Source of the DNA: Bacteroidia bacterium
GTDB taxonomy: Bacteria; Bacteroidota; Bacteroidia; NS11-12g; UBA9320
Length of the DNA stretch: 64,000 bases
NCBI GenBank assembly: GCA_017857855.1
Contig: JAFMCI010000005.1
Location: forward strand, 1,760 to 65,759
Reading direction: 5' to 3'
Made by a program: the position numbers and the translations under genes. Below are positions 1-64,000 of this stretch, one piece after another (positions within the stretch are counted from its first letter, which is position 1; every line of letters begins with the position of its first letter). The notes below the pieces were generated by a model, which saw nothing but the letters and a program-made list of their open reading frames with translations, ran no database searches and was not told where the DNA came from.

Positions 1-814
1 ATTTGCCATTGGCAGTGAGTCTAATGCGATTACACGCATCACAAAACGGGTTTGTTACCGTACTAATGATACCAAAACTGCCTTTGTAATTTTTAATTTT
101 ATAGTTTCTTGCCGTGAAGTTTTTCTCGTTGGGTATAGATTCAACACCCACCTCGGCATAGTGTACATTTACAGCCGTTAATACCTCATCAAAAGTCACC
201 AATTTTGACTTATCCCAATTGTTTCCATCAAAAGGCATAAATTCAATAAAACGCACATTAATCGGTTTATCACGTGTGTAATTTATGAAATCAATAATCT
301 CATCGTCATTAAAACCTTTCATAAGAACCACGTTTAGTTTTACCATAAAACCCTCCTGTATGAGCAGTTCTATATTGCTCATTGCTTTACTAAACTGATC
401 TCTTTTGGTTATGGCATCAAATTTTGTGGTATTAAGCGTGTCAAGGCTTACGTTAATGTCTTTTAAGCCACAAGATTTGAACGTTTCAATGTATCGGTCT
501 ACCAATATTGCATTGGTGGTAATGGATAGTTTAACGGGCAAAGTAGACAAAGATGTTAAAATCTCTGAAAAGTCTTTTCTTAGCAAAGGTTCTCCGCCGG
601 TTAGCCTTATTTTATCTACTCCGTTTTGAACAAATAATGCTGCAATATGGAAGACCTCATTAGCAGTCATAAGTTGAGATTGAGGAGATAACAATACGCC
701 ATTTTCTGGCATACAATACGTACATCTCAAGTTACATTTCTCGGTAAGTGAAATACGTAAATAATTATGCTCTCGCCCGAAGCTATCCGTTAAAGTAGCA
801 CTAACTTTTTTCAT
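1..814 (-). CDS. moaA: GTP 3',8-cyclase MoaA (radical SAM); 3' end lies beyond the left edge of the window
   Basis: Not in the ORF track because it runs off the edge. My translation from ATG (812-814, minus) gives MKKVSATLTDSFGREHNYLRISLTEKCNLRCTYCMPENG..., with the CxxxCxxC radical-SAM motif and GGEPLLRKD. ATGA overlap with the upstream gene's stop. Confidence 0.9.
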   Translation of the reverse strand, partial: MKKVSATLTDSFGREHNYLRISLTEKCNLRCTYCMPENGVLLSPQSQLMTANEVFHIAALFVQNGVDKIRLTGGEPLLRKDFSEILTSLSTLPVKLSITTNAILVDRYIETFKSCGLKDINVSLDTLNTTKFDAITKRDQFSKAMSNIELLIQEGFMVKLNVVLMKGFNDDEIIDFINYTRDKPINVRFIEFMPFDGNNWDKSKLVTFDEVLTAVNVHYAEVGVESIPNEKNFTARNYKIKNYKGSFGIISTVTNPFCDACNRIRLTANGK

Positions 815-1719
815 AAGTGACGTTCTCCATCTAACACCTTAAAACTGTGAAATAGCGCTGGGAAGACAGCATCTAAACTTTCGGCTACACCTTTGCTTGA
901 TCCTGGCAATGCTAACACCAAGCACCTTCCTATTGTTCCAACAACACTGCGCGATAACATAGCATACGGCATTCGTTCTTGACCATATCTGCGAAGCGTC
1001 TCTTCAGCGCCAATAAGACGTTTGTCTAACAATGGTATAATAGCCTCAGGAGTTACGTCGCGTGAAGACAAACCAGTGCCACCCGTAAGTATTATCACAT
1101 TATATGTTTGCACTAATGCAGTAACTGTGCTTTGTATCTTTTCAAAATCATCTGGTATTATCTGCACATCAGCTTGAGCTAAACCAAAATTAAGTATCCG
1201 TTCTTGTATGATTTGACCGGAAGTATCCTTTCCGTTACCTGCAGAAATGGAGTCAGAACAAACTACAATTCCGGCCTTTAGATGAGAAACATCGGCAGTA
1301 GGATAGGAGCTTTTACCCCCTTTTTTTTCGAGGAGTTTAATATGATGAATCTCAATGCCTTTATCTATTGGTTTTAGCATGTCATACATGTTTAAGGCAA
1401 CTATACTAGCGCCATGCATTGCTTCCACTTCTACACCTGTTTTGTAGATGGTTTTTATCGTTACGCTCACGGTTATCTCCAAGCCATCTATACTATATTC
1501 TATTCCCGTATATTCAATGGGCATAGGATGACAATCGGGTAAGAGTTCTGGTGTTTTTTTAACGCCAAGCAATCCAGCAGCTTTACTCATCGCGAATACA
1601 TCACCTTTAGGCACTGTGTTATTCTTAATCGCGGCAATAGTATCTGGCGTACTCACTTTTACCACAGCCTGTGCTGTAGCCACCCGAAGCGTGTTTGATT
1701 TGTGGGTTATGTCAATCAT
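811..1719 (-). CDS. moaC: Bifunctional molybdenum cofactor biosynthesis protein MoaC/MoaB
   Basis: The N-terminal half is MoaC-like (MIDITHKSNTLRVATAQA..., GVEVEAMHGASIVALNMYDM). The C-terminal half is MoaB/Mog-like (GIVVCSDSISAG, ILTGGTGLSSRDVTPEA). 4-nt overlaps with both neighbours. Confidence 0.85.
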   Translation of the reverse strand: MIDITHKSNTLRVATAQAVVKVSTPDTIAAIKNNTVPKGDVFAMSKAAGLLGVKKTPELLPDCHPMPIEYTGIEYSIDGLEITVSVTIKTIYKTGVEVEAMHGASIVALNMYDMLKPIDKGIEIHHIKLLEKKGGKSSYPTADVSHLKAGIVVCSDSISAGNGKDTSGQIIQERILNFGLAQADVQIIPDDFEKIQSTVTALVQTYNVIILTGGTGLSSRDVTPEAIIPLLDKRLIGAEETLRRYGQERMPYAMLSRSVVGTIGRCLVLALPGSSKGVAESLDAVFPALFHSFKVLDGERHL

Positions 1720-2153
1720 TTATTCTTCTTCCATTGGTAAGCTCCCGTTTCAAAGATTTCCTTGCCAAAGATAGGCACTTCATTTTTTATTCTATCTACA
1801 ATATATTCTGTAGCCTCATATACCTGAGGACGGTGTGCAGCAGATACAAAAACAAAAAAACAAATCTCGCCCACATTTACTTTACCCAAACTATGATAGA
1901 TGTGCATACAACTCAAATCAAATTTCTGGAACGTTTCTTCTCTAATGGTATACAAAATAGGATCAGCCATTTCTTCGTAACACGAAAATTCAATCGCACT
2001 TACAGTTTGTCCTTCAATTACATCTGCTCTCACCTGCCCTAAGAATATATTATGAGCACCAATGTCTGTTTTTGACTGATGCTTGGCAATGGCACTTGCT
2101 ATAAAATCTGGCGTAATCTCACCGTCTATGAATACCTTTTTTTTATCTGACAT
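1716..2153 (-). CDS. moaE: Molybdopterin synthase catalytic subunit MoaE
   Basis: 145 aa, a typical MoaE size, located between moeB and moaC. MoaE-like segments include HNIFLGQVR and FVSAAHR. Confidence 0.8.
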   Translation of the reverse strand: MSDKKKVFIDGEITPDFIASAIAKHQSKTDIGAHNIFLGQVRADVIEGQTVSAIEFSCYEEMADPILYTIREETFQKFDLSCMHIYHSLGKVNVGEICFFVFVSAAHRPQVYEATEYIVDRIKNEVPIFGKEIFETGAYQWKKNK

Positions 2154-2156
2154 AGC

Positions 2157-3197
2157 TTAGCTTATTTGACTATTTACTTGGTTGATTTGTGCTGCGGTTT
2201 CGTGAAGGCAATACACATTGGTGTAGCCATTTTCTATTAATATGTGGTGTGCATCAATGCTTCGATTACCACTCTGGCAAAATATATAAATTTCTTTATT
2301 TCTAGGTACTAAAGAGAGCTGAATAGTTAAAGAAGCCAACGGAATACGTAAATAGTTTTCTAAAGTGATGAACGGCAGTTCTTCGTCATTGCGTACATCT
2401 AAAAAGATGCCGATTTGTTTCGTTTGCCCAAGCCTTATTTTTTCTATGGGTGCATAGGTTAGTGCAAAAAATGATGGGGTAATAAAATCATGGTGTTGGG
2501 TATCGTAGGCAAAATGAGTCTGTCTATTGGTCAAAGTATCTACCAATAACATTTCATTGGTGAGCAATTGACCGATTTCTAGAAAATACTTTAACACTTC
2601 ATTAGCTTGATATAAACCCGCCATTGCCACCGTGGTTGGCATTACACCTGCTTCTGCACACGTTTGGCTATTTGTTGGCGACAATGGGTACAAACACCTG
2701 TATGAGCCTGATTGGTGGGCATTGAATACAGCTACTTGAAACTGAAAACGATACACGGAAGCATGCACAAATGGTTTATTCGTCAATATACTTGCATCAT
2801 TTATTAAATACCTAGCTTCTATGGCATCCGTAGCATCTACTATTAGGTCGTAATTTCTGAAGAGCGCTAAGGCATTTTGTCCAGTTAGAAATTCGGAATA
2901 GGATTTAAATTCAATAGCTGGAAATTGTATACTTAGCTTTTTACAGGCAGTTTCTGACTTAGACAATGCTATATCGCTTTCAGAAAACAAAACTTGTCTG
3001 TGTAAATTACACAAGCTCACTTCATCGCCATCTATAACACCTAGCGTTCCAATTCCTGATGAGGCTAGATAAGGAAGAACAGCGTTACCAAGTCCACCCG
3101 CACCTACGATTAATACGCGGGCTTGCGCTAATTTCTCTTGCCCGCTTTCTCCAACTTGGGGAAGTGTCATTTGTCGTGTATATCTCCTGTCTAACAT
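2157..3197 (-). CDS. moeB: Molybdopterin-synthase adenylyltransferase MoeB (ThiF/HesA family) with C-terminal rhodanese-like domain
   Basis: RYTRQMTLPQVGESGQEKL and the Rossmann loop VLIVGAGGLGNAVLPYL. The C-terminal ~100 aa carry a rhodanese-type Cys loop (IFCQSGNRS). Confidence 0.8.
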   Translation of the reverse strand: MLDRRYTRQMTLPQVGESGQEKLAQARVLIVGAGGLGNAVLPYLASSGIGTLGVIDGDEVSLCNLHRQVLFSESDIALSKSETACKKLSIQFPAIEFKSYSEFLTGQNALALFRNYDLIVDATDAIEARYLINDASILTNKPFVHASVYRFQFQVAVFNAHQSGSYRCLYPLSPTNSQTCAEAGVMPTTVAMAGLYQANEVLKYFLEIGQLLTNEMLLVDTLTNRQTHFAYDTQHHDFITPSFFALTYAPIEKIRLGQTKQIGIFLDVRNDEELPFITLENYLRIPLASLTIQLSLVPRNKEIYIFCQSGNRSIDAHHILIENGYTNVYCLHETAAQINQVNSQIS

Positions 3198-3431
3198 TTA
3201 TCCTCCGGCAAAGGGTGAGAGTAGGGCTACTTCATCATTTTCATTCAAATGAATATCTTTATCCATTGCTACCAACTTATGATTTATAGCGACATAAAAG
3301 TCATTGGATGTTAGATTATAGGTGCTTGATAAATAGGAAATTACTTCGTGCAACGTTTCTCCTTTTATCATCAGTTCTTCGGTAGATTTACCTGTTATAT
3401 CTGCTATTTCTCCAAAGTATGTAATTCTCAT
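3198..3431 (-). CDS. moaD: Molybdopterin synthase sulfur-carrier subunit MoaD
   Basis: 77 aa ending in the diglycine SPFAGG. Its stop directly abuts the moeB start. Confidence 0.75.
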   Translation of the reverse strand: MRITYFGEIADITGKSTEELMIKGETLHEVISYLSSTYNLTSNDFYVAINHKLVAMDKDIHLNENDEVALLSPFAGG

Positions 3432-3433
3432 TT

Positions 3434-4180
3434 TTATACTAAAAAAAGTTTGACCGTGGCTATTACCAATACTCCTGCAAGCAAATACTTAAGCGTGTTA
3501 ATGTTAAATTTTTGACTTCCATATAAAGCTCCTAAACTCCCACCTAACAAAGCAACAGGCATAAAATACCAGGCTTCCAAAGGTATTTGCTTGCCTTGAA
3601 TAATAAAGCCCGTTATTCCTGCAAGAGAATTGACAAAAATAAACAATGCAGAAACAGCAGCAGCTTGCTTCATGTTACCCCATCCAAGTAAGATAATAAT
3701 AGGACTTAATATAATTCCGCCTCCAATACCAATCATTCCAGAAAAGAGACCAATGGCTGATCCGATAATCAGTGATCCTGTGATACTAGATGGTACGATT
3801 TTGTTCTTTTCTGTGCCAAAAATATTGAGCATTCGTAGTATAGCGATGGCTAAAAAGAAACCTAATATTTTTTTATAAAGGCCGGCATCAATGGAAATAT
3901 ATCCGCCTAAAAATGCCATGGGGATGGACGTAATGGCGAAGGGATAAAATAGATTCCACTTAAAATGATTGTTCTTTTTAAAAAACCAAAAGGATACGCC
4001 TGAAACAAATACGTTGAGCAGCAATGCAGTTGGCTTCATACTAATTACGGGGAGCGAGAATAGTGCCATAAGTGCCAAATATCCGCTTGCGCCTCCATGA
4101 CCTACACTCGCGTATAAAAATGCCACTACGAGCAAAATACTCATGAACATAAACAAGATATCGAGCTTAAGTAGTTCCAC
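3434..4180 (-). CDS. TauE/SafE (DUF81) family sulfite/anion exporter-like membrane protein
   Basis: Very hydrophobic, about 8 TM segments, with two Gly-rich repeats (VGHGGASGY, IGIGGGIIL). The first codon at 4180 is GTG; in-frame ATGs at 4150 and 4144 are alternative starts. Confidence 0.7.
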   Translation of the reverse strand: MELLKLDILFMFMSILLVVAFLYASVGHGGASGYLALMALFSLPVISMKPTALLLNVFVSGVSFWFFKKNNHFKWNLFYPFAITSIPMAFLGGYISIDAGLYKKILGFFLAIAILRMLNIFGTEKNKIVPSSITGSLIIGSAIGLFSGMIGIGGGIILSPIIILLGWGNMKQAAAVSALFIFVNSLAGITGFIIQGKQIPLEAWYFMPVALLGGSLGALYGSQKFNINTLKYLLAGVLVIATVKLFLV

Positions 4181-4181
4181 T

Positions 4182-5351
4182 TTACAATTTTAAGTAGGTG
4201 ATTTTTTCTCCTTTTTTAATGAATGTTACGTGTGAAGGAATCACCAAAATCGCATTACACACTGCAAATGATTTTAGCATAGATGATGCTTGCCCAGATA
4301 GGAGAGTTGCTTGTTCATTCTCTACCATTCCTTTTAGAAAAAGTGTTTTACCCGATTTATTGTCAATATCATCAGCAGCAAAAGCCTCAGCACTTGGTAA
4401 ATGGCAATCCCGGTGACCCAGTTGTGCTTTTAGTAATGGCAGAACATAGATATAAAAACAACTTAAACTTGATGCAGGGTTTCCGGGTAAGGCAAATACC
4501 TTCGTTTTATCTTTAACGCCAAACCACAAGGGTTTTCCTGGACGTTGATTTACTTTATAAAAAACTTCAGAAACACCATTAGCCTCCAAGGCTTGCTTAA
4601 CGAAGTCATAATCGCCTACAGAAATACCACCAGATATTAATACAACATCAGATTGAGCGATACATTTTTTTATAGCTTCAGTAGTTTGTGCTAAGTCATC
4701 TCCAACCATAGCCGTATTGACCTTGTTAATGCCCAGACGTTTCAATGCCATTTTGAGCGTAATGGAGTTGCTCTCATACACTTGACCATCTTCAAGTTGA
4801 TCTCCAGATTGCTGTAATTCATTACCTGTGATGAGTATGCTCACTTTAGGTCTTTTGTATACCTTAACTCTAGTAGCGCCAATACTTGCCAAAAATCCAA
4901 TTGCCGCTTCATTTAGCTCAACTCCTTTGGTGAGCGCAATTTCTCCAGCATTTATTTGCTCTCCAATAGGACGAACATTAGCGTACTTATTGGGTAAAAT
5001 TTCAATATTTAGTTGATTGCCTTGACGCTGAACATGCTCCTGCATTATTACGGTATCTGCAGAATCTGGCACGCGAGCACCTGTAAATATTCGCACGGCT
5101 TCACCTTGATTTAGCTGCAAATTTCTTGCGCTACCTGCTTGTATTTCGCCCACAACGGTGTAACAATCACTGTCAGAATGAGCAAAGGCGTATCCATCCA
5201 TAGATGACTGTTTAAATGGTGGCATATGGATAGCTGAAATCACATCTTCTGCTAAAACTAAACCCATTGTCTTTATGATCGGTTTAACTTTTATTGCATT
5301 AAACTGTGCGTGTTTTTCGATGAGTTGAAGTGCTTCTGAAACAGATATCAT
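4182..5351 (-). CDS. moeA: Molybdopterin molybdenumtransferase MoeA
   Basis: 389 aa with MoeA-like segments SMDGYAF, ISGGISVGDYDFVK and ALPGNPASS. Confidence 0.85.
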   Translation of the reverse strand: MISVSEALQLIEKHAQFNAIKVKPIIKTMGLVLAEDVISAIHMPPFKQSSMDGYAFAHSDSDCYTVVGEIQAGSARNLQLNQGEAVRIFTGARVPDSADTVIMQEHVQRQGNQLNIEILPNKYANVRPIGEQINAGEIALTKGVELNEAAIGFLASIGATRVKVYKRPKVSILITGNELQQSGDQLEDGQVYESNSITLKMALKRLGINKVNTAMVGDDLAQTTEAIKKCIAQSDVVLISGGISVGDYDFVKQALEANGVSEVFYKVNQRPGKPLWFGVKDKTKVFALPGNPASSLSCFYIYVLPLLKAQLGHRDCHLPSAEAFAADDIDNKSGKTLFLKGMVENEQATLLSGQASSMLKSFAVCNAILVIPSHVTFIKKGEKITYLKL

Positions 5352-5380
5352 GGTTATTTATTGAATAATAAAATAAGTAA

Positions 5381-6349
5381 CTAGCAGCAACCTCCGCCGT
5401 CATAATGAAAAGTAGATTCACTAATAAAAATATCGTCTCGGTTTAACGATGCTAATGCTCCAGCGGTTTTATCACATACGGCAAGAGGCTGATTTTTGAG
5501 AAGTATATGGCCTTTTTGGTCATCAAAAACTTCATCGTCACCAAAGTAAATGGCGGCTTTGCCTGTGAAGATACAAGGACCATCTGCAGGCATAGGATCT
5601 TTAATGGCAGCCACCTCTATAGATTCGATGTAAATTACTTCATCTGTTTGGTAGTTTTTAGGGTCCAATATTCTGTAAGGCTTTCTAGCTCTAATTTCAA
5701 TGGTTCCAAAACCAGCATCAGTTAGTTTTTTAACGTATTCATCAATGGGCAAACTCCCACTTAAGCATAAAGCCCTCAGTCTATCGTCATTTCTCAAGGT
5801 CTCGTTCATAGGCTGTTCGCATGTAGGATCGCTCATTACCAATCTTCCATGAGGTTTTAACACCCGATACATTTCGTGTATCGCTTTTTCTAGGTCATTC
5901 TCTTTAAAAATATTAAACAAGCAGTTTTGAGCGGCAACATCAATAGTATTGTCTTCTACAGGTAGGTTCAGAGCATCTCCTTTTCTGAGATCGACAAAAC
6001 TGCTCTTAAACCAATTGTTTTGCGTTTCAGCTTCTATAAAGTTTTTGCGAGAAGCTTCTAGCATTTCATCAACTACATCTATACCTATAACACCATTTTC
6101 TTGTCTTGAAAAATAGGCAAATTGTAAAAGCTCCATACCACCACCAGCACCAACATATAATATCTTTGGATTGTTGGTTAAATCTCTTGCATGAACGGTG
6201 CTACCGCATCCATAGTTCATTCGTTGCATAATCAGTGGAATCTTTAATCCGGGTAGTTCCCAGATTGGATTGGTGGTGCAACATAGACCCACATTAGGTG
6301 TTAATGCAGCGTCTTTATATAAGTCGTTTGTAGCATCTAGATAGCTCAT
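5381..6349 (-). CDS. arsM: ArsM-like As(III) S-adenosylmethionine methyltransferase (arsenosugar-cluster type)
   Basis: SAM motif I ILYVGAGGGMEL. Cys residues sit at ArsM-like positions (GLCCTT, NYGCGST, AQNCLFN, ALCLSGS). The protein ends in GGGCC. ATGA overlap with the upstream PNP gene. Confidence 0.65.
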   Translation of the reverse strand: MSYLDATNDLYKDAALTPNVGLCCTTNPIWELPGLKIPLIMQRMNYGCGSTVHARDLTNNPKILYVGAGGGMELLQFAYFSRQENGVIGIDVVDEMLEASRKNFIEAETQNNWFKSSFVDLRKGDALNLPVEDNTIDVAAQNCLFNIFKENDLEKAIHEMYRVLKPHGRLVMSDPTCEQPMNETLRNDDRLRALCLSGSLPIDEYVKKLTDAGFGTIEIRARKPYRILDPKNYQTDEVIYIESIEVAAIKDPMPADGPCIFTGKAAIYFGDDEVFDDQKGHILLKNQPLAVCDKTAGALASLNRDDIFISESTFHYDGGGCC

Positions 6350-7158
6350 AAATTTTTAATTAATTGGGTGAATAAGATTACTAACTGTGGCTCTGTTTTT
6401 TCTACGATTTCCATTATCTCTGGTATATTGATTGGGCTCAAATTATTTGGATCACACTCATCTGTAAGTACAGAGATGGCCGCAACATGTAGGCTCAGTT
6501 GTTTGGCTACAATAACCTCAGGGACCGTACTCATACCCACTGCATCTGCACCTAGTATTTTAAGCATTCGATATTCTGCTCTTGTTTCCAATTGAGGGCC
6601 AACCACACTAGCATACACGCCTTTATTCAGTTTAATGTTCTGCTTTTGAGATATGGTTTCCAAAAGACCCATAAGACGAAAGTCATATGGCTCACTCATG
6701 TCTACAAACCTATCTCCAAGTTTTTCAATACCTTTAAACGCAAGAGGAGATCCGCCTTGTAAGTTAAGGTGATCTTCGACCATCATTAACTCTCCTTTTT
6801 TGTAAGCCAGATTAATGGCCCCTGCGGCATTACTCAACAATAGTGTATGAATTCCTAAAGCGTGCAAAACTCTAATAGGAAAAGTTACTTCATCTAGGCT
6901 ATAACCCTCGTAAACGTGCAATCGGCCTTGCATTACAAGCACTTTTTTGCCTTCAATGTCACCAAAAATCAACTTACCCGCATGGTATTCCACCGTAGAG
7001 TTAGCAAAATGCGGAATCTCTTGATAGGAAATCTCTTTAAGAATATTTACTTGGTCTATAAATTTATTTAAGCCAGTACCCAAAACAATGCCTATTTCAG
7101 GTTTTTCAATGCCGTGTTGTTGTAAAAATTGGGTGGTTTGCTTTAGCTGTTCTAACAT
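6346..7158 (-). CDS. Purine-nucleoside phosphorylase (trimeric PNP family)
   Basis: 270 aa with IGIVLGTGLNKF, LVMQGRLHVYEGY, GPQLETRAEYRML and GADAVGMSTVPEV, typical of PNP/MTAP family enzymes. Confidence 0.85.
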   Translation of the reverse strand: MLEQLKQTTQFLQQHGIEKPEIGIVLGTGLNKFIDQVNILKEISYQEIPHFANSTVEYHAGKLIFGDIEGKKVLVMQGRLHVYEGYSLDEVTFPIRVLHALGIHTLLLSNAAGAINLAYKKGELMMVEDHLNLQGGSPLAFKGIEKLGDRFVDMSEPYDFRLMGLLETISQKQNIKLNKGVYASVVGPQLETRAEYRMLKILGADAVGMSTVPEVIVAKQLSLHVAAISVLTDECDPNNLSPINIPEIMEIVEKTEPQLVILFTQLIKNL

Positions 7159-7778
7159 ATTACAGGATCTTTAGTTCTTTTAAGGTATTCTTTGTACAAT
7201 TTACTTGCGATCAAATCTTCGAAAGTGTCTATGTCATTTAAGGTGTTTAATAAACCTACTTTTATGTGATGTTTTTTGATTTCTGCTAACGTTATTTCGA
7301 GTAGCTCTGGCTCACTCCAAGGCTTATGCTCGAAAATATGATTAGTCATGCTAGATAATCCAACTAAATAATAGCCTCCGTCTGCTGCAGGACCAAATAC
7401 CATATCCTTATTTTCTAAATGTAAAAATGCATGACGAATTAACTCATCTGAAATGTCTGGTAAATCAGATCCGATCAAAACAATCTTTTTATAGCCTTGG
7501 TCAAAACCCTTTTGGAAAGCATTTTTCATCCGTTCACCTATATCTTCTCCATGCTGTACCATTTTGACATCTGAAAGCCATCTTGAATCATCTACCACCT
7601 CGGAATAGTAAATAATTTTATCCATAGGCAAAGATGATGTGGCACTCTCTGTTAAATCTAAAAGACGGTTGTATATCAACAAAGACTCATGACCGCCAAT
7701 ACTCTTTGCCAATCGGGTTTTTACCTTGCCTAAGACACTATTTTTAACAAAAATGATAACTAATAAATCTTGATTCAT
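7152..7778 (-). CDS. DUF2064-type nucleotidyl/glycosyltransferase-like protein (TIGR04282-like, rSAM-associated 'transferase 1')
   Basis: LLVIIFVKNSVLGKVKTRL and GPAADGGYYLVG are DUF2064 hallmarks, recalled from memory. I place the start at ATG 7778, 13 nt after the arsS stop. The track start at 7826 would overlap arsS by 35 nt. Confidence 0.6.
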   Translation of the reverse strand: MNQDLLVIIFVKNSVLGKVKTRLAKSIGGHESLLIYNRLLDLTESATSSLPMDKIIYYSEVVDDSRWLSDVKMVQHGEDIGERMKNAFQKGFDQGYKKIVLIGSDLPDISDELIRHAFLHLENKDMVFGPAADGGYYLVGLSSMTNHIFEHKPWSEPELLEITLAEIKKHHIKVGLLNTLNDIDTFEDLIASKLYKEYLKRTKDPVIC

Positions 7779-7791
7779 ACTTCTATTTAAT

Positions 7792-8847
7792 TTAGATAAC
7801 GGATCCTTGACAACTACTGCCTGCACCTGCGGTGCAACCGTAGCAATGCTGTGAAATGACTATATCTCTATTCCATAATACTTCCTCGTTAAAATCATTA
7901 ATGTGTTTTACCTTACTATTTACTTTAAGTTCTAACATTTGGTTGAAATCGCAATCATAAAGCCATCCATCCCAGCTTACAGATAGGGTATTTGTACACA
8001 TTACATTTGCCAACGCAGCAGGATTGAAAGCGTCAACCAAGGTATACATGTAGTCCTCATAATTATCTGAAACCAGGAGATAATCTAAAAATCTACTGAT
8101 AGGTAAATTGGTTATTGCAAAGAGATTATGGAAGTTTATTTGGAAATCTGTAATGAGATTTCTTTTAAACTCAATTTCTAAAGCCGTTTGGTCTCCAGGC
8201 AAGAAAGCACCTGATGGGTTGTACACTAAGTCTAGCTTTAGAGAACTTCCTGGCATTCCGTAACCTATTTCATTTAATTCTTGAAGTGCTTCTATTGATT
8301 TCTGAAAAACACCGTCGCCGCGTTGTTTATCTGTTTTACCTTTGGTCCAATGGGGCATTGATGATACGACATGAATATTGTGTTCTTTAAAAAAAAGAGG
8401 TAAATCATGGTACTTTTTGTTGGCCTTTATGATGGTAAGATTAGAACGAACAATAAAATCAGCTATTCCGAGCTTGGACGCTTCCTCTACAAACCATCTA
8501 AAATTCGGATTCATTTCTGGTGCACCTCCCGTCAAATCTAACGTATGCACACCCGTCTTTTTTATAACGTCTAGACACTGTAGCATGGTGTCTTTACTCA
8601 TTATTTCTTTACGATCTGGGCCTGCATCTACATGACAATGCTCACAAACTTGATTACACATATAACCAAGGTTTAGCTGCAAAATTTCCAATTTATTAGC
8701 TCGCAAGGGATGATCTTGTCCGTTGCTAATTTTATGCTTAAACGTAGGCAAAGAGCCATCCTTAAAAATTCCATTTGATAAAATTTCAAGTTGCTTCTGC
8801 GGCTTTGATAAGTGGTCTTCTCTAAGGTGCAACGACTTTTTAATCAT
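7792..8847 (-). CDS. arsS: ArsS-type radical SAM / Cys-rich domain protein (arsenosugar biosynthesis radical SAM family)
   Basis: CxxxCxxC motif (CNQVCEHC), LDLTGGAPEMNP, and the C-terminal Cys-rich tail CYGCTAGAGSSCQG. 1-nt TAATG overlap with the upstream gene. Confidence 0.7.
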   Translation of the reverse strand: MIKKSLHLREDHLSKPQKQLEILSNGIFKDGSLPTFKHKISNGQDHPLRANKLEILQLNLGYMCNQVCEHCHVDAGPDRKEIMSKDTMLQCLDVIKKTGVHTLDLTGGAPEMNPNFRWFVEEASKLGIADFIVRSNLTIIKANKKYHDLPLFFKEHNIHVVSSMPHWTKGKTDKQRGDGVFQKSIEALQELNEIGYGMPGSSLKLDLVYNPSGAFLPGDQTALEIEFKRNLITDFQINFHNLFAITNLPISRFLDYLLVSDNYEDYMYTLVDAFNPAALANVMCTNTLSVSWDGWLYDCDFNQMLELKVNSKVKHINDFNEEVLWNRDIVISQHCYGCTAGAGSSCQGSVI

Positions 8848-9182
8848 TACATAGAAAGCTTTTCATATTTGTTCATCATTTGAACTCCGTGTACCAAAGT
8901 TGCTCCACTCTCAATAGCTGCGCCCACATGAACGGCTTCCATCATTTCTTCTTTAGTAATTCCTTTTTGCAAACCATCTTTGGTGTATGCATCAATGCAA
9001 TAAGGACATTTTACAACATGTGATACTGCAAGTGCGATGAGCGACTTTTCCCTGGCAGTTAATGCTCCTTCTTTGAAGACTGAGCCGTAGTACTCAAAAA
9101 ATTTTTCGCCGAGCTCTTCACTCCAATCTGTGATATTTTTAAACTTTCTGAGGTCTTCTGTATTGTAATAGGTTTTGGACAT
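8847..9182 (-). CDS. Carboxymuconolactone decarboxylase/AhpD-like peroxidase-like protein (rSAM-cluster associated)
   Basis: 111 aa with the AhpD-type CxxC motif (VKCPYCIDAY). First gene of the minus-strand unit. Confidence 0.65.
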   Translation of the reverse strand: MSKTYYNTEDLRKFKNITDWSEELGEKFFEYYGSVFKEGALTAREKSLIALAVSHVVKCPYCIDAYTKDGLQKGITKEEMMEAVHVGAAIESGATLVHGVQMMNKYEKLSM

Positions 9183-9468
9183 GATTTAATGTAAGAAACG
9201 AAATTAACTAATATTGTCTGACTGAATGCCATAAAGGTTACATAAGCGTTTATTGCGACATTTTCTTATGTTTTGCAACTAATTAAAATAGCTTATTAAG
9301 TATTGATAATCAGATGTTTGTAATGATTAAATTGCTTAATAAACAAGTTTTACAACTTTATGGCTGCGCTATATTTTCCTGATTTTTTGTGTACAAATCA
9401 AGCGAAATAAAAACGAGTTAATCGGAAAGAATTAAAAAAAAATGTCCAAGTTTGAAGATTAATAATTT

Positions 9469-10770
9469 ATGTCTGAAGAACACGTAATTATCATTGGGAA
9501 TGGCATTTCTGGAATTACCGTTGCTCGGCATATTCGAAAACTTTCTGATAAAAAAATTACCGTTATTTCTAATGAATCCAATTATTTCTTTTCAAGAACA
9601 GCTCTAATGTATATTTACATGGGGCACATGAAATTTGAAAATACCAAACCCTATGAAGATTGGTTTTGGGAAAAAAATAACATTGAACTTAAGTTAGGAT
9701 CAGTTCAATCTGTTGATGCCCTGTCTAAAACAGTTTGTTTGGGGAATGATGAATCGATATCTTATGATAAATTGATTATAGCGTCTGGAAGTAAACCCAT
9801 TAAAATAGGTTGGCCCGGTCAGGATTTAATCGGAGTGCAAGGGTTCTATCACTTAGAAGATTTACACGCTTTAGAAAAGAATGCACCTGATAACATAAAA
9901 TGTAAAAGGGCCGTAATAGTGGGAGGTGGGCTTATTGGTATTGAACTCGCGGAGATGTTACAGTCTCGACATATTCCTGTTACCTTATTAGTCAGAGAAA
10001 ATAGTTTTTGGAATACCACATTAACTGACGGCGAGAGTGCAATGCTTAACCGGCATATAACTGCGCAGGGTATTGACTTAAGGTTAGGCGTGAGCTTAAA
10101 AGAAATACACGGAGATAACCTTGGCAATGTTAAATCGGTAACCATTTTGGAAACAAAAGAGGAAATACAATGTAATCTAGTGGCCTTAACGATTGGAGTT
10201 ACTCCCAATGTTGATTTTTTAGCGGATTCTACTATTGCTATTAATAGAGGTGTATTGACTAACAGATATTTTGAAACCAGTGTAAAAGATATATACGCTA
10301 TTGGTGATTGTGCCGAGCAGCAGCTACCTATTGAAAACAGAAATACTATCGAAGCTACTTGGTACACTGGAAGAATAATGGGTCAAACATTAGCAAATAC
10401 TATTTGCGGAAACAAGACAGAATACAATCCTGGCCATTGGTTTAATTCGGCAAAATTTATGGATATAGAATATCAAACTTATGGTATAGTGAATGTCCAG
10501 CCTGCAGAAAATCACAGCCATTTTTATTGGAAACATGACGACGACACTATGTCTTTAACGTTTGAGTACAATAAAAATTCTGGTGAATTTCAAGGTATAA
10601 ATTCCTTAGGCATTCGACTGCGACACGAAGTAATAGATAGATGGCTCAATGAAAAACGAGATTTAGAGTATGTACTACATCATTTGAACAAGGCTAATTT
10701 TGATGCTGAATTTTCTCGAAAGTATGAGAAGGAAATTTTTAATCTTTATAAATCTAAAGTAGAACTATAA
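9469..10770 (+). CDS. NAD(P)/FAD-dependent pyridine-nucleotide-disulfide-family oxidoreductase
   Basis: Two Rossmann loops (VIIIGNGISGITVA, AVIVGGGLIGIELA) and the FAD motif YAIGDCA. Confidence 0.8.
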   Translation: MSEEHVIIIGNGISGITVARHIRKLSDKKITVISNESNYFFSRTALMYIYMGHMKFENTKPYEDWFWEKNNIELKLGSVQSVDALSKTVCLGNDESISYDKLIIASGSKPIKIGWPGQDLIGVQGFYHLEDLHALEKNAPDNIKCKRAVIVGGGLIGIELAEMLQSRHIPVTLLVRENSFWNTTLTDGESAMLNRHITAQGIDLRLGVSLKEIHGDNLGNVKSVTILETKEEIQCNLVALTIGVTPNVDFLADSTIAINRGVLTNRYFETSVKDIYAIGDCAEQQLPIENRNTIEATWYTGRIMGQTLANTICGNKTEYNPGHWFNSAKFMDIEYQTYGIVNVQPAENHSHFYWKHDDDTMSLTFEYNKNSGEFQGINSLGIRLRHEVIDRWLNEKRDLEYVLHHLNKANFDAEFSRKYEKEIFNLYKSKVEL

Positions 10771-12347
10771 TGGCGATGAAAATTCATGACAATATTAGTA
10801 TGTCGCTGGCCAAACCAGATGATTTAGTGCTTTCTTTAAAGTTAAAGTGGGCAACGGGTGCCGCTTCTATTGGCTTAGGTTTGCTCATTTTAGCACTTGC
10901 TAATATTCAGCTTCCACAATCGAATATTATTCTAATCATTTCAATGCTGCTTTTGTCTTTTGGCGTAATTCTTTTTAGTCATGCACTTTATCGAAATCAC
11001 ATAAGTAGCAATAAAAACAACGGAATATGGTATAATTCTATCACTTCTAGAGGTTTGCAAGGATGGATGTTAGGACTTGTACTTACTTCTTTTTACATTG
11101 TGTTGTATTTCTATCCGAATCTTCTTGGACTAGGGTTAAACGGACAAGAAAACACCGGTTTAATACATTTATTTGATGCATTGAGCTTAAACCTAAATGG
11201 TCATAATGCTACTCAATGGTTTGTATATGGTACTTTATATACTTTAGCCATATTGCTTTTTGGATATAAATTCATGTTGAAGTATCAAAAGAATAGGTAT
11301 CAGCAATTAAGAACGTTATCGGTTATGTTTTTTCAACTTGGCTTTGCTTTTTTGATTCCAGAACTTATGTCAAAATTAAATTCAGAATCGTCTCAACTGC
11401 CTTATTACGACCTTAAAAATATATGGCCTTTAAATTATGCCCAATTTGAACAAGGCAGGGTAGATGGATTTTTGAACGGCAGTTCTTTAGGAATGCTCCT
11501 TTTAGCCTTTAGTATATTATCTGTATTTGTAATATCTCCTATTTTAACATATAAATATGGCAAAAGATGGTATTGCTCTTGGGTTTGTGGCTGCGGAGGC
11601 TTGGCAGAAACAGCAGGAGATTCTTTTCGTCATTTGAGTAGCAAAACCCTTAAGTCATGGAAGGTGGAACGATGGCTTATTCACGTCGTTTTGGTCTTTG
11701 TTATACTAATGACAGTCGCAGTTATATCTACCTATTTAGAGACTGATGCTCTCCAATATTGGCTCACGAGAGACGCCTTTCTAGTTTTGATTGGTGCTTT
11801 ACTGACCGTAGTATTTAGTTTGACCATGATTTTTAAACGCAAAGAGTTAGCACAAGATGCACAATATGCAGCGATAGGCTTTTTTGTACTTATACTGTCG
11901 TTGTTAGGCTTTCATTTTTTTAGCATTGGAAGTGAACTGTTTTTTATAGATGCAGAGACACTTCGCAGTTCCTATGGTTTTTTTATCGGTTCGATTTTTT
12001 CCGGAGTTATAGGAGTTGGGATGTACCCCATTTTGGGCAGTAGAGTTTGGTGTAGATTTGGTTGTCCAATGGCAGCAGTACTTGGTTTTCAGCAACGTTT
12101 ATTTTCTAAGTTCAGAATAACGACCAACGGTGGGCAATGTATTTCTTGCGGGAATTGTTCCACTTTCTGCGAGATGGGAATAGATGTTAGGGCTTATGCA
12201 CAAAAAGGAGAAAATATTGTAAGATCGAGCTGTGTAGGTTGCGGTATATGCGCAGATGTATGTCCGAGAGGTGTTCTAAAGTTGGAAAATGTGTCCATAA
12301 TCGAGGGATTAAATTTTCCGAAAATCAGAAAAGAAACAAAAGAATAA
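10770..12347 (+). CDS. Membrane polyferredoxin (NapH/FixG-like 4Fe-4S binding protein)
   Basis: About 10 TM segments with Cys clusters CSWVCGCGG and WCRFGCP. Two C-terminal ferredoxin motifs, CISCGNCSTFC and CVGCGICADVCP. TAATG overlap with the upstream reductase. Confidence 0.75.
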   Translation: MAMKIHDNISMSLAKPDDLVLSLKLKWATGAASIGLGLLILALANIQLPQSNIILIISMLLLSFGVILFSHALYRNHISSNKNNGIWYNSITSRGLQGWMLGLVLTSFYIVLYFYPNLLGLGLNGQENTGLIHLFDALSLNLNGHNATQWFVYGTLYTLAILLFGYKFMLKYQKNRYQQLRTLSVMFFQLGFAFLIPELMSKLNSESSQLPYYDLKNIWPLNYAQFEQGRVDGFLNGSSLGMLLLAFSILSVFVISPILTYKYGKRWYCSWVCGCGGLAETAGDSFRHLSSKTLKSWKVERWLIHVVLVFVILMTVAVISTYLETDALQYWLTRDAFLVLIGALLTVVFSLTMIFKRKELAQDAQYAAIGFFVLILSLLGFHFFSIGSELFFIDAETLRSSYGFFIGSIFSGVIGVGMYPILGSRVWCRFGCPMAAVLGFQQRLFSKFRITTNGGQCISCGNCSTFCEMGIDVRAYAQKGENIVRSSCVGCGICADVCPRGVLKLENVSIIEGLNFPKIRKETKE

Positions 12348-12348
12348 A

Positions 12349-13038
12349 GTGACTTGTATAAAAGTAATAATACCCGCTTTTAATGAAGAAGGCTCTATTG
12401 CTAAGGTAATAGCGGAAATACCCACAGAAGTAGATGAAATTATTGTAGTGAATAACAACTCTACAGACACTACTAAAGAAGTGGCACAAAGAGCCGGTGC
12501 AACGGTTATAGACGAAGATCAAAAAGGATATGGCTACGCTTGTCTTAAAGGTATGGAATATCTTGCTTTGAGTAAAATTAAGCCTGACATTGTTGTTTTT
12601 TTGGATGGAGATTACAGCGACTATCCTGAGGAGTTAACACAAATTATAAGACCAATTGTAGACGAAGACATAGATTTTGTAGTAGGTGCTCGTGTTAAGA
12701 AATGGAGAGAAGATGGCTCCATGACGCCTCAACAAATTTTTGGGAATTGGCTAGCTACCTCCTTAATGAGATTATTTTTCAATGCTGACTTTTCTGATTT
12801 GGGTCCATTTAGAGCCATAAAATACGATAAGCTTCTAGCACTAGAAATGGAAGATAAAACCTATGGGTGGACTGTAGAAATGCAACTTAAGGTCATTAAG
12901 CGAAAGTTAACTTATGTAGAAATTCCTGTACACTATAAAAGTAGGATTGGCGTTTCCAAAGTATCCGGAACTATAGAAGGTAGTGTTATGGCGGGGATAA
13001 AAATATTAACCTGGATTTTTAAATATAGCTTTAAATGA
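12349..13038 (+). CDS. Small family-2 glycosyltransferase (possibly TIGR04283-like 'transferase 2')
   Basis: The GT2 N-terminus VIIPAFNEE preceded by TCIK forces a GTG start at 12349, 1 nt after the polyferredoxin stop. DxD-like FLDGDYSD. 229 aa. Confidence 0.7.
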   Translation: MTCIKVIIPAFNEEGSIAKVIAEIPTEVDEIIVVNNNSTDTTKEVAQRAGATVIDEDQKGYGYACLKGMEYLALSKIKPDIVVFLDGDYSDYPEELTQIIRPIVDEDIDFVVGARVKKWREDGSMTPQQIFGNWLATSLMRLFFNADFSDLGPFRAIKYDKLLALEMEDKTYGWTVEMQLKVIKRKLTYVEIPVHYKSRIGVSKVSGTIEGSVMAGIKILTWIFKYSFK

Positions 13039-14519
13039 CGGCGTTAATTTATAGTATCATCATCGTTTACACGCTAATCGCGGCAATACTTTTTTTGTAT
13101 GCATGTGCTCAATTAAACCTGCTTTTTAACTATCTTAAGAGTAAGAAAACTAAGCTCACTCATAGTAAGATAGATCTTAATACCCTAAAAAAGGGTTATC
13201 CGAGGGTTACCATCCAACTACCTGTGTATAATGAATTCTATGTAATGAAAGCGTTACTAGAAAATATTGGCAAAATAGATTACCCAAAAGATAGATTAGA
13301 GATTCAAGTGCTTGATGATTCTACAGACGAATCTTACGAGTTAACTAAGACTTACGTTAGTCAGCTAAAGGATAAAGGCTTTGATATTAAACACCTCCAT
13401 CGTACCATCAGAGAAGGCTTTAAAGCGGGGGCCTTAAAAGAAGGCTTATCCTCTGCAACAGGAGATTTTATTGCCATTTTTGATGCAGATTTTCTTCCAA
13501 AAAGTAACTGGCTTTTAGAAACCTTGCCTTACTTTTCTGCTGATAATATTGGTGTAATACAAACACGTTGGACTCATATTAATAGGGATTACTCGCTTCT
13601 GACCAAGGTTCAAGCATTCATGCTTGATGCACATTTTACCATTGAACAAGTGGGACGCAATTCCAAAAACCATTTTATTAATTTCAATGGAACTGCAGGT
13701 ATTTGGCGAAAATCATGCATACTTGACGCTGGAAATTGGAATGGAGACACCTTAACTGAAGATTTAGATTTGAGTTATAGAGCTCAACTCAAAAATTGGA
13801 AATTTATTTTTTTAGAAGACGTAGAAACGCTAGCAGAACTTCCTGTTGTTATCGCTGCGGCAAAATCACAGCAATTTAGATGGAATAAAGGAGCTGCAGA
13901 AAATTTTAGAAAAAATATAAAGCGCCTATATCAAAATAAAAATATCGCTGCAATTACCAAGATACATGGAACATTTCACCTCCTTAATAGTTCTATGTTC
14001 TTAGGCGTTTTCATAATTGCTCTCTTAAGTGTTCCGATGCTTTATATCAAAACGCAGTATCCCATACTACAAGGGTATTTCGTCGTAATGGGTTTCTTTG
14101 TGATTACAACACTCATATTTTTACTGTATTATTGGGTTATGTACAAAAAGGTTTATGGCAAAGGACTGGTTCATTTCATTCGGTTTATTGGCTTATTTCT
14201 GGCTTTTTTCTCTATTGCAGTAGGACTTTCATTGCACAATACATGGGCTGTGTTAGAGGGGCATTTGGGTAAAAAAAGTGATTTTATTCGTACCCCTAAA
14301 TTCAATCTAACGTCAGGGTTTAATAGCATACTAGAAAATAAATACCTAGCTAAAAACATCTCTGCAACAAGTGTAGCAGAGGGCATACTTATGCTCTACT
14401 TTTCTTTTGGTATTTACAGCGCTTTCAAACTGGGAGATTTCGGTTTTACTCTATTTCATCTGATGTTGGTGTTTGGGTTCGGATACTTATTTTTTCAGTC
14501 ATTGATGACCAAACGATAA
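13035..14519 (+). CDS. Processive membrane family-2 glycosyltransferase (cellulose-synthase-like / lipid glycosyltransferase-like)
   Basis: N-terminal TM segment, then LDDSTD, FDADF, TEDLDLSYR and QQFRWNKG (QxxRW), followed by about 4 C-terminal TM segments. ATGA overlap with the upstream GT2. Confidence 0.8.
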   Translation: MTALIYSIIIVYTLIAAILFLYACAQLNLLFNYLKSKKTKLTHSKIDLNTLKKGYPRVTIQLPVYNEFYVMKALLENIGKIDYPKDRLEIQVLDDSTDESYELTKTYVSQLKDKGFDIKHLHRTIREGFKAGALKEGLSSATGDFIAIFDADFLPKSNWLLETLPYFSADNIGVIQTRWTHINRDYSLLTKVQAFMLDAHFTIEQVGRNSKNHFINFNGTAGIWRKSCILDAGNWNGDTLTEDLDLSYRAQLKNWKFIFLEDVETLAELPVVIAAAKSQQFRWNKGAAENFRKNIKRLYQNKNIAAITKIHGTFHLLNSSMFLGVFIIALLSVPMLYIKTQYPILQGYFVVMGFFVITTLIFLLYYWVMYKKVYGKGLVHFIRFIGLFLAFFSIAVGLSLHNTWAVLEGHLGKKSDFIRTPKFNLTSGFNSILENKYLAKNISATSVAEGILMLYFSFGIYSAFKLGDFGFTLFHLMLVFGFGYLFFQSLMTKR

Positions 14520-14545
14520 AAGATATATAGAACTAAAGAAGTTGT

Positions 14546-15898
14546 ATGCAGTACTCAAAGCATTCCAAAAATATACTTCTACTGGTTACCATTCTTCTGA
14601 GTTTGATAACCTATTATTTTATGGGTTATTCGCTAGAGCGATCAGCGTTTTCTTTCATACTCTTATCCTATTTAATCTTATTTATCTGCAGTTATATGCT
14701 TATTCATTTTAACAAGCATAATTACATCCTTTTGGCTTCTCTAGCAGTTTTGTTTCGTTTAATACTGCTTGTTGCAATACCTGAATTATCCCAAGACTTT
14801 TATAGGTTTATATGGGATGGTAGATTGCTTCTAAAAGGCTTTAATGTCTATATATCTACTCCTAATTCATTTATCACTTCAGGACAGATTCCCATAGCAC
14901 AAGCCCAGTTATTAATAGACGGAATGGGAGCACTGAGCGCTGGTAATCACACCAACTACCCTCCATTAAATCAGCTTTGTTTCATGCTCGCTGGCATGGG
15001 AGCAGGAAATAGTATACTAGGTTCTGTTATGATAATGAGAATACTCATTATTTTAGCAGATATAGGAACGTTATACATTGGAACTAAACTCCTGATTAAG
15101 TTTCATCTTCCAGTCCATAGAATATTCTTTTATATGTTAAATCCTTTAATTATTATTGAGCTTACAGGCAATTTGCATTTTGAATCTTTAATGGTTTTCT
15201 TCCTAGTTCTTAGCATTTATTTTCTCCAAATAGATAGATGGAAATTATCAGCCTTTGTGTTTTCGTTAGCTATTTCGGTTAAACTTATTCCATTGCTTTT
15301 TATCCCATTGCTGTATAAAAAACTTGGTGCCCAAAAATGGGTTATGTATAGCTCCATAGTAGCGTTAGTGACTACGCTTAGTTTCATGCCGTTTTTGTCT
15401 ATTGATTTTTTACAACACTACACCCAAACCGTTGGATTATGGTTTCAGAAATTCGAGTTTAATGCAAGTGTCTATTATCTCATTAGAGAACTATCCTATT
15501 GTTTTAGAGGATACAACGAAATAGCTCTAATAGGACCTGCATTAGCTATTGTAGTACTTGTTTTTACGCTTACCGCAGGCATATTAAACGGGAACAAGCA
15601 TTTTCTTGGTTTATTAGGTAATATGATAATGGTGTTATCGGTGTATTTTTTATGCGCTACAACTGTTCATCCATGGTACATCGCAACACCATTATTTCTA
15701 TCCATATTTTTATCGTATCGTTTTATTGCTGTATGGAGTTTTGCAGTAGTTTTAAGTTATTCGGCCTATACAAGCACGGGGTTTTACGAAAATGGGTGGT
15801 TCATTGCGCTTGAGTATTTACTAGTCTACGGAACCTTGTTTTACGAGATTTATCACAAAAAAAAATCTTATTTCAGTCTAGTACATAGAGTGAAATAA
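14546..15898 (+). CDS. Polytopic GT-C-like membrane protein (DUF2029/GT87-like putative glycosyltransferase)
   Basis: 450 aa with at least 10 TM segments. An early loop motif ELSQDFYRFIWDG resembles GT-C/DUF2029 proteins. The assignment is tentative. Confidence 0.4.
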   Translation: MQYSKHSKNILLLVTILLSLITYYFMGYSLERSAFSFILLSYLILFICSYMLIHFNKHNYILLASLAVLFRLILLVAIPELSQDFYRFIWDGRLLLKGFNVYISTPNSFITSGQIPIAQAQLLIDGMGALSAGNHTNYPPLNQLCFMLAGMGAGNSILGSVMIMRILIILADIGTLYIGTKLLIKFHLPVHRIFFYMLNPLIIIELTGNLHFESLMVFFLVLSIYFLQIDRWKLSAFVFSLAISVKLIPLLFIPLLYKKLGAQKWVMYSSIVALVTTLSFMPFLSIDFLQHYTQTVGLWFQKFEFNASVYYLIRELSYCFRGYNEIALIGPALAIVVLVFTLTAGILNGNKHFLGLLGNMIMVLSVYFLCATTVHPWYIATPLFLSIFLSYRFIAVWSFAVVLSYSAYTSTGFYENGWFIALEYLLVYGTLFYEIYHKKKSYFSLVHRVK

Positions 15899-15939
15899 GA
15901 TTTTTAAATTAGGATGTAATCCTTAGAACTGAAGTCAGG

Positions 15940-16815
15940 CTATCGCTGTCCTTTTTTAAATCCGTAGATACTTTGGCTAATAAAATCTTGTGGGAATTTA
16001 TCATCCCCTTCAAATCCAATTTCAATAGTACCGCTATCTTCAGGAACATAACTTGTTTTAAATAGGTAGTCCCATAGACTTAAACTAATACCATAGTTAA
16101 CTCCGAATTTTCCTTCAGGAAGCGTGTAAGCATGATGATATAAGTGCATTACAGGATTATTAACTAGAAACTTTAATGGTCCCCAGGTAATTTTAATATT
16201 AGCATGGTTTAAATGGCCAATGGTAATCGCTATAAAGTGTACAATATAAGCTTGTTCTGGTTCAAAACCTCCTAAAATCATTACCCCAAAAGTTTTAAGT
16301 GGTTTATAAAATACATTCTCCATCCAATGATATCGTAAATGAGCCGCAAAGCCCATTTCTTTAACACTATGATGCACCTTATGAAATTTCCATAAAAATG
16401 GATAACGGTGTAATAAGACATGTGTAAACCACTGCACAAAATCTAATATTATAAAGAATACAAGCAATTGAAGTCCTGCCGCCCATTTTGAAATATCCAT
16501 AATCGCTAGGCTTTTTGAACCGATATTAAACGCTTCAAACGTCACGCTCATTACTTGATAAAAGCCACTGATAATAATAGAAAAAATAAAGAAGTTGAAA
16601 AACATATAGAATGAATCCAACCAAAAATCTTTTCTAATTATCGCTTGATTTTTTCGCCACGGAAAAGATATTTCTAATAGCCAAACAGCTAGAGAAAGTA
16701 CAATTAGGCCCCAAAAGTAATTGGTGTAATAAGGTACTTCAAAAATGATTGATTTCCATGTCCAATCAACGGTTCCCAAAAATGCATTTTTAAATGCGTC
16801 TAAGTAGTTATTCAT
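15940..16815 (-). CDS. Fatty acid hydroxylase / sterol desaturase family di-iron membrane enzyme
   Basis: Histidine boxes HVLLH, HKVHH and HLYHH in a 4-TM context. Confidence 0.75.
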   Translation of the reverse strand: MNNYLDAFKNAFLGTVDWTWKSIIFEVPYYTNYFWGLIVLSLAVWLLEISFPWRKNQAIIRKDFWLDSFYMFFNFFIFSIIISGFYQVMSVTFEAFNIGSKSLAIMDISKWAAGLQLLVFFIILDFVQWFTHVLLHRYPFLWKFHKVHHSVKEMGFAAHLRYHWMENVFYKPLKTFGVMILGGFEPEQAYIVHFIAITIGHLNHANIKITWGPLKFLVNNPVMHLYHHAYTLPEGKFGVNYGISLSLWDYLFKTSYVPEDSGTIEIGFEGDDKFPQDFISQSIYGFKKGQR

Positions 16816-16817
16816 TT

Positions 16818-17756
16818 TTATTTATTTTTAGTTGTTATATCATTAATAATAGGTAGCGTGTCTATATAGCTCCATTCAGTCCATGACCCGTCATAATTTC
16901 GAACATTGGTGTAGCCCAATAGTTGAGTAAGCACAAATGATGTATGTGCAGATCTCACACCACTATGGCAGTAAACTATAATGGGATCCTCTTTTTTTGC
17001 TCCTAGTTTCGAATAAATTTCTTCCAACTCTTCTAGATGTTTAAAACATTGGTCTCCATTGTAATCAATCGATTCAGCCCAATCTATATGAACACTATTG
17101 GGAATTCTACCGGCCCTTGTGGCACCTTTTTTTTGCTCTTTACCCACAAATTCATCCAACGTTCTCGTATCCAGAAGAAAAGTACCATTGTCTATGGCTT
17201 TGAGCACATCGTTTTTGTCGACATAAAAGTCCATTGAAGGCTGCTTATCCAGCATAAAATCTGTTTTTGTCCTAGTAGGTATTTGCGTGCTAAGTTCCCC
17301 ACCGATTTTTGTCCATGAAGAAAGACCTCCTTCCAACATTTTAACGTTTTTAAAATCGTAGTTCTGTAAGATCCACCAGAGTCTTGAAGCATTACATAGG
17401 CCTATATCATCGTATATTATGAGGGTATCTTCCAATCTTATTCCAAGATTACTGAAAAGCGATTCTATTTGTGAAGGAGTGGCCATCATACCATCATAAG
17501 AATACGTCGAATCTTCTATTTCTGTACGCCAAATATTCAATGAGCCTTCAATATGGCCTTTTATATAATCTTTATTTCTCCTGAAATCTATGATTACGGT
17601 ATTTGATTGATTGCTCACAGACAAAAGTCCTTCTGCACTTATTAAACAAAGCGATGAAGGCTTATTGGCATGGTTATCCATCTTTTCTGATGGTTGACAA
17701 GCAAACAGCACAAGGCTAAAAATAAAAGTACTATAGCTCCATTTCATACCATTCAA
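16818..17756 (-). CDS. Tandem-rhodanese sulfurtransferase, lipoprotein
   Basis: Lipobox (LVLFAC), two rhodanese domains, and the active-site loop CHSGVRSA. It overlaps the upstream cytochrome gene by 26 nt, or 17 nt if the start is the ATG at 17747. Confidence 0.8.
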   Translation of the reverse strand: MNGMKWSYSTFIFSLVLFACQPSEKMDNHANKPSSLCLISAEGLLSVSNQSNTVIIDFRRNKDYIKGHIEGSLNIWRTEIEDSTYSYDGMMATPSQIESLFSNLGIRLEDTLIIYDDIGLCNASRLWWILQNYDFKNVKMLEGGLSSWTKIGGELSTQIPTRTKTDFMLDKQPSMDFYVDKNDVLKAIDNGTFLLDTRTLDEFVGKEQKKGATRAGRIPNSVHIDWAESIDYNGDQCFKHLEELEEIYSKLGAKKEDPIIVYCHSGVRSAHTSFVLTQLLGYTNVRNYDGSWTEWSYIDTLPIINDITTKNK

Positions 17757-18183
17757 TATTTTCTAATATCATCCGTCTGCCTTTTGATGTAGGTGGATAG
17801 TTTTTAACCAGATAGTTAACAATTATTTCTTGATTGCCACCTAGATCCCATAATCCCTGTGTTTCCTGCATCCATTTGATGGTTTCATTCCATCGTTCTG
17901 CAGACATTCTATTTTGCGTGATAATTTTTGCTGAATGACAGCTGGTGCAATTGGTCACCACAGACATCATTCCTTCAGCTTCAAGCAAACCTGTTCTCAT
18001 ATGAATCCCATTTTCAATTAAGTCAGGATCCACAGGCGCTTCGACTATTGCAACTTCTGCGGGAGTGGTGAGGTCAATGATAAGGTAAGTTAACGACGCT
18101 GCATAAATTACAGATAGCAGAGCTGCCCATTTTATTAATCGCTTGATTTTAGATACACGTATAGAAAAATTAGTGGACGTCAT
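17731..18183 (-). CDS. Membrane-anchored monoheme cytochrome c subunit
   Basis: One N-terminal TM segment and a single CxxCH motif (CTSCH). The start codon directly abuts the stop of the molybdoenzyme gene. Confidence 0.6.
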   Translation of the reverse strand: MTSTNFSIRVSKIKRLIKWAALLSVIYAASLTYLIIDLTTPAEVAIVEAPVDPDLIENGIHMRTGLLEAEGMMSVVTNCTSCHSAKIITQNRMSAERWNETIKWMQETQGLWDLGGNQEIIVNYLVKNYPPTSKGRRMILENIEWYEMEL

Positions 18184-19449
18184 CTATTTTACTTTTACAG
18201 CTATTCTGTGACATGCATTGTTGAGGTATCCTTTAGGATTCCAACCTGGCAATAGCATGGGCTGTGCTATTCCATTACTATCTGTGGCCTTTGCCCATAT
18301 TTCGTAGTAACCAGAGGAGGGAAGTTTCACTGTGGCGGAAAAATGTTGCCACGCTAACCTATTTGCGGGTTTTTTTAATGCACAACTATTCCATGTAGAG
18401 CCAAAGTCAATAGAGTATTCCATTTTAGATACTTCTAATTCCCCAGCCCAAGCGTGCCCATTAATGATTACTGACTTACCTGCGAGAATAGCTCCCGTTT
18501 TGGGTGAGGTAATTATAGATTTTACGGGCATAGATTCAATAATGCGCATTTCCTCTTCTTTTACTTTTTCACCCGGAGCTACTGGTTTGGACGGAACCTT
18601 ATAGGCCCCAATCATTTTAGTACCATCATGTACTTTATTCCTGATACTTATTCTGTTTACCCACTTGCCAGATACTGAAGCTGGCCATCCGCCTGCAACT
18701 AAGCGCAATGGGAAACCATGTACCATTGGAATATCTTTACCGTTCATTTTAAAGGCCAATAAAGTTTCATCTTGCATAGCTTTACTCATGGGACAACCTC
18801 TAGAAATAGGTTCTTTTTTGGGGTCTTTACTAAGATGTTGATCTACTGCGTGAAAACCTATATAAACAGCATTACTTTTTATACCTACATCGTTTAAGAG
18901 ATCTTTAAGCCTGATACCTGTCCAGCTGGCACAATGCACAGCACCCAATGTCCATTGGTTCCCTTTGGCAGGTGGATCAAACTCATTTCTGCCATTACCT
19001 GCACATTCTATAGTTAATTGATATGTATATTGTTTAAACTTAGATTTCAATTCTGCCAATGTGTACGTTTTTTGTTTTGAAACAGACTCTCCATCTATAG
19101 TAAGTGTCCAATTGCTTGCGTCTAACGCTTCTGGTAGCAATCCATTATTCCGTATAAACATAGAAGCATTTGGCGTTACATTATCATTTAGTAAATGAAC
19201 CTTTGGTTCAACATTCCAAGGCTTATCATTAAGTACAGTCATTCCTTTGTTTTTGTTAAACATAGCAAACGGATCGACACCTTCCAGAGCCAAAGGAGTA
19301 TAATCTTTTGGTAGCTTAGCCCCAAATATTATTTCTGCACCTAACAGCATAGCGAATGAGCTTAAGGTGGCTTTTTTAACGAACTCTCTTCTTTTCAATT
19401 TCTTAAATGATAAGTTAATGTATGAATAAAAACGCTGCAAATTACTCAT
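18184..19449 (-). CDS. Sulfite-oxidase-fold molybdopterin oxidoreductase (SorA-like), Tat-exported
   Basis: Twin-arginine signal (KRREFVKKATL). SUOX-family segments include IECAGNGR, CASWTGIRLKDLL and GFPLRLVAGGWPAS, plus a C-terminal Ig-like dimerisation domain. Confidence 0.75.
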   Translation of the reverse strand: MSNLQRFYSYINLSFKKLKRREFVKKATLSSFAMLLGAEIIFGAKLPKDYTPLALEGVDPFAMFNKNKGMTVLNDKPWNVEPKVHLLNDNVTPNASMFIRNNGLLPEALDASNWTLTIDGESVSKQKTYTLAELKSKFKQYTYQLTIECAGNGRNEFDPPAKGNQWTLGAVHCASWTGIRLKDLLNDVGIKSNAVYIGFHAVDQHLSKDPKKEPISRGCPMSKAMQDETLLAFKMNGKDIPMVHGFPLRLVAGGWPASVSGKWVNRISIRNKVHDGTKMIGAYKVPSKPVAPGEKVKEEEMRIIESMPVKSIITSPKTGAILAGKSVIINGHAWAGELEVSKMEYSIDFGSTWNSCALKKPANRLAWQHFSATVKLPSSGYYEIWAKATDSNGIAQPMLLPGWNPKGYLNNACHRIAVKVK

Positions 19450-19450
19450 A

Positions 19451-19480
19451 GTAACAAAAGTTCAAAGTAACTTTTGTTAC
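19451..19480. repeat. Perfect 12-bp inverted repeat (gtaacaaaagtt / aacttttgttac, 6-nt spacer) abutting the SorA-like start codon
   Basis: Read directly from the sequence. Arms at 19451-19462 and 19469-19480; the start codon of the minus-strand gene is at 19447-19449. Confidence 0.9.
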
Positions 19481-19531
19481 ATATTTAAATCCTATTATCT
19501 CTAACATTGTATCATAAGAAATAAAAAATAT

Positions 19532-20227
19532 ATGAATATGTACGTTACTAAAAAAGATTTTGAAACCTCATTTACCGGCTGGTCATTTATAGTCGGTTCA
19601 CTGTTATTATGGCTTGGATGGATGATCATGCCGCATCACATTGGTGAATATATTGAAGCCTCAGACTTTACTGAAATTGGGAAAAATGTATGGTTTTGGA
19701 TATGGATGTACCGTGTTCATATTTTTGGTTGGGTTACTATGGGAATAGCCATTTTTTCATTGGTGTCTATAACCGCAATAAGACCACACAGGGTACTCAT
19801 TATTCCGGGCGCTGGTATGATTATTATTGGAACATTTACTTTAGCAATTGCAGCTGCATTCTTCTATAACTTTGGCGCTGCAGGGGTTGGCAAAACAGCA
19901 GGCATGACACCTGAAGAAATTGGAGTTTACATGCAAAGTATTTGGTCCACTAATCAATATGTGACTTGCTTTATTCGTTTTGGAAGAATATTTTCTGGCG
20001 TAGGATTTATTATCTTAGGCGCTGCTTTTGTGAAATGGAAAATTGTAGACGCATGGTTGGGTTGGTTTACCATCATATACGGACTTGTGGCTATGTGCGT
20101 GATACTTTTTATTCCAGTAAATTTTGAAATTTACAAACCACTTTTCCATGTTAAAGCCTTGTGGTTGTTAATAATGGGGGTTACTCTTTTGATTAAAGGA
20201 ATTAAATTACCCGAATCAGCTAAGTAG
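19532..20227 (+). CDS. Hypothetical polytopic membrane protein
   Basis: 231 aa with about 6 hydrophobic segments. No family recognised. Confidence 0.5.
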   Translation: MNMYVTKKDFETSFTGWSFIVGSLLLWLGWMIMPHHIGEYIEASDFTEIGKNVWFWIWMYRVHIFGWVTMGIAIFSLVSITAIRPHRVLIIPGAGMIIIGTFTLAIAAAFFYNFGAAGVGKTAGMTPEEIGVYMQSIWSTNQYVTCFIRFGRIFSGVGFIILGAAFVKWKIVDAWLGWFTIIYGLVAMCVILFIPVNFEIYKPLFHVKALWLLIMGVTLLIKGIKLPESAK

Positions 20228-20254
20228 ATCCTAACTAACAAAAAGTAAATTCAA

Positions 20255-20473
20255 ATGAATTTTATTCAAAAAAATACCAGTCTGTTTTTTCTTGCCTCTT
20301 TAACCTTAGGCTTAGCCCCTTTTTTTCCAGAGCCTCATATCATTGGTAAAGTCCAATGGCTTTTGGGAGGAGCAAAGGGTATGGCTCCAATGGATTGGTT
20401 TGATTTAATATTACATGGTAGTCCATTTGTATTACTGACAATATCATTAGTCATGAAACTGAAAAGAGATTGA
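20255..20473 (+). CDS. Small hypothetical membrane protein
   Basis: 72 aa with two hydrophobic segments (LGLAPFFPEPHIIGK...DWFDLILHG). It follows the previous gene after 27 nt. Confidence 0.45.
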   Translation: MNFIQKNTSLFFLASLTLGLAPFFPEPHIIGKVQWLLGGAKGMAPMDWFDLILHGSPFVLLTISLVMKLKRD

Positions 20474-20520
20474 CATAATATCTATCAATTGTTCTAAACA
20501 CAATTAAATACCAGCAAAAA

Positions 20521-20561
20521 AGAGGGGTAATAGTCATAAGCACTATTAACCCTCTTTTTTT
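20521..20561. terminator. Rho-independent terminator, potentially bidirectional
   Basis: 14-bp stem (agaggggtaatagt / actattaaccctct, one mismatch), 7-nt loop, T6 tail, and an A-run on the 5' side. Confidence 0.6.
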
Positions 20562-20738
20562 AGCTGGTTGAGTGCTAACAATTTAAAGATTAACCTTCTA
20601 GGGCAATTTTATTGATAATCTGATTCATTTTTCTTTTCTGATTGTTTAAGAAAATGTAAAAAAAATACAAAAAAGTCGTGACAAAACAGTGCTCTGACAT
20701 TTAAGCGTCATATAATTGCAGTTATAAAAATAATACGT

Positions 20739-22811
20739 ATGAAATACCTGCCGATACTAGGAATTGCGCTATTGTCCACTATTGTCTCTTGCAAAAAGAG
20801 TGACTTTAGTTTTGACAAGTTTAGTGATACTCAAATTAAACCAGAAGTACTTACCCCGCTTGCCAGTGCACGAGTTTTAGCTAGTAACTTGTTCCAACAA
20901 GATAGCATTATACAATATGATCCTGACGGATTAATAAGACTTACCTACAAACAAGATTCTGTATTCGAAATGAATGCAGATGAAATTCTGAAAGATGTAT
21001 CGCTTGGAAAAAGTTCATCTAAATTCAGTATTGGTGAATTGACCATTACAGGAGCTGATAAGAATTCAGACGTAACTTTAAGCGACTTATTGGTGGATGC
21101 ATCTGCTAATGACAGAGACTATATTAATTCAATAGCAGGAACTACTGATACGTTTCCTGCTTTTAGCTCGGATGAGATTTCTATGACTGTTCTTCCAAAG
21201 AGCACCGATTATGAATATCTTAATTTATCCAAAGGACACCTTGTGTTTACCGTAAGAAATGGCTTTCCTACGGTATTAAAAGCATTGCAAATTAATATAT
21301 ATGACAAAGCAGGCAGCGGAAGTCCTGTATTATTGGGCACCGTTTCGTTTTCTAATGTTCCAGCTAATGCTGTTCGTAAAGACAGTATAAATGTGGCAAA
21401 TAGAACCCTAACCAATATCCTTGGCTACGCTGTTCCAGTGGCGGATATTTCTAAAAGTAGCGGTCCTGTCCTTATTGATCTAAATGATAAAATTGACATT
21501 AATGTTTCTTACAGCAACTTAAAATGCGTGGGAGGAAAGGCGATTTTACCTGCTCAAACTATACCTACAAAAACACTTAGTATTGATTTATCTGATCCAA
21601 GTACAGCTGCGATGCTTCGAAATGTGGAATTTGGAACGGCCATACTTCCTATTAAAACTACTTCTAGCATCAACACTACTGTCAGTATAGGGATTTCTCT
21701 CCCAGATGCTACACGCAGCGGTAACCCTATCAGTACGCTGCAAATAAATGCCCCTACAGGTAATACTAGCTCTGAGATAGACCTTTCAGGAGCTAATATT
21801 TTCTTGGGAAGCAATCCGGTAAAAGATTTTAATATGCTCAGACTAAGAGTGAATACAAATATCAAGGCCAGTTCAGGTCTAGTATTGTTTGACTCGTCTG
21901 ATAACATAAATATTGAATTTAATGCTTCGACCGCTAAGTTCGAATATATAGATGGTTATTTAGGGAAAGATACCTTCGATATATCTATTGACGGTTTAGA
22001 CGTAAGTCAATTGGCTGAATTAGGAGGTGGCATTCGTATGGAAAATCCTAAAATGCACATCTTCGTTAACAACTCTTTTGGTATTCCTTTCTTAGTAGAA
22101 TTAGATATTACCGCTAGAGACGAAAAAGGCAAGAAACTTCCAATGAATGTGCAAGACATGCTTTTCCCTAATCCTAGTATTGCAGAACGTGGAACGGTAA
22201 AAACAGCTGAATTTGAGATTAACAAGAGTAATTCTGATATTGTTGAATGTTTAGGAATGCCAGCAACTGTTTTTGATATTAAAGGTAGAGCTATTATGAA
22301 TCCAAATGGATTTACGGGCTACAGCAATCACATCACCAAATCTAGTGCAATTGATTTAGGTTTTGATGCAGACATCCCTATGACGTTTACTGCAAAGAAT
22401 TTTGCTTACATAGACACACTGGACCAAGGCAATATTCTTCAAAATTTATCCGATTTTGATCTGCTGGAGCTAAAAGTAAAATCAAGTAATGGTTTCCCTT
22501 TTGGTGGAACGATAGATTTGATATTTGCGGATGCCAATTATAAGCCTATTGACTCATTGGTAAAGGTTACTCTTGTAAAATCTGCTGTTGTCAATCAAAA
22601 TGGTGATATAACCCAAAATGGTGAGAATATGAGTAGCTTTATGATGCCAGGTAGCATGTTAGATTTGTTATCTACTAAAAAGTGTGAATACATTATAATT
22701 CGTACTAACTTTAATTCTTATGACGATGGAAAAGTTCCCGTAAGTATTTATACCTCATGTGCTCTAGATGTTTCACTTGCCATTAGAGCAATTTATACAA
22801 GCGACTTATAA
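20739..22811 (+). CDS. Large hypothetical lipoprotein
   Basis: Lipoprotein signal (LLSTIVSCKK). 690 aa, Ser/Thr/Asn-rich and probably beta-rich. No family recognised. Confidence 0.55.
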   Translation: MKYLPILGIALLSTIVSCKKSDFSFDKFSDTQIKPEVLTPLASARVLASNLFQQDSIIQYDPDGLIRLTYKQDSVFEMNADEILKDVSLGKSSSKFSIGELTITGADKNSDVTLSDLLVDASANDRDYINSIAGTTDTFPAFSSDEISMTVLPKSTDYEYLNLSKGHLVFTVRNGFPTVLKALQINIYDKAGSGSPVLLGTVSFSNVPANAVRKDSINVANRTLTNILGYAVPVADISKSSGPVLIDLNDKIDINVSYSNLKCVGGKAILPAQTIPTKTLSIDLSDPSTAAMLRNVEFGTAILPIKTTSSINTTVSIGISLPDATRSGNPISTLQINAPTGNTSSEIDLSGANIFLGSNPVKDFNMLRLRVNTNIKASSGLVLFDSSDNINIEFNASTAKFEYIDGYLGKDTFDISIDGLDVSQLAELGGGIRMENPKMHIFVNNSFGIPFLVELDITARDEKGKKLPMNVQDMLFPNPSIAERGTVKTAEFEINKSNSDIVECLGMPATVFDIKGRAIMNPNGFTGYSNHITKSSAIDLGFDADIPMTFTAKNFAYIDTLDQGNILQNLSDFDLLELKVKSSNGFPFGGTIDLIFADANYKPIDSLVKVTLVKSAVVNQNGDITQNGENMSSFMMPGSMLDLLSTKKCEYIIIRTNFNSYDDGKVPVSIYTSCALDVSLAIRAIYTSDL

Positions 22812-22822
22812 TTGAATTTAGT

Positions 22823-24526
22823 ATGAAAAAAAATATCCTACTTACAATCATTTCTTTAGGCATTTTAGGAAGCTTAAATGCACAAGTATTTTACGAGTTT
22901 AATAACCGTCATTTATCACAATCTCAGTTATGGAATCCAGGTTTCATGCCACAATACAAGGCAACATTATCGGTAGGCCAAACCTACTTTGATGCACGAA
23001 TGGTGGGAACCACCCTCAACGGGCTTTTTGGGAATAGTGAAACACCTCTACAAACTGTTACACGAATGGTTGGTGAAGAAGATAAGCAATTAGGAATCGA
23101 CCTGAATCAACAATCAGATGTATTCCATTTTGGTTTCAGAAGTAAAAAATCATATTTTTCAGTAAATAGTAGCTTAATAAGTGAAACATCTATTCGTATA
23201 CCAAAAGATCTATTAGGTTTGGCTTTTTTGGGTAATAGTGCTTATATAGATAAAGATGCAGATCTTGATTTCTCTGGAAATCAATTCCGTTCATACTTAA
23301 AAAACACATTTAGCTATGGTCGTTTTATTACGGACAAACTTTCTGTAGGTGTGAATGCTTCTCTCATAAATGGTATTATGGATTTTTCTATGGATCAAGC
23401 TCGTTTTCAAGTGGGCACAGATACAGGAACATCTACTATCTATTCATTGCAACTAAGCGGTGAAATGCATGGAAGAGCCTCTGTTTTAGGCGTAGATCTT
23501 GACAAAGCAGTAAATGATTCTACCTATGACGCTAATAAAACAGCGGTAGATCAGTTGGGACAAATTCAATTAGGAACTAACCAAGGTAAAGCATTTGGCT
23601 TTGGTGCTGTTTACCGCCTAAATGAGAAATGGCGTTTTTCCGCTGCAGTTCAAAATTTAGGAAGTATTGTGTGGGATTTAGGAGCCCAAGAAATTCACAT
23701 GAATAAATCTCAATGGGAATGGAATGGTTTAGATACAAGTGAAATCAAGAACCTTGATGCAGATTTTGCAACACGATTGCAAGATACGGTTTTGGATAAA
23801 TTTGGAATCACCGGTACTGAGATTACTCCTTACACAACCAAATTAAATCCCAGATATACGCTAGGTGCAGAATTCTTTATAACTCCTCGTACCCAGGTTC
23901 AGGCATTTGGAGGTTACGGTTATGGTTCTAAAGGTGACAAAAGCTTTGTCAGTACTTCTGTGCATCAAGAGCTTGGTGAATGGGTGGACGTTAGAATGGG
24001 TTATTCTTTGTATGACTTCTCTGATCCAAACCATCGTTTAAGTTTAGGTCTGAGTTTGAACTTAGGTCCACTCCAAATTTTTGGTTCTGTAAATGATGTG
24101 TTAAGTATTGTAAATTATGGAACAACCAGTGTTAGCTCTGGAATGGTTGGGTTAAATATTAACATCGGTCGTCGAAAAGATAAAGACTATGATGAAATAC
24201 CAGACAGTAAAGACAGTTGCAGTGCAAGCTTTGGTTATTTTAAGAATAATGGCTGTCCTGATGCTTTCGTGGCTGACGCTGCAAAATACAAGACACCTAA
24301 GAAGGATGACACGCTTCAGAAAAACTCGATAGAAACGCTACCTAAAGTAATAGAAACTCTTGATAAAGAAGCCGTACCTGCTTTAATAGACACTGAAGAG
24401 CTAAAGGAAAATGAAGTTACTGAAGAAACTTCAACTCCTGAAATAGAGGTTGCGCCTCAAACTCCTGAAATTGAAGTAATTGAGAATCCAGTATCGGAAA
24501 GCACAGAAGCAATTATAATAGATTAA
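22823..24526 (+). CDS. Hypothetical outer-membrane beta-barrel-like protein with TSP3-like motif and acidic tail
   Basis: Sec signal (SLNAQ). Alternating beta-strand pattern, with an N-terminal LSQSQLWNPGF faintly reminiscent of PorP/SprF-type proteins. DKDYDEIPDSKDSC...NGCPD resembles the calcium-binding motifs of OmpA-family proteins. Acidic TPEIEV repeats at the C-terminus. Confidence 0.5.
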   Translation: MKKNILLTIISLGILGSLNAQVFYEFNNRHLSQSQLWNPGFMPQYKATLSVGQTYFDARMVGTTLNGLFGNSETPLQTVTRMVGEEDKQLGIDLNQQSDVFHFGFRSKKSYFSVNSSLISETSIRIPKDLLGLAFLGNSAYIDKDADLDFSGNQFRSYLKNTFSYGRFITDKLSVGVNASLINGIMDFSMDQARFQVGTDTGTSTIYSLQLSGEMHGRASVLGVDLDKAVNDSTYDANKTAVDQLGQIQLGTNQGKAFGFGAVYRLNEKWRFSAAVQNLGSIVWDLGAQEIHMNKSQWEWNGLDTSEIKNLDADFATRLQDTVLDKFGITGTEITPYTTKLNPRYTLGAEFFITPRTQVQAFGGYGYGSKGDKSFVSTSVHQELGEWVDVRMGYSLYDFSDPNHRLSLGLSLNLGPLQIFGSVNDVLSIVNYGTTSVSSGMVGLNINIGRRKDKDYDEIPDSKDSCSASFGYFKNNGCPDAFVADAAKYKTPKKDDTLQKNSIETLPKVIETLDKEAVPALIDTEELKENEVTEETSTPEIEVAPQTPEIEVIENPVSESTEAIIID

Positions 24527-24552
24527 AGACCAGATATCTAATTAACCATACG

Positions 24553-24585
24553 GGGAAGTAATTAAATAATTACTTCCCTTTTTTT
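24553..24585 (+). terminator. Rho-independent terminator
   Basis: Perfect 12-bp stem (gggaagtaatta / taattacttccc) followed by T7, 27 nt after the stop codon. Confidence 0.7.
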
Positions 24586-24692
24586 GTCGATTTTTATCCT
24601 ATACACCTTGCTGGTTTCTATATAAAATAGTGTGCTTACTCATGGTTTTATTTCTGAAGCCTTAACTTCGAAGCTCATTTAACGTAACCAAT

Positions 24693-25931
24693 ATGAATAT
24701 TGAAATTAAGCAGTGGTTTTTAAGTAACCTTACAACTAGTAACTCCTACGCTTCAGCACTTCTTGTTGTCATGTATCTTATCATTATTTTAGTTATTTGG
24801 TGGGTGTGTTTGCGGTTACTCCAATCATATATCCCGAAATTAACAGCTAAAACAGAAACAATGTGGGATGATATTATTTTCAATCAACGGGTAATTAAGG
24901 CATTTGCTACGCTAATTCCCGCACTTCTGGTACACCTTTTAATTCCCCAATTATTTATTGAATCTAGTCCAATACTTCCGCTACTAATCACTACTGCAGA
25001 TATTATTATTGTCTTTGTATCGGTATGGATTCTCACTTCTTTTTTTAATTCTATCAATGAAATTTTATCTGAAAAAGATCAATACAAAGGGAAACCAATT
25101 GGTAGTTTAACTCAACTCGCCAAAATATTGACTTATTGCATTGGAGGTATTTTGATTATTTCTTTACTTATTGATAAGAGTCCTGCTTTTTTGTTGAGCG
25201 GTTTAGGCGCTATTGCCGCTATACTTTTGCTCGTATTTAAGGATAGTATATTGGGTTTTGTAGCAAGTATACAACTGTCTGCCAATAATATGGTTCAGGT
25301 GGGTGACTGGGTAACTGTTCCTAATTATGGCGCCGACGGCGATGTGTTTGAAATTAACTTAACGTCCATAAAGGTTCGTAATTTTGATCTTACCATTACC
25401 ACTGTTCCTACCTATGCTTTCATTTCAGATTCGTTTACAAACTGGCGCGGGATGCAGTATTCTAGTGGGAGACGAATTAAACGTTCTATCAATATTAAAA
25501 AAGATACCATTTGTTTCTGTGATGAGGCTATGCTGGCTAAATTTCAAAAAATAGCCTTGATATCAGACTACATCACCACACAAAAACAAGTAATAGATGA
25601 TTATAACTTAAAAAACAAGATAGATACTTCTATATTGATAAATGGAAGGAATATGACCAATATAGGGGTTTTTAAAGTCTACATAGAAAATTACTTGTTG
25701 AATAATCCAGACATAAATCAATCTATGATGATAATGGTAAGACAATTGGTCCCATCTGATACAGGATTACCTTTAGAAGTATATGCATTTTGCAATAACA
25801 AAGAATGGAAAATGTATGAAAGTAATGTAGCAGACATTTTTGACCATATCTTGTCGGTGGTTCATTACTTTGATCTGGAGTTATTCGAAAACCCTTCAGG
25901 ATCTGATTTTAGAAACCTGATCAATAAATAA
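24693..25931 (+). CDS. Mechanosensitive ion channel (MscS family) protein
   Basis: N-terminal TM segments followed by an MscS-type beta domain (NMVQVGDWVTVPNYGADGDVFEINLTSIKVRNFD). Confidence 0.75.
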   Translation: MNIEIKQWFLSNLTTSNSYASALLVVMYLIIILVIWWVCLRLLQSYIPKLTAKTETMWDDIIFNQRVIKAFATLIPALLVHLLIPQLFIESSPILPLLITTADIIIVFVSVWILTSFFNSINEILSEKDQYKGKPIGSLTQLAKILTYCIGGILIISLLIDKSPAFLLSGLGAIAAILLLVFKDSILGFVASIQLSANNMVQVGDWVTVPNYGADGDVFEINLTSIKVRNFDLTITTVPTYAFISDSFTNWRGMQYSSGRRIKRSINIKKDTICFCDEAMLAKFQKIALISDYITTQKQVIDDYNLKNKIDTSILINGRNMTNIGVFKVYIENYLLNNPDINQSMMIMVRQLVPSDTGLPLEVYAFCNNKEWKMYESNVADIFDHILSVVHYFDLELFENPSGSDFRNLINK

Positions 25932-25966
25932 AATATAAGGTCAAACTAGTATCATTGTATTCTAAA

Positions 25967-27109
25967 ATGAAATTCGGTACAAAAGCCATACATGCAGGCC
26001 TCGCACCTGATAAAGCAACAGGTGCAATAATGACACCTATCTACCAAACCAGCACATACGTGCAAGAGGGAATAGGAGAACACAAAGGATATCAGTACAG
26101 TAGAACCGGTAATCCTACGCGTAGTGCGCTAGAATCCAACTTGGCTGCTTTAGAAAACGGAAAATACGGTGCTTGTTTCGGTAGTGGATTAGCGGCCATT
26201 GATTGCGTAATCAAAATGCTAAATCCGGGGGATGAAGTAATTTCAACTAATGACTTATACGGTGGTTCATACCGTTTGTTTACCACGATTTTTGCCAAAT
26301 ACGGTATTGTCTTTCACTTTGTAGACATGTTGGATGTAAAGCATATTGAAGCTGTTGTAACACCCAATACAAGGTTAATCTGGGTAGAAACACCTACAAA
26401 TCCGATGATGAATATTATCGATATTGAAGCAGTTGCAAACATTGCCCAAAAAGCCAATGCCCTATTGGGAGTAGACAATACCTTTGCTACGCCATACTTA
26501 CAAAATCCACTAGACTTAGGAGCAGATATAGTTATGCACTCTGCTACTAAATACTTGGGTGGTCATAGTGATGTGATAATGGGAGCACTAGTATGTAAAG
26601 ACCCGATTATCGCGAATGAAATGTATCGCATCCAGAATAGCTCTGGAGCTATAACAGCTCCCATGGATTCATTCTTGGTACTGAGAGGTATAAAAACACT
26701 TCATTTACGCATGCAACGTCATTGCGAGAATGGTGAAAAAATAGCTCGTTGGTTACAAAAAAATCCTAAGGTAGATAAGGTATATTGGCCAGGTTTTGAT
26801 AGCCACACCAATCATATTATAGCTAAGAAACAAATGCGCGGATTTGGCGGAATGATTTCTTTTAACCTAAAAGGAAATGACTTGGATGATGCCAAAAAAA
26901 TAGTATCCAATACCCATTTATTTGCGCTCGCCGAAAGTTTAGGAGGGGTTGAAAGTCTTATCGGTCATCCAGCTACCATGACGCACGGCAGTATTCCTAA
27001 GGAAGTTCGGGAGCAGTCGGGTATCGTCGATTCACTAATACGCCTTAGCGTGGGAGTGGAGGATGCAGATGACCTAATTGCTGATTTGCAAATGGCTTTT
27101 GATGCCTGA
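25967..27109 (+). CDS. Trans-sulfuration PLP enzyme (cystathionine gamma-synthase / beta- or gamma-lyase family)
   Basis: MKFGTKAIHAG, YSRTGNPT, VDNTFATPYLQNPL and HSATKYLGGHSDV (PLP lysine). I place the start at ATG 25967; the track start at 25955 is a TTG. Confidence 0.85.
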   Translation: MKFGTKAIHAGLAPDKATGAIMTPIYQTSTYVQEGIGEHKGYQYSRTGNPTRSALESNLAALENGKYGACFGSGLAAIDCVIKMLNPGDEVISTNDLYGGSYRLFTTIFAKYGIVFHFVDMLDVKHIEAVVTPNTRLIWVETPTNPMMNIIDIEAVANIAQKANALLGVDNTFATPYLQNPLDLGADIVMHSATKYLGGHSDVIMGALVCKDPIIANEMYRIQNSSGAITAPMDSFLVLRGIKTLHLRMQRHCENGEKIARWLQKNPKVDKVYWPGFDSHTNHIIAKKQMRGFGGMISFNLKGNDLDDAKKIVSNTHLFALAESLGGVESLIGHPATMTHGSIPKEVREQSGIVDSLIRLSVGVEDADDLIADLQMAFDA

Positions 27110-27114
27110 GCAAA

Positions 27115-28962
27115 TTATATACTCTTTACAAAATCTAGAAATACCTGCTTGTGAAGATCTAAATCCATATGAGCAGATAATGCGACACGGGCTATGTAGT
27201 CTTTGTCTCCTTCTTTGGTAGTTCCTTGGGTAGACGTGGCCGGAATCGTCCAGTAGCAGCCTTTTAGCTGGCCGTAGCTTACGCAGTATTTACTTTCATT
27301 GGGAATTTCTGTGATCATTAAATTGATTAAGCGGTGATTTAGCGCACGTTTATGGGATTCTCTCTCTTCATACGTGGTTCCCTTTGTAGGTAAATCTAAG
27401 GAAAATACAGACGGCATAAATCCTTGGCTAGCTAATTCTTCAGAAACAAAGTTGATTTTAGCTTCTGGCAAAACTTCATTTATAAAATTAACAAATTCAC
27501 GTGTGTTGGCATACGCATCTACTATACGCTGATTCATGGAAGGTAATTGCTGCGCTAGGTATTCATATTGCAAATAAGTTGCTTCGTTATCACAAAGTGC
27601 GAGATGTATTTCTATTTTAGGCATTAAAGCCGCAGCCATTTGGTTTCCAACACAATAACCAGCCGTGCATTTGCCACCACTCGGAAATTTAGATCCGCTG
27701 GCATACGATATAGCGCTAACGGTGGATAGTATTTTCCCTTCCCCTAAAAAGTGAACATTAGGACAAAATGTTTGGTCTAAAATAAACACTGGAGCAATAG
27801 CAACCTTGCCAGACGCCGTTTTTCGCTCTCTGGCTAGTGTCTCTTTCAGTTGGATTAAATCAGGCACTTCGACTCTAGGATTGGTAGGAATCTCCGCAAT
27901 AATGTATGGGATAGCGTCTTCTAAAGCTAGTTGTTTTAAAATCCGGTCAATACTTTGTACCATATCATGATCGCCGTCTACAGGTAAATCAACTATTTGA
28001 ACATTGTCAAGACAAGCAGCCAGACGTCTTGCTTGATCATTGGTTCCTCCATAACAATTAGGTGGTACAATAAATTTAATTGCCTTTTCTGGATGGTGTT
28101 CAACGGCATCGTGAACAAGCCCCATCATTATGGCATATTGAATTGAAAGGCCACTAGAAGCCACTAATGCCGTCGTAGGTGAACCTGTAATGCTAGCAAT
28201 AGATTCTAAAACCGATAACTTATTGATCTGCAGTTGTTCCAAACTCAACTCCGCGGTTCCGTTACCTAAAAACATATTCAAAGCTGCAAGACAATTTACA
28301 GGCGTCATCGCAATGGTCTCTCTGCGTCTTACGTGCTGAATTTCTGAAACATAGTTCTTATTATGCTCACCATTAACTAAAATGACACTGCCTAGCTGTT
28401 GTTTCGTATGTATATAGAAATCAGCCATAGTCGATAAATCAAAATGACTTATGTTCTCGGTTTCTGAAATAAAAACAGTGCTGCCTTCAAAATTAGGAAT
28501 AACTGAAGAAGCATTATCTATTTGCTTTAGTTCAAAATTATAGCCATAAATACTGCGGATTAAATTAAAATCTAAATACTTAGGCAAATCACCTCGGTAA
28601 AGTATCTGAGTGCTCTTATGATCCAATAGGTTTTTTCGTAAGATGGCTAAAAGAGGGGCCGACTTGGAAGAAAAGCTAATCACACTTTCGGAGGATACTT
28701 TGTTCAAATCTGCAATAACCCATTCTAGAATACAAGATAATGGATGACCTAGACGAATGTAATCATAAGCCGTAGGCAGTTTACTTAATGCTGAAGTATC
28801 TGCGTTATTGTTTTCATACAAGTCTTTAAATAAATCAATAAATTGAGTTTTGGCATATTTTTCATCATAAATATCCAGTCTGTGCGTGGTTAGATTTAAC
28901 CAATCTAAAGGCATGTTTTGTACTACTGATTTTATATATGTAAGCATTTTAGGGTTAACCAT
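27115..28962 (-). CDS. Divergent Cys/Met-metabolism-type PLP-dependent protein with a degenerate N-terminal duplicate domain
   Basis: The C-terminal half has SSGLSIQYAI, EIPTNPRVEVPDL, LDQTFCPN and SGSKFPSGGK (candidate PLP Lys). The N-terminal ~230 aa repeat the pattern (YDYIRLGHPLS..LEWVIADL..SFSSKSAPLLAIL) without a Lys motif. Start candidates are 28962 and 28947 (ATG) or 28989 (TTG). Confidence 0.45.
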   Translation of the reverse strand: MVNPKMLTYIKSVVQNMPLDWLNLTTHRLDIYDEKYAKTQFIDLFKDLYENNNADTSALSKLPTAYDYIRLGHPLSCILEWVIADLNKVSSESVISFSSKSAPLLAILRKNLLDHKSTQILYRGDLPKYLDFNLIRSIYGYNFELKQIDNASSVIPNFEGSTVFISETENISHFDLSTMADFYIHTKQQLGSVILVNGEHNKNYVSEIQHVRRRETIAMTPVNCLAALNMFLGNGTAELSLEQLQINKLSVLESIASITGSPTTALVASSGLSIQYAIMMGLVHDAVEHHPEKAIKFIVPPNCYGGTNDQARRLAACLDNVQIVDLPVDGDHDMVQSIDRILKQLALEDAIPYIIAEIPTNPRVEVPDLIQLKETLARERKTASGKVAIAPVFILDQTFCPNVHFLGEGKILSTVSAISYASGSKFPSGGKCTAGYCVGNQMAAALMPKIEIHLALCDNEATYLQYEYLAQQLPSMNQRIVDAYANTREFVNFINEVLPEAKINFVSEELASQGFMPSVFSLDLPTKGTTYEERESHKRALNHRLINLMITEIPNESKYCVSYGQLKGCYWTIPATSTQGTTKEGDKDYIARVALSAHMDLDLHKQVFLDFVKSI

Positions 28963-29125
28963 TCTAGTTTCGGTGTAAGAGGTCGGCAACTTACATCAAT
29001 TCCATTTATTTTGAAAGAAGCGAGTAAAAACAATCCTTTATCAGGACCTATTGAAATTTGACCTAGATAAAATTTGATTAGAAAAATAAAACCTTAACAT
29101 TTGAGGCGCACAACTTATTACCTCA

Positions 29126-29869
29126 TTGACTTCTACCCAACATACGCTCGATAAAATACTTCAAGACCTAAATCACCAAGATTTTATCGAGCATGACCCG
29201 ATTTCCATTCCCAAACGATTTAAGAGCAAAGAAGATATTGAAATTTCTGCATTTTTTGCAGCAACATTGGCTTGGGGACAAAGAAAAACCATCATTAACA
29301 ACACGAATAAAATCATGCAGTGGATGGGAGAGGAGCCTTATCGTTTTATAGTACAACATTCTGCTAATGACCTCAAGATTTTTGAAAAGTTTGTGCACCG
29401 TACCTTTAATGCTACGGATGTATTATACTTTATTGAAGTTTTAAAACGATGGTATGAAAAAGGACAATCATTAGAAGATTATTTTGTAGGTAATACGATG
29501 AAAGATAGAATTGCTCATTTTCATCTAGCCTTTTTTGATAATGACTTTGTCTCTGAGCGTACCAAAAAACATATTGCTAATCCAGCTAAAAATTCTTCAG
29601 CTAAACGACTCAATATGTATTTGAGATGGATGGTGAGAGACAATGATATCGACTTTGGTTTATGGAAATCAATACATACCTCAGAACTAAAATGCCCGCT
29701 GGATGTGCATGTACAAAGAGCCGCATTTCATTTTAATTTACTTACCAGAACCCAACAAGATTGGAAAGCAGTAGAAGAGTTGTCTGATAATCTTTTGTTA
29801 TTGGATCCAGTTGATCCCATTAAGTATGATCTCGCTCTTTTTAAATGGAGTGAGCGTAAAATGGATTAA
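29126..29869 (+). CDS. TIGR02757/DUF2400 family protein (function unknown)
   Basis: DFIEHDPISIPKRFKSKEDIEISAFFAATLAWGQRK matches my memory of this family. The only start available is TTG at 29126. Confidence 0.6.
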   Translation: MTSTQHTLDKILQDLNHQDFIEHDPISIPKRFKSKEDIEISAFFAATLAWGQRKTIINNTNKIMQWMGEEPYRFIVQHSANDLKIFEKFVHRTFNATDVLYFIEVLKRWYEKGQSLEDYFVGNTMKDRIAHFHLAFFDNDFVSERTKKHIANPAKNSSAKRLNMYLRWMVRDNDIDFGLWKSIHTSELKCPLDVHVQRAAFHFNLLTRTQQDWKAVEELSDNLLLLDPVDPIKYDLALFKWSERKMD

Positions 29870-30432
29870 GTAATCTTTAACTTGTACTTATCTAAAAGCC
29901 CCGCTAAGCTTAAAACTGAAAATTTTGCACCCGTCATGGTATTGAGAGATGGGTCAAGATTATAGTTAATTGCCGTACGAAAATCAGCATTGGTAAGATT
30001 GGTGCGTTCAAATGTTGCTGCATATAAATCGCTCTTATCAAAACTAGCATTGCTAAGGTCGGTTTCTACAAAATCTACATCCTTCAGCGAACATTTTAAA
30101 AAACAGGTTTTATTAAGTTTTAGCTGATAGAACGAACTGTAATCCAAGATGCAATTGGTGAAATTAAGTTCCAATAAAAATCGATTAGCATCGGTAAATT
30201 GAATACCCATAAGCTTACAATCGTTAAAAATTGCTTTTTTAAAAGCGGTATGTTTGATTTTAACATTGGTCAAGTTACATCCTGAGAATGAACAATCAGA
30301 GAAAGCAACTTCAGCAAGATTTAGCTCGGCAAAATCACAATTTATAAATGTACACTCCTCATAATCATTGCACAAGGTTTCTGCCGTTATAATACTGTTT
30401 TCTATGGTTACTTGATAAGCGGATTTATCCAT
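29866..30432 (-). CDS. Pentapeptide repeat protein
   Basis: Continuous A(D/N)LXX-type pentads (CDFAELNLAEVAFSDCSFSGCNLTNV...). 188 aa. Confidence 0.85.
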   Translation of the reverse strand: MDKSAYQVTIENSIITAETLCNDYEECTFINCDFAELNLAEVAFSDCSFSGCNLTNVKIKHTAFKKAIFNDCKLMGIQFTDANRFLLELNFTNCILDYSSFYQLKLNKTCFLKCSLKDVDFVETDLSNASFDKSDLYAATFERTNLTNADFRTAINYNLDPSLNTMTGAKFSVLSLAGLLDKYKLKIT

Positions 30433-30536
30433 GATTATATTTTGTTTTAAATAAGCTTAAGGGATAACTATTTGGGTGCACCAATTACTGCTATTTGACA
30501 AATATCGTGCACCAAAAAGACTTGTTACATTGGCCA

Positions 30537-31607
30537 CTACTTGAGAAGTACACCGCTGTCCCACTGCTCTTTCTTCCACTTTTTACCGTTATGTTTCCAG
30601 TAATTCCATGTGCCGTGCTTCATATCATCTTTAAACTCGCCTTCACACTTTCCATATAGATTGGTTGCTCCAACTTTCCAAGGACCGTTGCGCTTACCTT
30701 TGATATAACTTCCTTCATCTACGCCGCCTTCATTGTATCGATGTTCTACCCAAGGGCCTGTTTTAAAGCCATCTTCGTAATCTCCGTAGGTATCTAAACC
30801 TTCTTCTTTGTAAGATTTATAAGCACCGTTTAGAAGGCCGTTTTTAAAGGTCTTTATTTCAATAGGGTTACCACTCATCGTGTAAATAACAGACTCACCT
30901 TCTAACTTACCCGCTTGATACGTTTCCTTGAGCATTAAAGAACCTTCTAGCGAATAAACGAGTCTCTCACCAGTGGCAAAACCATCTACATATTCACTTG
31001 TTTCTGCTATTTTTTCACTGATGTGATAAAGTGTGGTTATTCCATGTCTAACACCATTGGCATAATTGATCTCTTTGCGTTTAGCTCCCTCTCTGTCATA
31101 TGAAGTAACTAAACCATCAGGTAATCCATTTTTAAAATTACCTACCTGCTCTTCATTTCCATTGTCATGATAGGTCACAAATGGACCTTCTTCTTTTCCG
31201 TTTACAAACATTGCTTTTTTGAGTGGTTCGCCATTTGCTCTGAAAGCTCTGTAGGATCCATTCAAAACACCTTCTTGGTACATGCAATCTACTTCAGGTA
31301 AACCATTTCTATAAAAAGTTCTAAAAACACCATGTCTCACACCTTTTTTGTAACCTATTTCTTGGTCTTGTTTACCATCTTCATACCAGCTACTAAATAA
31401 ACCATCAATCTCTCCATTAGTCCATGTAATGCGTTGCATTGGCTTATTATTACTAGGCCATAACATTAAAGATTCTCCTGTATAAGCATTACCTTCATAA
31501 TAATAATTGCCATCTTCTTGTTTTACGAGTTTGGAGAAGGCTATTTTGGTTTGCGCAAAGGTTATTATTCCTAGCATCAGCATTACGGCAAGCGTTGTTT
31601 TTCTCAT
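30537..31607 (-). CDS. MORN-variant / YwqK-type repeat protein, secreted
   Basis: Signal peptide followed by more than 10 repeats of the G.W..Y..NG....E..Y.NG..HG type. Confidence 0.7.
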   Translation of the reverse strand: MRKTTLAVMLMLGIITFAQTKIAFSKLVKQEDGNYYYEGNAYTGESLMLWPSNNKPMQRITWTNGEIDGLFSSWYEDGKQDQEIGYKKGVRHGVFRTFYRNGLPEVDCMYQEGVLNGSYRAFRANGEPLKKAMFVNGKEEGPFVTYHDNGNEEQVGNFKNGLPDGLVTSYDREGAKRKEINYANGVRHGITTLYHISEKIAETSEYVDGFATGERLVYSLEGSLMLKETYQAGKLEGESVIYTMSGNPIEIKTFKNGLLNGAYKSYKEEGLDTYGDYEDGFKTGPWVEHRYNEGGVDEGSYIKGKRNGPWKVGATNLYGKCEGEFKDDMKHGTWNYWKHNGKKWKKEQWDSGVLLK

Positions 31608-31626
31608 TTATTGTATCAGATTTTGG

Positions 31627-31634
31627 GCAAAGTT
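31627..31634 (-). promoter_or_regulatory. Candidate Bacteroidota -7 box (TAACTTTG on minus strand)
   Basis: Exact TAnnTTTG match 20 nt upstream of the ATG at 31607. Confidence 0.4.
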
Positions 31635-31645
31635 ATATATTGTAA

Positions 31646-32626
31646 TCAATCTACTGCTTGGCAGTTTTTCACTATTTGTTCGGCATTCTGTTTTAGCATA
31701 CACTCAAAATGACCACGCGGACAACTATCGCTGCCTAACTTGCTACAAGGGTTGCATTTTAAGTCCACGTTATAGTTGAAGATTTCCTCTTTATTCGTCC
31801 TATAGGCGTACATACCAAAGGATGGATGTGTATTTCCCCAAAGGCAATGTATAGGCGTTTCAAAAGCGGAAGCGATGTGCATAAGCCCTGTATCTCCGGT
31901 AATCAAATCAGATGCATTTTTGATGATATAGGCAGATTCATCTAATGTCAATTTATTGCACAAGTTAATTACAGAATTATGTGGCAGCTTATCAATAATT
32001 TCTTTCGCTTTTGCTTCGTCAGCTGAGCCTCCACCCAAGATTACAACGCAACCGTTTAAACGTTTAATAATATCTAAAATAACATTAACGGGTATCTGCT
32101 TGGTAAAGTAGGTTCCGCCTATAGCGAGTGCGACATAGGTTTTAGGCTTTAGGTTAAAATCAGATAATTGCAGGGAGAGCTTATCCGGAAAGAAGTAATC
32201 TATTCCTTTTTGATCATCCACTACTTCAAGCGATTTTAACGCGTCAAAATAACGATCTATGATGTGGATTTGTGGTAGTATGTTCCATTTAAATTGCACA
32301 AACAACCATTTTTGAATATTTAGTTTGTCAAATGAAATCCACTTTGCTTTAAGCACTTTTTTAAGTTTACGGGTACGTAAGTTTTTGTGTAAATCGATAA
32401 CTAAGTCATAGTTTTCTAACGTTAACTCGTTTGCCAAATCTTTAGTGTCATTATTCCAATATTTTACTTGATCTATATAGGGATTATGAACGACCAAACC
32501 AGAGAATGTATCTTTAGTCAAAAAATGCACCTCTGCATCTATTAGTTGTTGCTTAACGCAGCGTATAACCGGTGTGGTTAATACAATATCACCAATAGAA
32601 CTTAGTCTTATAATCAGTACCTTCAT
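31646..32626 (-). CDS. Glycosyltransferase family 9 (heptosyltransferase-like)
   Basis: MKVLIIRLSSIGDIVLTTPVIRCVK and GDTGLMHIASA are GT9 hallmarks. Confidence 0.8.
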   Translation of the reverse strand: MKVLIIRLSSIGDIVLTTPVIRCVKQQLIDAEVHFLTKDTFSGLVVHNPYIDQVKYWNNDTKDLANELTLENYDLVIDLHKNLRTRKLKKVLKAKWISFDKLNIQKWLFVQFKWNILPQIHIIDRYFDALKSLEVVDDQKGIDYFFPDKLSLQLSDFNLKPKTYVALAIGGTYFTKQIPVNVILDIIKRLNGCVVILGGGSADEAKAKEIIDKLPHNSVINLCNKLTLDESAYIIKNASDLITGDTGLMHIASAFETPIHCLWGNTHPSFGMYAYRTNKEEIFNYNVDLKCNPCSKLGSDSCPRGHFECMLKQNAEQIVKNCQAVD

Positions 32627-33042
32627 TGTTTTGGGGCGTACAAAACCTCTTCATGTATAAAAGCATCTTCCATTATATAAGCAGCAGAAACTCCATTTTC
32701 TATCATGGCAATAATGATATTGACATTGTTTCCTTCAGCATCTTGACCCGCCATGATATATTTGATTATTCCATACGAATTGGCTAGCCGTTTGGGCATC
32801 CTACTTACATCAAAATCACCATCTCCAAAAAATCGGCTATAAAAAATTAGATTGTAGCACGTGTCCATATCTATCCTTTCTTTTTCAAAACGTGTCTTTT
32901 TATAATAATCGATATAAATATAATTATCTGCTTCGATAGGCGCAAAGTATAAGGTGTCGTCTAGTTGCAATTGAACTTCTTCTTGGGCAAATCCTTGCGA
33001 AATACAAGCGAGTATTAATATTAAAAATAGTGTTTTTCTCAT
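32623..33042 (-). CDS. Hypothetical secreted protein
   Basis: Signal peptide (ACISQGFAQ). 139 aa, translationally coupled (ATGA) to the GT9 gene. No family recognised. Confidence 0.5.
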   Translation of the reverse strand: MRKTLFLILILACISQGFAQEEVQLQLDDTLYFAPIEADNYIYIDYYKKTRFEKERIDMDTCYNLIFYSRFFGDGDFDVSRMPKRLANSYGIIKYIMAGQDAEGNNVNIIIAMIENGVSAAYIMEDAFIHEEVLYAPKQ

Positions 33043-33046
33043 GATG

Positions 33047-34426
33047 TTACAGTGTTTTGACCACTAGGTACTGATTTTCGATGCGTTTTACTATAATAAT
33101 TTTACCGCTATCTACAAACTCACCATCCGTCTTTGCTTCAAAAGTAACACCATTTAATTTCACTCTTCCCATAGGCCTAAGAGCAGTATGTGCAGTGCCT
33201 TCCTGACCTAAGAGTGTGTTTAAGTCAATATTGCTATGTTGAATTCCAGGGGCTTTAGCAATGGTACTAATAAGTACAGCCTTTTGAAATAAACTAGATT
33301 TTATAAATCTTGAACCAAAAAAATAGAGCAATACTCCAAAGCCAACTAGTGAAAATAATACCGTTGCGATAGCATTGTTTATCTCAGTAGGTGAGACATC
33401 ACCAAAATCTAAGTTTACGTTGCGTATCATACTTAATGTAAGTCCAGAAACTAGAAAGATTACGCCACTTATGCCCGCAACCCCAAAACCCGGTATGACG
33501 AAAATTTCTAGAGCTAATAATACCAACCCCGAAATAAAAACCAAAATTTCCCAGTTTTCAGCAAATCCATCGAGATATAACGGAGCAAAAAAAGCAATTG
33601 CCGCAGCTATAGATACTACAATAGGAACGCCTAATCCAGGTGCTTGTAACTCCAGCACGATACCGCCGATAATAAGCAATATCAAAATCATTCTAAGCCA
33701 AGGGAAAGAGAGTATCTCTAATACTTTGTCCAATGCAGTGGGTTTTACTGTTATTACTTCGGCATTCTCTAATCCTTTTAAGGTTAGTATTTCAGAAATA
33801 GAAGCTACAATTCCTTCACAATAGCCCCATTTTAAGGCTTCTTCCGTGGAGAGCGTAATTACTTTGGTGGAATCTACTAACCCTGGCACAATCATGCGCT
33901 CATCCACCATTCCTTCTGCAATATCTGGATTTCGTTTGTAAATAAAGGTAGAGTCGTTGTCACTTACTTTGAGTATTTTACCCTTGCTTTCTGCAGTGCT
34001 ACGTATTTGTTTACGCATATAGCTCTGGTATTTATCTGGCGCCTTTTCTCCTGTTTCTATCACCACGGTAGATGCGCCAATACTGGCACCTTTTCGCATA
34101 TAAATGGCATCACACGCGATGGAAATAAGCGCTCCAGCGCTGGCTGCGTTATTATCTATAAATACGCAAGTAGGTATCTTAGTATTTAGTAAACGAGATC
34201 TTACCGAGTCTGCATCAGTCACATAACCACCATAGGTATTCATATGAACGATTATTAAATCGGCATTTAGTTTTTCGGCTTCGGATACCGCTTGGCTTGT
34301 GATACGTGTTGATGTACTGTTTATTTCACTCTTTAGCTCAAAAACAACAACCTTGGGCTTGTTCTGTTGTCCAAAGCTTAACAGCGCACTGCATAAGAAC
34401 ATGGCTAGACTTAAAATGTGTTTCAT
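33047..34426 (-). CDS. NfeD-family membrane-bound ClpP-class serine protease
   Basis: ClpP-like N-domain (IIVHMNTYGGYV, NNAASAGALISIACD), central TM segments, and a C-terminal NfeD OB domain. I place the start at ATG 34426; the track start at 34435 is a GTG. Confidence 0.75.
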   Translation of the reverse strand: MKHILSLAMFLCSALLSFGQQNKPKVVVFELKSEINSTSTRITSQAVSEAEKLNADLIIVHMNTYGGYVTDADSVRSRLLNTKIPTCVFIDNNAASAGALISIACDAIYMRKGASIGASTVVIETGEKAPDKYQSYMRKQIRSTAESKGKILKVSDNDSTFIYKRNPDIAEGMVDERMIVPGLVDSTKVITLSTEEALKWGYCEGIVASISEILTLKGLENAEVITVKPTALDKVLEILSFPWLRMILILLIIGGIVLELQAPGLGVPIVVSIAAAIAFFAPLYLDGFAENWEILVFISGLVLLALEIFVIPGFGVAGISGVIFLVSGLTLSMIRNVNLDFGDVSPTEINNAIATVLFSLVGFGVLLYFFGSRFIKSSLFQKAVLISTIAKAPGIQHSNIDLNTLLGQEGTAHTALRPMGRVKLNGVTFEAKTDGEFVDSGKIIIVKRIENQYLVVKTL

Positions 34427-34496
34427 TTTGACCACAATACTACAAATCCTTCCAACAAAGTGAATAACTAATTGTTTAATCCAGATTTATCGTTGA

Positions 34497-34504
34497 TAAA
34501 TTTG
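34497..34504 (+). promoter_or_regulatory. Candidate Bacteroidota -7 box (TAAATTTG)
   Basis: Exact TAnnTTTG match ending 8 nt before the ATG at 34513, with a TTG about 22 nt upstream. Confidence 0.4.
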
Positions 34505-34512
34505 CGTCCATA

Positions 34513-35433
34513 ATGACAAAATTATTCACCATCATCGTATTTCTGAGTTCCTTTAGTGCTTTAGCACACAAGTGCGATTCTATTGGAAGTAAAGTTAGAA
34601 ATGGTAAAACGTATATTCTTCATAAAGTAGAAAAAGGGGATGGCTTGTACAGCCTAAGCAAAAGATATAACGTTGCGTTAAAAAGTATAGTGGATCAAAA
34701 TCCAGGAGCTGATTCTGCTATTAAAATCGATCAAGTACTTTTAATTCCTATGTACGCCGAAGTACAATCCAAAGATAAAATTTCGAAAAACAATGTATCC
34801 ACTGAGATAAGCTCCAAGGGCGAGGTAGTAAAATCTGCTGGAACAAAAAGTCATAAGGTGGAACCAGGTCAAACACTCTATAATATTTCTAAAAAGTATG
34901 AAATGTCGGTTGAAAGTATCAAAAAATTAAACAACCTAACTTCTGACGAGCTATCTGAAGGACAAATTTTACTCGTAAATGCAAGCAAAGGTGATCATTT
35001 GGTAAATGATAAAAAGGATAAAGTAGCAAAGGACTATGACAAAATGAAGTCAGAACTAAGTGAAAACAAGTATGAAGATGTCGGGTTTAATACGGAAGTC
35101 ACTACAAAAAAACTCGAGAGTTCTTCTGGCTACACCATCAAAGTAGAAAAGCTAGTAGAGTATGATATAGAAAAAATAGAAGAAACCGGCATAGTTACTG
35201 TTGGAAGTGACGATTTACCCAATGATAAAAACTTTGCATTACATTTTAATGCCCCAATTGGAACGGTAGTTATGGTAACTAATCCATCGAATAAAAGTAC
35301 TGTATTTGTTAAGGTGATTGGTAACTTCACCAAGCCAGAAAACAGCTCCGAAATACTCAGAATTAGCGCCCTATCTTCTCAAAAAATATCCATCCGATCG
35401 AAAGACAAAGTAGCAGTAAGCTATGCTCGATAA
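34513..35433 (+). CDS. LysM-domain peptidoglycan-binding protein
   Basis: Two LysM repeats (HKVEKGDGLYSLSKRYNVALKSIVDQN, HKVEPGQTLYNISKKYEMSVESIKKLN). The C-terminal domain is possibly RlpA-like (GTVVMVTNPSNKSTVFVKVIG). Confidence 0.75.
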   Translation: MTKLFTIIVFLSSFSALAHKCDSIGSKVRNGKTYILHKVEKGDGLYSLSKRYNVALKSIVDQNPGADSAIKIDQVLLIPMYAEVQSKDKISKNNVSTEISSKGEVVKSAGTKSHKVEPGQTLYNISKKYEMSVESIKKLNNLTSDELSEGQILLVNASKGDHLVNDKKDKVAKDYDKMKSELSENKYEDVGFNTEVTTKKLESSSGYTIKVEKLVEYDIEKIEETGIVTVGSDDLPNDKNFALHFNAPIGTVVMVTNPSNKSTVFVKVIGNFTKPENSSEILRISALSSQKISIRSKDKVAVSYAR

Positions 35434-36661
35434 GTTAACTACTTACCGTGTTCCTGCTTTTGTTTTTATAATCATAAGTGCTCTTGGTTTTAGCAGCTTA
35501 TGGTATTCGCCTGCCATATTAAGTATCTCATCGTTCTTACTTATTCTTATTGCCATCTTATCGTACAAAGCAACTTTTTCAAGAGAGCTAAACAGCATCG
35601 CATACAGTTTGATTTTTATTTTCCTTCTGTATATACTCGATGTTTTCAGAAGTGTTGATGCTTCCATTGCGCTAGACAAACTATTACTACTTCTTGTTTT
35701 TATTGGGCTTCAGCTCGCCTGTTTTGCTGCATTTGGTAAACTTAAAACACAGCTAATTTTACTTTTTTTGATATTATCTACCATGGTTTTGGTAGTTGAC
35801 CTAGTCGCTGTCACCAATTACCTCATGCACAAAGAATATTACAACGCTTTACTATTACAAAGCAAGCATATACCCATCCCCAATATGCATCATATTCATT
35901 TTGGTATTTTGAACGCTTGGGTAGTTTTGGGTTTAGCAGGTTTGCTTTATTTAAAAAAATTACAAAACAATAAACATTATTTAGGTTTAGGGATGCTTTT
36001 GGTGATTGCTATCTGTTGCCACATATTGAGTTCTCGCACCGGTTTGATAGCGCTTTACAGTGGGTTTATAGTTGCATCACTGGTTCTGGTATATCAAAAA
36101 AAATCCTTAAAACCTTTATTTTTAGGTACTTTAAGCATTATCATTTTTGTGAGCGTTGCCTATGTTTCTAGCACCTCCTTTAGAAGTAAAACGGCAAATA
36201 GTCTAGAAGACTTTAGAAGTTGGGGAAACGGTAAGGAAATAAATTATAAGTCTATGGCGATGCGCTTTGAAGGATATAAAACATCCATATTTATGCTGCG
36301 AAAAAATCCGTTAGGAGTAGGAGCGGGGGCACAGGAAGCCAAAATACAAGAAGCATATACGTTGCGAAACTCTGTTCTTTTTATAGAAAACAGGGTAGGC
36401 CCACACAATCAATTTTTAGAGTATGGAGTAAAGTTTGGTTGGATTGGTATACTCGCTTTAATAGTATATTTTGCTGCTCTATTCAGAGTTTTACCATCTA
36501 CCACGTTTCCTTTTTGGGGTATAGTAGCCGTCCTATTTGTGTCACTCCAATTTGAATCTTTACTGGAGCGACAAGCCAGTATCTTCTTTATTTCACTATT
36601 ACTTCCACTTTCGTATTATCTTTTTGTGAAAGAAGAAATAAATGGTACTAAAGTGACTTGA
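35423..36661 (+). CDS. O-antigen ligase/polymerase-like (Wzy_C) membrane protein
   Basis: About 11 TM segments plus a large loop (SRTGLIALYSG...GVGAGAQ...PHNQFLEYG), as in the O-antigen ligase family. Confidence 0.6.
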   Translation: MLDKLTTYRVPAFVFIIISALGFSSLWYSPAILSISSFLLILIAILSYKATFSRELNSIAYSLIFIFLLYILDVFRSVDASIALDKLLLLLVFIGLQLACFAAFGKLKTQLILLFLILSTMVLVVDLVAVTNYLMHKEYYNALLLQSKHIPIPNMHHIHFGILNAWVVLGLAGLLYLKKLQNNKHYLGLGMLLVIAICCHILSSRTGLIALYSGFIVASLVLVYQKKSLKPLFLGTLSIIIFVSVAYVSSTSFRSKTANSLEDFRSWGNGKEINYKSMAMRFEGYKTSIFMLRKNPLGVGAGAQEAKIQEAYTLRNSVLFIENRVGPHNQFLEYGVKFGWIGILALIVYFAALFRVLPSTTFPFWGIVAVLFVSLQFESLLERQASIFFISLLLPLSYYLFVKEEINGTKVT

Positions 36662-36678
36662 ACCTTTTTAAATCCTGT

Positions 36679-36686
36679 TAATTTTG
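36679..36686 (+). promoter_or_regulatory. Candidate Bacteroidota -7 box (TAATTTTG)
   Basis: Exact TAnnTTTG match 14 nt upstream of the ATG at 36701. Confidence 0.4.
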
Positions 36687-36700
36687 AAACTTGGAACAAT

Positions 36701-37459
36701 ATGACGAAAAATAGTATCATTATTTTACTTCTTATGTTAACTAACGTTTCTTTCGGACAAGTTAACGCTACAGAGAACGATGAGGACCAAAGTAGCGACT
36801 TTATACAAACGGAATTTACGGATTGGAAGAGTAGAACCTATCTAAGTATCTCAAGTTCGTTTCTCATCGATTACATTACCTCTCCATTAGCATACTATAA
36901 CCCTCGGGAAACTCAACCCAGCTTTAAGTATAGCAGGGCTGCTACACAAAGCTCTACGACATCTCTTTATTCTTTGGGATTTGAGGCTAGATACAACATA
37001 CTCGATATTCAAGAAAATCTAGCAATTGCGCTATCGGCACCAGTTGCTTTTGGTTTCAGTACAGTATTTGCTTCTGCTCCTGAAGTTCGCGGGGGAAGCG
37101 GTTTTGGTACGCTTCAAATACCGGTATTAGCGAGACTATATTTTGGTGCAGGGTCTACCTTTTTTGCTGTTGACGATTTCGGAATAAATATTGGTGCAGG
37201 ATACGAGTTTAATAAACTTGGAGTTTTTAATCTTAATAATGACCCCCAATCTTCAGGGGTTAATAAAGGATGGATAATGCCCGCTATAACTGGAGGTGTA
37301 AGCTTTATAAGAGGTATATCTCCTGTGGAGGTGAACATAAAATATGGTTTTGGACCTCTCCAAGATCAAATCATAGACGGCGAGGGTAATAGACTTACGA
37401 GTAAAAGAACAACGAGAGCTACCTCATTAAAACTCAGTTTAGTATACCCCATTAATTAG
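36701..37459 (+). CDS. Hypothetical outer-membrane beta-barrel-like protein
   Basis: Signal peptide (NVSFGQ) and an alternating hydrophobic pattern. The C-terminus (LSLVYPIN) is not the classic aromatic-terminal beta-signal. No family recognised. Confidence 0.4.
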   Translation: MTKNSIIILLLMLTNVSFGQVNATENDEDQSSDFIQTEFTDWKSRTYLSISSSFLIDYITSPLAYYNPRETQPSFKYSRAATQSSTTSLYSLGFEARYNILDIQENLAIALSAPVAFGFSTVFASAPEVRGGSGFGTLQIPVLARLYFGAGSTFFAVDDFGINIGAGYEFNKLGVFNLNNDPQSSGVNKGWIMPAITGGVSFIRGISPVEVNIKYGFGPLQDQIIDGEGNRLTSKRTTRATSLKLSLVYPIN

Positions 37460-37483
37460 GATAAAGTATATTTCAATATTCGT

Positions 37484-39487
37484 ATGATAAACAGAGATAT
37501 TAGTTGGCTTTCTTTTAATGAGCGTGTACTGCAAGAAGCACAAAATAAAGACGTTCCGCTGATTCAACGGATGCGATTTTTAGGTATTTATAGTAATAAC
37601 TTGGATGAGTTTTTCAGGGTTCGAGTAGCAACACTAATTCGGTTTCAAAATGCGCTGGAAACAAGTAATGCAGAACTTGCAGAACAAGCGAGTTCTATCC
37701 TAGAAAAAATACAAAGTCGGGTTATTCAGTTACACACAATATTTTATGAAACCTATGAGCAGATATTATTTCAGCTAACCCAAGAAAATATCTTCATAAA
37801 AAACGAAAAGAACCTGGATGAAAAACAAGCAGATTTTGTAAGAAGTTATTTTTTAAAGGAAGTTGAATCTTTAATCACGCCTCTGATAATTAGTAATGTT
37901 AAAAAATTTCCATACCTCAGAGATCAATCCGTTTATCTGTTCATTTCTTTTACCAAAAAATCAGATAAGCAGCATCATGCACTTATCGAACTTCCAACAG
38001 ACTACATTTCTCGTTTTATAGAATTACCAAGTGAAGATAAGCAGAAAAACATCATTTATTTAGATGATGTAATACGCTATAACATGCCGTATATACTGTC
38101 CATATTCGAGCCTTTAGATATCAGTTCATACATTATTAAACTAACTAGAGATGCCGAGCTTGACCTCGACGATGATTTTAGCGCCAGTTATTATGAAAAG
38201 GTTACCAAAAGTGTTTCCAATAGAAAAAAAGGGAAGGTAGTAAGATTTGTATATGACCGTGAAATGCCAGAAACTCAACTGGATTATATCATTTCCAATA
38301 TAAAACTATCGTCTAGTACTAATCTTATACCCGGAGGTAGATACCATAATTTTAGAGATTTTATGGGATTCCCTAATTTAGGTCGAGAAGACCTGTGTTA
38401 TGCAGAATTACCATCTATTGAACATCATAGCCTAAATAAAAAAAGACCCCTTTTAAAACAGATAAGTGAGAGTGACATTTTACTGCAAATGCCGTATCAC
38501 TCTTTTGATATTATCATTGATATTATTCGCGAAGCATCCATCGACCCTAAGGTAGAGAGCATAAAAATGAGCTTGTATAGGGTTGCCCCTAAGTCCAAAA
38601 TAATCAAAGCGCTTAAAAATGCCGCCCGAAATGGAAAACAAGTTTATGTGGTTATCGAGCTTAGAGCCCGATTTGATGAAGAAGCCAATCTAGATTGGTC
38701 AAAACAACTTCAAGATGAAAATATACAAATCGAATTCGGACTTAAAGGCCTTAAAGTACACAGTAAACTGCTACTTATACAGCGTTACTCAAAGGGTGTT
38801 TTGAAAAACTATTCTCTAATAAGCACAGGTAATTTTCATGAAAAAACCGCCAAGATTTATGGCGATTCAGCATTAATCACTTCAGACGAAAGAATCACCA
38901 ATGAAGTAGAACGTGTATTCCAAATCTTCGAAAAACCATACCTAAGTTACTCTTTTGAACACTTACTCGTAGCTCCTATTAACCTTAGAAAAGGATTGCT
39001 CGATTTGATTGACAATGAAATTAAAGTGGTAAAGAATGGAGGAAAAGGCCATATTTTTATTAAAATAAATAACCTGGTAGATGAAGGTATAATCAATGCG
39101 ATTCTGATTGCTGCACAACAAGGCGTAGAAGTCAAATTACTGGTGCGAGGAGTATGCAGTATGATTCCTATTGAAAATATTACCATTAGAAGTATTGTAG
39201 GACGATTTTTAGAACATTCACGCGTCTTCTGGTTTGGTAACGAGGCTACTGGTAAACTTTATTTAGGCTCAGCCGATTTGATGACTAGAAATTTAGATAT
39301 CAGGATAGAGGCACTAACTCCGATATACGATGATAAGATTAGAAAAGAACTTATCGCATATTTACACTTGCAATGGTCTGACAACCAGAGAGCGAGAGTT
39401 ATTGATAGTAAACTTTCTAATACCATGTACGATAATGGTGAAGCGCCAATACGATCTCAAATCGCATTATACGATTTGCTACGATAA
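37484..39487 (+). CDS. ppk1: Polyphosphate kinase 1
   Basis: INRDISWLSFNERVLQEA and RFLGIYSNNLDEFFRVRVA, plus two PLD-like HxK-type regions (VHSKLLLI, FLEHSRVFWF). Confidence 0.9.
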   Translation: MINRDISWLSFNERVLQEAQNKDVPLIQRMRFLGIYSNNLDEFFRVRVATLIRFQNALETSNAELAEQASSILEKIQSRVIQLHTIFYETYEQILFQLTQENIFIKNEKNLDEKQADFVRSYFLKEVESLITPLIISNVKKFPYLRDQSVYLFISFTKKSDKQHHALIELPTDYISRFIELPSEDKQKNIIYLDDVIRYNMPYILSIFEPLDISSYIIKLTRDAELDLDDDFSASYYEKVTKSVSNRKKGKVVRFVYDREMPETQLDYIISNIKLSSSTNLIPGGRYHNFRDFMGFPNLGREDLCYAELPSIEHHSLNKKRPLLKQISESDILLQMPYHSFDIIIDIIREASIDPKVESIKMSLYRVAPKSKIIKALKNAARNGKQVYVVIELRARFDEEANLDWSKQLQDENIQIEFGLKGLKVHSKLLLIQRYSKGVLKNYSLISTGNFHEKTAKIYGDSALITSDERITNEVERVFQIFEKPYLSYSFEHLLVAPINLRKGLLDLIDNEIKVVKNGGKGHIFIKINNLVDEGIINAILIAAQQGVEVKLLVRGVCSMIPIENITIRSIVGRFLEHSRVFWFGNEATGKLYLGSADLMTRNLDIRIEALTPIYDDKIRKELIAYLHLQWSDNQRARVIDSKLSNTMYDNGEAPIRSQIALYDLLR

Positions 39488-39495
39488 CCTTTTTC

Positions 39496-41133
39496 TTACT
39501 GACCTAGAAGATTTTGTCCGTCCACTTTTTGGGTAATATCTATATCTAGTAATCCCAAAATAGTAGGAGCTATATCAATAGTTTTAGCTGTCTTTATTAC
39601 TTTTTCGCTATTTACACTTGTACTATAAATGATAAAGGGTACGTGCGTATCATAACTATATGGTGTTCCGTGCGTGGTGCCGCAGCTGCGCATATCAACC
39701 AGGCTTAACTCAGAACAAAGTAATTGAACATAATATCCAAATCTTGGGTCGTAACTGTTGCTGAACTGCATCTTGTAACCTTCATTATCTGTGGCGTTTA
39801 TGAAATCACTAGGTATGTATGCTTGATCAACATAACTGAGGTTTTTGAGTTTTGACTTTAATGCCTCTAAGAAAACAAACGAGTCGATTTGGTGCATTGC
39901 AAGCAACTCGAAATTAGGCTCTATACCTGCGTAAGATGTTTCCAAAAAAGTACTCTCAGTTAAGTTAAATAACTGTTTTAACTCTTGATCAACAGCCAGC
40001 ATATCGGTATCAAACTCATGAGACTCTACGCGTACCGCTTTTTCAGTAAGACCAGAAAATTCTGGCATAGGCACCACACCGTGGTCTGCCGTTAAGGCAA
40101 GTATATAATTATCCTTTCCTACCTTTTCGTTGAGCATAGTCACAAATACTTCCAAGTATTTATCTAATCTAGCATAATAATCTGCAATCTCTAGGCTGTT
40201 GGGTCCAAATTGATGTCCGATAACATCTGCAGCCGAAAGACCAATGGTAAGTACATCGGTATGCTCATCAGCCCCTAATTGATTTTTGACTATGAGTTGC
40301 TCTGCAAACTTCAACACAAATTCATCGCCATAAGGTGTATTCCACATAAAGGTTCCCACCTTATTTTCACTTTCTTTTATGTTATCTATACTTCCCAAAG
40401 TATGCGGAAACCAAGGTTGAAAAGTGCCACATTCATAAGCTGCACTATCTTCATCTAGTAAATGGTTGTGCAATGGAGACAGAGATGTATTCAATAACCA
40501 ACCATTTTCTATTTCTGATTTATAAATTTGGTCTGCTCTAAAAGAAGTAACCCATTCAGGAAACGGCTCTGCATAAAAGTTAGTGCTTACCATTTGAGTA
40601 CTCTGCCCATCAAACCAATACGCTCTGTTGGCAAAATGCCCTCCCATCAGTATAGCCGATCTGTCTTTTAAGGCTACACTATAACTTTTGCTTAAAGAAT
40701 CATTCATTTTAATGTAATCCCCTAAAGCGGGTTTCTTGAGTTTATCTGCCGATACTTTTTGCAAAGAACAGCTGTCCAAGCCTACAAAAGCGATAGTGGT
40801 ATCCAATATTGAGTATTCAGTTTTTCGTGTTGCGCGTACGTATACATTGTTATCTACAATACCATGCGTACTCGGTAAACATCCCGTAGCCAAAGTTGCG
40901 TGCCCCGCTGCCGTAGTAGTTTTTGCATGAAAATGATGGGTATTCACATAGTTTAAACCTCCATCATAAAGCTCTTTGTATACAAACGGCATTTGATCTT
41001 TAAAACGTTCGATATAGTCTCCACGCATTTGATCAACACTAATAAAAACAACAAGCTTGGATTTAACTTTCGTTTTGGGAAGTGAACACGATGTGATTAC
41101 CAATATAAACAGTAGGACAATTATTTTTTTCAC
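39496..41133 (-). CDS. Alkaline phosphatase/nucleotide pyrophosphatase superfamily lipoprotein (PafA-like)
   Basis: Lipobox (LVITSCS). FISVDQMRGDY, TTTAAGHATLATG (Thr nucleophile region) and LTADHGV. Its size matches Flavobacterial PafA. GTG start at 41133. Confidence 0.7.
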   Translation of the reverse strand: MKKIIVLLFILVITSCSLPKTKVKSKLVVFISVDQMRGDYIERFKDQMPFVYKELYDGGLNYVNTHHFHAKTTTAAGHATLATGCLPSTHGIVDNNVYVRATRKTEYSILDTTIAFVGLDSCSLQKVSADKLKKPALGDYIKMNDSLSKSYSVALKDRSAILMGGHFANRAYWFDGQSTQMVSTNFYAEPFPEWVTSFRADQIYKSEIENGWLLNTSLSPLHNHLLDEDSAAYECGTFQPWFPHTLGSIDNIKESENKVGTFMWNTPYGDEFVLKFAEQLIVKNQLGADEHTDVLTIGLSAADVIGHQFGPNSLEIADYYARLDKYLEVFVTMLNEKVGKDNYILALTADHGVVPMPEFSGLTEKAVRVESHEFDTDMLAVDQELKQLFNLTESTFLETSYAGIEPNFELLAMHQIDSFVFLEALKSKLKNLSYVDQAYIPSDFINATDNEGYKMQFSNSYDPRFGYYVQLLCSELSLVDMRSCGTTHGTPYSYDTHVPFIIYSTSVNSEKVIKTAKTIDIAPTILGLLDIDITQKVDGQNLLGQ

Positions 41134-41239
41134 TATGCGAAATAAGCACGCAAATTTTACTTTAATGTAAATACAACATAAAAATAAACGTTTATAAAAT
41201 GCACCTTGTTAAAACTGATAATACAGAGCATATTTGCAT

Positions 41240-43531
41240 ATGCGAATTTTTTATCTTTTAATATTCCTAAACACCTTAGTTTTAAGTGTTTTAGCTCAAA
41301 AAAATACGCGAGGTAAGGTGGTGGATCAGGATGAAAATCCCATACCCTTTGTTAAAGTACAAGAACCCGAAACCGGAAACGTATGTTATACGAACGATCA
41401 AGGAGAGTTTGTGCTAAACTATTTTGAAAGTGATAGCAAGTTGACTTTTACAACTTCCGGTTACGATACCTTGCGCTTAGCACTTCCTTACGATAAATAT
41501 ACTACGGTTTTTATGTCCGCAAAAGAAAACACCAATCCCTATCATATGGGATTTATGGTAGGTTTTTTAGACTTTAAGAACAAAAACAAGAATAAGAACC
41601 TAGAAAACATGACTTATTTTCTAGGAGAATCAGATATCAATAGACAGCTGCAAATGCTTCCCGGTATAGAACAAGGCACAGAGGGATACAGTAATCTGTT
41701 TGTGCGTGGTGGTGAGGTAGATCAAAATTTAATGCTCTACAATGGAACACCCATTTATAATTCGAATCATATTTTTGGGCTTTCATCGGTTTTTCATCAA
41801 CGTAGTATTGCAAATACGGGTATCTCACGTGGTATCTCTTCTGCTAAATATGGCGGAAGACTTTCTTCCACTATTTCATTAGAAAGTAGCAAAACAGGAA
41901 GTTATAGTGGCGTAAAAGGCGAACTTGAAATAACCCCAATCAATGCCGGTATTTATATAGAAAGCATTAAAAAAGATCTGAGCTATTTTACCTTGTCAGC
42001 TCGACGTTCTTGGATAGATTTGCTTATTCCTGCTGAATCCAGACAACAAAGTGTAAATGCTAATATTTACGATTACCAGATAGGTTACGGTAAATATTTA
42101 AAAAATGGTGACAAACTAGATTTCAGTTTTATGAATACGAGGGATTTGTATTTTGTTTCCTTACAAACGACCGATACAGCGAATGGTAACATCCCCATAA
42201 CTTATGGTATTACACAAAAATGGTATAATGTACTTGCGTCAGTTAATTATACAGAACAAGTTACCAGTCAGCTTAAAAGAGTACATTCTATTCATTATTC
42301 CAGTTATAAAAACAAGAACGACTACAGTCAAGAAACATATGATTTTAATCTCTTGGAGAATCCTTTGGTAGAAGAAAAATTACAACGAGGTATCAGAGAC
42401 ATTGGGTTAAAAACCGATTGGGAATATGCCTTTTCAAATGAGCACCACCTAAGTTTTGGATGGCAAAACACCTTCAGACAATTCCTGCTAGGGGCTAATA
42501 ATTTGATCTCTAAAAATTATCCCAATCAAAGTGATATTGATACTATCGTCGGTAATCCGAATTATCAAACAAGTATAGAGAGTAGTTTTTATGGGGAAGA
42601 CAAATACTTTTTTAGTAAAGACGTAACTTTAGATGCTGGATTGAGGGCAACTATCTATTCATTCGACGGATACACCAAACTAGTTGCTGAGCCCAGATTT
42701 CACTTAACCTATTTTCTACAGAATAATGACGTATTCAAAGCGGCTTACAACCGACACAACCAATTTGTAAATCAGCTAAATCTTGGAAGGTCTGGAAGTC
42801 CTGATAATATATGGGTTCCCGCCACTGGCGAAATATTGCCACAAAATTCCGATATTTTAGAAATAGGATACGAGCGAAAACTAGGCAGACAATTCAGCGG
42901 AACTGTGAATGCCTATTACAAAAACATGCAAAACCTATCTGCAGTTTCTAATTTAAACGACGCTTCAAACCCCGAAAAAGATTGGAAAAGCAGCGTAGTG
43001 CAAGGCAGCGGTAAATCGTATGGTCTTGAATTTATGTTTCAAAAAAGCAAAGGTGATTTTACGGGATGGGTAAGTTATGCTTACAGTAAATCCGTAAGAA
43101 CATTTCCTGATTTATACGCCAACGAATTCTTATTTACTTTTGACAGACCTCACATGTTGAAAGTATACGGCAACTACACTAACGAATACTCGATCTGGAA
43201 TTTTAGTTTTAATTACCTCGTAGGTAGCGGTCAATTGTTCACCCTGCCAATTGGTAAATTTAGAGATATCAACGGCCAACTGCAACTGGAATATAATACC
43301 TTGAATAATTATAGAAGTCCTCTATACCAGCGATTAGATATAAGTGCCGGACGTAAAAACATCAATTCGTCTTTAAGCTCAGAATGGCGATTCTTTATCT
43401 ACAATGTCTTATCCAATAGAAATCCACTTTATGTGAATGCTGATTTTGCCAACGCCAGTTACACCGAATTGGTTATCAATAGAAATTACCTCGCTTTTGT
43501 TCCAGGCGTATCGTATATCATTAAATTTTAA
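41240..43531 (+). CDS. TonB-dependent receptor with carboxypeptidase-regulatory-like N-domain
   Basis: Signal peptide, a CarboxypepD_reg-like segment (GKVVDQDENPIPFVKV...TNDQGEF), a plug (LQMLPGIEQG...LFVRGG) and a C-terminal beta-barrel ending in F. I place the start at ATG 41240. Confidence 0.8.
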   Translation: MRIFYLLIFLNTLVLSVLAQKNTRGKVVDQDENPIPFVKVQEPETGNVCYTNDQGEFVLNYFESDSKLTFTTSGYDTLRLALPYDKYTTVFMSAKENTNPYHMGFMVGFLDFKNKNKNKNLENMTYFLGESDINRQLQMLPGIEQGTEGYSNLFVRGGEVDQNLMLYNGTPIYNSNHIFGLSSVFHQRSIANTGISRGISSAKYGGRLSSTISLESSKTGSYSGVKGELEITPINAGIYIESIKKDLSYFTLSARRSWIDLLIPAESRQQSVNANIYDYQIGYGKYLKNGDKLDFSFMNTRDLYFVSLQTTDTANGNIPITYGITQKWYNVLASVNYTEQVTSQLKRVHSIHYSSYKNKNDYSQETYDFNLLENPLVEEKLQRGIRDIGLKTDWEYAFSNEHHLSFGWQNTFRQFLLGANNLISKNYPNQSDIDTIVGNPNYQTSIESSFYGEDKYFFSKDVTLDAGLRATIYSFDGYTKLVAEPRFHLTYFLQNNDVFKAAYNRHNQFVNQLNLGRSGSPDNIWVPATGEILPQNSDILEIGYERKLGRQFSGTVNAYYKNMQNLSAVSNLNDASNPEKDWKSSVVQGSGKSYGLEFMFQKSKGDFTGWVSYAYSKSVRTFPDLYANEFLFTFDRPHMLKVYGNYTNEYSIWNFSFNYLVGSGQLFTLPIGKFRDINGQLQLEYNTLNNYRSPLYQRLDISAGRKNINSSLSSEWRFFIYNVLSNRNPLYVNADFANASYTELVINRNYLAFVPGVSYIIKF

Positions 43532-43537
43532 AAGAAC

Positions 43538-44446
43538 ATGAAACGTATGAATGAAAAACAAATAAACACGATTATCTTACTGACGATTACCCTCCTAACG
43601 AGTTGCTTGTCTGATACCGTAAAGCCAGATATATTATTAAACTACACCCCTAAAATTACGGTAAACACCGACTTTGATAATATTTGGGTAGCAGGTATGC
43701 CTGTATCGCTAGAAATCACTACTAGCGAAGGCTCAATAGATAGCGAACTCCCCAAATTGTTAAAGGATGCCACAGTAGAATACGTAGCAAACGACGGATC
43801 TAAAGGAAGCTTGCTTTACAATGCTGCTTCGGAGCATTACGTTACATCCAAATCATTTATACCAGGCACTGCGGTTCAATTAAACATCAAGCATCCTTCT
43901 TATCCCTCAGTAGGATCACTGATTCGTTTTCCTGAGACTATAGATCCTACGGGCACGCTCAGCATTGCAGGTGGATTAGATACATCGGGTAATCCCGCCG
44001 ATAAATTAGCCGTAAGTTTTAAAGACGTAAGTGGTGTAAACAATTACTATAAAATCAATCTGTATTATTTCAATAACTCCATTTCTAATTGGGTACCTCT
44101 AACCGTTCCTCGAACAGATCCATCCTTAGCTGGGTATAACTCCATTGTTCAAAATGACGGTGGAATACTGTTTTCAGACGACTTATTTAATGGTAAATTA
44201 AAAACAATTACGATGAATGTATCTCTTGGCTATGTAATTAATAATTTAGGAGATAAATACAAAATAACCCTATCCAGCATATCAGAAGACTTATTTCTCT
44301 ACTACAAATCGCTCCAGCGAGCTCAAGACGCTAAAGAAATTAATTTTCAAGGAGGATACAATAATGCGGTTGTTATACATAGCAACATAGACGGTGGGTT
44401 AGGAATTATAGGGACACAATCAAAGGAAGACGTAATTTTAAAATAA
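43538..44446 (+). CDS. DUF4249-like lipoprotein (usual partner of this TonB-receptor subtype)
   Basis: Lipobox (LLTSC). 302 aa, positioned immediately after the receptor gene. The family call is from memory of gene context and size. Confidence 0.55.
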   Translation: MKRMNEKQINTIILLTITLLTSCLSDTVKPDILLNYTPKITVNTDFDNIWVAGMPVSLEITTSEGSIDSELPKLLKDATVEYVANDGSKGSLLYNAASEHYVTSKSFIPGTAVQLNIKHPSYPSVGSLIRFPETIDPTGTLSIAGGLDTSGNPADKLAVSFKDVSGVNNYYKINLYYFNNSISNWVPLTVPRTDPSLAGYNSIVQNDGGILFSDDLFNGKLKTITMNVSLGYVINNLGDKYKITLSSISEDLFLYYKSLQRAQDAKEINFQGGYNNAVVIHSNIDGGLGIIGTQSKEDVILK

Positions 44447-44515
44447 AACCACGTACTTTTGACACCGAAGACTGTTCAACATAATTTTATTATCCAGATT
44501 AAGCACATTTTATTA

Positions 44516-46846
44516 ATGAGAAAAAAGGGAATTTTACTTGGATTACTATTGGCATTTTTCAGCCTTGCTCAAGCACAATCTGGAGTTTTGAGGGGATTTG
44601 TATTAGACGCACAATCAGGAAATCCTATAAGTGGTGCTATTGTAAAACTCAAGGGAAACAATCAAGGTGCCTACTCAGACGATCGCGGATTTTACAACAT
44701 CCCTAATTTAAATGAAGGTAGCTTTACTGTGGTGGCAACCTACATAGGCGCTGATCCTAGCGAACTAGAGGTAAGCTTAAAAAACGGTCAAATTACTACA
44801 CAAAATTTTTACATCATCTTAAGCGGTGGTCAAGAGCTAGGTTCTGTAAGCGTTTCCGCCGAAAAAATAAGAAAAAGCAAAGAAGTTAATATCTCAAAAA
44901 CTACTATCAAGCCAATACAATTAACCCGTATTCCTTCCGTAGGAGGCGAGCCCGATTTGGTTCAATATTTACAAGTATTACCAGGAGTTGTTTTTTCTGG
45001 CGATCAAGGCGGACAGCTCTATATAAGGGGTGGTTCACCGGTTATGAATAAAGTTTTATTGGACGGATTAACCGTGTACAACCCGTTTCACAGTATTGGT
45101 TTATTTTCAGTTTTTGATAGTGATATTCTAAAGTCAGTAGATGTTTATTCTGCAGGATTTAGCGCTGAATATGGAGGAAGAGTATCGGCTATAGTGGATG
45201 TTAAAACCAAAGATGGAAGCAAAACAGGTCTGCACGGTAAGGTAAATAGCAGCCCATTTAATTCTAAAATAATGCTTGAAGGTCCGCTTAAAAAATATGA
45301 AGTAGGTAAAAACAGTACCAGTTTTATACTATCCTACAAAAACTCATATCTTGATCAATCTGCCCCAGTAATCTACCCCTACATCAACGATGGAAAATTA
45401 CCTTACTCGTTCAGCGATTTCTATGGTAAACTTTCATTTAATGCGGCCACAGGAAGTAATTTTCATGTATTTGGTTTTGATTTTTCGGACAAAGTAGATT
45501 TTGAAAACAGCTCATCCTATAACTGGAAATCAAGAGGATTAGGCACAAAATTTTTACTCGTACCTAACAACAGCAAAACACTTATAGACGGTGGCGTAAC
45601 TTATAGCAATTATCTTATACAACAAGAAGAACAAGATAATAAGCCACGTAAATCGGGTATCAATGGGTTTAATGTAAATCTGACCTTTTCTCGATTTTTA
45701 TCCGAGTATGATAATTTGAAATATGGTGTAGAAATGAACGGATTTCAAACCAATTTTGAAATATATAATACTTTAGGAAGACGAATTAGCCAACTGCAAA
45801 ACACCAGTGAAATAAGTGCCTTTGCCAATTACCTTAAAAATTTTAATAAAAAATTATTACTAGAAAGTGGTATCAGAATTCAACGTTACTCTACCTTAGC
45901 CGAAACACGTTTTGAGCCTAGAATTCGTATGAAGTATAATTTCAATACCCGTTGGCGATTTAAAGCTTCAACCGGATTATACTCTCAAAACTTGATGAGT
46001 GCCGTAAGTGATAGAGATGTGGTAAATCTATTTTATGGATTTTTAAGCGGCCCCGAAGATTTGTCAGAAACCTTTATGGGTAAGCCGGTAGAATCTAGCT
46101 TACAAAAAGCACGACACGCTGTAGCTGGTTTCGAATATGATGTGAATGCCATTTCTGAAATCAATATTGAGGGCTATATCAAACAGTTTAATCAATTAAC
46201 GAATATCAATCGGGATAAGATATTTGATAATACGCCAGAAAACCAAAATAGATCTTCTTACTTACGTGAAGACTACATTGTAGAAAAAGGAGAGGCCTAC
46301 GGATTTGATGTGACTTATAAGTTAGAAACAAAGCAGTGGTACGTGTGGACAGTATACTCATACAACATCGTAAATAGATATTACGAACAAGAAGAGTTAA
46401 TTAAGTACCAACCGCACTTTGACAGACGTCATAATATCAATATCGTTAACTCGTATGACTTTGGTAAAGACTTGCATTGGAACGCTAATCTGAGATGGAA
46501 TTTTGGTTCAGGCTTTCCGTTTACACTAACACAAGGATTTTACGAATTGCAAAATTTTAGCGATGGAGCCACCACAGATTACACTACCACCAATGGCAGT
46601 TTGGGTATTTACTACGATGATTTAAATAAAGGTAGGCTTCCCTATTACCATCGTTTAGATGCGTCTGTAAAACGTACCTTTAAGATTAAAACCAAAAAGG
46701 AAAATGTCTTTAATCAGGCAACGGCTATTTTTTCTGTAACTAATGTTTACGATAGAGCCAATATCTTCTACTTTAATAGGGTGACGTACAAAAGAGAGAA
46801 TCAGCTCCCTATACTTCCTAGTTTATCATTTAGCTTCAGCTTTTAA
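44516..46846 (+). CDS. TonB-dependent receptor with carboxypeptidase-regulatory-like N-domain (paralogue of 41240..43531)
   Basis: MRKKGILLGLLLAFFSLAQA signal, GVLRGFVLDAQSGNPISGAIV, and a plug (LQVLPGVVFSGDQGGQLYIRGG). Ends in F. I place the start at ATG 44516; the track start is a TTG at 44459. Confidence 0.8.
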   Translation: MRKKGILLGLLLAFFSLAQAQSGVLRGFVLDAQSGNPISGAIVKLKGNNQGAYSDDRGFYNIPNLNEGSFTVVATYIGADPSELEVSLKNGQITTQNFYIILSGGQELGSVSVSAEKIRKSKEVNISKTTIKPIQLTRIPSVGGEPDLVQYLQVLPGVVFSGDQGGQLYIRGGSPVMNKVLLDGLTVYNPFHSIGLFSVFDSDILKSVDVYSAGFSAEYGGRVSAIVDVKTKDGSKTGLHGKVNSSPFNSKIMLEGPLKKYEVGKNSTSFILSYKNSYLDQSAPVIYPYINDGKLPYSFSDFYGKLSFNAATGSNFHVFGFDFSDKVDFENSSSYNWKSRGLGTKFLLVPNNSKTLIDGGVTYSNYLIQQEEQDNKPRKSGINGFNVNLTFSRFLSEYDNLKYGVEMNGFQTNFEIYNTLGRRISQLQNTSEISAFANYLKNFNKKLLLESGIRIQRYSTLAETRFEPRIRMKYNFNTRWRFKASTGLYSQNLMSAVSDRDVVNLFYGFLSGPEDLSETFMGKPVESSLQKARHAVAGFEYDVNAISEINIEGYIKQFNQLTNINRDKIFDNTPENQNRSSYLREDYIVEKGEAYGFDVTYKLETKQWYVWTVYSYNIVNRYYEQEELIKYQPHFDRRHNINIVNSYDFGKDLHWNANLRWNFGSGFPFTLTQGFYELQNFSDGATTDYTTTNGSLGIYYDDLNKGRLPYYHRLDASVKRTFKIKTKKENVFNQATAIFSVTNVYDRANIFYFNRVTYKRENQLPILPSLSFSFSF

Positions 46847-47231
46847 GCACATCCGCTGTATGTTAAGGCATTAATCGGAAATCATTTGGGTGTATTTAAA
46901 AATCTTTAATAAATATCACATGCAGTCGATAGGACTTTCGTTCATCAAGTAATATCATTTTTTCTAGTGAAATAAACGAGAAAAAAACCTTTAAAAAGTG
47001 CTCACAATTGAGTGCCTCGATTTGGATAAGTTAGAAAATAATAACACCTGCTCAAAACGGAAACAAAATATCAACCTTTTTACTATCAGATGTTCTTATT
47101 AATGCAAACTACAAGGTGACGGAAAGCTTCCACCATTTTTCTGGTTATATAATGATGAAGGTATTCCACCAATTAAATATAAAATGGATAAAATCCCAAA
47201 AAAAGTGAAGGAAATTAATCCCTAGAGCAGC

Positions 47232-47468
47232 CTAAATCATTTCCAAGGAAGATGAAGAACAGGATTCTTCTAAAATAATTTGTACTGAAGTAGCCTCGGG
47301 AGAATAGGAGATAGGGCTTAAAATTGCTATATCTTCTAATAGTTGGGTATACTCCAGCAGTAATAATTCACTAGCGCTAACCTCACCTAGCATCCGAGCG
47401 TGCTCTTCTGGAGGTAATTCGTTATAAGCTAAAAGGAGTAAGTCGTTTTGAGTAAGGTGTCTTATCAT
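47232..47468 (-). CDS. Small acidic hypothetical protein
   Basis: 78 aa from ATG 47468 (the track start at 47504 is a TTG). Leu/Glu-rich. Last gene of the DUF349-methyltransferase unit. Coding status is uncertain. Confidence 0.35.
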   Translation of the reverse strand: MIRHLTQNDLLLLAYNELPPEEHARMLGEVSASELLLLEYTQLLEDIAILSPISYSPEATSVQIILEESCSSSSLEMI

Positions 47469-47568
47469 ATATTTTGGTGATATTTCTAAGGTTAACGCGG
47501 GCAATTACTTGTAAAGTATATGTTATTGCTTTTTTATTCCAACTTTTTAGCGTGATCCAGGATTTGAT

Positions 47569-48354
47569 CTAGAAGCGAAGCACAAAGTGTTGCTTTTGCA
47601 AAACTGGCCTGCAAAACACAAAACCTAAAAAAAACAAGTCAATACTTACTCCACATTTGTCAGAAGATTTGATCTGCTGCCAGGCTTGCTCCATTGCTGG
47701 CGAGTAATGAATATCATCAAAAATAAAAAGGGTATCGACTTTGGCGTTGTGCTGCAACTGCTCAAAGTAGCGGATGGTAGGCGCGTAGTGATGATTTCCA
47801 TCTACATAAATAATATCAAACTGGGTATCACCTAACTCCGTTAAGGTGTTGTCAAAATTACCAATAATGCATTTAATGTTATGCAGGCCCAGTTGCTCCC
47901 ATAACTGTTTTGCTATCGCCGCCACTTGCGGATCTCCTTCCATAGTTACGAGGCTACTGGATGAAGCAGAAGCGAGATAAGCAGAGGTTATGCCCAAAGA
48001 AGTACCTAATTCTAAGGTTTGCTTAGCTTGGTAGTAGCGAACCGCACTCGCCAAAACACGGGCATATTTCTTTGACTTTAGCGAGTTTTTAGCCATAGTC
48101 GCTATCGACTTTTGGGTAATGACTCCTTGCTTGCCGTAGTCTATAAAAGAAATGTACTGTTCCGATGCACGAAGTTCTTTTCTTTTCAATTCTGCCATCG
48201 GCAGGTGAATTGGGTACGCAGGTTTTAGTACGTGATCTATAAAACTATAAACCAGCGGACTATGCACATCGTGGCGCGTGTCCGAGGTAAGGTAGTAGCG
48301 TATATAGTTTATCGCTATGCGAATTACGGAATAAGGTTTGGAACTTACATCCAT
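47569..48354 (-). CDS. Class I SAM-dependent methyltransferase (O-methyltransferase-like)
   Basis: Motif I (LELGTSLGITSAY) and an acidic motif (IIYVDGNHHY). I place the start at ATG 48354. Confidence 0.65.
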   Translation of the reverse strand: MDVSSKPYSVIRIAINYIRYYLTSDTRHDVHSPLVYSFIDHVLKPAYPIHLPMAELKRKELRASEQYISFIDYGKQGVITQKSIATMAKNSLKSKKYARVLASAVRYYQAKQTLELGTSLGITSAYLASASSSSLVTMEGDPQVAAIAKQLWEQLGLHNIKCIIGNFDNTLTELGDTQFDIIYVDGNHHYAPTIRYFEQLQHNAKVDTLFIFDDIHYSPAMEQAWQQIKSSDKCGVSIDLFFLGFVFCRPVLQKQHFVLRF

Positions 48355-48364
48355 CAATCCACTA

Positions 48365-50284
48365 TTATGATTCGGCTGGTGCTAGCGTGTCTTCGTTAGA
48401 AGCTGCCTGTGCACTGGTCATTTCTTTTTTGGTAGTTCTTAAGGCGCTTAATTCTAACTTAAGTCCATCTATTTGCTTGCGTGCTTTGCTTATTTTTAGC
48501 TCAAATTCCTTCAGCATTTTTTCTGCGGTTTTCGACTTAGCAAAGAAAGACATGTTGTTTTCGATACCCGTAATCTCTTCATTGAGTAAAGATATTTTTC
48601 GCTTGATGTTTTGTTCTTCGTTATCCAGCCCTTTGGTACCCTGGTGCCCACTACCCAATTGTTTAAAATGCTCTGATAAATTGGCAGATTTGGCTGCTTC
48701 TATTTGAGAGCTAAACTTGGTGTACACAGCATTATTAGCAGCTTCATAGGCATTACTTATCGCTTTGATAGATTTGTGCGGTACAAAACCGATTGCTTTC
48801 CAAGCTGCGTTTATTTCTTTCAATTGAGCAAAGGCTTCTTTGTGTGTAATATCTTGAGTAGCTAACGCTTCTAAGGAAATCAACAAGGCTTGTTTTTGAA
48901 GCAAGTTCGAATTTTCTTCGTCTTTTCTACCTGCGAAGGCTTGATTTTTAGCATTGAAATAAACATCACAAGCTGCTCTGAATCGTTGCCAAATAGCTTG
49001 GTTTACTTTTTCAGGTACAGGACCTATTTTTTTCCAATCGTCTTGCAACGCTAAAATTTGTTTGGTCGCATTAGACCAGTCGGTGCTATCTTTAAGCGAC
49101 TCCGCTTTTTCGCAAAGTGCTTGTTTTAGTTTTAGATTATCGCCTTTAGCATCATTTTGCGTTTTAAAATGCAATTTACGCTTAGTATAAAAATCATTTC
49201 TTACGCCATTAAATTGAATCCAAACCGCATCATTGTTGGATTTAGGTACAGGTCCTATCTTTTTCCACTCTTCGAAAAGTTTTTCAAACGACTTTGTTTT
49301 TTCTGACCAATCTTGTGGAGAACGAGGATCTACGGCGTTTAGTAAATTGGCTTTCTCAGCTAAGATTTGTTTTTTGGCAAGGTTAACTTCCTTTACGGTT
49401 TCCATGTCCGTAAACACCTGTCGTTTCGCCTCATATACCATGTCGCTAGCCGTTTTAAAGGCTTGCCAAATAGGTTCTCTACTTTCTGTAGGTACAGGAC
49501 CTATATTTTTAAACTCTTCGTGGTATTTATTCAATAGAATAAAACTTCTTTTCAAAGAAGCCTCGTTCAATACTTCTTCTACTTTTTTGGTAAGCTCTAT
49601 TTTGGCACTTAGATTTTTTTGGCGATCGAGCTCTTTTAATTCGATGTTAATACCATGATTGTCATAAAATCTATTTAGTAGTAAATTATAAGAGTCCCAT
49701 AACTCATTAACGACATCTTTTGGTAACACACGAATGGTTTTCCATTCCCGCTGAATATCTTTTACTTCATTAATACTCTCCAGCGTTTCATCCTTGTCCA
49801 CCAATTGCTCCAGGCGCACGAGTAAATCTTGTTTAATCTTCAGATTTTTTTGACGCTCTTCTTGTATTCTCTTTTTTTCCTCAGCTCTGGCCAGTTTTAT
49901 CTGCTCGTCTAAAGAAACCATGTCTTGAACCAACTTCTCTTTACTGTAGGTAAAAGAAATCTCTGTATCAGTATTGGCAAGGTTAAATGCTGAGCGCTCT
50001 TCTTCTTTATCCAGATTTAGTTTTTCGTAGAAATAGGTTTTGATAACTTTTAGCTTTTTAAAAGCAGCGGTAGGAGTAAGCACCAAAATGGTACTTGCCA
50101 CCTCCATTATTTCTTCTAACGATTTTCCATCTAATTCAGAAGCATCAAACACTTGCTCTTCCTCTATTTCACGCATCACAGACTTATGCATTTTTTCGAT
50201 GCTTAGATCTACATTTTCTGTTTCAACGGCAATAGTTTCTACCTTACTAAGATCGGTATTATCTATGTTTGATTCTTTATTCAT
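48365..50284 (-). CDS. DUF349 repeat protein
   Basis: Five or more repeats of the W..IGPVP......W..F type (EWKKIGPVPKSNNDAVWIQF, DWKKIGPVPEKVNQAIWQRF), coiled-coil rich. I place the start at ATG 50284. Confidence 0.65.
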   Translation of the reverse strand: MNKESNIDNTDLSKVETIAVETENVDLSIEKMHKSVMREIEEEQVFDASELDGKSLEEIMEVASTILVLTPTAAFKKLKVIKTYFYEKLNLDKEEERSAFNLANTDTEISFTYSKEKLVQDMVSLDEQIKLARAEEKKRIQEERQKNLKIKQDLLVRLEQLVDKDETLESINEVKDIQREWKTIRVLPKDVVNELWDSYNLLLNRFYDNHGINIELKELDRQKNLSAKIELTKKVEEVLNEASLKRSFILLNKYHEEFKNIGPVPTESREPIWQAFKTASDMVYEAKRQVFTDMETVKEVNLAKKQILAEKANLLNAVDPRSPQDWSEKTKSFEKLFEEWKKIGPVPKSNNDAVWIQFNGVRNDFYTKRKLHFKTQNDAKGDNLKLKQALCEKAESLKDSTDWSNATKQILALQDDWKKIGPVPEKVNQAIWQRFRAACDVYFNAKNQAFAGRKDEENSNLLQKQALLISLEALATQDITHKEAFAQLKEINAAWKAIGFVPHKSIKAISNAYEAANNAVYTKFSSQIEAAKSANLSEHFKQLGSGHQGTKGLDNEEQNIKRKISLLNEEITGIENNMSFFAKSKTAEKMLKEFELKISKARKQIDGLKLELSALRTTKKEMTSAQAASNEDTLAPAES

Positions 50285-50312
50285 TGGATATTTTAAAAGA
50301 GTGCAAAAATGG

Positions 50313-50320
50313 TATTTTTG
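50313..50320 (+). promoter_or_regulatory. Candidate Bacteroidota -7 box (TATTTTTG)
   Basis: Exact TAnnTTTG match ending 7 nt before the ATG at 50328. Confidence 0.4.
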
Positions 50321-50327
50321 AACCATA

Positions 50328-51203
50328 ATGCCAACTCAACCTCAAGAAGGAAAAATTAAAATCATAGAGTGCCCAAGAGATGCGATGCAGGGCATACTAG
50401 ATTTCATCCCAACACGAGATAAAATACAGTATATCAACGAGTTAATGAAGGTTGGTTTTGACTCGTTGGATTGCGGAAGTTTTGTATCTCCTAAGGCTAT
50501 TCCGCAAATGAGAGATACTTCTGAGGTTTTAGATCAAATTAATTTGGAAAAAAATGGCACAAAACTCTCTGTTATTGTGGCCAATGAGCGTGGAGCTGCA
50601 GATGCCGTTCTTCACGAAAAAATAAGCTACCTGGGTTTTCCGTTTAGCATTTCAGAAACGTTTCAACGCAGAAACACCAATAGTTCAATTAATGATTCAT
50701 TGGAAACGGTAAAACACCTTTTAGACCTTTGTGATAAAAATAGTAAAAGTTTAACCATTTATATCTCTATGGGATTCGGAAACCCTTACAATGATGAATG
50801 GAGTGTCACTATTGTAAATGATTGGATAGGAAAATTAGCAGCGCTAGGAGTTAAGGAATTTTCTTTGTCCGACACCGTAGGCGTTTCAACTCCTGAAACG
50901 ATTGCAGGTGTTTTTTCTAATGCATTACAAGCATTTCCTGAGTTAGAATTTGGCGGTCATTTTCACACTACCCCTTGGGAGTGGAAAGAAAAAGTAGAGG
51001 CTGCTTATCAAAACGGCTGCATGCGTTTTGACGGTGCTATAAAAGGCTATGGCGGCTGTCCTATGGCCAAAGACGACTTAGTAGGAAATATGCCGACGGA
51101 GCTCCTTATTGAATTTTTTGGGTACGAAAAACTAGGCCTAAAAAAAGCCCCTTTTGAAGGAGCTTTTAATTTAGCTGAAACTATTTTTAATCACTATTCG
51201 TGA
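50328..51203 (+). CDS. Hydroxymethylglutaryl-CoA lyase
   Basis: IIECPRDAMQG, LSDTVGV and GGHFHTT are typical of HMGL-like TIM-barrel lyases. Confidence 0.85.
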   Translation: MPTQPQEGKIKIIECPRDAMQGILDFIPTRDKIQYINELMKVGFDSLDCGSFVSPKAIPQMRDTSEVLDQINLEKNGTKLSVIVANERGAADAVLHEKISYLGFPFSISETFQRRNTNSSINDSLETVKHLLDLCDKNSKSLTIYISMGFGNPYNDEWSVTIVNDWIGKLAALGVKEFSLSDTVGVSTPETIAGVFSNALQAFPELEFGGHFHTTPWEWKEKVEAAYQNGCMRFDGAIKGYGGCPMAKDDLVGNMPTELLIEFFGYEKLGLKKAPFEGAFNLAETIFNHYS

Positions 51204-52861
51204 TTCACAATTAGCTTTTTGGCTACGTGTATATCATCTCCAGTTACAGTAATAAAGTACGTTCCGTTAGGTAACTCGGTTACGCTAAATGGTTCCCCTG
51301 GTTCTAGAACGCATATTTGCTTACCTGCTATAGAGTACAATTGAATTAGCGCATTGTTGAGGTTGAATAATCCATTGGATGCAAAGGTTACAGTTGACGT
51401 GGCAGGGTTTGGATAAAGTGTTATAAAATGTGCATCTTGGTATTTATTAACTGCCCCTGTAGTAGAAACAATGAAGTAGTTTTCTGCATTTTTCACGTCT
51501 TCTCCAAAACTATTGGTTATAGTCAATTTCACATTATAAAATCCAGCCACAGAAAAGCTTAAATCTAAGGTGTCACTGGTCAGACTTCCTGCACTAATCG
51601 TATATGTACTTGGCGATATGGCCCAAGCGCGGTTCGTGGCAGCTTGACCCGTACTAATGTCTTTTAGCGTAACCGTTTGATTGGTCAATATATTATTTTT
51701 GGTAGTTGTAAAATCAGCTCCAGGAGCAAGGGAGTTAATAGTAACTTTACGTATTAAATGACTTGCTGTAAATAGGCTATTTTCAGTTACATACAAATTA
51801 CCTTGGCCATCAGATTCCATGCCTGCGAGTTCAGTAAAATTAGCATTAGATCCTGTGCCGTCTGCTATACCTGCCACACTTACATCTCCGGCAAAAGTAG
51901 ATACGGAGTTGTTTGATACATTAATTGCTCTAATTACATTATAATCATTTACATAGATAATTCCGTTTACTACGGCCACTCCAGTAGGTGCTCTAAATCG
52001 TGCTTCGCTTAAAGTTCCATCCACGTGCTGTGGATTAGGTCCTGTTTTGGAGCCTGTAAGCGTGGTAGTTTCTCCACTGTATATATTGACTAGTCTAATA
52101 TTTCCGTTCCAACGATCAGTTACTACTATCTGATTACTGCTATACATCGCTACTCCCCAAGGAAGTCCAAAACGTGCAACACCTGCTGTTCCATCATCAG
52201 TACCTTTAGTCATAACAGCGCCTGCCAACGTAGTAACTACGCCAGAAGCTGATATTTTTCTAATAGTTGAGTTATTTTGATCGGTAACATAGAAATTACC
52301 ATCACTATCCTTGGTAATATCCGTTGGGGTGTCAAACCGTGCGCCGGTACCAGTTCCATCACTTGATCCTGATGTACCATAACCTGGAAGACCCGTTGTA
52401 CTGGCTGCTCCAGCAAATGTGGTAACTATTTGTCCGCTTCCTAAACTACCAAAAGCAGATATTTTCCGAATACAATGATTGTCAGCATCAGCCACATAAA
52501 TATTGCCGCTCGCATCACTTTCTAATCCTTTGGGATTTCGGAAAGTAGACTGTGTACCTGTTCCGTTTTTGTAACCCTCAGATAAAGCAGTACTTTGTAA
52601 ACTACCCGCTCTTATATAAAGTAGGTTGTTTGCAATAACCCTAACTTTATTCTGTTCAGAGATATACATTTTTCCGCTATTATCAAAACATATGCCGGCA
52701 GGAGAAGCAAAATAAGTGTTGGTTAAAGCTGCACCAGAGGTAGACTCATACTTGGTATAAATGTCGTCATTTGCTTTACCTGCAAAAGTTACCACGTTTT
52801 GCGAGTAACCTGTATTTACTGCAAAAAGTAGAATAAGTAAGGTTATGTTGTTTTTTTTCAT
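51194..52861 (-). CDS. Secreted NHL-repeat / PKD-domain protein with T9SS C-terminal sorting domain
   Basis: Signal peptide, repeated NHL-like blades (P.G...D..GN.YV.D..N..IRKI), a PKD-like segment, and a C-terminal LYPNPATSTVTF...VAKKLIVNHE typical of a T9SS type-A CTD. I place the start at ATG 52861. Confidence 0.75.
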   Translation of the reverse strand: MKKNNITLLILLFAVNTGYSQNVVTFAGKANDDIYTKYESTSGAALTNTYFASPAGICFDNSGKMYISEQNKVRVIANNLLYIRAGSLQSTALSEGYKNGTGTQSTFRNPKGLESDASGNIYVADADNHCIRKISAFGSLGSGQIVTTFAGAASTTGLPGYGTSGSSDGTGTGARFDTPTDITKDSDGNFYVTDQNNSTIRKISASGVVTTLAGAVMTKGTDDGTAGVARFGLPWGVAMYSSNQIVVTDRWNGNIRLVNIYSGETTTLTGSKTGPNPQHVDGTLSEARFRAPTGVAVVNGIIYVNDYNVIRAINVSNNSVSTFAGDVSVAGIADGTGSNANFTELAGMESDGQGNLYVTENSLFTASHLIRKVTINSLAPGADFTTTKNNILTNQTVTLKDISTGQAATNRAWAISPSTYTISAGSLTSDTLDLSFSVAGFYNVKLTITNSFGEDVKNAENYFIVSTTGAVNKYQDAHFITLYPNPATSTVTFASNGLFNLNNALIQLYSIAGKQICVLEPGEPFSVTELPNGTYFITVTGDDIHVAKKLIVNHE

Positions 52862-52874
52862 GGAGGTCATTCTT

Positions 52875-53837
52875 TTAGATAGTCGCGATGTAGTGATTAA
52901 CATTTTGTTCTATGGTATTTTGAATATTATCATACGTTCTAGGCACAAATTTTTCGCCCGTTATCTTTTCAAAAAGTTCAATGTATCTTTCAGAAATAGA
53001 ATTAACAAACTCCGGAGACATAACAGGAATTAGTTGTCCTTCTTTACCCTGAAATCCTTCAGAAATCAACCATTGTCTCACAAATTCTTTGGATAGTTGT
53101 CTTTGAGTTTCACCTTTAGCTTGCATTTCTTCGTAAGTGTCTGCATAGAAATAACGAGAAGAGTCAGGTGTATGAATTTCATCTATGAGATAAATTTTGT
53201 TGTCTAACTTACCAAACTCGTATTTGGTATCTACCAAAATAAGTCCCCTAGTTTTGGCAAAATTATTACCATACTCATACAGCGCTAGCGCATAGGCTTT
53301 CAACTGTGCTAATTCTGTCTTATTAATTATTTTTTGCTCCAGAATTTCTTCATAGCTGATATCCAAATCGTGTCCACTTTCTGCTTTAGTTGTTGGTGTA
53401 AGGATAGGAGTAGGTAATTTATCGTTTTCACGTAAACCGTCTGGTAAGCTAACACCACATACTTCTCTTTTACCTTCAGCATACTCTCTCCAGGCATGTC
53501 CTGCTAAGTAGCCTCTTACCACAAACTCCACAGCATAAGGATTACAATTAATACCAACAGTTACATGCGGATCAGGCTCTGCTATTTTCCAATTAGGTAC
53601 TATATCCTTCGTATCGTTTAAAAACTTCGAGGCTATCTGGTTTAATACTTGACCTTTGTAAGGTATCGCGCTTGGCAATACGTGATCAAAGGCAGAGATT
53701 CTATCACTGGCCACCAATACTATTCTATCATGGCCGATGTTGTATACATCTCTAACCTTGCCTCGTCTAAAATCAACCTGATCTTTAAAGAAAAAATTGG
53801 TTGATACTAATGCTGTTTCTTGTCCCATTGCGCTCAT
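52875..53837 (-). CDS. purC: Phosphoribosylaminoimidazole-succinocarboxamide synthase
   Basis: GKVRDVY, ASDRISAFD, LVDTKYEFG and DEIHTPDSSR are SAICAR synthetase motifs (long form). Confidence 0.9.
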   Translation of the reverse strand: MSAMGQETALVSTNFFFKDQVDFRRGKVRDVYNIGHDRIVLVASDRISAFDHVLPSAIPYKGQVLNQIASKFLNDTKDIVPNWKIAEPDPHVTVGINCNPYAVEFVVRGYLAGHAWREYAEGKREVCGVSLPDGLRENDKLPTPILTPTTKAESGHDLDISYEEILEQKIINKTELAQLKAYALALYEYGNNFAKTRGLILVDTKYEFGKLDNKIYLIDEIHTPDSSRYFYADTYEEMQAKGETQRQLSKEFVRQWLISEGFQGKEGQLIPVMSPEFVNSISERYIELFEKITGEKFVPRTYDNIQNTIEQNVNHYIATI

Positions 53838-53858
53838 CTTCTATTAAGAAATTCGATT

Positions 53859-53866
53859 CAAAAATA
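53859..53866 (-). promoter_or_regulatory. Candidate Bacteroidota -7 box (TATTTTTG on minus strand)
   Basis: Exact TAnnTTTG match 22 nt upstream of the purC ATG at 53837. Confidence 0.4.
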
Positions 53867-53900
53867 TAAATAACTCTGTTTCGTCTATTGTTACAATTTA

Positions 53901-54902
53901 CTAACGTACAGATTCCAAAAACTTTAAGGTATCTATATTATCTGCAAAATCTTGTATATCAGGGTTTTGTGATTTTCCAAACGGAACTATATCCGGATGA
54001 GAATAGTTACCCACAATACATTGTATTTCATCTGTGTTTTTTTCTACAAAATCATCTACTTCCCCTAATGAATTATAAAACGCATAGTTAATACAAGCCA
54101 ATGGAGCATGTATATCGAGTCGTTCTTTAGGTAAAACAAACCCTGTATCTAGATGCTGCTCTCCATTCATGAGCAATATGGCTCTATGGTAGGTGTAGTT
54201 GTTAGCGTATTTATTATGATTAGATAGCTCTTTGTAGGTCATAAAATGATCTAAAATCCTTACAATATCCATGTTTTTAGGCAAATAAAGGAAGCTAACA
54301 TTACGACATCCTAAACCATAATGTTTAAATACATCGTGCGCTAGATTGTTTAAATCCTCATCACTTTCACTTCCGTCCAGCACGGCAATAGACTTTCTAT
54401 TCTTTCTAAGCAAATTGGGTATATGCTTAAAATAATATTGGAAGTATCGAAATGAATTATTACTTCCTGTTGCAATAACCGCGTCAATAGAATCTAGCCG
54501 TTCAACGATGTGTATTCGGTCTATTAAACCATTTGTCACCAAAAAATCAACGATATACAGCATAACATACTTATCATCGCTACTCGGTTTTACGATAGCA
54601 ATGTGTCCGCTTAATAGGGTACAAAGTAGATCATGGAAACCTACCATAGGTATGTTTCCCGCCATGATTAAACCTATTTTCTTAGGAACCGATGTAAACG
54701 CATAAGAAGCACTAAATATTTCTAAATTTTCTGTGTAAAGTATGGATTTCCAGTGGTTTATGGCTTGCCAATAACTTTCGGCAGTTAACCAATTATTTTC
54801 ATAATAGGTTTTTTGTATGGCTTCATTTAAAGCCTCGTTTGAAGCATTAAACGAATCTCCTAGTTTTACTAAAACTGATTGTATCTCCGATTTTGAAATC
54901 AT
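53901..54902 (-). CDS. Acyl-CoA reductase (LuxC-like) family protein
   Basis: 333 aa with IGLIMAGNIPMVGFHDLL and HYGLGCRNVS (candidate catalytic Cys), resembling LuxC-type acyl-CoA reductases. Family assignment from memory. Confidence 0.55.
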   Translation of the reverse strand: MISKSEIQSVLVKLGDSFNASNEALNEAIQKTYYENNWLTAESYWQAINHWKSILYTENLEIFSASYAFTSVPKKIGLIMAGNIPMVGFHDLLCTLLSGHIAIVKPSSDDKYVMLYIVDFLVTNGLIDRIHIVERLDSIDAVIATGSNNSFRYFQYYFKHIPNLLRKNRKSIAVLDGSESDEDLNNLAHDVFKHYGLGCRNVSFLYLPKNMDIVRILDHFMTYKELSNHNKYANNYTYHRAILLMNGEQHLDTGFVLPKERLDIHAPLACINYAFYNSLGEVDDFVEKNTDEIQCIVGNYSHPDIVPFGKSQNPDIQDFADNIDTLKFLESVR

Positions 54903-54989
54903 AAATGAGTTGCAAAGTTCTTTTTTCTTAATAAAATGTTAACCATTACTTGATTTTGTTATCCATATTTTACACGAAATTTGAAGATT

Positions 54990-55457
54990 ATGATATGGAA
55001 AAAATTAGAAGGTGAACCACTTAAGCGGGATATTATGGTGGAAATTGAAGACGCCTTGAAAGCAGAAAAAGGAAACAATGTAAAAGTGTGCATAGGATCC
55101 GACTCGCAAGTAAAGGCTGAAATTACTGAATTTGCAACAGCCATAGTTTTTCTGAGAGAAGGCCGTGGAGGTTTTGTTTTTGTGAAGAAATATGTCTCTG
55201 AGCATAAGTTTACTATAAAAGAAAGAATGATCCAAGAAGTAGCTGACAGTGTTCAGTTTGCCTATAAAATTTGCCCTATATTAGATAAGTACAATACATC
55301 ATTAGAAGTACATGCCGATATAAACACAGATCCTAATTTTAAATCTAATGTGGCACTTAAAGAAGCAATGGGATATATTTTAGGCATGGGTTACACTTTC
55401 AAGGCTAAACCTGATGCCTTCGCAAGCACGTATTGTGCTGGAAAAGTAGTCAGCTGA
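54990..55457 (+). CDS. RNase H-like YkuK/DUF458 family protein
   Basis: VCIGSDSQVK...FATAIVF...LEVHADIN, as I recall for this family. I place the start at ATG 54990. Confidence 0.6.
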   Translation: MIWKKLEGEPLKRDIMVEIEDALKAEKGNNVKVCIGSDSQVKAEITEFATAIVFLREGRGGFVFVKKYVSEHKFTIKERMIQEVADSVQFAYKICPILDKYNTSLEVHADINTDPNFKSNVALKEAMGYILGMGYTFKAKPDAFASTYCAGKVVS

Positions 55458-55493
55458 TTTTCATAATGAGCATCACCACTTTAAAATGAGTAC

Positions 55494-55501
55494 TATCTTT
55501 G
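55494..55501 (+). promoter_or_regulatory. Candidate Bacteroidota -7 box (TATCTTTG)
   Basis: Exact TAnnTTTG match ending 4 nt before the mgsA ATG at 55506, implying a leaderless or near-leaderless transcript. Confidence 0.35.
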
Positions 55502-55505
55502 CCTC

Positions 55506-55883
55506 ATGATTAAAATAGCCCTTATTGCTCACGATGGTAAAAAAGCCTCCATGGTAGACTTTGTGCTAAAGCGTCTCGATTTTTTCAATAGACACGATGT
55601 AGACATAGTAGCGACGGGTACCACCGGCAGCATGATTGTAAATGCGGGTGTCGAAAAAGCACAGCGTGTGGCAAGCGGTCCTATGGGTGGCGATGCCGAA
55701 ATTGGAGCTATGGTGACCAGAGGAGAAATAGAAGCTATTATTTTTTTTAGAGATCCGCTAGACAAACATCCGCATGATGTAGATATTAGTATGCTAATGC
55801 GCTTGTGTGACGTACATAATGTTCCATTAGCTACCAATTACAAAGCAGCAGATATTTTAGTGACCTATTACACCAAGTTATAA
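55506..55883 (+). CDS. mgsA: Methylglyoxal synthase
   Basis: IALIAHDGKK, ATGTTG, SGPMGGD and FFRDPL..HPHDVD are canonical MGS motifs. Confidence 0.9.
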   Translation: MIKIALIAHDGKKASMVDFVLKRLDFFNRHDVDIVATGTTGSMIVNAGVEKAQRVASGPMGGDAEIGAMVTRGEIEAIIFFRDPLDKHPHDVDISMLMRLCDVHNVPLATNYKAADILVTYYTKL

Positions 55884-56290
55884 TGCCGAGAATAATAGCC
55901 TTAGACTATGGAGGTAAACGCACCGGAATAGCCACAACAGATCCCCTTCAAATTATAGCGACTCCCCTTATAACGGTAGAAACCAGAGATTTAATGGATT
56001 TTCTGACCACTTATTTTCAGAAAGAAGAGGTAAGTGATATGGTTGTAGGCCAGCCTACGCGACATGATGGAAGTTTTTCGGCTATAGAGCAATATATCTT
56101 GGAATTTATTGAAAAATTTAAAACTACTCATCCGTCTGTTAAAGTGCATCGTATCAACGAAATGTACAGTTCTCAAGATGCGATGCAGGCACTTATTCAT
56201 AGTGGTGTAAAAAAGAAAGACCGACGAGACAAGAAATTGTTGGATAGCACGGCAGCAACCTTACTTTTGCAAGAGTTTTTATACGAATAA
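55883..56290 (+). CDS. ruvX: Holliday junction resolvase-like RuvX/YqgF
   Basis: IIALDYGGKRTGIA, VVGQP and DSTAATLLLQEF. TAATG coupling on both sides. Confidence 0.85.
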   Translation: MPRIIALDYGGKRTGIATTDPLQIIATPLITVETRDLMDFLTTYFQKEEVSDMVVGQPTRHDGSFSAIEQYILEFIEKFKTTHPSVKVHRINEMYSSQDAMQALIHSGVKKKDRRDKKLLDSTAATLLLQEFLYE

Positions 56291-56847
56291 TGATTTATCC
56301 AATACGCGCCTTCGGAGATCCTATTTTACGTGCCAAATGCCAAGAAATAACTGCATTTGATGACGATTTTAAAAAATTAGTAGCTGACATGTACGAAACG
56401 ATGGATGCTAGCGATGGCGTTGGTCTAGCTGCTCCACAAATCGGAAAAAATGTTCGTCTGTTTTTAATAGATTCTACAGTATTTGATTCCGAAAAAGAAA
56501 ATATTGGAGTCCGAAAAGCTTTTGTAAACCCACAAATTGTGGAAGAAACGGGAGAGGAGTGGCCCTTTGAAGAAGGATGTTTAAGCATACCTGACGTGAG
56601 AGAAGATGTGTTACGAAAGCCTACACTTATCTTAAAATTCCAAGATGAAACAGGACAACATTTTCAAGAAAGATATGATGGTATGACCGCTCGTGTTATA
56701 CAGCATGAATATGACCATATTGAAGGAGTACTTTTTATTGATCATGTATCTGCGTTTAAACGACAATTAATTAAAAGTAAACTGACCAATATTAGCAAAG
56801 GAAAAGTTAATGTCAGATACCGAATGAAGTTTCATAAAGGTAAGTGA
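56290..56847 (+). CDS. def: Peptide deformylase
   Basis: GVGLAAPQIG, EGCLSIP and QHEYDHIEG are the three PDF motifs. Confidence 0.92.
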   Translation: MIYPIRAFGDPILRAKCQEITAFDDDFKKLVADMYETMDASDGVGLAAPQIGKNVRLFLIDSTVFDSEKENIGVRKAFVNPQIVEETGEEWPFEEGCLSIPDVREDVLRKPTLILKFQDETGQHFQERYDGMTARVIQHEYDHIEGVLFIDHVSAFKRQLIKSKLTNISKGKVNVRYRMKFHKGK

Positions 56848-57704
56848 TGCACAAGTATTTTGCGTTATACAGACCTTTAAATTTATTTTTTATCACCTTA
56901 GCGCAATTACTGTGCGCCTATTATTTAGATCCTTATGCCTCGATTAGCTCTCTTATCGCTAAAGGAATACTATGGCTCATACTGGGAACCGTAGCCTGTT
57001 CTTCTTTCGGATATTGGATAAATGATTTTTTGGACAAAGAAAGAGATTCGATAAACAAAGTAAAGACTTTTGACATTTCGACCTTGCCAACATTTGTTAT
57101 ATATTTACATCTGTTTGTTTTGGTAATCCTTGCAGTTTTCTCAGGCTTAATGCTGAGTCCTCTTTTTTTATACATCAATCTGCTAACTCTCTTCTTACTT
57201 AGTCTTTATAGTTTAATTTTAAAAAACATCGCATTTTTGGGCAACCTGCTCATTGCTTTTTTAAGTTTTGTAAGCATTTTTATGCTGTTGTTTTTATTTC
57301 CTGATATAGATTATGCGCTGTTATTCCATTTTGCCACGCTGGCTGGCGTATTAACGCTTTGTCGTGAACTCGTAAAGGATGGTGAAGACGCAGAAGGTGA
57401 TCGGATAACCGGTGCAAAAACAGTACCTATTGTTTTCGGAACATCTACACTTAATATATCCGTTTACGTTTTGCTGATATTTATTATTTCATTCTCGGTT
57501 ATGTCACTTTACCACCAAAGTATGTATTTCCCTGCTGCTTTGCGTAATGTTTATTATTCATATTATTTGCTATTCATACTTATACCGTTATATGCCATCG
57601 CAGTGGAAGTGCGATACGCACAAGACAAACACCAATATGCTAAGCTCAGCTTAAGGCTTAAATATGTGTTAGCTACTGGTATTTTGTCCATTTTATTCTT
57701 TTAA
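56847..57704 (+). CDS. UbiA-family prenyltransferase
   Basis: About 8 TM segments, with NDFLDKERD (NDxxDxxxD) and a second acidic motif (KDGEDAEGD). The start is ATG 56847 or GTG 56844. Confidence 0.7.
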   Translation: MHKYFALYRPLNLFFITLAQLLCAYYLDPYASISSLIAKGILWLILGTVACSSFGYWINDFLDKERDSINKVKTFDISTLPTFVIYLHLFVLVILAVFSGLMLSPLFLYINLLTLFLLSLYSLILKNIAFLGNLLIAFLSFVSIFMLLFLFPDIDYALLFHFATLAGVLTLCRELVKDGEDAEGDRITGAKTVPIVFGTSTLNISVYVLLIFIISFSVMSLYHQSMYFPAALRNVYYSYYLLFILIPLYAIAVEVRYAQDKHQYAKLSLRLKYVLATGILSILFF

Positions 57705-57714
57705 TTTTTTACCA

Positions 57715-58278
57715 ATGAAATTATTACTTGGATCTAATTCACCCCGAAGAAATGAGCTACTTGCGCAAATGGGGTACACCTTTAAAAAAGTAGCTATAGA
57801 CTGTGATGAAGCATTTGATATTGAAATGCCAGCTACAGAAGTTGCTGAATATTTGGCCCGTCAAAAGTCTAATGCATACATTACCTTGCAAAAAAATGAG
57901 TTACTTATTACTGCAGACACTGTGGTTATAAGCAACAATACCATTTTAAATAAACCACAAAATAGAGATGAGGCATTTCAGATGCTAAGTCAATTGAGCA
58001 ACGCTACACATCTTGTACAAACTGGATTTTGTTTACGTACCTTGGAAAAGACCATTTCGAGCGAATGCATCACCGAGGTTACCGTGCATGTTCTGAGTCC
58101 AGAAGAAATATATTTTTACATAGACAAATATAAACCATACGATAAGGCAGGAGCTTACGGCATACAAGAATGGTTTGGGTTAGCAAAAGTTAAGCACCTC
58201 AAAGGATGCTATTTTAATGTTGTTGGATTACCTTGCTCTGCAATACATAAACGTTTAAAAGACGATTATGGAGTCTAA
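57715..58278 (+). CDS. maf: Maf-family nucleoside triphosphate pyrophosphatase
   Basis: LLLGSNSPRRNELL, ITADTVV and KAGAYGIQ. Confidence 0.85.
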   Translation: MKLLLGSNSPRRNELLAQMGYTFKKVAIDCDEAFDIEMPATEVAEYLARQKSNAYITLQKNELLITADTVVISNNTILNKPQNRDEAFQMLSQLSNATHLVQTGFCLRTLEKTISSECITEVTVHVLSPEEIYFYIDKYKPYDKAGAYGIQEWFGLAKVKHLKGCYFNVVGLPCSAIHKRLKDDYGV

Positions 58279-58765
58279 GTTTTGGTTAATACCGTTAATT
58301 ATTATAGGATTACGTCATAATTCTTGTGCGCAAGATAAACCTAAAAAATGGGCTGTTGTAACGGCTTATGAAGCAAGTTATACAGGAACAAATGGCATTA
58401 TTCATGCACAATATACCAAAAAACAACATCAATTTGAAGCTGGACTAAACTATAACTTCTCAGATGGTTTTAGTAATAATCCTGTCTTAGGAATTGGCAT
58501 GGCATACGGATTAGAAATACTAACGAATGATAAATGGAGTGTCACTGCAGGCATAAACTATCGTAGGCAGAAACCGTTGGCTATTGTCAATATTCAGATT
58601 CTGACCTATACGCAAGGATTGGTATATAATCTTAATCCAAAGTTAGCTGTAACCTCAAGACTGGGTTACGGTGTTGCTGTTGAAAGAGCCGCAAGTGCTG
58701 GTAATTTTTCCCAAAACAATAATGTAACCGGTAGTTTTGCTCTAGGATGCGTAATTTATTTATAA
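58268..58765 (+). CDS. Hypothetical small outer-membrane beta-barrel-like protein
   Basis: Signal peptide (NSCAQ). 165 aa with alternating strands. No family recognised. Confidence 0.4.
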   Translation: MESKFWLIPLIIIGLRHNSCAQDKPKKWAVVTAYEASYTGTNGIIHAQYTKKQHQFEAGLNYNFSDGFSNNPVLGIGMAYGLEILTNDKWSVTAGINYRRQKPLAIVNIQILTYTQGLVYNLNPKLAVTSRLGYGVAVERAASAGNFSQNNNVTGSFALGCVIYL

Positions 58766-59568
58766 TTTTTTCGTCAATAGCTATTGGCGGCTGTGGCAAT
58801 AATAATCCGCTTCCCAATCAGGTTTTGCTTTATGGACACGGAGGTGGTGGATTTGACAATTCTGCTCTGTTTGCTCCTAATAGTGTGCCATCGATGAAAG
58901 AATCGATTGAAAAATACCAGTTAGATGGCATAGAGGTTGACGTGCAGTTTACAAAAGATACGGGCTTAATAGTATTCCACGATGGATACCTAGAAAGTGC
59001 GACGCAATGCAAAGGAAAAATTAATGCTATTCACCTTAAAGATGCAGCGGGTTGTTATTTTAGAGATCAATTCTACAATAAATACAGTGCGCAAGTCATA
59101 ACATTCGATAGCTTAGTTACGCTCATGAATACGGTCTGGATGGATAAGTATTTGTCAATCAACCTACAAAGCAATTTTGACGTACCTTACAAGAAAGATT
59201 CGCTGGCACACTATTTTCATGAAAAAATGACTGCCTTTAAGAGTTTGGATAAGATTACCATTGAATGTAACGACGCCAATTTTCTCTATTTTTTAGAACG
59301 AGAAAATAAGGAGTATAAGAGCTACTTGATAGCAAACATAGATTCTAAATCTGCTAATGAGGTATACCGATTTAAGTTGGACGGTATTGTGAGTTTTTTT
59401 GAAAATAGAGATGATATAATTGAAAAGGATCTAACAGATAGCGGTAAGGTTATTTTTATTTATGGCGCAAAGTTACCTTCGGATTACGCAAAATATAACT
59501 ACACCTATGTTACTGCGATGCAAGTAGACAATCCCGTGGTTGCCCTAAAATTTTTTAGAAATCAATAA
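58747..59568 (+). CDS. Divergent glycerophosphodiester phosphodiesterase-like lipoprotein
   Basis: Lipobox (IAIGGC). DGIEVDVQFTKDTGLIVFHD resembles the GDPD core, but the N-terminal HR motif is replaced by GHGGGG. Confidence 0.5.
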   Translation: MRNLFIIFSSIAIGGCGNNNPLPNQVLLYGHGGGGFDNSALFAPNSVPSMKESIEKYQLDGIEVDVQFTKDTGLIVFHDGYLESATQCKGKINAIHLKDAAGCYFRDQFYNKYSAQVITFDSLVTLMNTVWMDKYLSINLQSNFDVPYKKDSLAHYFHEKMTAFKSLDKITIECNDANFLYFLERENKEYKSYLIANIDSKSANEVYRFKLDGIVSFFENRDDIIEKDLTDSGKVIFIYGAKLPSDYAKYNYTYVTAMQVDNPVVALKFFRNQ

Positions 59569-59581
59569 CAAATTAGCCTGA

Positions 59582-60118
59582 TTAGCTAGCTGTCAAATTA
59601 TATAAGTCTTCGTATTCGGCAAGGTAGGTTCTCAGTTTACGTCTCGCGACAAATATCCTAGTTTTTACCGTTCCTATTGGGATACCTATTTTTTCTGCTA
59701 TTTCATGGTATTTATAACCCAAAGTGTTCATTTCAAAAGTTATTCTTAAATCATCAGCCAGCATATCAATAGCTGCGTCTAGGTCCTTACGAATAAACTT
59801 AGCCTCACCATCATTATAGGCATTAAAATTCTTAGCGGTGTCTATAATGTACTGATCATCCTGAGTGTCCATAAACGTACTCCTTTTGGTAATTCGTCTA
59901 TAGTTATTTATAAATGTATTACGCATGATGGTAAATAACCACCCTTTGAGATTTGTACCTTCTTTAAACTTAGAAGAATATAACATTGCCTTTAAAAACG
60001 TTTCTTGCACAAGATCATTTGCGTCGTCCATATTTTGCGTAAGCTGTAACGCATAATTTCTCAGAATTCTTTCATTCTGCTGCATTTTTACTTCGAAAGG
60101 TAGGGTTGTATTTTTCAT
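59582..60118 (-). CDS. ECF-type sigma-70 family RNA polymerase sigma factor
   Basis: Region 2 (DANDLVQETFLKA...GWLFTIMRNTFIN) and region 4 HTH (YKYHEIAEKIGIPIGTVKTRIFVARRKL). Confidence 0.85.
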   Translation of the reverse strand: MKNTTLPFEVKMQQNERILRNYALQLTQNMDDANDLVQETFLKAMLYSSKFKEGTNLKGWLFTIMRNTFINNYRRITKRSTFMDTQDDQYIIDTAKNFNAYNDGEAKFIRKDLDAAIDMLADDLRITFEMNTLGYKYHEIAEKIGIPIGTVKTRIFVARRKLRTYLAEYEDLYNLTAS

Positions 60119-60138
60119 TTTCTTTGCTTAATCAAGTT

Positions 60139-60146
60139 CAAAGCTA
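60139..60146 (-). promoter_or_regulatory. Candidate Bacteroidota -7 box (TAGCTTTG on minus strand)
   Basis: Exact TAnnTTTG match 20 nt upstream of the sigma-factor ATG at 60118. Confidence 0.4.
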
Positions 60147-60212
60147 ACCAAGAATTTATTTATTTTGAGCTTTTTGTTTAAGGTTAATTTAAAATGGCTA
60201 AACAAAAACGCA

Positions 60213-60234
60213 AACCCATCTATTTAGATGGGTT
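60213..60234. repeat. Perfect 10-bp palindrome (aacccatcta tt tagatgggtt)
   Basis: Read directly from the sequence. It lies in the divergent sigma-factor / PTPS intergenic region. On the minus strand it is followed by tgcgttttt. Confidence 0.9.
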
Positions 60235-60335
60235 AACAACGTATCAGTAATACTTATAGACCTATTTTTTTCTTGAATTTACCCGTTCAAATTATTAAAT
60301 ATATTTTATTTTTTTGAAACAAAACAGAATAGCTG

Positions 60336-60761
60336 ATGTTTGTACCTCATATGATAGCTTCAGCAAGCAGAGTAGAAAGATTTAATGCCGCTCACCGGTT
60401 ACACAATCCTAATTGGAGTGATGAAAAAAATATCCAATTTTATGGCCTTTGCAATAATGCCAATTACCATGGTCATAATTACAATATAATTGTTAAAGTG
60501 ACCGGAGAAGTAGATCCTGAATCAGGTTATCTCCTAGATTTAAAGGTTCTCAAGGACATTATTAGAGAAGAAGTTACTTACAGATTCGACCATAAAAATT
60601 TAAATCTCGATGTAGAAGATTTTAAAGAACTTATACCTACAGCAGAGAACATTGCCTTTGTCGCATGGCACAGAATTAGGGAAAAATTAGAACCTAAATT
60701 ATCGTTACACATAACATTATACGAAACAGACCGAAATTTTATAGAATATGACGGACAATAA
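60336..60761 (+). CDS. 6-pyruvoyl-tetrahydropterin / 6-carboxytetrahydropterin synthase family protein (PTPS, eukaryote-like subtype)
   Basis: [21 protein letters not shown] (Cx5HGH), DHKNLNLDV and YETDRNF closely resemble my memory of animal PTPS. Confidence 0.85.
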
Positions 60762-61395
60762 TAAACACGACTCAAAACTTTGCAACGCAAGTCTTGACAC
60801 TCCCATGAAAAGCAATGCATTTGACATGAGTGACGATGATAAAATTGCTAAAATCCAAGAGCATTTTACCGCAATAATGGAAACGCTAGGATTAGATCTT
60901 ACTGATGACAGTCTTAGTCAAACTCCAAAAAGAGTTGCGAAGATGTATGTGAAAGAGATTTTTAGTGGATTAAATCCAGCCAATAAACCATCAGTGACTT
61001 TATTTGAAAATAAATATGGTTACAATCAAATGTTGGTTGAAAAAAACATATCCCTATACTCGATGTGTGAGCATCATTTTGTTCCTATTATAGGTAAAGC
61101 ACATGTTGCCTATATTGCCAATGGCAAAGTGATTGGTCTTAGCAAAATACACCGTATGGTGAAGTATTACGCCAAAAGACCACAAGTACAAGAAAGACTC
61201 ACTAAGCAAATTACCGAAGCACTCAAAGCCACATTGGGAATTGAAGATGTAGCGGTAGCTATTGATGCACGTCACATGTGTGTAGAATGTAGAGGGGTTG
61301 AAGATGTTACATCTAGCACCATTACTTCAGCATTATCCGGACAATTCCTTAATGAACCCACTCGTTCAGAGTTTTTAAGGTTTATTGGCGTCTAA
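60748..61395 (+). CDS. folE: GTP cyclohydrolase I (FolE type)
   Basis: [26 protein letters not shown]-like (GLSKIHRMV) and RPQVQERLT. Overlaps the PTPS gene by 14 nt. Confidence 0.9.
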
Positions 61396-61424
61396 ATTAC
61401 TTTCTTTGTACCTCTTGTAGACAA

Positions 61425-62078
61425 ATGATACACGGTATAGGATTAAGTAAAAGTTACGGAAATTTAGAAGTACTAAAATCAGTTGATATTAGCATCAATA
61501 CAGGTGAAATTGTTTCAATAACAGGTCCTAGTGGAGCTGGTAAATCAACTTTACTCCAACTTCTCGGAACGCTTGATCTACCTAAAAGCGGTAGTGTAAA
61601 GTACGATGGGATAGATGTTTCTTCGCTCACGGCCAAAAATATGGCAAATTTCAGAAACGAAAATATTGGTTTTATTTTTCAATTTCATCACTTACTACCC
61701 GAATTTACGGCAATTGAGAACGTATGTATGCCTGCATTTATTAAAGGACTCAGTAAAAGTGATGCAGAAGCTAGGGCTAAGGAATTACTGTCAATGCTGG
61801 GCTTAGCTGATAGATTAGAACACAAACCCAATGAACTTTCAGGAGGTGAGCAACAACGCGTAGCAGTAGCTAGAGCCCTTATGAATAAACCAAAAGTAAT
61901 CTTTGCAGATGAGCCCAGTGGTAATTTAGATACTGAAAATGCCAATGAGTTACATCATCTTTTTATGAAACTACGGGATGAATACGGACAAACCTTCGTT
62001 ATTGTAACCCATAACCAAGATTTGGCGGATATGGCAGACAGATGTATTCAAATGAAGGACGGGCAAGTAATTGCTTAA
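61425..62078 (+). CDS. ABC transporter ATP-binding protein (LolD/MacB-type)
   Basis: Walker [10 protein letters not shown], signature LSGGEQQR and Walker [13 protein letters not shown]. Confidence 0.85.
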
Positions 62079-62221
62079 ACGAAGGATAGCTCCGAATCAT
62101 TTTTTTTGTTTTGAAACAAATTATTTAAAATACTAGACCGTTACTCCTGTTTACCTCCATTTTATTTTTGAAATAGTATAAATACCTGATAACCCATACC
62201 TATTTACTAATAACCATTTTA

Positions 62222-62229
62222 TACTTTTG
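62222..62229 (+). promoter_or_regulatory. Candidate Bacteroidota -7 box (TACTTTTG)
   Basis: Exact TAnnTTTG match ending 5 nt before the ATG at 62235, implying a leaderless or near-leaderless transcript. Confidence 0.35.
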
Positions 62230-62234
62230 CACCA

Positions 62235-62495
62235 ATGAATTTAGTAGTTAAAAACTTACCAACCAGTTACAACGCCCATTATCTTGAAATGCTATTTGCC
62301 AAGTACGGGGAAGTAGAGTATGCAAAAGTAGTGTATGACCGCGTAACAAAAGAGCCTACAGGGACTGGATTCGTGGAGTTTGTAAAAGATGACGACGGCG
62401 ATAAGGCAATTGCTGAAATGCATGGCAAAGAATTTCACGGTAAAGAACTGATAGTAGAAAAAGCTAAACCTAGAAAGGTTAATATTTGGAGCTAA
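62235..62495 (+). CDS. RRM-type RNA-binding protein
   Basis: RNP2 (LVVKNL) and RNP1 (GTGFVEF). 86 aa. Confidence 0.85.
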   Translation: MNLVVKNLPTSYNAHYLEMLFAKYGEVEYAKVVYDRVTKEPTGTGFVEFVKDDDGDKAIAEMHGKEFHGKELIVEKAKPRKVNIWS

Positions 62496-62507
62496 TTCAG
62501 AGATTTA

Positions 62508-62560
62508 GCATTCACAAAAAAAGCATCATGTAATTTACACGATGCTTTTTTTGTGAATGC
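62508..62560. terminator. Bidirectional rho-independent terminator (perfect 20-bp inverted repeat)
   Basis: gcattcacaaaaaaagcatc / gatgctttttttgtgaatgc with a 13-nt loop. An A7/T7 tract inside each arm gives a U-tract on both strands. It lies between convergent stop codons. Confidence 0.75.
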
Positions 62561-62573
62561 TCATTTATCTATT

Positions 62574-63476
62574 TTAATAAAATCCAGATCCTCCCGTAGC
62601 TAATGATCCTGTTGGTTTAGGATTAATACACATTACAGGAGTTTTTTGGGCACTATTGACTACCTGTTCAGCATAACTGCCCACAAATAAATCAGCTATT
62701 TTAGCATTTTCTGCATGTGTCATTATCATGATAAGGTCTGCATTTATTTCATCTGCATACTTGATGGTGTCTTTCCCTAAGTGATCAGGATATTCTCTAT
62801 CATCTAGTAATTTAGTTACAAACTTTACTCCATGTTGATTAAATATCCCTTCAGCTTGAATAAGATTCGCTCTGATTTTACGCTCTATAAATTCATCATT
62901 ACCCATTTCCATAATGATATGGATAGTAGAGTTATACTTTTGGCCAAGTTTAACCGCCCAGTCAATCTTTTGGCGACTTGTTTTAGTTAAATCTATTGGT
63001 AACACAATATTATCAAACTTAGGATCTGTGCGCTTCTCTTTAACGGCAATAACCGGTCTTGTAGAAATTCTGATTACCCGAGATGTAGTACTTCCCGTAA
63101 ATTGCTCTATACCATTTGCACCATTGGTACCCATTACGATTGAATCACAATTACTTTCTTCAGCTACACGATTGATTACCTTGTATGGTTTTCCTTCTTC
63201 TACGCGTGTATTTACACGCGCATTAGGCCACTTTTCCAGCAACTCTACTTTTATATCTTCCAGTTTATGTTTGATTTTATCCCTCAAAAGAGCAACCTCA
63301 CTATCATTCATAAAAAGTGCTTGCAGTTTTGATTTTGAAATAACGTGTAATAGCGTAATTTCATCATCAAATAGATTAGCCATTTCTACAGCATAATAAA
63401 CTGCGTTTAACGATGTATCCGAGAAATCTAAAGGAACTAAAATGATGTGATCTTTGGGAGTTGTTATATCTGTCAT
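62574..63476 (-). CDS. Tandem universal stress protein (UspA family)
   Basis: Two Usp domains (ILVPLDFS...IVMGTNGANG, IVLPIDLT...IMIMTH). I place the start at ATG 63476. Confidence 0.8.
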   Translation of the reverse strand: MTDITTPKDHIILVPLDFSDTSLNAVYYAVEMANLFDDEITLLHVISKSKLQALFMNDSEVALLRDKIKHKLEDIKVELLEKWPNARVNTRVEEGKPYKVINRVAEESNCDSIVMGTNGANGIEQFTGSTTSRVIRISTRPVIAVKEKRTDPKFDNIVLPIDLTKTSRQKIDWAVKLGQKYNSTIHIIMEMGNDEFIERKIRANLIQAEGIFNQHGVKFVTKLLDDREYPDHLGKDTIKYADEINADLIMIMTHAENAKIADLFVGSYAEQVVNSAQKTPVMCINPKPTGSLATGGSGFY

Positions 63477-63497
63477 AAAAATTGTATAAACTTGCCG

Positions 63498-63505
63498 CAA
63501 AGATA
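63498..63505 (-). promoter_or_regulatory. Candidate Bacteroidota -7 box (TATCTTTG on minus strand)
   Basis: Exact TAnnTTTG match 22 nt upstream of the usp ATG at 63476. Confidence 0.4.
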
Positions 63506-63519
63506 CAAGGGATTAGGTA

Positions 63520-64000
63520 GTGAAACAATTAACAGAGACTGAACTTATCGTAAATTATGATGGTTCTATATATCACTTAGGCATTCAACCTGAGCATATA
63601 TACGATACGGTAATCACCGTAGGTGACCCCGAAAGGGTAGAACAAGTTACTAAATACTTTGATAGACTTGACTTTAGCGTACAAAACAGAGAGTTTAAAA
63701 CTTGTGGGGGTTCTTTAAATGGAAAAGACATTACTGTGCTTTCCACAGGCATTGGAACAGATAATATTGATATTGTACTGAACGAAATCGCATTTTTACG
63801 CAATTATAACCTCGAAACCAGAACCCAAAATAGGAACTTAATACCACTTCAAGTCATCCGTTTGGGCACATCAGGAAGCGTTTCCAAAGAACATAAACTC
63901 GATAGTATTGTGTACAGTAAAAATGCAATTTCATTTGACGATCTATTTCAATTCTACGTACATAGTTTTGATGAAATTATTTTTGATAATAAAAATTTTC
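63520..64000 (+). CDS. PNP/UDP-1 family nucleoside phosphorylase; 3' end lies beyond the right edge of the window
   Basis: Not in the track because it runs off the edge. My translation from GTG 63520 gives VKQLTETELIVNYDGSIYHLGIQPEHIYDTVITVGDPERV...VLSTGIGTDNIDIVLNE...RLGTSGS. An in-frame TAG at 63514 limits the start. Confidence 0.65.
   Translation, partial: MKQLTETELIVNYDGSIYHLGIQPEHIYDTVITVGDPERVEQVTKYFDRLDFSVQNREFKTCGGSLNGKDITVLSTGIGTDNIDIVLNEIAFLRNYNLETRTQNRNLIPLQVIRLGTSGSVSKEHKLDSIVYSKNAISFDDLFQFYVHSFDEIIFDNKNF

Follow-up and report, generated by a model that had tools for sequence, protein, structure and literature searches.

The window analyzed in this study is a stretch of 64,000 nucleotides from a small marine Bacteroidia genome. 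A preliminary description of it had proposed a module of five overlapping or near-abutting genes. These were recovered as five intact open reading frames with the described boundaries (9182..5381), all on the minus strand, whose neighbors abut or overlap (1, 35, 7, and 4 nt):

9182..8847, minus strand: AhpD/CMD-fold CxxC protein, 111 aa (TIGR04169; PF02627 match and CPYC motif in the translation)
8847..7792, minus strand: ArsS, radical SAM enzyme whose C-terminal domain is Cys-rich (DUF3641), 351 aa (TIGR04167)
7826..7152, minus strand: DUF2064/TIGR04282 protein with a CofC/MobA-like nucleotidyltransferase fold, 224 aa as called
7158..6346, minus strand: trimeric-type purine nucleoside phosphorylase (PNP) of the arsenosugar-linked clade, 270 aa (NF006054)
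6349..5381, minus strand: arsenosugar-type arsenite methyltransferase ArsM, 322 aa (NF038099)

Families were assigned by the curated NCBIfam cut-offs, and the assignments of the preliminary description held for all five proteins. The AhpD-like protein scored 193.9 bits with TIGR04169 ("arsenosugar biosynthesis-associated peroxidase-like protein"; cut-off 120), ArsS 432.8 bits with TIGR04167 (cut-off 300), the DUF2064 protein 188.9 bits with TIGR04282 (cut-off 134), the PNP 328.2 bits with NF006054 (cut-off 218), and ArsM 573.3 bits with the arsenosugar-type model NF038099 (cut-off 400). The Pfam matches were consistent with these calls (CMD, Radical_SAM plus DUF3641, DUF2064/CofC, PNP_UDP_1, and Methyltransf). 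In ArsS, the motif CNQVCEHC (CX3CX2C; C64/C68/C71) and the C-terminal cysteines were invariant in alignment A1, and the tail is of the all-Cys form, without selenocysteine (HCYGCTAGAGSSCQG). Many NCBI proteins named ArsS share 77-83% identity with it. ArsM contains cysteines in YGCG, QNCL, and ALCLSG, which we take to be the As(III)-binding ones; its identity was 72-87% over the ArsM-carrying related Bacteroidia loci and 77-87% in the Flavobacteriaceae-like loci. The genes leading from arsenic to arsenosugars, ArsM and ArsS, are already annotated, and the set, with the exception of the PNP, is common and annotated as such in marine Flavobacteriaceae. Earlier doubt as to whether the module acts on arsenic or selenium goes back to a misreading of "seleno" in the family names, which presumably denotes selenocysteine-containing members and not the substrate; the copy described here is all-Cys.

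Among the closest known systems is that of Synechocystis sp. PCC 6803, which shares the pair of committed enzymes: arsenite is methylated by ArsM, and a radical SAM enzyme of TIGR04167 adenosylates dimethylarsenite to 5′-deoxy-5′-dimethylarsinoyl-adenosine (DDMAA) (Xue et al. 2019; Cheng et al. 2021). There, arsM and arsS are adjacent and co-transcribed, and the product of ArsM is the input of ArsS (bioRxiv 10.1101/2022.09.23.509062). The adenosylation of DMAs(III) to DDMAA by ArsS has been described (PMC13598754) and is credited to Cheng et al. 2021 in a passage of PMC12159101. In contrast to Synechocystis, the operon in the window additionally encodes a PNP, a nucleotidyltransferase-like DUF2064 protein, and an AhpD-like protein, it faces a redox/glycosyltransferase operon, and its host belongs to the heterotrophic Bacteroidia and not to the cyanobacteria. 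Four of the five families of the NCBIfam arsenosugar set (TIGR04167, NF038099, TIGR04169, TIGR04282, TIGR04283) were found above cut-off, whereas a search of the whole genome detected no TIGR04283 glycosyltransferase over cut-off. The PNP lies outside this named set and matches only the generic model NF006054. In relatives, the cluster commonly also includes a rhodanese (NF045521), a protein of 232 aa, and a GT2 of TIGR04283; the window contains no counterpart of the first two, so that the module is not "complete" as first described.

The surroundings of the module on its upstream side are as follows:

9183..9468, no strand: AT-rich divergent intergenic region, 286 bp, separating the module from the redox/glycosyltransferase operon
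9469-10770, plus strand: FAD/NAD(P) pyridine-nucleotide-disulfide oxidoreductase (family match)
10770-12347, plus strand: membrane NapH-like 4Fe-4S protein (family match)
12349-13038, plus strand: DPM1/AglJ-like GT2, termed GT2a (family match)
13035-14519, plus strand: cellulose-synthase-like GT2 (family match)
14546-15898, plus strand: ALG3/GT-C-like membrane protein (family match)
15940..16815, minus strand: fatty-acid-hydroxylase-family membrane protein (PF04116, weak OlsE-like match), a recurrent cluster neighbor

The intergenic region presumably holds the promoters of both divergent operons; an Rfam search of 9183..9468 matched no family, and a sigma-70 scan of it gave nothing over the shuffle background. 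The conserved divergent operon (9469-15898) lies outside the coordinates originally described. Among 80 named loci, the oxidoreductase was found beside the arsenosugar genes in 14 and the NapH-like protein in 11, and the pair also occurs in L007, L009, L011, and L038. The three glycosyltransferase-like genes (12349..15898) recur near ArsS clusters; assignment of GT2a to TIGR04283 was rejected (37 bits, cut-off 182). In 16 of the 80 named loci, ArsM or the PNP is followed by a homolog of the fatty-acid hydroxylase with 48-54% identity; two further loci contain a weaker one (30-34%).

The commonest gene order in the 80 named ArsS loci was AhpD-ArsS-DUF2064-PNP-ArsM. The AhpD-like gene adjoined ArsS in 77 of them and a PNP was present in 42; among the 49 ArsS loci flanked on each side by 6 kb or more, 28 had the PNP. 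About half of the ArsS loci have no PNP nearby. Other arrangements were ArsS-ArsM-DUF2064-PNP, ArsS-PNP-DUF2064, an inverted trio, and loci in which the PNP lies upstream or is divergently oriented. The PNP remained the neighbor of DUF2064 in no fewer than six rearrangements, in some forms adjoining ArsS, and in three genomes (locus pairs L006/L043, L008/L044, and L010/L045) a DUF2064-PNP(-ArsM) block is located 600 kb away from AhpD-ArsS or on another contig. A rhodanese-DUF2064-PNP block was also present in G103, a genome without an ArsS hit. Linked PNPs were found in Flavobacteriaceae, Chitinophagales, and Chryseolinea. None of five PNPs retrieved from non-Bacteroidia ArsS-positive genomes adjoined arsenosugar genes, and among the non-Bacteroidia ArsS/PNP coordinate pairs compared by eye, no adjacent pair was found.

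To place the PNP among its relatives, a maximum-likelihood tree of 106 PNPs was calculated. All 57 PNPs adjoining arsenosugar genes fell into one clade of 63 rows (SH-aLRT 99), and the PNPs of the His type formed a separate clade (support 96). In the PNP-anchored sample, a clade PNP lay no more than 3 kb from ArsS, ArsM, or DUF2064 in 15 of the 20 genomes with a clade member, compared to 0 of 27 His-type and 0 of 16 other PNPs. Within family f3, all 11 ArsS-positive genomes had a clade PNP and all 7 PNP-bearing ArsS-negative genomes had the His type. Two genomes, G187 and G083, hold both types, the linked copy with Ile and the distant copy with the canonical His.

The closest PDB matches of the window PNP were 4lna (E=5.6e-84) and 4m1e, and its fold and its motifs for binding phosphate and ribose are those of trimeric PNPs (human/calf, bacterial PunA, 4lna, 4m1e). 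The catalytic motifs GTGL, RLHVYEGY, ETRAE, and VGMSTVPE are retained in the linked PNPs. The window PNP differs from the trimeric enzymes in its context, an arsenic operon, and in having Asp233 at the site of human N243, Ile245 at H257, Leu190 at F200, and Tyr58 at G63. Compared to the His clade, the linked PNPs have G replaced by F/Y at position 58, F by L at 190, and H by I at 245, and they also differ at 189 and 248; positions 58, 190, 245, and 248 correspond to human G63, F200, H257, and V260 by alignment offsets. H257 binds the 5′-OH, MTAP has Val at this site, and Asp at the N243 site allows adenine. Asp233 and the hydrophobic residue in place of the 5′-OH-binding His are lineage-wide and not module-specific. 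Leu190 with a hydrophobic residue 245 also occurs in PNPs that are unlinked and belong to other classes, in ArsS-negative genomes, and in 4lna and 4m1e, the former sharing the D/Q-L/hydrophobic signature with the window PNP; near clade specificity was confined to F/Y58 and Q189. The enzyme resembles MTAP/MtnP of methionine and 5′-deoxyadenosine salvage in superfamily, in the Asp at the base site, and in the hydrophobic residue at the His site, and MTAP carries out a phosphorolysis of a 5′-substituted adenosine to a sugar-1-phosphate to which the reaction proposed for the PNP may be likened. In contrast to MTAP/MtnP, the window PNP is a member of the PunA-type family and has genes for arsenic enzymes as its partners; as an MTAP it was rejected (92.6 bits, far under the cut-off of 274.85).

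In the case of the DUF2064 protein, homologs have ~200-210 aa, which favors the ATG at 7778 over the GTG at 7826 as the likely true start. The protein matched PDB 3cgx, an uncharacterized DUF2064 protein (E=2.5e-31). A fold search with its AlphaFold model (pLDDT 94) returned, after 3cgx, FbiD/CofC, 3-phosphoglycerate guanylyltransferase, KdsB, IspD, GlmU, and sugar-1-P nucleotidyltransferases, that is, enzymes that transfer guanylyl or cytidylyl groups to phosphoesters or sugar-1-phosphates. The NCBIfam label of TIGR04282 is glycosyltransferase, but the first glycosyltransferase in the search, ArnC, appeared at rank 47. Besides 3cgx, the best characterized neighbors were the F420 phosphoester guanylyltransferases CofC/FbiD (TM 0.66-0.74). 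Sequence likeness to CofC was weak (PF01983; TIGR03552, 35.5 bits), and a CofC assignment was rejected (cut-off 105); the protein also differs from CofC/FbiD in its context and in its substrate, presumably a sugar-1-phosphate. Of the two roles initially considered for it, activation or transfer of the sugar, the former is favored because the nearest characterized structural neighbors are nucleotidyltransferases. These neighbors would fit a relay from arsenonucleoside via sugar-1-phosphate to NDP-sugar. In one relative (L027), TIGR04283 and TIGR04282 are fused, which connects a GT2 step with the nucleotidyltransferase-like one.

We propose, with a probability of roughly 55%, that the locus is an operon for organoarsenical (arsenosugar-type) biosynthesis in which phosphorolysis by the PNP is followed by nucleotidyl transfer by the DUF2064 protein. 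By homology to the established family, ArsM would methylate As(III) to dimethylarsenite, and ArsS, like the cyanobacterial enzyme in vitro, would cleave SAM and place the 5′-deoxyadenosyl group onto arsenic, giving DDMAA. The PNP would then convert DDMAA to adenine and 5-deoxy-5-dimethylarsinoyl-alpha-D-ribose-1-phosphate, and the DUF2064/TIGR04282 protein would couple this arsenoribose-1-phosphate with NMP to NDP-arsenoribose. More speculatively, an inverting GT2 (TIGR04283 elsewhere, here probably the DPM1-like GT2 encoded in the divergent operon) might move the arsenoribosyl group to an acceptor, yielding the beta-riboside typical of natural arsenosugars, and the AhpD-like CxxC protein might keep arsenic or the ArsS cysteines reduced. 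PNPs form an alpha-1-phosphate whose anomeric configuration is retained in nucleotidyl transfer, and GT2 enzymes are inverting; a beta-riboside, as in natural arsenosugars, would result. In the streamlined genome the PNP may double as an enzyme of general nucleoside salvage. In the literature searched, no enzyme was assigned to the steps after DDMAA, and no paper was found that tests a PNP on DDMAA.

It is possible, although rather unlikely, that the PNP is not part of the pathway and is in the operon only for the heavy SAM use of the module, clearing methylthioadenosine, 5′-deoxyadenosine left by abortive radical SAM cleavage, or adenosine derived from the SAH of the ArsM reaction. None of 45 Bacteroidia genomes searched had a true MtnN or MTAP, and therefore some enzyme must process these nucleosides; the MTAP-like hydrophobic-245/Leu190 pocket is common to many unlinked PNPs, 4lna, and 4m1e; and the module PNP is the only PNP-family gene of the genome, the other PF01048 member being a weak Udp/DeoD-like protein. 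For this last reason the term "dedicated" used initially was overstated. However, genomes with only the His type likewise have neither MtnN nor MTAP, showing that the hydrophobic type is not needed for this housekeeping, and G187 and G083 retain a separate His-type PNP. Moreover, when ArsS turns over productively, the deoxyadenosyl group is transferred and no 5′-deoxyadenosine is released, and the tightest partner of the PNP is not ArsS but the nucleotidyltransferase-like DUF2064 protein, which would need a phosphorylated product.

We consider it improbable that the linkage is functionless inherited synteny, with the ordinary PNP of the lineage lying by chance next to an ancestral cluster. Most linked cases are Flavobacteriaceae with one gene order, phylogenetic non-independence inflates the linkage counts, and the PNP is missing from about half of the ArsS loci. 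Yet the linkage outlasts the rearrangements and the physical split from ArsS, it is also found, differently arranged, in Chitinophagales and Chryseolinea (L161, L166, L168, L170), and the Flavobacterium-like G187 has the linked-type PNP on top of its genus-typical His-type PNP. The link thus appears selected and not accidental.

Quite improbable is a module acting on another metalloid (Se or Sb) or making a non-sugar product under a label carried over from cyanobacteria. Our literature search found no paper tying arsenosugars to Flavobacteria, efflux-type arsenic genes are not found nearby, and selenium chemistry would be equally compatible with the thiol proteins, namely the rhodanese of the cluster and the AhpD-like protein; but ArsM reaches 573 bits on an arsenosugar-specific model and keeps its presumed As(III)-binding cysteines, ArsS keeps all invariant cysteines, and arsenosugar phospholipids of suspected bacterial origin have been reported in ocean particulates (10.1101/2021.03.22.436501). 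Finally, arsenate reduction via nucleoside arsenolysis to ribose-1-arsenate, reduced by a thiol such as that of the AhpD-like CxxC protein to As(III) for ArsM, is highly improbable: the operon encodes a thiol protein, whole-genome searches found neither Acr3 nor pI258-type ArsC, and mammalian PNP is reported to support such a reduction in vitro, but its in vivo relevance is not established even in mammals (PMC12608789), a Grx-type ArsC-like gene lies on another contig (99.8 bits, just below the cut-off of 106), and the loss of the 5′-OH-binding His and the tight coupling to DUF2064 would be left unexplained.

The preliminary placing of the PNP and the DUF2064 protein in the arsenosugar pathway is supported by a linkage that resists rearrangement, a distinct PNP clade, and an altered ribose-5′ pocket, while their mechanism is one that we infer. 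The two proteins are candidates for the next steps of arsenosugar biosynthesis after ArsS.

The preliminary description had proposed a five-gene arsenosugar-type module at 5381-9182, and five intact minus-strand open reading frames were confirmed there, neighboring genes abutting or overlapping by 1, 35, 7, and 4 nt. The check with family hidden Markov models that it had suggested was performed with the curated NCBIfam cut-offs, with which Pfam was concordant, and all five proteins exceeded the trusted cut-offs.

Genes of the module and its flanks, with family scores
2-5351, minus strand: full molybdenum-cofactor (Moco) gene set encoding MoeA, a TauE/SafE permease, MoaD, MoeB-rhodanese, MoaE, MoaC/MoaB, and MoaA (cut by the window end)
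5381-6349, minus strand: ArsM; NF038099 (arsenosugar-type), 573.3 bits (cut-off 400)
6346-7158, minus strand: trimeric purine nucleoside phosphorylase (PNP); NF006054, 328.2 bits (cut-off 218); TIGR01697, 281.5 bits (cut-off 197.1)
7152-7826, minus strand: DUF2064 protein; TIGR04282, 188.9 bits (cut-off 134)
7792-8847, minus strand: ArsS; TIGR04167, 432.8 bits (curated equivalog cut-off 300), model positions 2-303 of 303
8847-9182, minus strand: AhpD-like protein with a CPYC motif; TIGR04169, 193.9 bits (cut-off 120)
9469-15898, plus strand: divergent operon of five proteins, namely an FAD oxidoreductase, a membrane NapH-like 4Fe-4S protein, a DPM1/AglJ-like GT2, a cellulose-synthase-like GT2, and a GT-C/ALG3-like membrane protein

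The CX3CX2C radical-SAM motif of ArsS (C64/C68/C71) as well as C335/C338/C346 were invariant in an alignment of 14 ArsS sequences, and the C-terminal Cys-rich DUF3641 domain (PF12345, 180.8 bits) has an all-cysteine tail. ArsM retains the cysteines of YGCG, QNCL, and ALCLSG, which we take to be the As(III)-binding residues C72, C174, and C224 of CmArsM. The longest open reading frame of the DUF2064 gene starts with GTG at 7826, giving the 35-nt overlap with arsS; ATG at 7778, which leaves a 13-nt gap, is probably the true start, because homologues have a length of ~200-210 aa. The formation of 5′-deoxy-5′-dimethylarsinoyl-adenosine (DDMAA) by ArsS, i.e., the adenosylation of dimethylarsenite, is shown for the cyanobacterial enzyme only (PMC13598754; PMC12159101). 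By homology, the ArsS protein of the window presumably catalyzes the same reaction.

Homologues of ArsS with 77-83% identity are very numerous, many of them already named ArsS by NCBI, and in an even sample of the phylum ArsS exceeded the cut-off in 110 of 301 genomes. A neighborhood census covered the best 80 named ArsS loci, all from Bacteroidia, to the exclusion of cyanobacteria and other phyla; the genera include Winogradskyella, Kordia, Tenacibaculum, Polaribacter, Aquimarina, Salegentibacter, Ferruginibacter, and Chryseolinea. Among these best 80 loci, the AhpD-like protein was encoded in 77, DUF2064 in 61, PNP in 42, and ArsM in 34, and the order of the window, AhpD-ArsS-DUF2064-PNP-ArsM, was seen most often (20 loci, not counting truncated forms). 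These counts indicated that the module itself is ordinary and largely annotated; within it, PNP alone carries no arsenosugar annotation.

Frequent additional genes in the best 80 named loci encode an NF045521 rhodanese (31 loci), a 232-aa protein without an NCBIfam match (30 loci), and a TIGR04283 GT2 (22 loci). The NF045521 gene ("rhodanese near glyco") sits between those of ArsS and DUF2064 in the clusters of relatives, and the 232-aa protein has an apparent signal-peptide-like N-terminal segment; examples of the three genes are found in locus L097 (11007-11558, 14855-15553, and 15546-16241) and in ~20-30 other named loci. Counterparts of the rhodanese and the 232-aa protein are absent from the window, and no TIGR04283 GT2 above the cut-off of 182 bits was found genome-wide (best match, 52.3 bits; GT2a of the window, 37 bits). 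The designation of the module as complete is therefore unsupported, and the window holds a reduced version. Many relatives possess, besides the PNP-adjacent DUF2064 gene, a second and divergent paralogue adjoining AhpD-ArsS (loci L005, L006, L010, L012, L013, and several named loci). Its product is 27-38% identical to that of the window, and the one copy scanned falls short of the TIGR04282 cut-off with 92 bits. Just the PNP-adjacent type is encoded in the window.

The Moco set starts 29 nt past arsM on the same strand, and a terminator scan of the arsM-moeA junction gave no convincing terminator. Membership of the Moco genes in the module was rejected; the adjacency looks local, because other genes follow arsM in relatives. 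A 286-bp AT-rich gap separates the module from the divergent upstream operon, whose genes recur beside the ArsS clusters of relatives. An Rfam scan of window positions 1-20000 matched no family, so no riboswitch or regulatory RNA was detected there, and in a promoter scan nothing exceeded the shuffle background, the sigma-70 consensus being a poor model for Bacteroidota.

Three lines of evidence, namely survival of rearrangement, clade membership, and genomes with two PNP types, indicate that the link of PNP to arsenosugar genes is meaningful. Linked PNP genes, i.e., those beside arsenosugar genes, also occur in the orders ArsS-ArsM-DUF2064-PNP and ArsS-PNP-DUF2064, upstream of AhpD, divergent from AhpD-ArsS, and in an inverted ArsM-PNP-DUF2064 form. 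In three genomes DUF2064-PNP(-ArsM) is separated from AhpD-ArsS by 600 kb or sits on a different contig (locus pairs L006/L043, L008/L044, and L010/L045), and across the arrangements DUF2064 is the constant partner of PNP. A maximum-likelihood tree of 106 PNPs placed every one of the 57 linked copies in a single clade of 63 rows (SH-aLRT 99); the PNP of the window, whose gene overlaps that of DUF2064 by 7 nt, belongs to a sub-clade of 48 rows (support 98). No linked copy occurs among the 27 PNPs with the canonical His at the site of human H257 (His type), which formed a clade of their own (support 96). In one sampled family (f3), the clade PNP was present in 11 of 11 genomes with ArsS and the His type in 7 of 7 genomes without ArsS that have a PNP. 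Two genomes (G187 and G083) hold both types, the linked copy with Ile and the distant copy with His.

A PNP-anchored sample was used to escape the bias of anchoring on ArsS, and in this sample only, the clade PNP is no more than 3 kb from ArsS, ArsM, or DUF2064 in 15 of the 20 genomes that carry one. Several observations weaken a role of PNP in arsenosugar synthesis. About half of the ArsS loci have no PNP nearby. None of five fetched non-Bacteroidia PNPs from ArsS-containing genomes adjoins arsenosugar genes, and comparison by eye of non-Bacteroidia ArsS/PNP coordinate pairs found none adjacent. The PNP had been described as dedicated to the module, which is unproven because the genome (2.2 Mb, 98% complete) has no further PNP-family gene; its one additional PF01048 member is weak and Udp/DeoD-like.

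Clade-type PNPs were also observed in two genomes without an ArsS match. One of them (locus L051, G103:C32, 3033-5656) has a block in which a clade-type PNP is encoded together with DUF2064, an NF045521 rhodanese, and a 235-aa protein of no assigned function. The sub-module can thus occur apart from ArsS, which likewise weakens the pathway role; the block may be a relic, reflect a gap in the assembly, or point to a different source of substrate. The other (locus L052, G111:C11, 3076-4729) has two tandem PNPs of the arsenosugar clade, one N/L, with a reversion to Asn at the base-specificity site, and one D/L.

The PNP of the window scored below the cut-offs of the inosine/guanosine-specific class PNP-I (TIGR01700; 276.5 versus 293.35 bits), with Asp233 and Ile245 instead of Asn and His, and of MTAP (TIGR01694; 92.6 versus 274.85 bits). 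Its motifs for phosphate and ribose binding and for catalysis are preserved. Human PNP numbering was derived from the alignment offsets (query 3-251 versus chain 8-263) and pairs Asp233 with N243, Ile245 with H257, Leu190 with F200, and Tyr58 with G63. We take N243 to be the base-specificity site, where Asp would permit adenine, H257 to be the ligand of the 5′-OH, a site occupied by Val in MTAP, and the G63 site to adjoin the phosphate-loop His. Seven positions cleanly set the linked copies apart from the His clade. We defined the signature of the linked clade as F/Y58, Q/N189, L190, a hydrophobic residue 245, and an adjoining DUF2064 gene, all of which the window's PNP has (Y58, Q189, L190, and I245); F/Y58 and Q189 alone are nearly specific to this clade. 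Asp233 was rejected as a module signature: of the 106 Bacteroidota PNPs with an aligned residue, 103 have Asp, linked or not. The exchange of His for a hydrophobic residue at 245 as an arsenonucleoside adaptation is only partly tenable: it splits the linked from the His clade, yet, like Leu190, it also occurs in unlinked PNPs of other classes, in some genomes without ArsS, and in PDB entries 4lna (Spirosoma) and 4m1e (Planctomyces). Judged by these residues, the pocket fits a 5′-substituted adenosine, yet it would not be an invention of the arsenosugar pathway.

A sequence search of the PDB with the DUF2064 protein gave a single match, 3cgx, an uncharacterised DUF2064 protein. The structural neighbors of its AlphaFold model (pLDDT 94) after 3cgx were the FbiD/CofC PEP and phospholactate guanylyltransferases, 3-phosphoglycerate guanylyltransferase, KdsB, IspD, GlmU, and sugar-1-phosphate nucleotidyltransferases, and the earliest true glycosyltransferase stood at rank 47. 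The modeled fold favors an activating role, forming an NDP-X from NTP and X-phosphate, over the glycosyltransferase label of NCBIfam; of the two roles suggested previously, activation or transfer, the second is not favored. Locus L027 (G241:C2, 6990-8354) encodes a 454-aa fusion of TIGR04283 (GT2, 199.7 bits) and TIGR04282 (203.8 bits), which as a Rosetta-stone protein links the GT2 and DUF2064 steps.

To our knowledge, ArsM and ArsS are the only known enzymes of the arsenosugar pathway. Our literature search found no paper giving an enzyme for the steps after DDMAA (adenine removal and glycoside formation) and none tying PNP, DUF2064, TIGR04282, or Flavobacteria to arsenosugar synthesis. PNP and the nucleotidyltransferase-like DUF2064 protein are good candidates for the missing steps. 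In the proposed pathway, dimethylarsenite from ArsM would be converted to DDMAA by ArsS, as by the cyanobacterial enzyme, PNP would phosphorolyse DDMAA to adenine and alpha-arsenoribose-1-phosphate, DUF2064 would turn the latter into an NDP-sugar, and an inverting GT2 would form the beta-riboside. By established enzymology, the succession of beta-nucleoside, alpha-sugar-1-phosphate, NDP-sugar, and beta-riboside agrees with the natural beta-arsenoribosides. We assign the PNP step a probability of about 0.55 and are less confident of the DUF2064 and GT2 steps.

A tentative alternative is that PNP salvages the by-products 5′-dAdo, MTA, or adenosine, in agreement with the lack of MtnN or a true MTAP above cut-off in 45 Bacteroidia genomes. 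However, genomes having only the His-type PNP equally lack MtnN and MTAP, and the comparison does not discriminate; as a test of the hydrophobic-type PNP as a stand-in for these enzymes it is uninformative, since a true one is lacking in all 45 genomes, whichever PNP type they carry. The only MTAP-like match in each of the 45 was its own PunA-type PNP. Mere inherited synteny is an improbable explanation of the PNP linkage, given the rearranged forms, and a different metalloid or end product is more improbable still. Least probable by our estimate is arsenate reduction mediated by PNP: a whole-genome search of the window's own genome did not find Acr3 or a pI258-type ArsC, which would suit this role, but an ArsC-like gene is present elsewhere (Grx-type, contig C44, 49144-49467), the sole such match, with 99.8 bits just under the cut-off. 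Arsenic may be handled in this genome mainly through the methylation/arsenosugar route.

The arsenosugar-type operon at this locus is real, common, and for the most part annotated already, and as a single reduced version of a common cluster it has modest novelty. With phosphorolysis of DDMAA by PNP as the preferred reading, the PNP/DUF2064 pair offers two concrete, easily expressed candidates and a stereochemically coherent route. In marine food webs, arsenosugars and arsenosugar lipids rank among the major arsenic species. Marine Flavobacteriaceae carry the cluster widely, consistent with field data hinting that bacteria have been overlooked as a source of the ocean's arsenosugar phospholipids, for which a bacterial origin has been suspected (preprint 10.1101/2021.03.22.436501). 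A doubtful extension is that in Bacteroidia DDMAA passes via PNP and DUF2064 to nucleotide-activated 5-deoxy-5-dimethylarsinoyl-ribose, which the DPM1-like GT2 would load onto polyprenyl phosphate and the GT-C-like enzyme would attach to an envelope lipid or glycan. If true, this would mean an arsenic-bearing component of the cell envelope and would make bacteria a source of the arsenosugar lipids in the sea.

Follow-up and report, generated by a model that had tools for sequence, protein, structure and literature searches.

A conserved redox-glycosyltransferase operon linked to arsenosugar genes in Bacteroidota

Organization of the locus

The window, a 64,000-nt stretch of DNA from a Bacteroidia bacterium, contained five open reading frames on the plus strand at positions 9469-15898, encoding a flavoprotein (RED), a membrane polyferredoxin (PFD), and three glycosyltransferases (GT2s, GT2p, and GT-C; Table 1). 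The genes were joined by TAATG (RED/PFD), TAA-A-GTG (PFD/GT2s), ATGA (GT2s/GT2p), and a 26-nt gap (GT2p/GT-C), confirming in the sequence the coordinates and junctions given for these coupled genes in a preliminary description of the DNA; the domain content it assigned to all five proteins was borne out by profile matches, motifs, and structure models of GT-C and PFD. As also described there, the operon diverged from an ArsS/ArsM module, all five genes of which scored above their curated cutoffs. In most related loci, this arsenosugar module lies upstream of the operon and is co-directional with it.

Table 1 Features of the locus in the window
Feature	Position	Strand	Description
Arsenosugar module	5381-9182	-	5/5 genes above curated cutoffs
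ArsM (AsSugar-ArsM)	5381-6349	-	573 bits, cutoff 400
PNP	6346-7158	-	above curated cutoff
TIGR04282	7152-7826	-	above curated cutoff
ArsS	7792-8847	-	433 bits, cutoff 300
AhpD-like TIGR04169	8847-9182	-	above curated cutoff
Divergent intergenic region	9183-9468		286 bp, between the AhpD-like gene and RED; imperfect inverted repeat at 9285-9300/9335-9350
RED	9469-10770	+	soluble FAD/NAD(P)H flavoprotein, ferredoxin/rubredoxin-reductase branch
PFD	10770-12347	+	~10-TM membrane polyferredoxin, distantly NapH-like
GT2s	12349-13038	+	small soluble GT-A GT2, nearest polyprenyl/dolichyl-phosphate hexose synthases
GT2p	13035-14519	+	synthase-type membrane GT2
GT-C	14546-15898	+	MptA/B-GT87-ALG3 type, lipid-phosphate-sugar donor
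Membrane di-iron FA_hydroxylase-family protein	15940-16815	-	FA_hydroxylase 87 bits; convergent with GT-C
Tandem rhodanese	16818-17756	-	two Rhodanese domains

The 286-bp gap between the two gene sets, previously called a shared control region, was present as reported and held a single imperfect inverted repeat; its regulatory role is an interpretation, on which a sigma-70 scan and a search for the Bacteroidetes -7 motif gave no clear promoter consensus and nothing decisive. Downstream, the convergent hydroxylase gene encoded four His-box motifs and scored 91 bits against the OlsE-like model (cutoff 475); in canonical loci, this gene comes after ArsM. A profile search of the window found no NF045521 rhodanese, for which the adjacent tandem rhodanese (NF045521 47 bits, cutoff 145; 30% identity over 126 aa to the small rhodanese of locus L052) possibly substitutes.

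A membrane redox pair and three glycosyltransferases

RED matched the Pfam profile Pyr_redox_2 (175 bits) and contained GxGxxG twice (residues 10 and 152), while a motif and hydrophobicity scan of the protein found no transmembrane or hydrophobic segment and no CxxxxC pair. Its best PDB relatives were ferredoxin, rubredoxin, and putidaredoxin reductases, together with CoA-disulfide reductases. PFD matched Fer4_5 and dicluster Fer4 profiles and contained the CxxCxxCxxxC motif twice, at 457 and 488. Its further cysteine motifs, earlier given as CxxCxC, are in fact C269-x3-C273-x-C275 (CX3CXC) and C428-x3-C432-P (CX3CP). All 13 cysteines were invariant across 92 homologues, as were many polar residues of the membrane domain. 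The AlphaFold (AF2) model of PFD comprised ten long helices (pTM 0.74) and found no fold match among PDB structures. PFD resembles the membrane ferredoxins NapH, NosH, NosR, and CcoG in being polytopic, in its CX3CP and two cytoplasmic [4Fe-4S] motifs, and in its weak NapH/MauN matches, but differs from them in having ~10 rather than 4-6 helices, in scoring only 51.5 bits against the NapH/MauN model (cutoff 213), in lacking a similar solved structure, and in its partner, which is an FAD reductase of the cytoplasm where theirs is a redox enzyme of the periplasm. That RED and PFD are partners is indicated by distant PFD relatives in which a Pyr_redox flavoprotein is fused to a NapH-like Fe-S membrane part in a single polypeptide.

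GT2s belonged to Glycos_transf_2 (76 bits), scored 119 bits against AglJ, 63 against a Dol-P-hexose transferase, and 61 against PpgS, and aligned over residues 4-207 to the DPMS structure 5mlz, with D86xD88 present and no transmembrane helices. Its suggested membership of TIGR04283 was rejected (37 bits, cutoff 182); a profile search found no TIGR04283 gene anywhere in the window, and in related loci the genuine TIGR04283 is a separate gene. GT2p matched Glyco_tranf_2_3, Glyco_trans_2_3, and Glycos_transf_2, contained the full D/DxD/TED/QxxRW synthase signature (D94, D150xD152, T241ED, and Q279QFRW), and had one N-terminal and four C-terminal hydrophobic segments. GT-C scored above the cutoff for Pfam ALG3 (29.3 bits, cutoff 23.6), its orthologues carry PF26314 and PF09594, and D84 and D91 in its first loop are invariant. 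Foldseek comparison of its AF2 model (pLDDT 89) returned only GT-C enzymes as top matches (ALG6, GPI-MT-I (PIG-M), ALG3, PimE, and ALG9), all of which use lipid-phosphate-sugar donors. GT-C relatives, together with the annotations in the sources, suggest that the sugar is mannose and not an arseno-pentose.

The combination of a polyprenyl-phosphate-type GT2 with a GT-C using a lipid-phosphate-sugar donor recalls three-component periplasmic glycosylation (GtrA/GtrB/Gtr-GT-C, CsbB/YfhO, GacI/GacL, and mycobacterial Ppm1 with MptA/MptB/PimE), although the operon lacks a recognised flippase gene, its GT2s has no transmembrane helices, and it includes two further components that, to our knowledge, occur in none of these systems: a synthase-type GT2 and a redox pair of the NAD(P)H/Fe-S kind. 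GT2p in turn resembles exopolysaccharide synthases (BcsA-BcsZ for cellulose, PgaC-PgaB for PNAG) in its signature and best matches, BcsA being its best PDB sequence match, and relatives of the operon pair it with a GH113 glycoside hydrolase and outer-membrane proteins. However, it scored far below the equivalog cutoffs for PgaC (95 versus 422 bits) and CelA (87 versus 699 bits), neither a PilZ domain nor a partner resembling BcsB or PgaA is present, and the window lacks the hydrolase and the outer-membrane proteins.

Conservation and linkage to arsenosugar genes

The five genes form one conserved operon, found in at least 84 loci from Flavobacteriaceae and from other, unclassified Bacteroidota-type metagenome contigs. 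The order RED-PFD-GT2s-GT2p-GT-C is conserved, with a small ORF, Z, between PFD and GT2s in many genomes. RED adjoins PFD in every one of the 84 glycosyltransferase (GT)-bearing loci, and the GT order and short or overlapping junctions are kept even in contigs whose PFD is only 43-50% identical to that of the window. The preliminary description could match the operon to no known pathway, and literature searches found no paper describing it. Its most constant neighbours are DUF547 (75/84 loci) and GH113 (71/84), POTRA outer-membrane proteins lie near it in 46 loci, and an FA_hydroxylase gene is in the neighbourhood of 37 of 80 Flavobacteriaceae loci. The window encodes no DUF547, GH113, or POTRA outer-membrane protein; because the two most constant partners are both missing, its operon is a reduced, rearranged version, and since TIGR04283 is absent as well, the pathway may be incomplete there.

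The proximity to arsenosugar genes recurred in a gene-neighbourhood survey across Bacteroidota. An arsenosugar-set gene lay within 10 kb of 65 of the 84 GT-bearing loci (38 with ArsS or ArsM and 27 with accessory families only, in the 10-kb flank), compared with 3 of 18 RED-PFD loci devoid of GT genes, two of which had ArsS or ArsM. With a slightly narrower gene set, the counts with and without such genes were 62 and 22 for GT-bearing loci versus 2 and 16 for GT-less loci (Fisher p about 1e-6, uncorrected for phylogeny). For genomes of 4 Mb, chance alone would place an arsenosugar locus no more than 10 kb from a given locus in roughly 0.5% of cases, and the observed linkage is far beyond this. 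At least five arrangements of the genes preserve it: the canonical one, in which module and operon are co-directional (L052, L009, L115); an inverted, divergent arsenosugar module (the window, L002); a module 3' of GT-C (L106, L164); TIGR04282-PNP directly 5' of RED (L157); and TIGR04282 and NF045521 rhodanese directly after GT-C (L091, L095). In the last order, TIGR04282 scored 206-212 bits (cutoff 134), and GT-C overlaps TIGR04282 by 8 nt in L091 and the rhodanese by 28 nt in L095. The nearby arsenosugar genes in 65/84 loci, the multiple gene orders, and the TIGR04282 overlap with GT-C support functional coupling of the operon with the arsenosugar set.

The window shares ArsS (TIGR04167), ArsM (NF038099), TIGR04169, TIGR04282, and PNP with the described arsenosugar neighbourhood, and related loci also have TIGR04283 and NF045521 rhodanese, both absent from the window. 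By contrast, the described set, as defined by the names of the NCBIfam models matched and by literature searches, has no reductase, polyferredoxin, DPM1-like GT2, synthase GT2, GT-C, GH113, or DUF547. In some lineages, TIGR04282 and the rhodanese are located inside the operon, and the flank in such lineages shows neither ArsS nor ArsM, so these accessory families may serve a non-arsenic function. Moreover, 19 of the 84 GT-bearing loci, including several from Aquimarina and L085, had no arsenosugar-set gene within 10 kb, and much of the co-localisation comes from the single family Flavobacteriaceae, where inherited synteny may account for part of it.

In Microscilla, Halocola, and Fulvivirga, RED-PFD also occurs unaccompanied by GT or arsenosugar genes, and Limibacter has PFD by itself, suggesting that the role of the pair may be general. 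The earlier picture of a redox module hard-wired to the glycosyltransferases therefore holds as a conserved joint operon but not as strict coupling, since RED-PFD was present without GT genes in 15 of the 18 GT-less loci.

Possible roles of the operon

Beyond the observed gene structure, domain families, GT-C fold, conservation, and linkage, we infer all of the substrates, which way and to what target the electrons flow, and the part of arsenic in the glycan. We tentatively favour, at somewhat less than even confidence, a lipid-carrier line for an envelope glycan or glycolipid, combined with a membrane reductase and fed by an activated arsenosugar. ArsM would supply DMAs(III), ArsS would convert it to dimethylarsinoyl-adenosine, and PNP would release arseno-ribose-1-phosphate, from which TIGR04282 would likely form NDP-arseno-ribose, the sugar that the operon would fix into a membrane or envelope glycoconjugate. 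GT2s may transfer a sugar to polyprenyl phosphate at the inner membrane face, GT-C would use this lipid-phosphate-sugar at the outer face, and GT2p would make, and probably translocate, the acceptor glycan or glycolipid. In the cytoplasm, RED would accept electrons from NAD(P)H on its FAD and hand them on to the Fe-S clusters on the cytoplasmic side of PFD, whose large, highly conserved 10-helix domain may reduce a membrane acceptor, possibly a lipid-linked intermediate or a quinone. GH113, DUF547, and two POTRA outer-membrane proteins would complete the system in most relatives. In mycobacteria, the DprE1/DprE2-DPA-Emb/Aft pathway subjects a polyprenyl-phosphate-linked pentofuranose to flavoprotein-dependent redox chemistry before its use by GT-C enzymes; the likeness is conceptual only, and we found no sequence relationship of RED or PFD to DprE1 or DprE2.

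A somewhat less likely alternative is that the operon builds an arsenic-independent glycan of the periplasm or cell surface, mannan-like or of another kind, with GT2s as polyprenyl-P-mannose synthase, GT-C as mannosyltransferase, GT2p as backbone synthase, GH113 as trimming mannanase, and RED-PFD-DUF547 in redox modification, so that arsenosugar proximity would reflect inherited synteny or loose co-regulation and no common substrates. Consistent with this, GT-C orthologues match MptA_B/GT87 and are annotated as mannosyltransferases, the commonest neighbour after DUF547 belongs to the beta-mannanase family GH113, and, besides the 19 loci without a nearby arsenosugar-set gene, of which L085 has a complete operon with GH113, L167 and L168 combine the same genes with no arsenosugar gene in the shorter upstream flank available. 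However, the linkage persists through at least five independent orders down to a PFD ~45% identical to that of the window, the gene overlapping GT-C in L091 belongs to a family defined by ArsS association, and arsenosugar genes accompany loci with GT genes rather than RED-PFD by itself.

Two further readings assign RED-PFD a different electron acceptor. Radical-SAM enzymes need a low-potential reductant, and DMAs(III) is readily oxidised in aerobes; RED and PFD would form an NAD(P)H-to-Fe-S chain, with RED starting 286 bp from the arsenosugar module in the window, and could reduce the ArsS [4Fe-4S] cluster or keep dimethylarsenic trivalent, with the GT genes as passengers. We regard this electron-supply reading, raised in the preliminary description, as improbable, because ArsS is reported to adenosylate DMAs(III) in a redox-neutral reaction that, once primed, requires no stoichiometric reductant (PMC13598754). 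In several orders, RED-PFD also occurs without a nearby arsenosugar gene, ArsS or ArsM is scarce near GT-less RED-PFD, and a 10-helix membrane domain rich in invariant polar residues exceeds what the reductant of a soluble enzyme needs. There is likewise only a slight chance that RED-PFD donates electrons to the neighbouring hydroxylase, whose modified lipid the GTs would then glycosylate, in an arrangement resembling rubredoxin reductase-rubredoxin-AlkB. Membrane di-iron hydroxylases take two electrons per turnover; the candidate has the four His boxes, rubredoxin and ferredoxin reductases are among the closest solved relatives of RED, and the gene, recurrent in Flavobacteriaceae loci, is still adjacent in the rearranged window. 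Yet it is absent from the distant RED-PFD-GT lineages L085, L090-L096, and L101-L105, canonical loci group it with ArsM rather than RED, and DUF547 is a far more constant RED-PFD partner.

The operon, widespread and uncharacterised in marine Flavobacteria, adjoins arsenosugar genes through many rearrangements and is therefore a candidate for the late steps of bacterial arsenosugar metabolism.

Architecture of the operon and its redox pair

The five plus-strand ORFs of the operon, encoding a reductase (RED), a polyferredoxin (PFD), a small GT2 (GT2s), a synthase-type GT2 (GT2p) and a GT-C glycosyltransferase (GT-C), were confirmed at exactly the coordinates claimed in the preliminary description, and their junctions read as it stated, from 5′ to 3′ TAATG, TAA-A-GTG, ATGA and a 26-nt spacer. 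In an NCBIfam profile search, no protein of the operon (0/5) reached the cutoff of a named equivalog. A 286-bp gap separates the operon from the nearest divergent gene and holds an imperfect inverted repeat with 16-nt arms, 81% complementary and separated by 34 nt, which from its sequence could be an operator. Scanning 9000-17000 for sigma-70 promoters yielded fewer promoter-like sites than in shuffled sequence, and a terminator scan of the same interval yielded a single weak terminator-like site within GT2p; both the sigma-70 consensus and the terminator scan are uninformative for a Bacteroidota genome. The Bacteroidetes −7 motif TAnnTTTG was absent from the 286-bp region and not enriched across the window. 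A 172-aa antisense ORF lying entirely within RED is almost certainly spurious, given the strong conservation of the coding sequence on the other strand.

Coordinates of features in the window and in related loci (L-numbers, loci carrying PFD homologues)
Sequence	Feature	Position	Strand
Window	RED	9469-10770	+
Window	PFD	10770-12347	+
Window	GT2s	12349-13038	+
Window	GT2p	13035-14519	+
Window	GT-C	14546-15898	+
Window	Divergent gene next to the operon	8847-9182	-
Window	Inverted repeat (candidate operator)	9285-9300 / 9335-9350	
Window	Antisense ORF (almost certainly spurious)	9849-10367	-
Window	Sulfur and molybdenum genes	811-5351	-
Window	Sulfur and molybdenum genes	16818-19449	-
Window	ORF with weak likeness to MORN-like ORF	30489-31178	-
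L091	CRP/FNR-family regulator	16123-16800	
L095	CRP/FNR-family regulator	11727-12404	
L104	CRP/FNR-family regulator	6393-7106	
L104	Alpha/beta-hydrolase fused to OsmC-like domain	18125-19342	
L106	DUF547 gene	8986-9996	

RED is a soluble flavoprotein matching Pyr_redox_2 at 175 bits. GxGxxG motifs for FAD and NAD(P)H occur at residues 10 and 152, and this pair together with the domain places RED among the ferredoxin/rubredoxin-NAD(P)+ reductases, a group with the glutathione-reductase fold. The five Cys residues of RED (90, 145, 235, 281 and 313) are scattered and include no CxxxxC pair, that is, no redox-active pair. A PDB search returned ferredoxin, rubredoxin and putidaredoxin reductases as the nearest solved relatives, and the top score against named equivalogs was 163 bits, with a cutoff of 579.

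PFD was predicted to contain ~10 long helices (AlphaFold model, pTM 0.74), and its 13 Cys residues are all invariant among 92 homologues (13/13), including those of the motifs C428x3C432P, C269x3C273xC275 and CxxCxxCxxxC at 457 and 488. The earlier reading as a polyferredoxin with two 4Fe-4S motifs was therefore borne out, but the supposed CxxCxC clusters proved to be CX3CXC and CX3CP motifs. The CX3CP motif and two [4Fe-4S] ferredoxin motifs are of the NapH/MauN type; however, PFD scored 51.5 bits against a cutoff of 213 for TIGR02163, with the match confined to the C-terminal 150 residues, and its ~10 helices depart from the 4-TM architecture of NapH/MauN. A fold search of the PDB with the model, whose Fe-S domain is of low confidence, gave a best match of E = 2.3 and no functional lead, and the membrane domain has no relative among solved structures.

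Close homologues of PFD number in the thousands, and its gene has at least 594 confirmed matches in the genome collection, among them hundreds of cultured Flavobacteriaceae species. The family is nevertheless compact: a search of 1.8 billion proteins at E ≤ 1e-30 gave 213 cluster representatives. Five distant relatives of 670-790 aa (P0199, P0208, P0215, P0246 and P0256) combine an N-terminal Pyr_redox_3/Pyr_redox_2 flavoprotein with a NapH-like Fe-S membrane domain, and these fusions give Rosetta-stone support for RED and PFD acting together. In Microscilla, Halocola and Fulvivirga, RED-PFD is accompanied by neither GT nor ars genes, and in Limibacter PFD occurs by itself. In two metagenome loci (L106 and L112) RED and PFD are separated by a DUF547 gene, and DUF547 is the sole conserved neighbour of RED-PFD in Fulvivirga (L084); it may act with the redox pair as a third subunit or by handling the substrate.

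Three glycosyltransferases

GT2s is a 229-aa GT2 without a TM segment. The preliminary description had suggested that it belongs to TIGR04283, which is refuted by both profile score and synteny: GT2s scored 37.0 bits against a cutoff of 182, with the match limited to the N-terminal 100 residues, while true members in two related loci (L052 and L009) scored 238 bits, and related loci encode TIGR04283 in a gene of its own, which coexists with the GT2s orthologue and lies after DUF547 and upstream of GH113 and RED. A tblastn search of the window with a true member matched GT2s alone, at 31% identity over 103 aa. The top profile matches of GT2s were instead polyprenyl-phosphate sugar synthases of the AglJ, Dol-P-hexose and PpgS types, all below the equivalog cutoffs (AglJ, 119/325 bits; Dol-P-hexose transferase, 63/375; PpgS, 61/370). 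It contains D86xD88 and aligns with DPMS (5mlz) over residues 4-207, and the soluble-acceptor enzymes MpgS and GpgS match equally well in the PDB. By profile score, GT2s is related to the polyprenyl/dolichyl-phosphate hexose synthases (DPM1/AglJ/GtrB-like), yet is the equivalog of none.

GT2p carries D94, D150xD152, T241ED and Q279QFRW as well as hydrophobic segments on either side of the GT domain (one N-terminal, four C-terminal), the D, DxD, (T)ED, QxxRW and flanking TM helices of processive synthase-type GT2 enzymes (BcsA/PgaC/NodC class), with scores below the cutoffs of the named equivalogs PgaC (94.7/422 bits), CelA (87.1/699) and NodC (27.4/550). GT-C had no match in a PDB sequence search, and its fold was recognised only by structure: with an AF2 model of pLDDT 89 and pTM 0.90, the top nine Foldseek matches all belonged to the GT-C superfamily, comprising ALG6 (E 4e-5), GPI-MT-I, ALG3, a GPI-transamidase subunit (two entries), PimE (two entries), ALG9 and EmbB. 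Among these, ALG6, GPI mannosyltransferase I, ALG3, PimE and ALG9 use lipid-phosphate-sugar donors, and the GPI-transamidase subunit has the fold in common. GT-C scored 29.3 against Pfam ALG3 (cutoff 23.6) and 32.7 bits against the MptA equivalog (439), its orthologues match PF26314 and PF09594 (Pfam MptA_B_family, GT87), and the L095 orthologue scored 39.1 against MptB (cutoff 40). In the first outer loop, the acidic residues D84 and D91 do not vary among 66 sequences.

Linkage to arsenosugar genes

The neighbouring divergent module is a genuine arsenosugar set, all five genes exceeding curated cutoffs: in NCBIfam, ArsS (432.8 bits, cutoff 300), arsenosugar-type ArsM (573.3, cutoff 400), TIGR04282 (188.9, cutoff 134) and AhpD-like TIGR04169 (193.9, cutoff 120), as well as a purine nucleoside phosphorylase (PNP; 328, cutoff 218). 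We compared this neighbourhood with 166 related loci (flanks ≤10 kb) by tblastn using window and reference-locus proteins. The canonical Flavobacteriaceae arrangement consists of AhpD-like, ArsS, rhodanese (NF045521), TIGR04282, PNP, ArsM, FA-hydroxylase, DUF547 and TIGR04283; a GH113 operon on the opposite strand, often with DUF547b, two unknown genes, two POTRA outer-membrane proteins and a metallophosphoesterase; and RED, PFD, a small ORF of ~155 aa (56 loci), GT2s, GT2p and GT-C.

For the partner counts we took the 102 loci whose sequence reaches ≥8 kb upstream of PFD and ≥6 kb beyond it, and divided them by whether they carried the operon's GT genes. When the ars set was narrowed slightly, the ratio of loci with and without ars genes was 62/22 for GT-bearing loci versus 2/16 for GT-less loci (Fisher p ~1e-6, uncorrected for phylogeny).

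Partner genes found within the flanks of PFD in GT-bearing and GT-less loci
Partner	GT-bearing	GT-less
RED	84/84	15/18
DUF547	75/84	3/18
GH113	71/84	5/18
ArsS or ArsM	38/84	2/18
Accessory ars-set genes only (TIGR04282, TIGR04283, rhodanese, AhpD-like)	27/84	1/18
No ars-set gene	19/84	15/18

The strongest argument for a functional tie between operon and ars genes is that their linkage is kept through rearrangement. The ars module lies downstream of GT-C in L106 and L164, TIGR04282-PNP lies immediately upstream of RED in L157, and L104 is a one-strand array of an FNR-like regulator, NF045521 rhodanese (188 bits), DUF547, RED, PFD, GT2p and GT2s, followed further on by GT-C and then GH113. In a lineage whose PFD is ~45% identical to that of the window, RED-PFD-GT2s-GT2p-GT-C is followed directly by NF045521 rhodanese and a true TIGR04282 (206-212 bits, cutoff 134). 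In L091 the GT-C gene shares 8 nt with TIGR04282, and in L095 it shares 28 nt with the rhodanese gene. Lineages with TIGR04282 or rhodanese within the operon had no ArsS/ArsM in the flank, and therefore these accessory 'arsenosugar' families appear tied to the redox/GT system as much as to ArsS/ArsM. The linkage has limits: L085 contains the complete operon and GH113 with no ars gene nearby, several Aquimarina loci likewise have none within 10 kb, and none was found upstream in L167 and L168, where that flank is shorter.

The window itself is an atypical, reduced and rearranged variant without the operon's most constant partners. TIGR04283, DUF547, GH113 and NF045521 rhodanese are absent from its 64 kb, and compared with L052, L009, L072, L167 and L168 it also lacks a ~300-aa gene, the two POTRA outer-membrane proteins and the ~155-aa ORF between PFD and GT2s. 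Its ars module is inverted, diverging from RED, and the hydroxylase is shifted beyond GT-C, a layout common to the uncultured Bacteroidia chromosome L002, where PNP has no adjoining ArsM.

Several neighbours were observed in addition. CRP/FNR-family regulators adjoin the operon in three distant lineages (L091, L095 and L104), which hints at redox or oxygen control. L095 contains a ParE toxin ORF within the operon tail with an IS701 transposase alongside, and the one-strand cluster of L104 includes a protein that joins an alpha/beta-hydrolase to an OsmC-like (thiol peroxidase-type) domain, echoing the AhpD-like ars-module protein. In the window, sulfur and molybdenum genes flank the ars module, with co-directional MoaC/MoaB, MoaE, MoeB and MoeA just past ArsM, and tandem rhodanese, a SorB-like cytochrome c and a SorA-like sulfite dehydrogenase (Moco enzyme) past the hydroxylase; these would be consistent with a module that turns thiosulfate into sulfane sulfur and removes sulfite, and may be linked to thio-arsenicals. 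A further window ORF resembles the ~155-aa MORN-like ORF of other genomes weakly (25-33% identity) and is probably an unrelated repeat-protein paralogue.

Proposed function and its implications

The operon is real and genomically coupled to arsenosugar genes, and on sequence grounds an arsenosugar-glycoconjugate role is plausible. The three glycosyltransferases agree with the familiar logic of lipid-carrier glycosylation: GT2s would put a sugar onto polyprenyl phosphate, GT-C would use the lipid-borne sugar on the outer side of the membrane, and GT2p would build and translocate the acceptor. Where the system is complete, trimming and export would fall to GH113 and the POTRA proteins. The ars genes might feed this pathway from ArsM to ArsS (dimethylarsinoyl-adenosine), PNP (arseno-ribose-1-phosphate), TIGR04282, a CofC-like nucleotidyltransferase presumably making an NDP-sugar, and GT2, an order whose chemistry appears sensible, every substrate being putative.

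Counting the ten model helices off the cytoplasmic Fe-S C-terminus places all PFD Cys motifs on the cytoplasmic face, so that electrons would pass from NAD(P)H through FAD and the Fe-S clusters to a ligand bound in the highly conserved membrane domain. The preliminary description was right about the operon and its arsenosugar linkage, but its TIGR04283 assignment and its suggestion that RED-PFD could supply electrons to the radical-SAM enzyme ArsS were not supported; a dedicated supply is unlikely because ArsS is reported to catalyse a redox-neutral reaction (PMC13598754), RED-PFD is found without ArsS, and ars genes follow the GT-bearing form of the locus, not RED-PFD alone. It is possible that RED-PFD donates electrons to the adjacent di-iron hydroxylase, although that gene is missing in distant lineages keeping RED-PFD-GT. 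A bolder proposal, which we rate as improbable, is that marine Flavobacteriia do not release the arsenosugar as a small solute but load 5-deoxy-5-dimethylarsinoyl-ribose onto polyprenyl phosphate, from which GT-C would transfer it to an envelope glycan or glycolipid made by GT2p; RED-PFD, as a new kind of NAD(P)H-driven membrane reductase, would reduce the lipid-linked arsenical before flipping, for example from As(V)=O to As(III).

The surroundings of the operon resemble the arsenosugar neighbourhood, and its parts resemble three-component periplasmic glycosylation (GtrB/GT-C, Ppm1/MptA-B/PimE), synthase-dependent exopolysaccharide systems (BcsA/BcsZ) and NapH-type ferredoxins; it is made of known kinds of parts in a combination for which we found no description in the literature. 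Arsenosugars and arsenolipids are made in large amounts by marine organisms and reach seafood. To our knowledge, the steps leading to them from the ArsS product dimethylarsinoyl-adenosine are unknown, and we found no account of these steps in the literature. The cluster provides an ordered, testable list of candidates for these post-ArsS steps: phosphorolysis by PNP, nucleotide activation by TIGR04282, transfer by the DPM1-like GT2 or TIGR04283, GT-C and the synthase GT2, and an attached membrane reductase. Given the hundreds of cultured Flavobacteriaceae species with the PFD gene, genetics and arsenic speciation are feasible. Even without arsenic, an NAD(P)H-polyferredoxin pair within a polyprenyl-phosphate/GT-C glycan operon would lack a described precedent, none having been found in the literature, and the arsenical envelope glycan, if true, would be the first cell-envelope polymer with arsenic known from bacteria and would bring the first post-ArsS enzymology.
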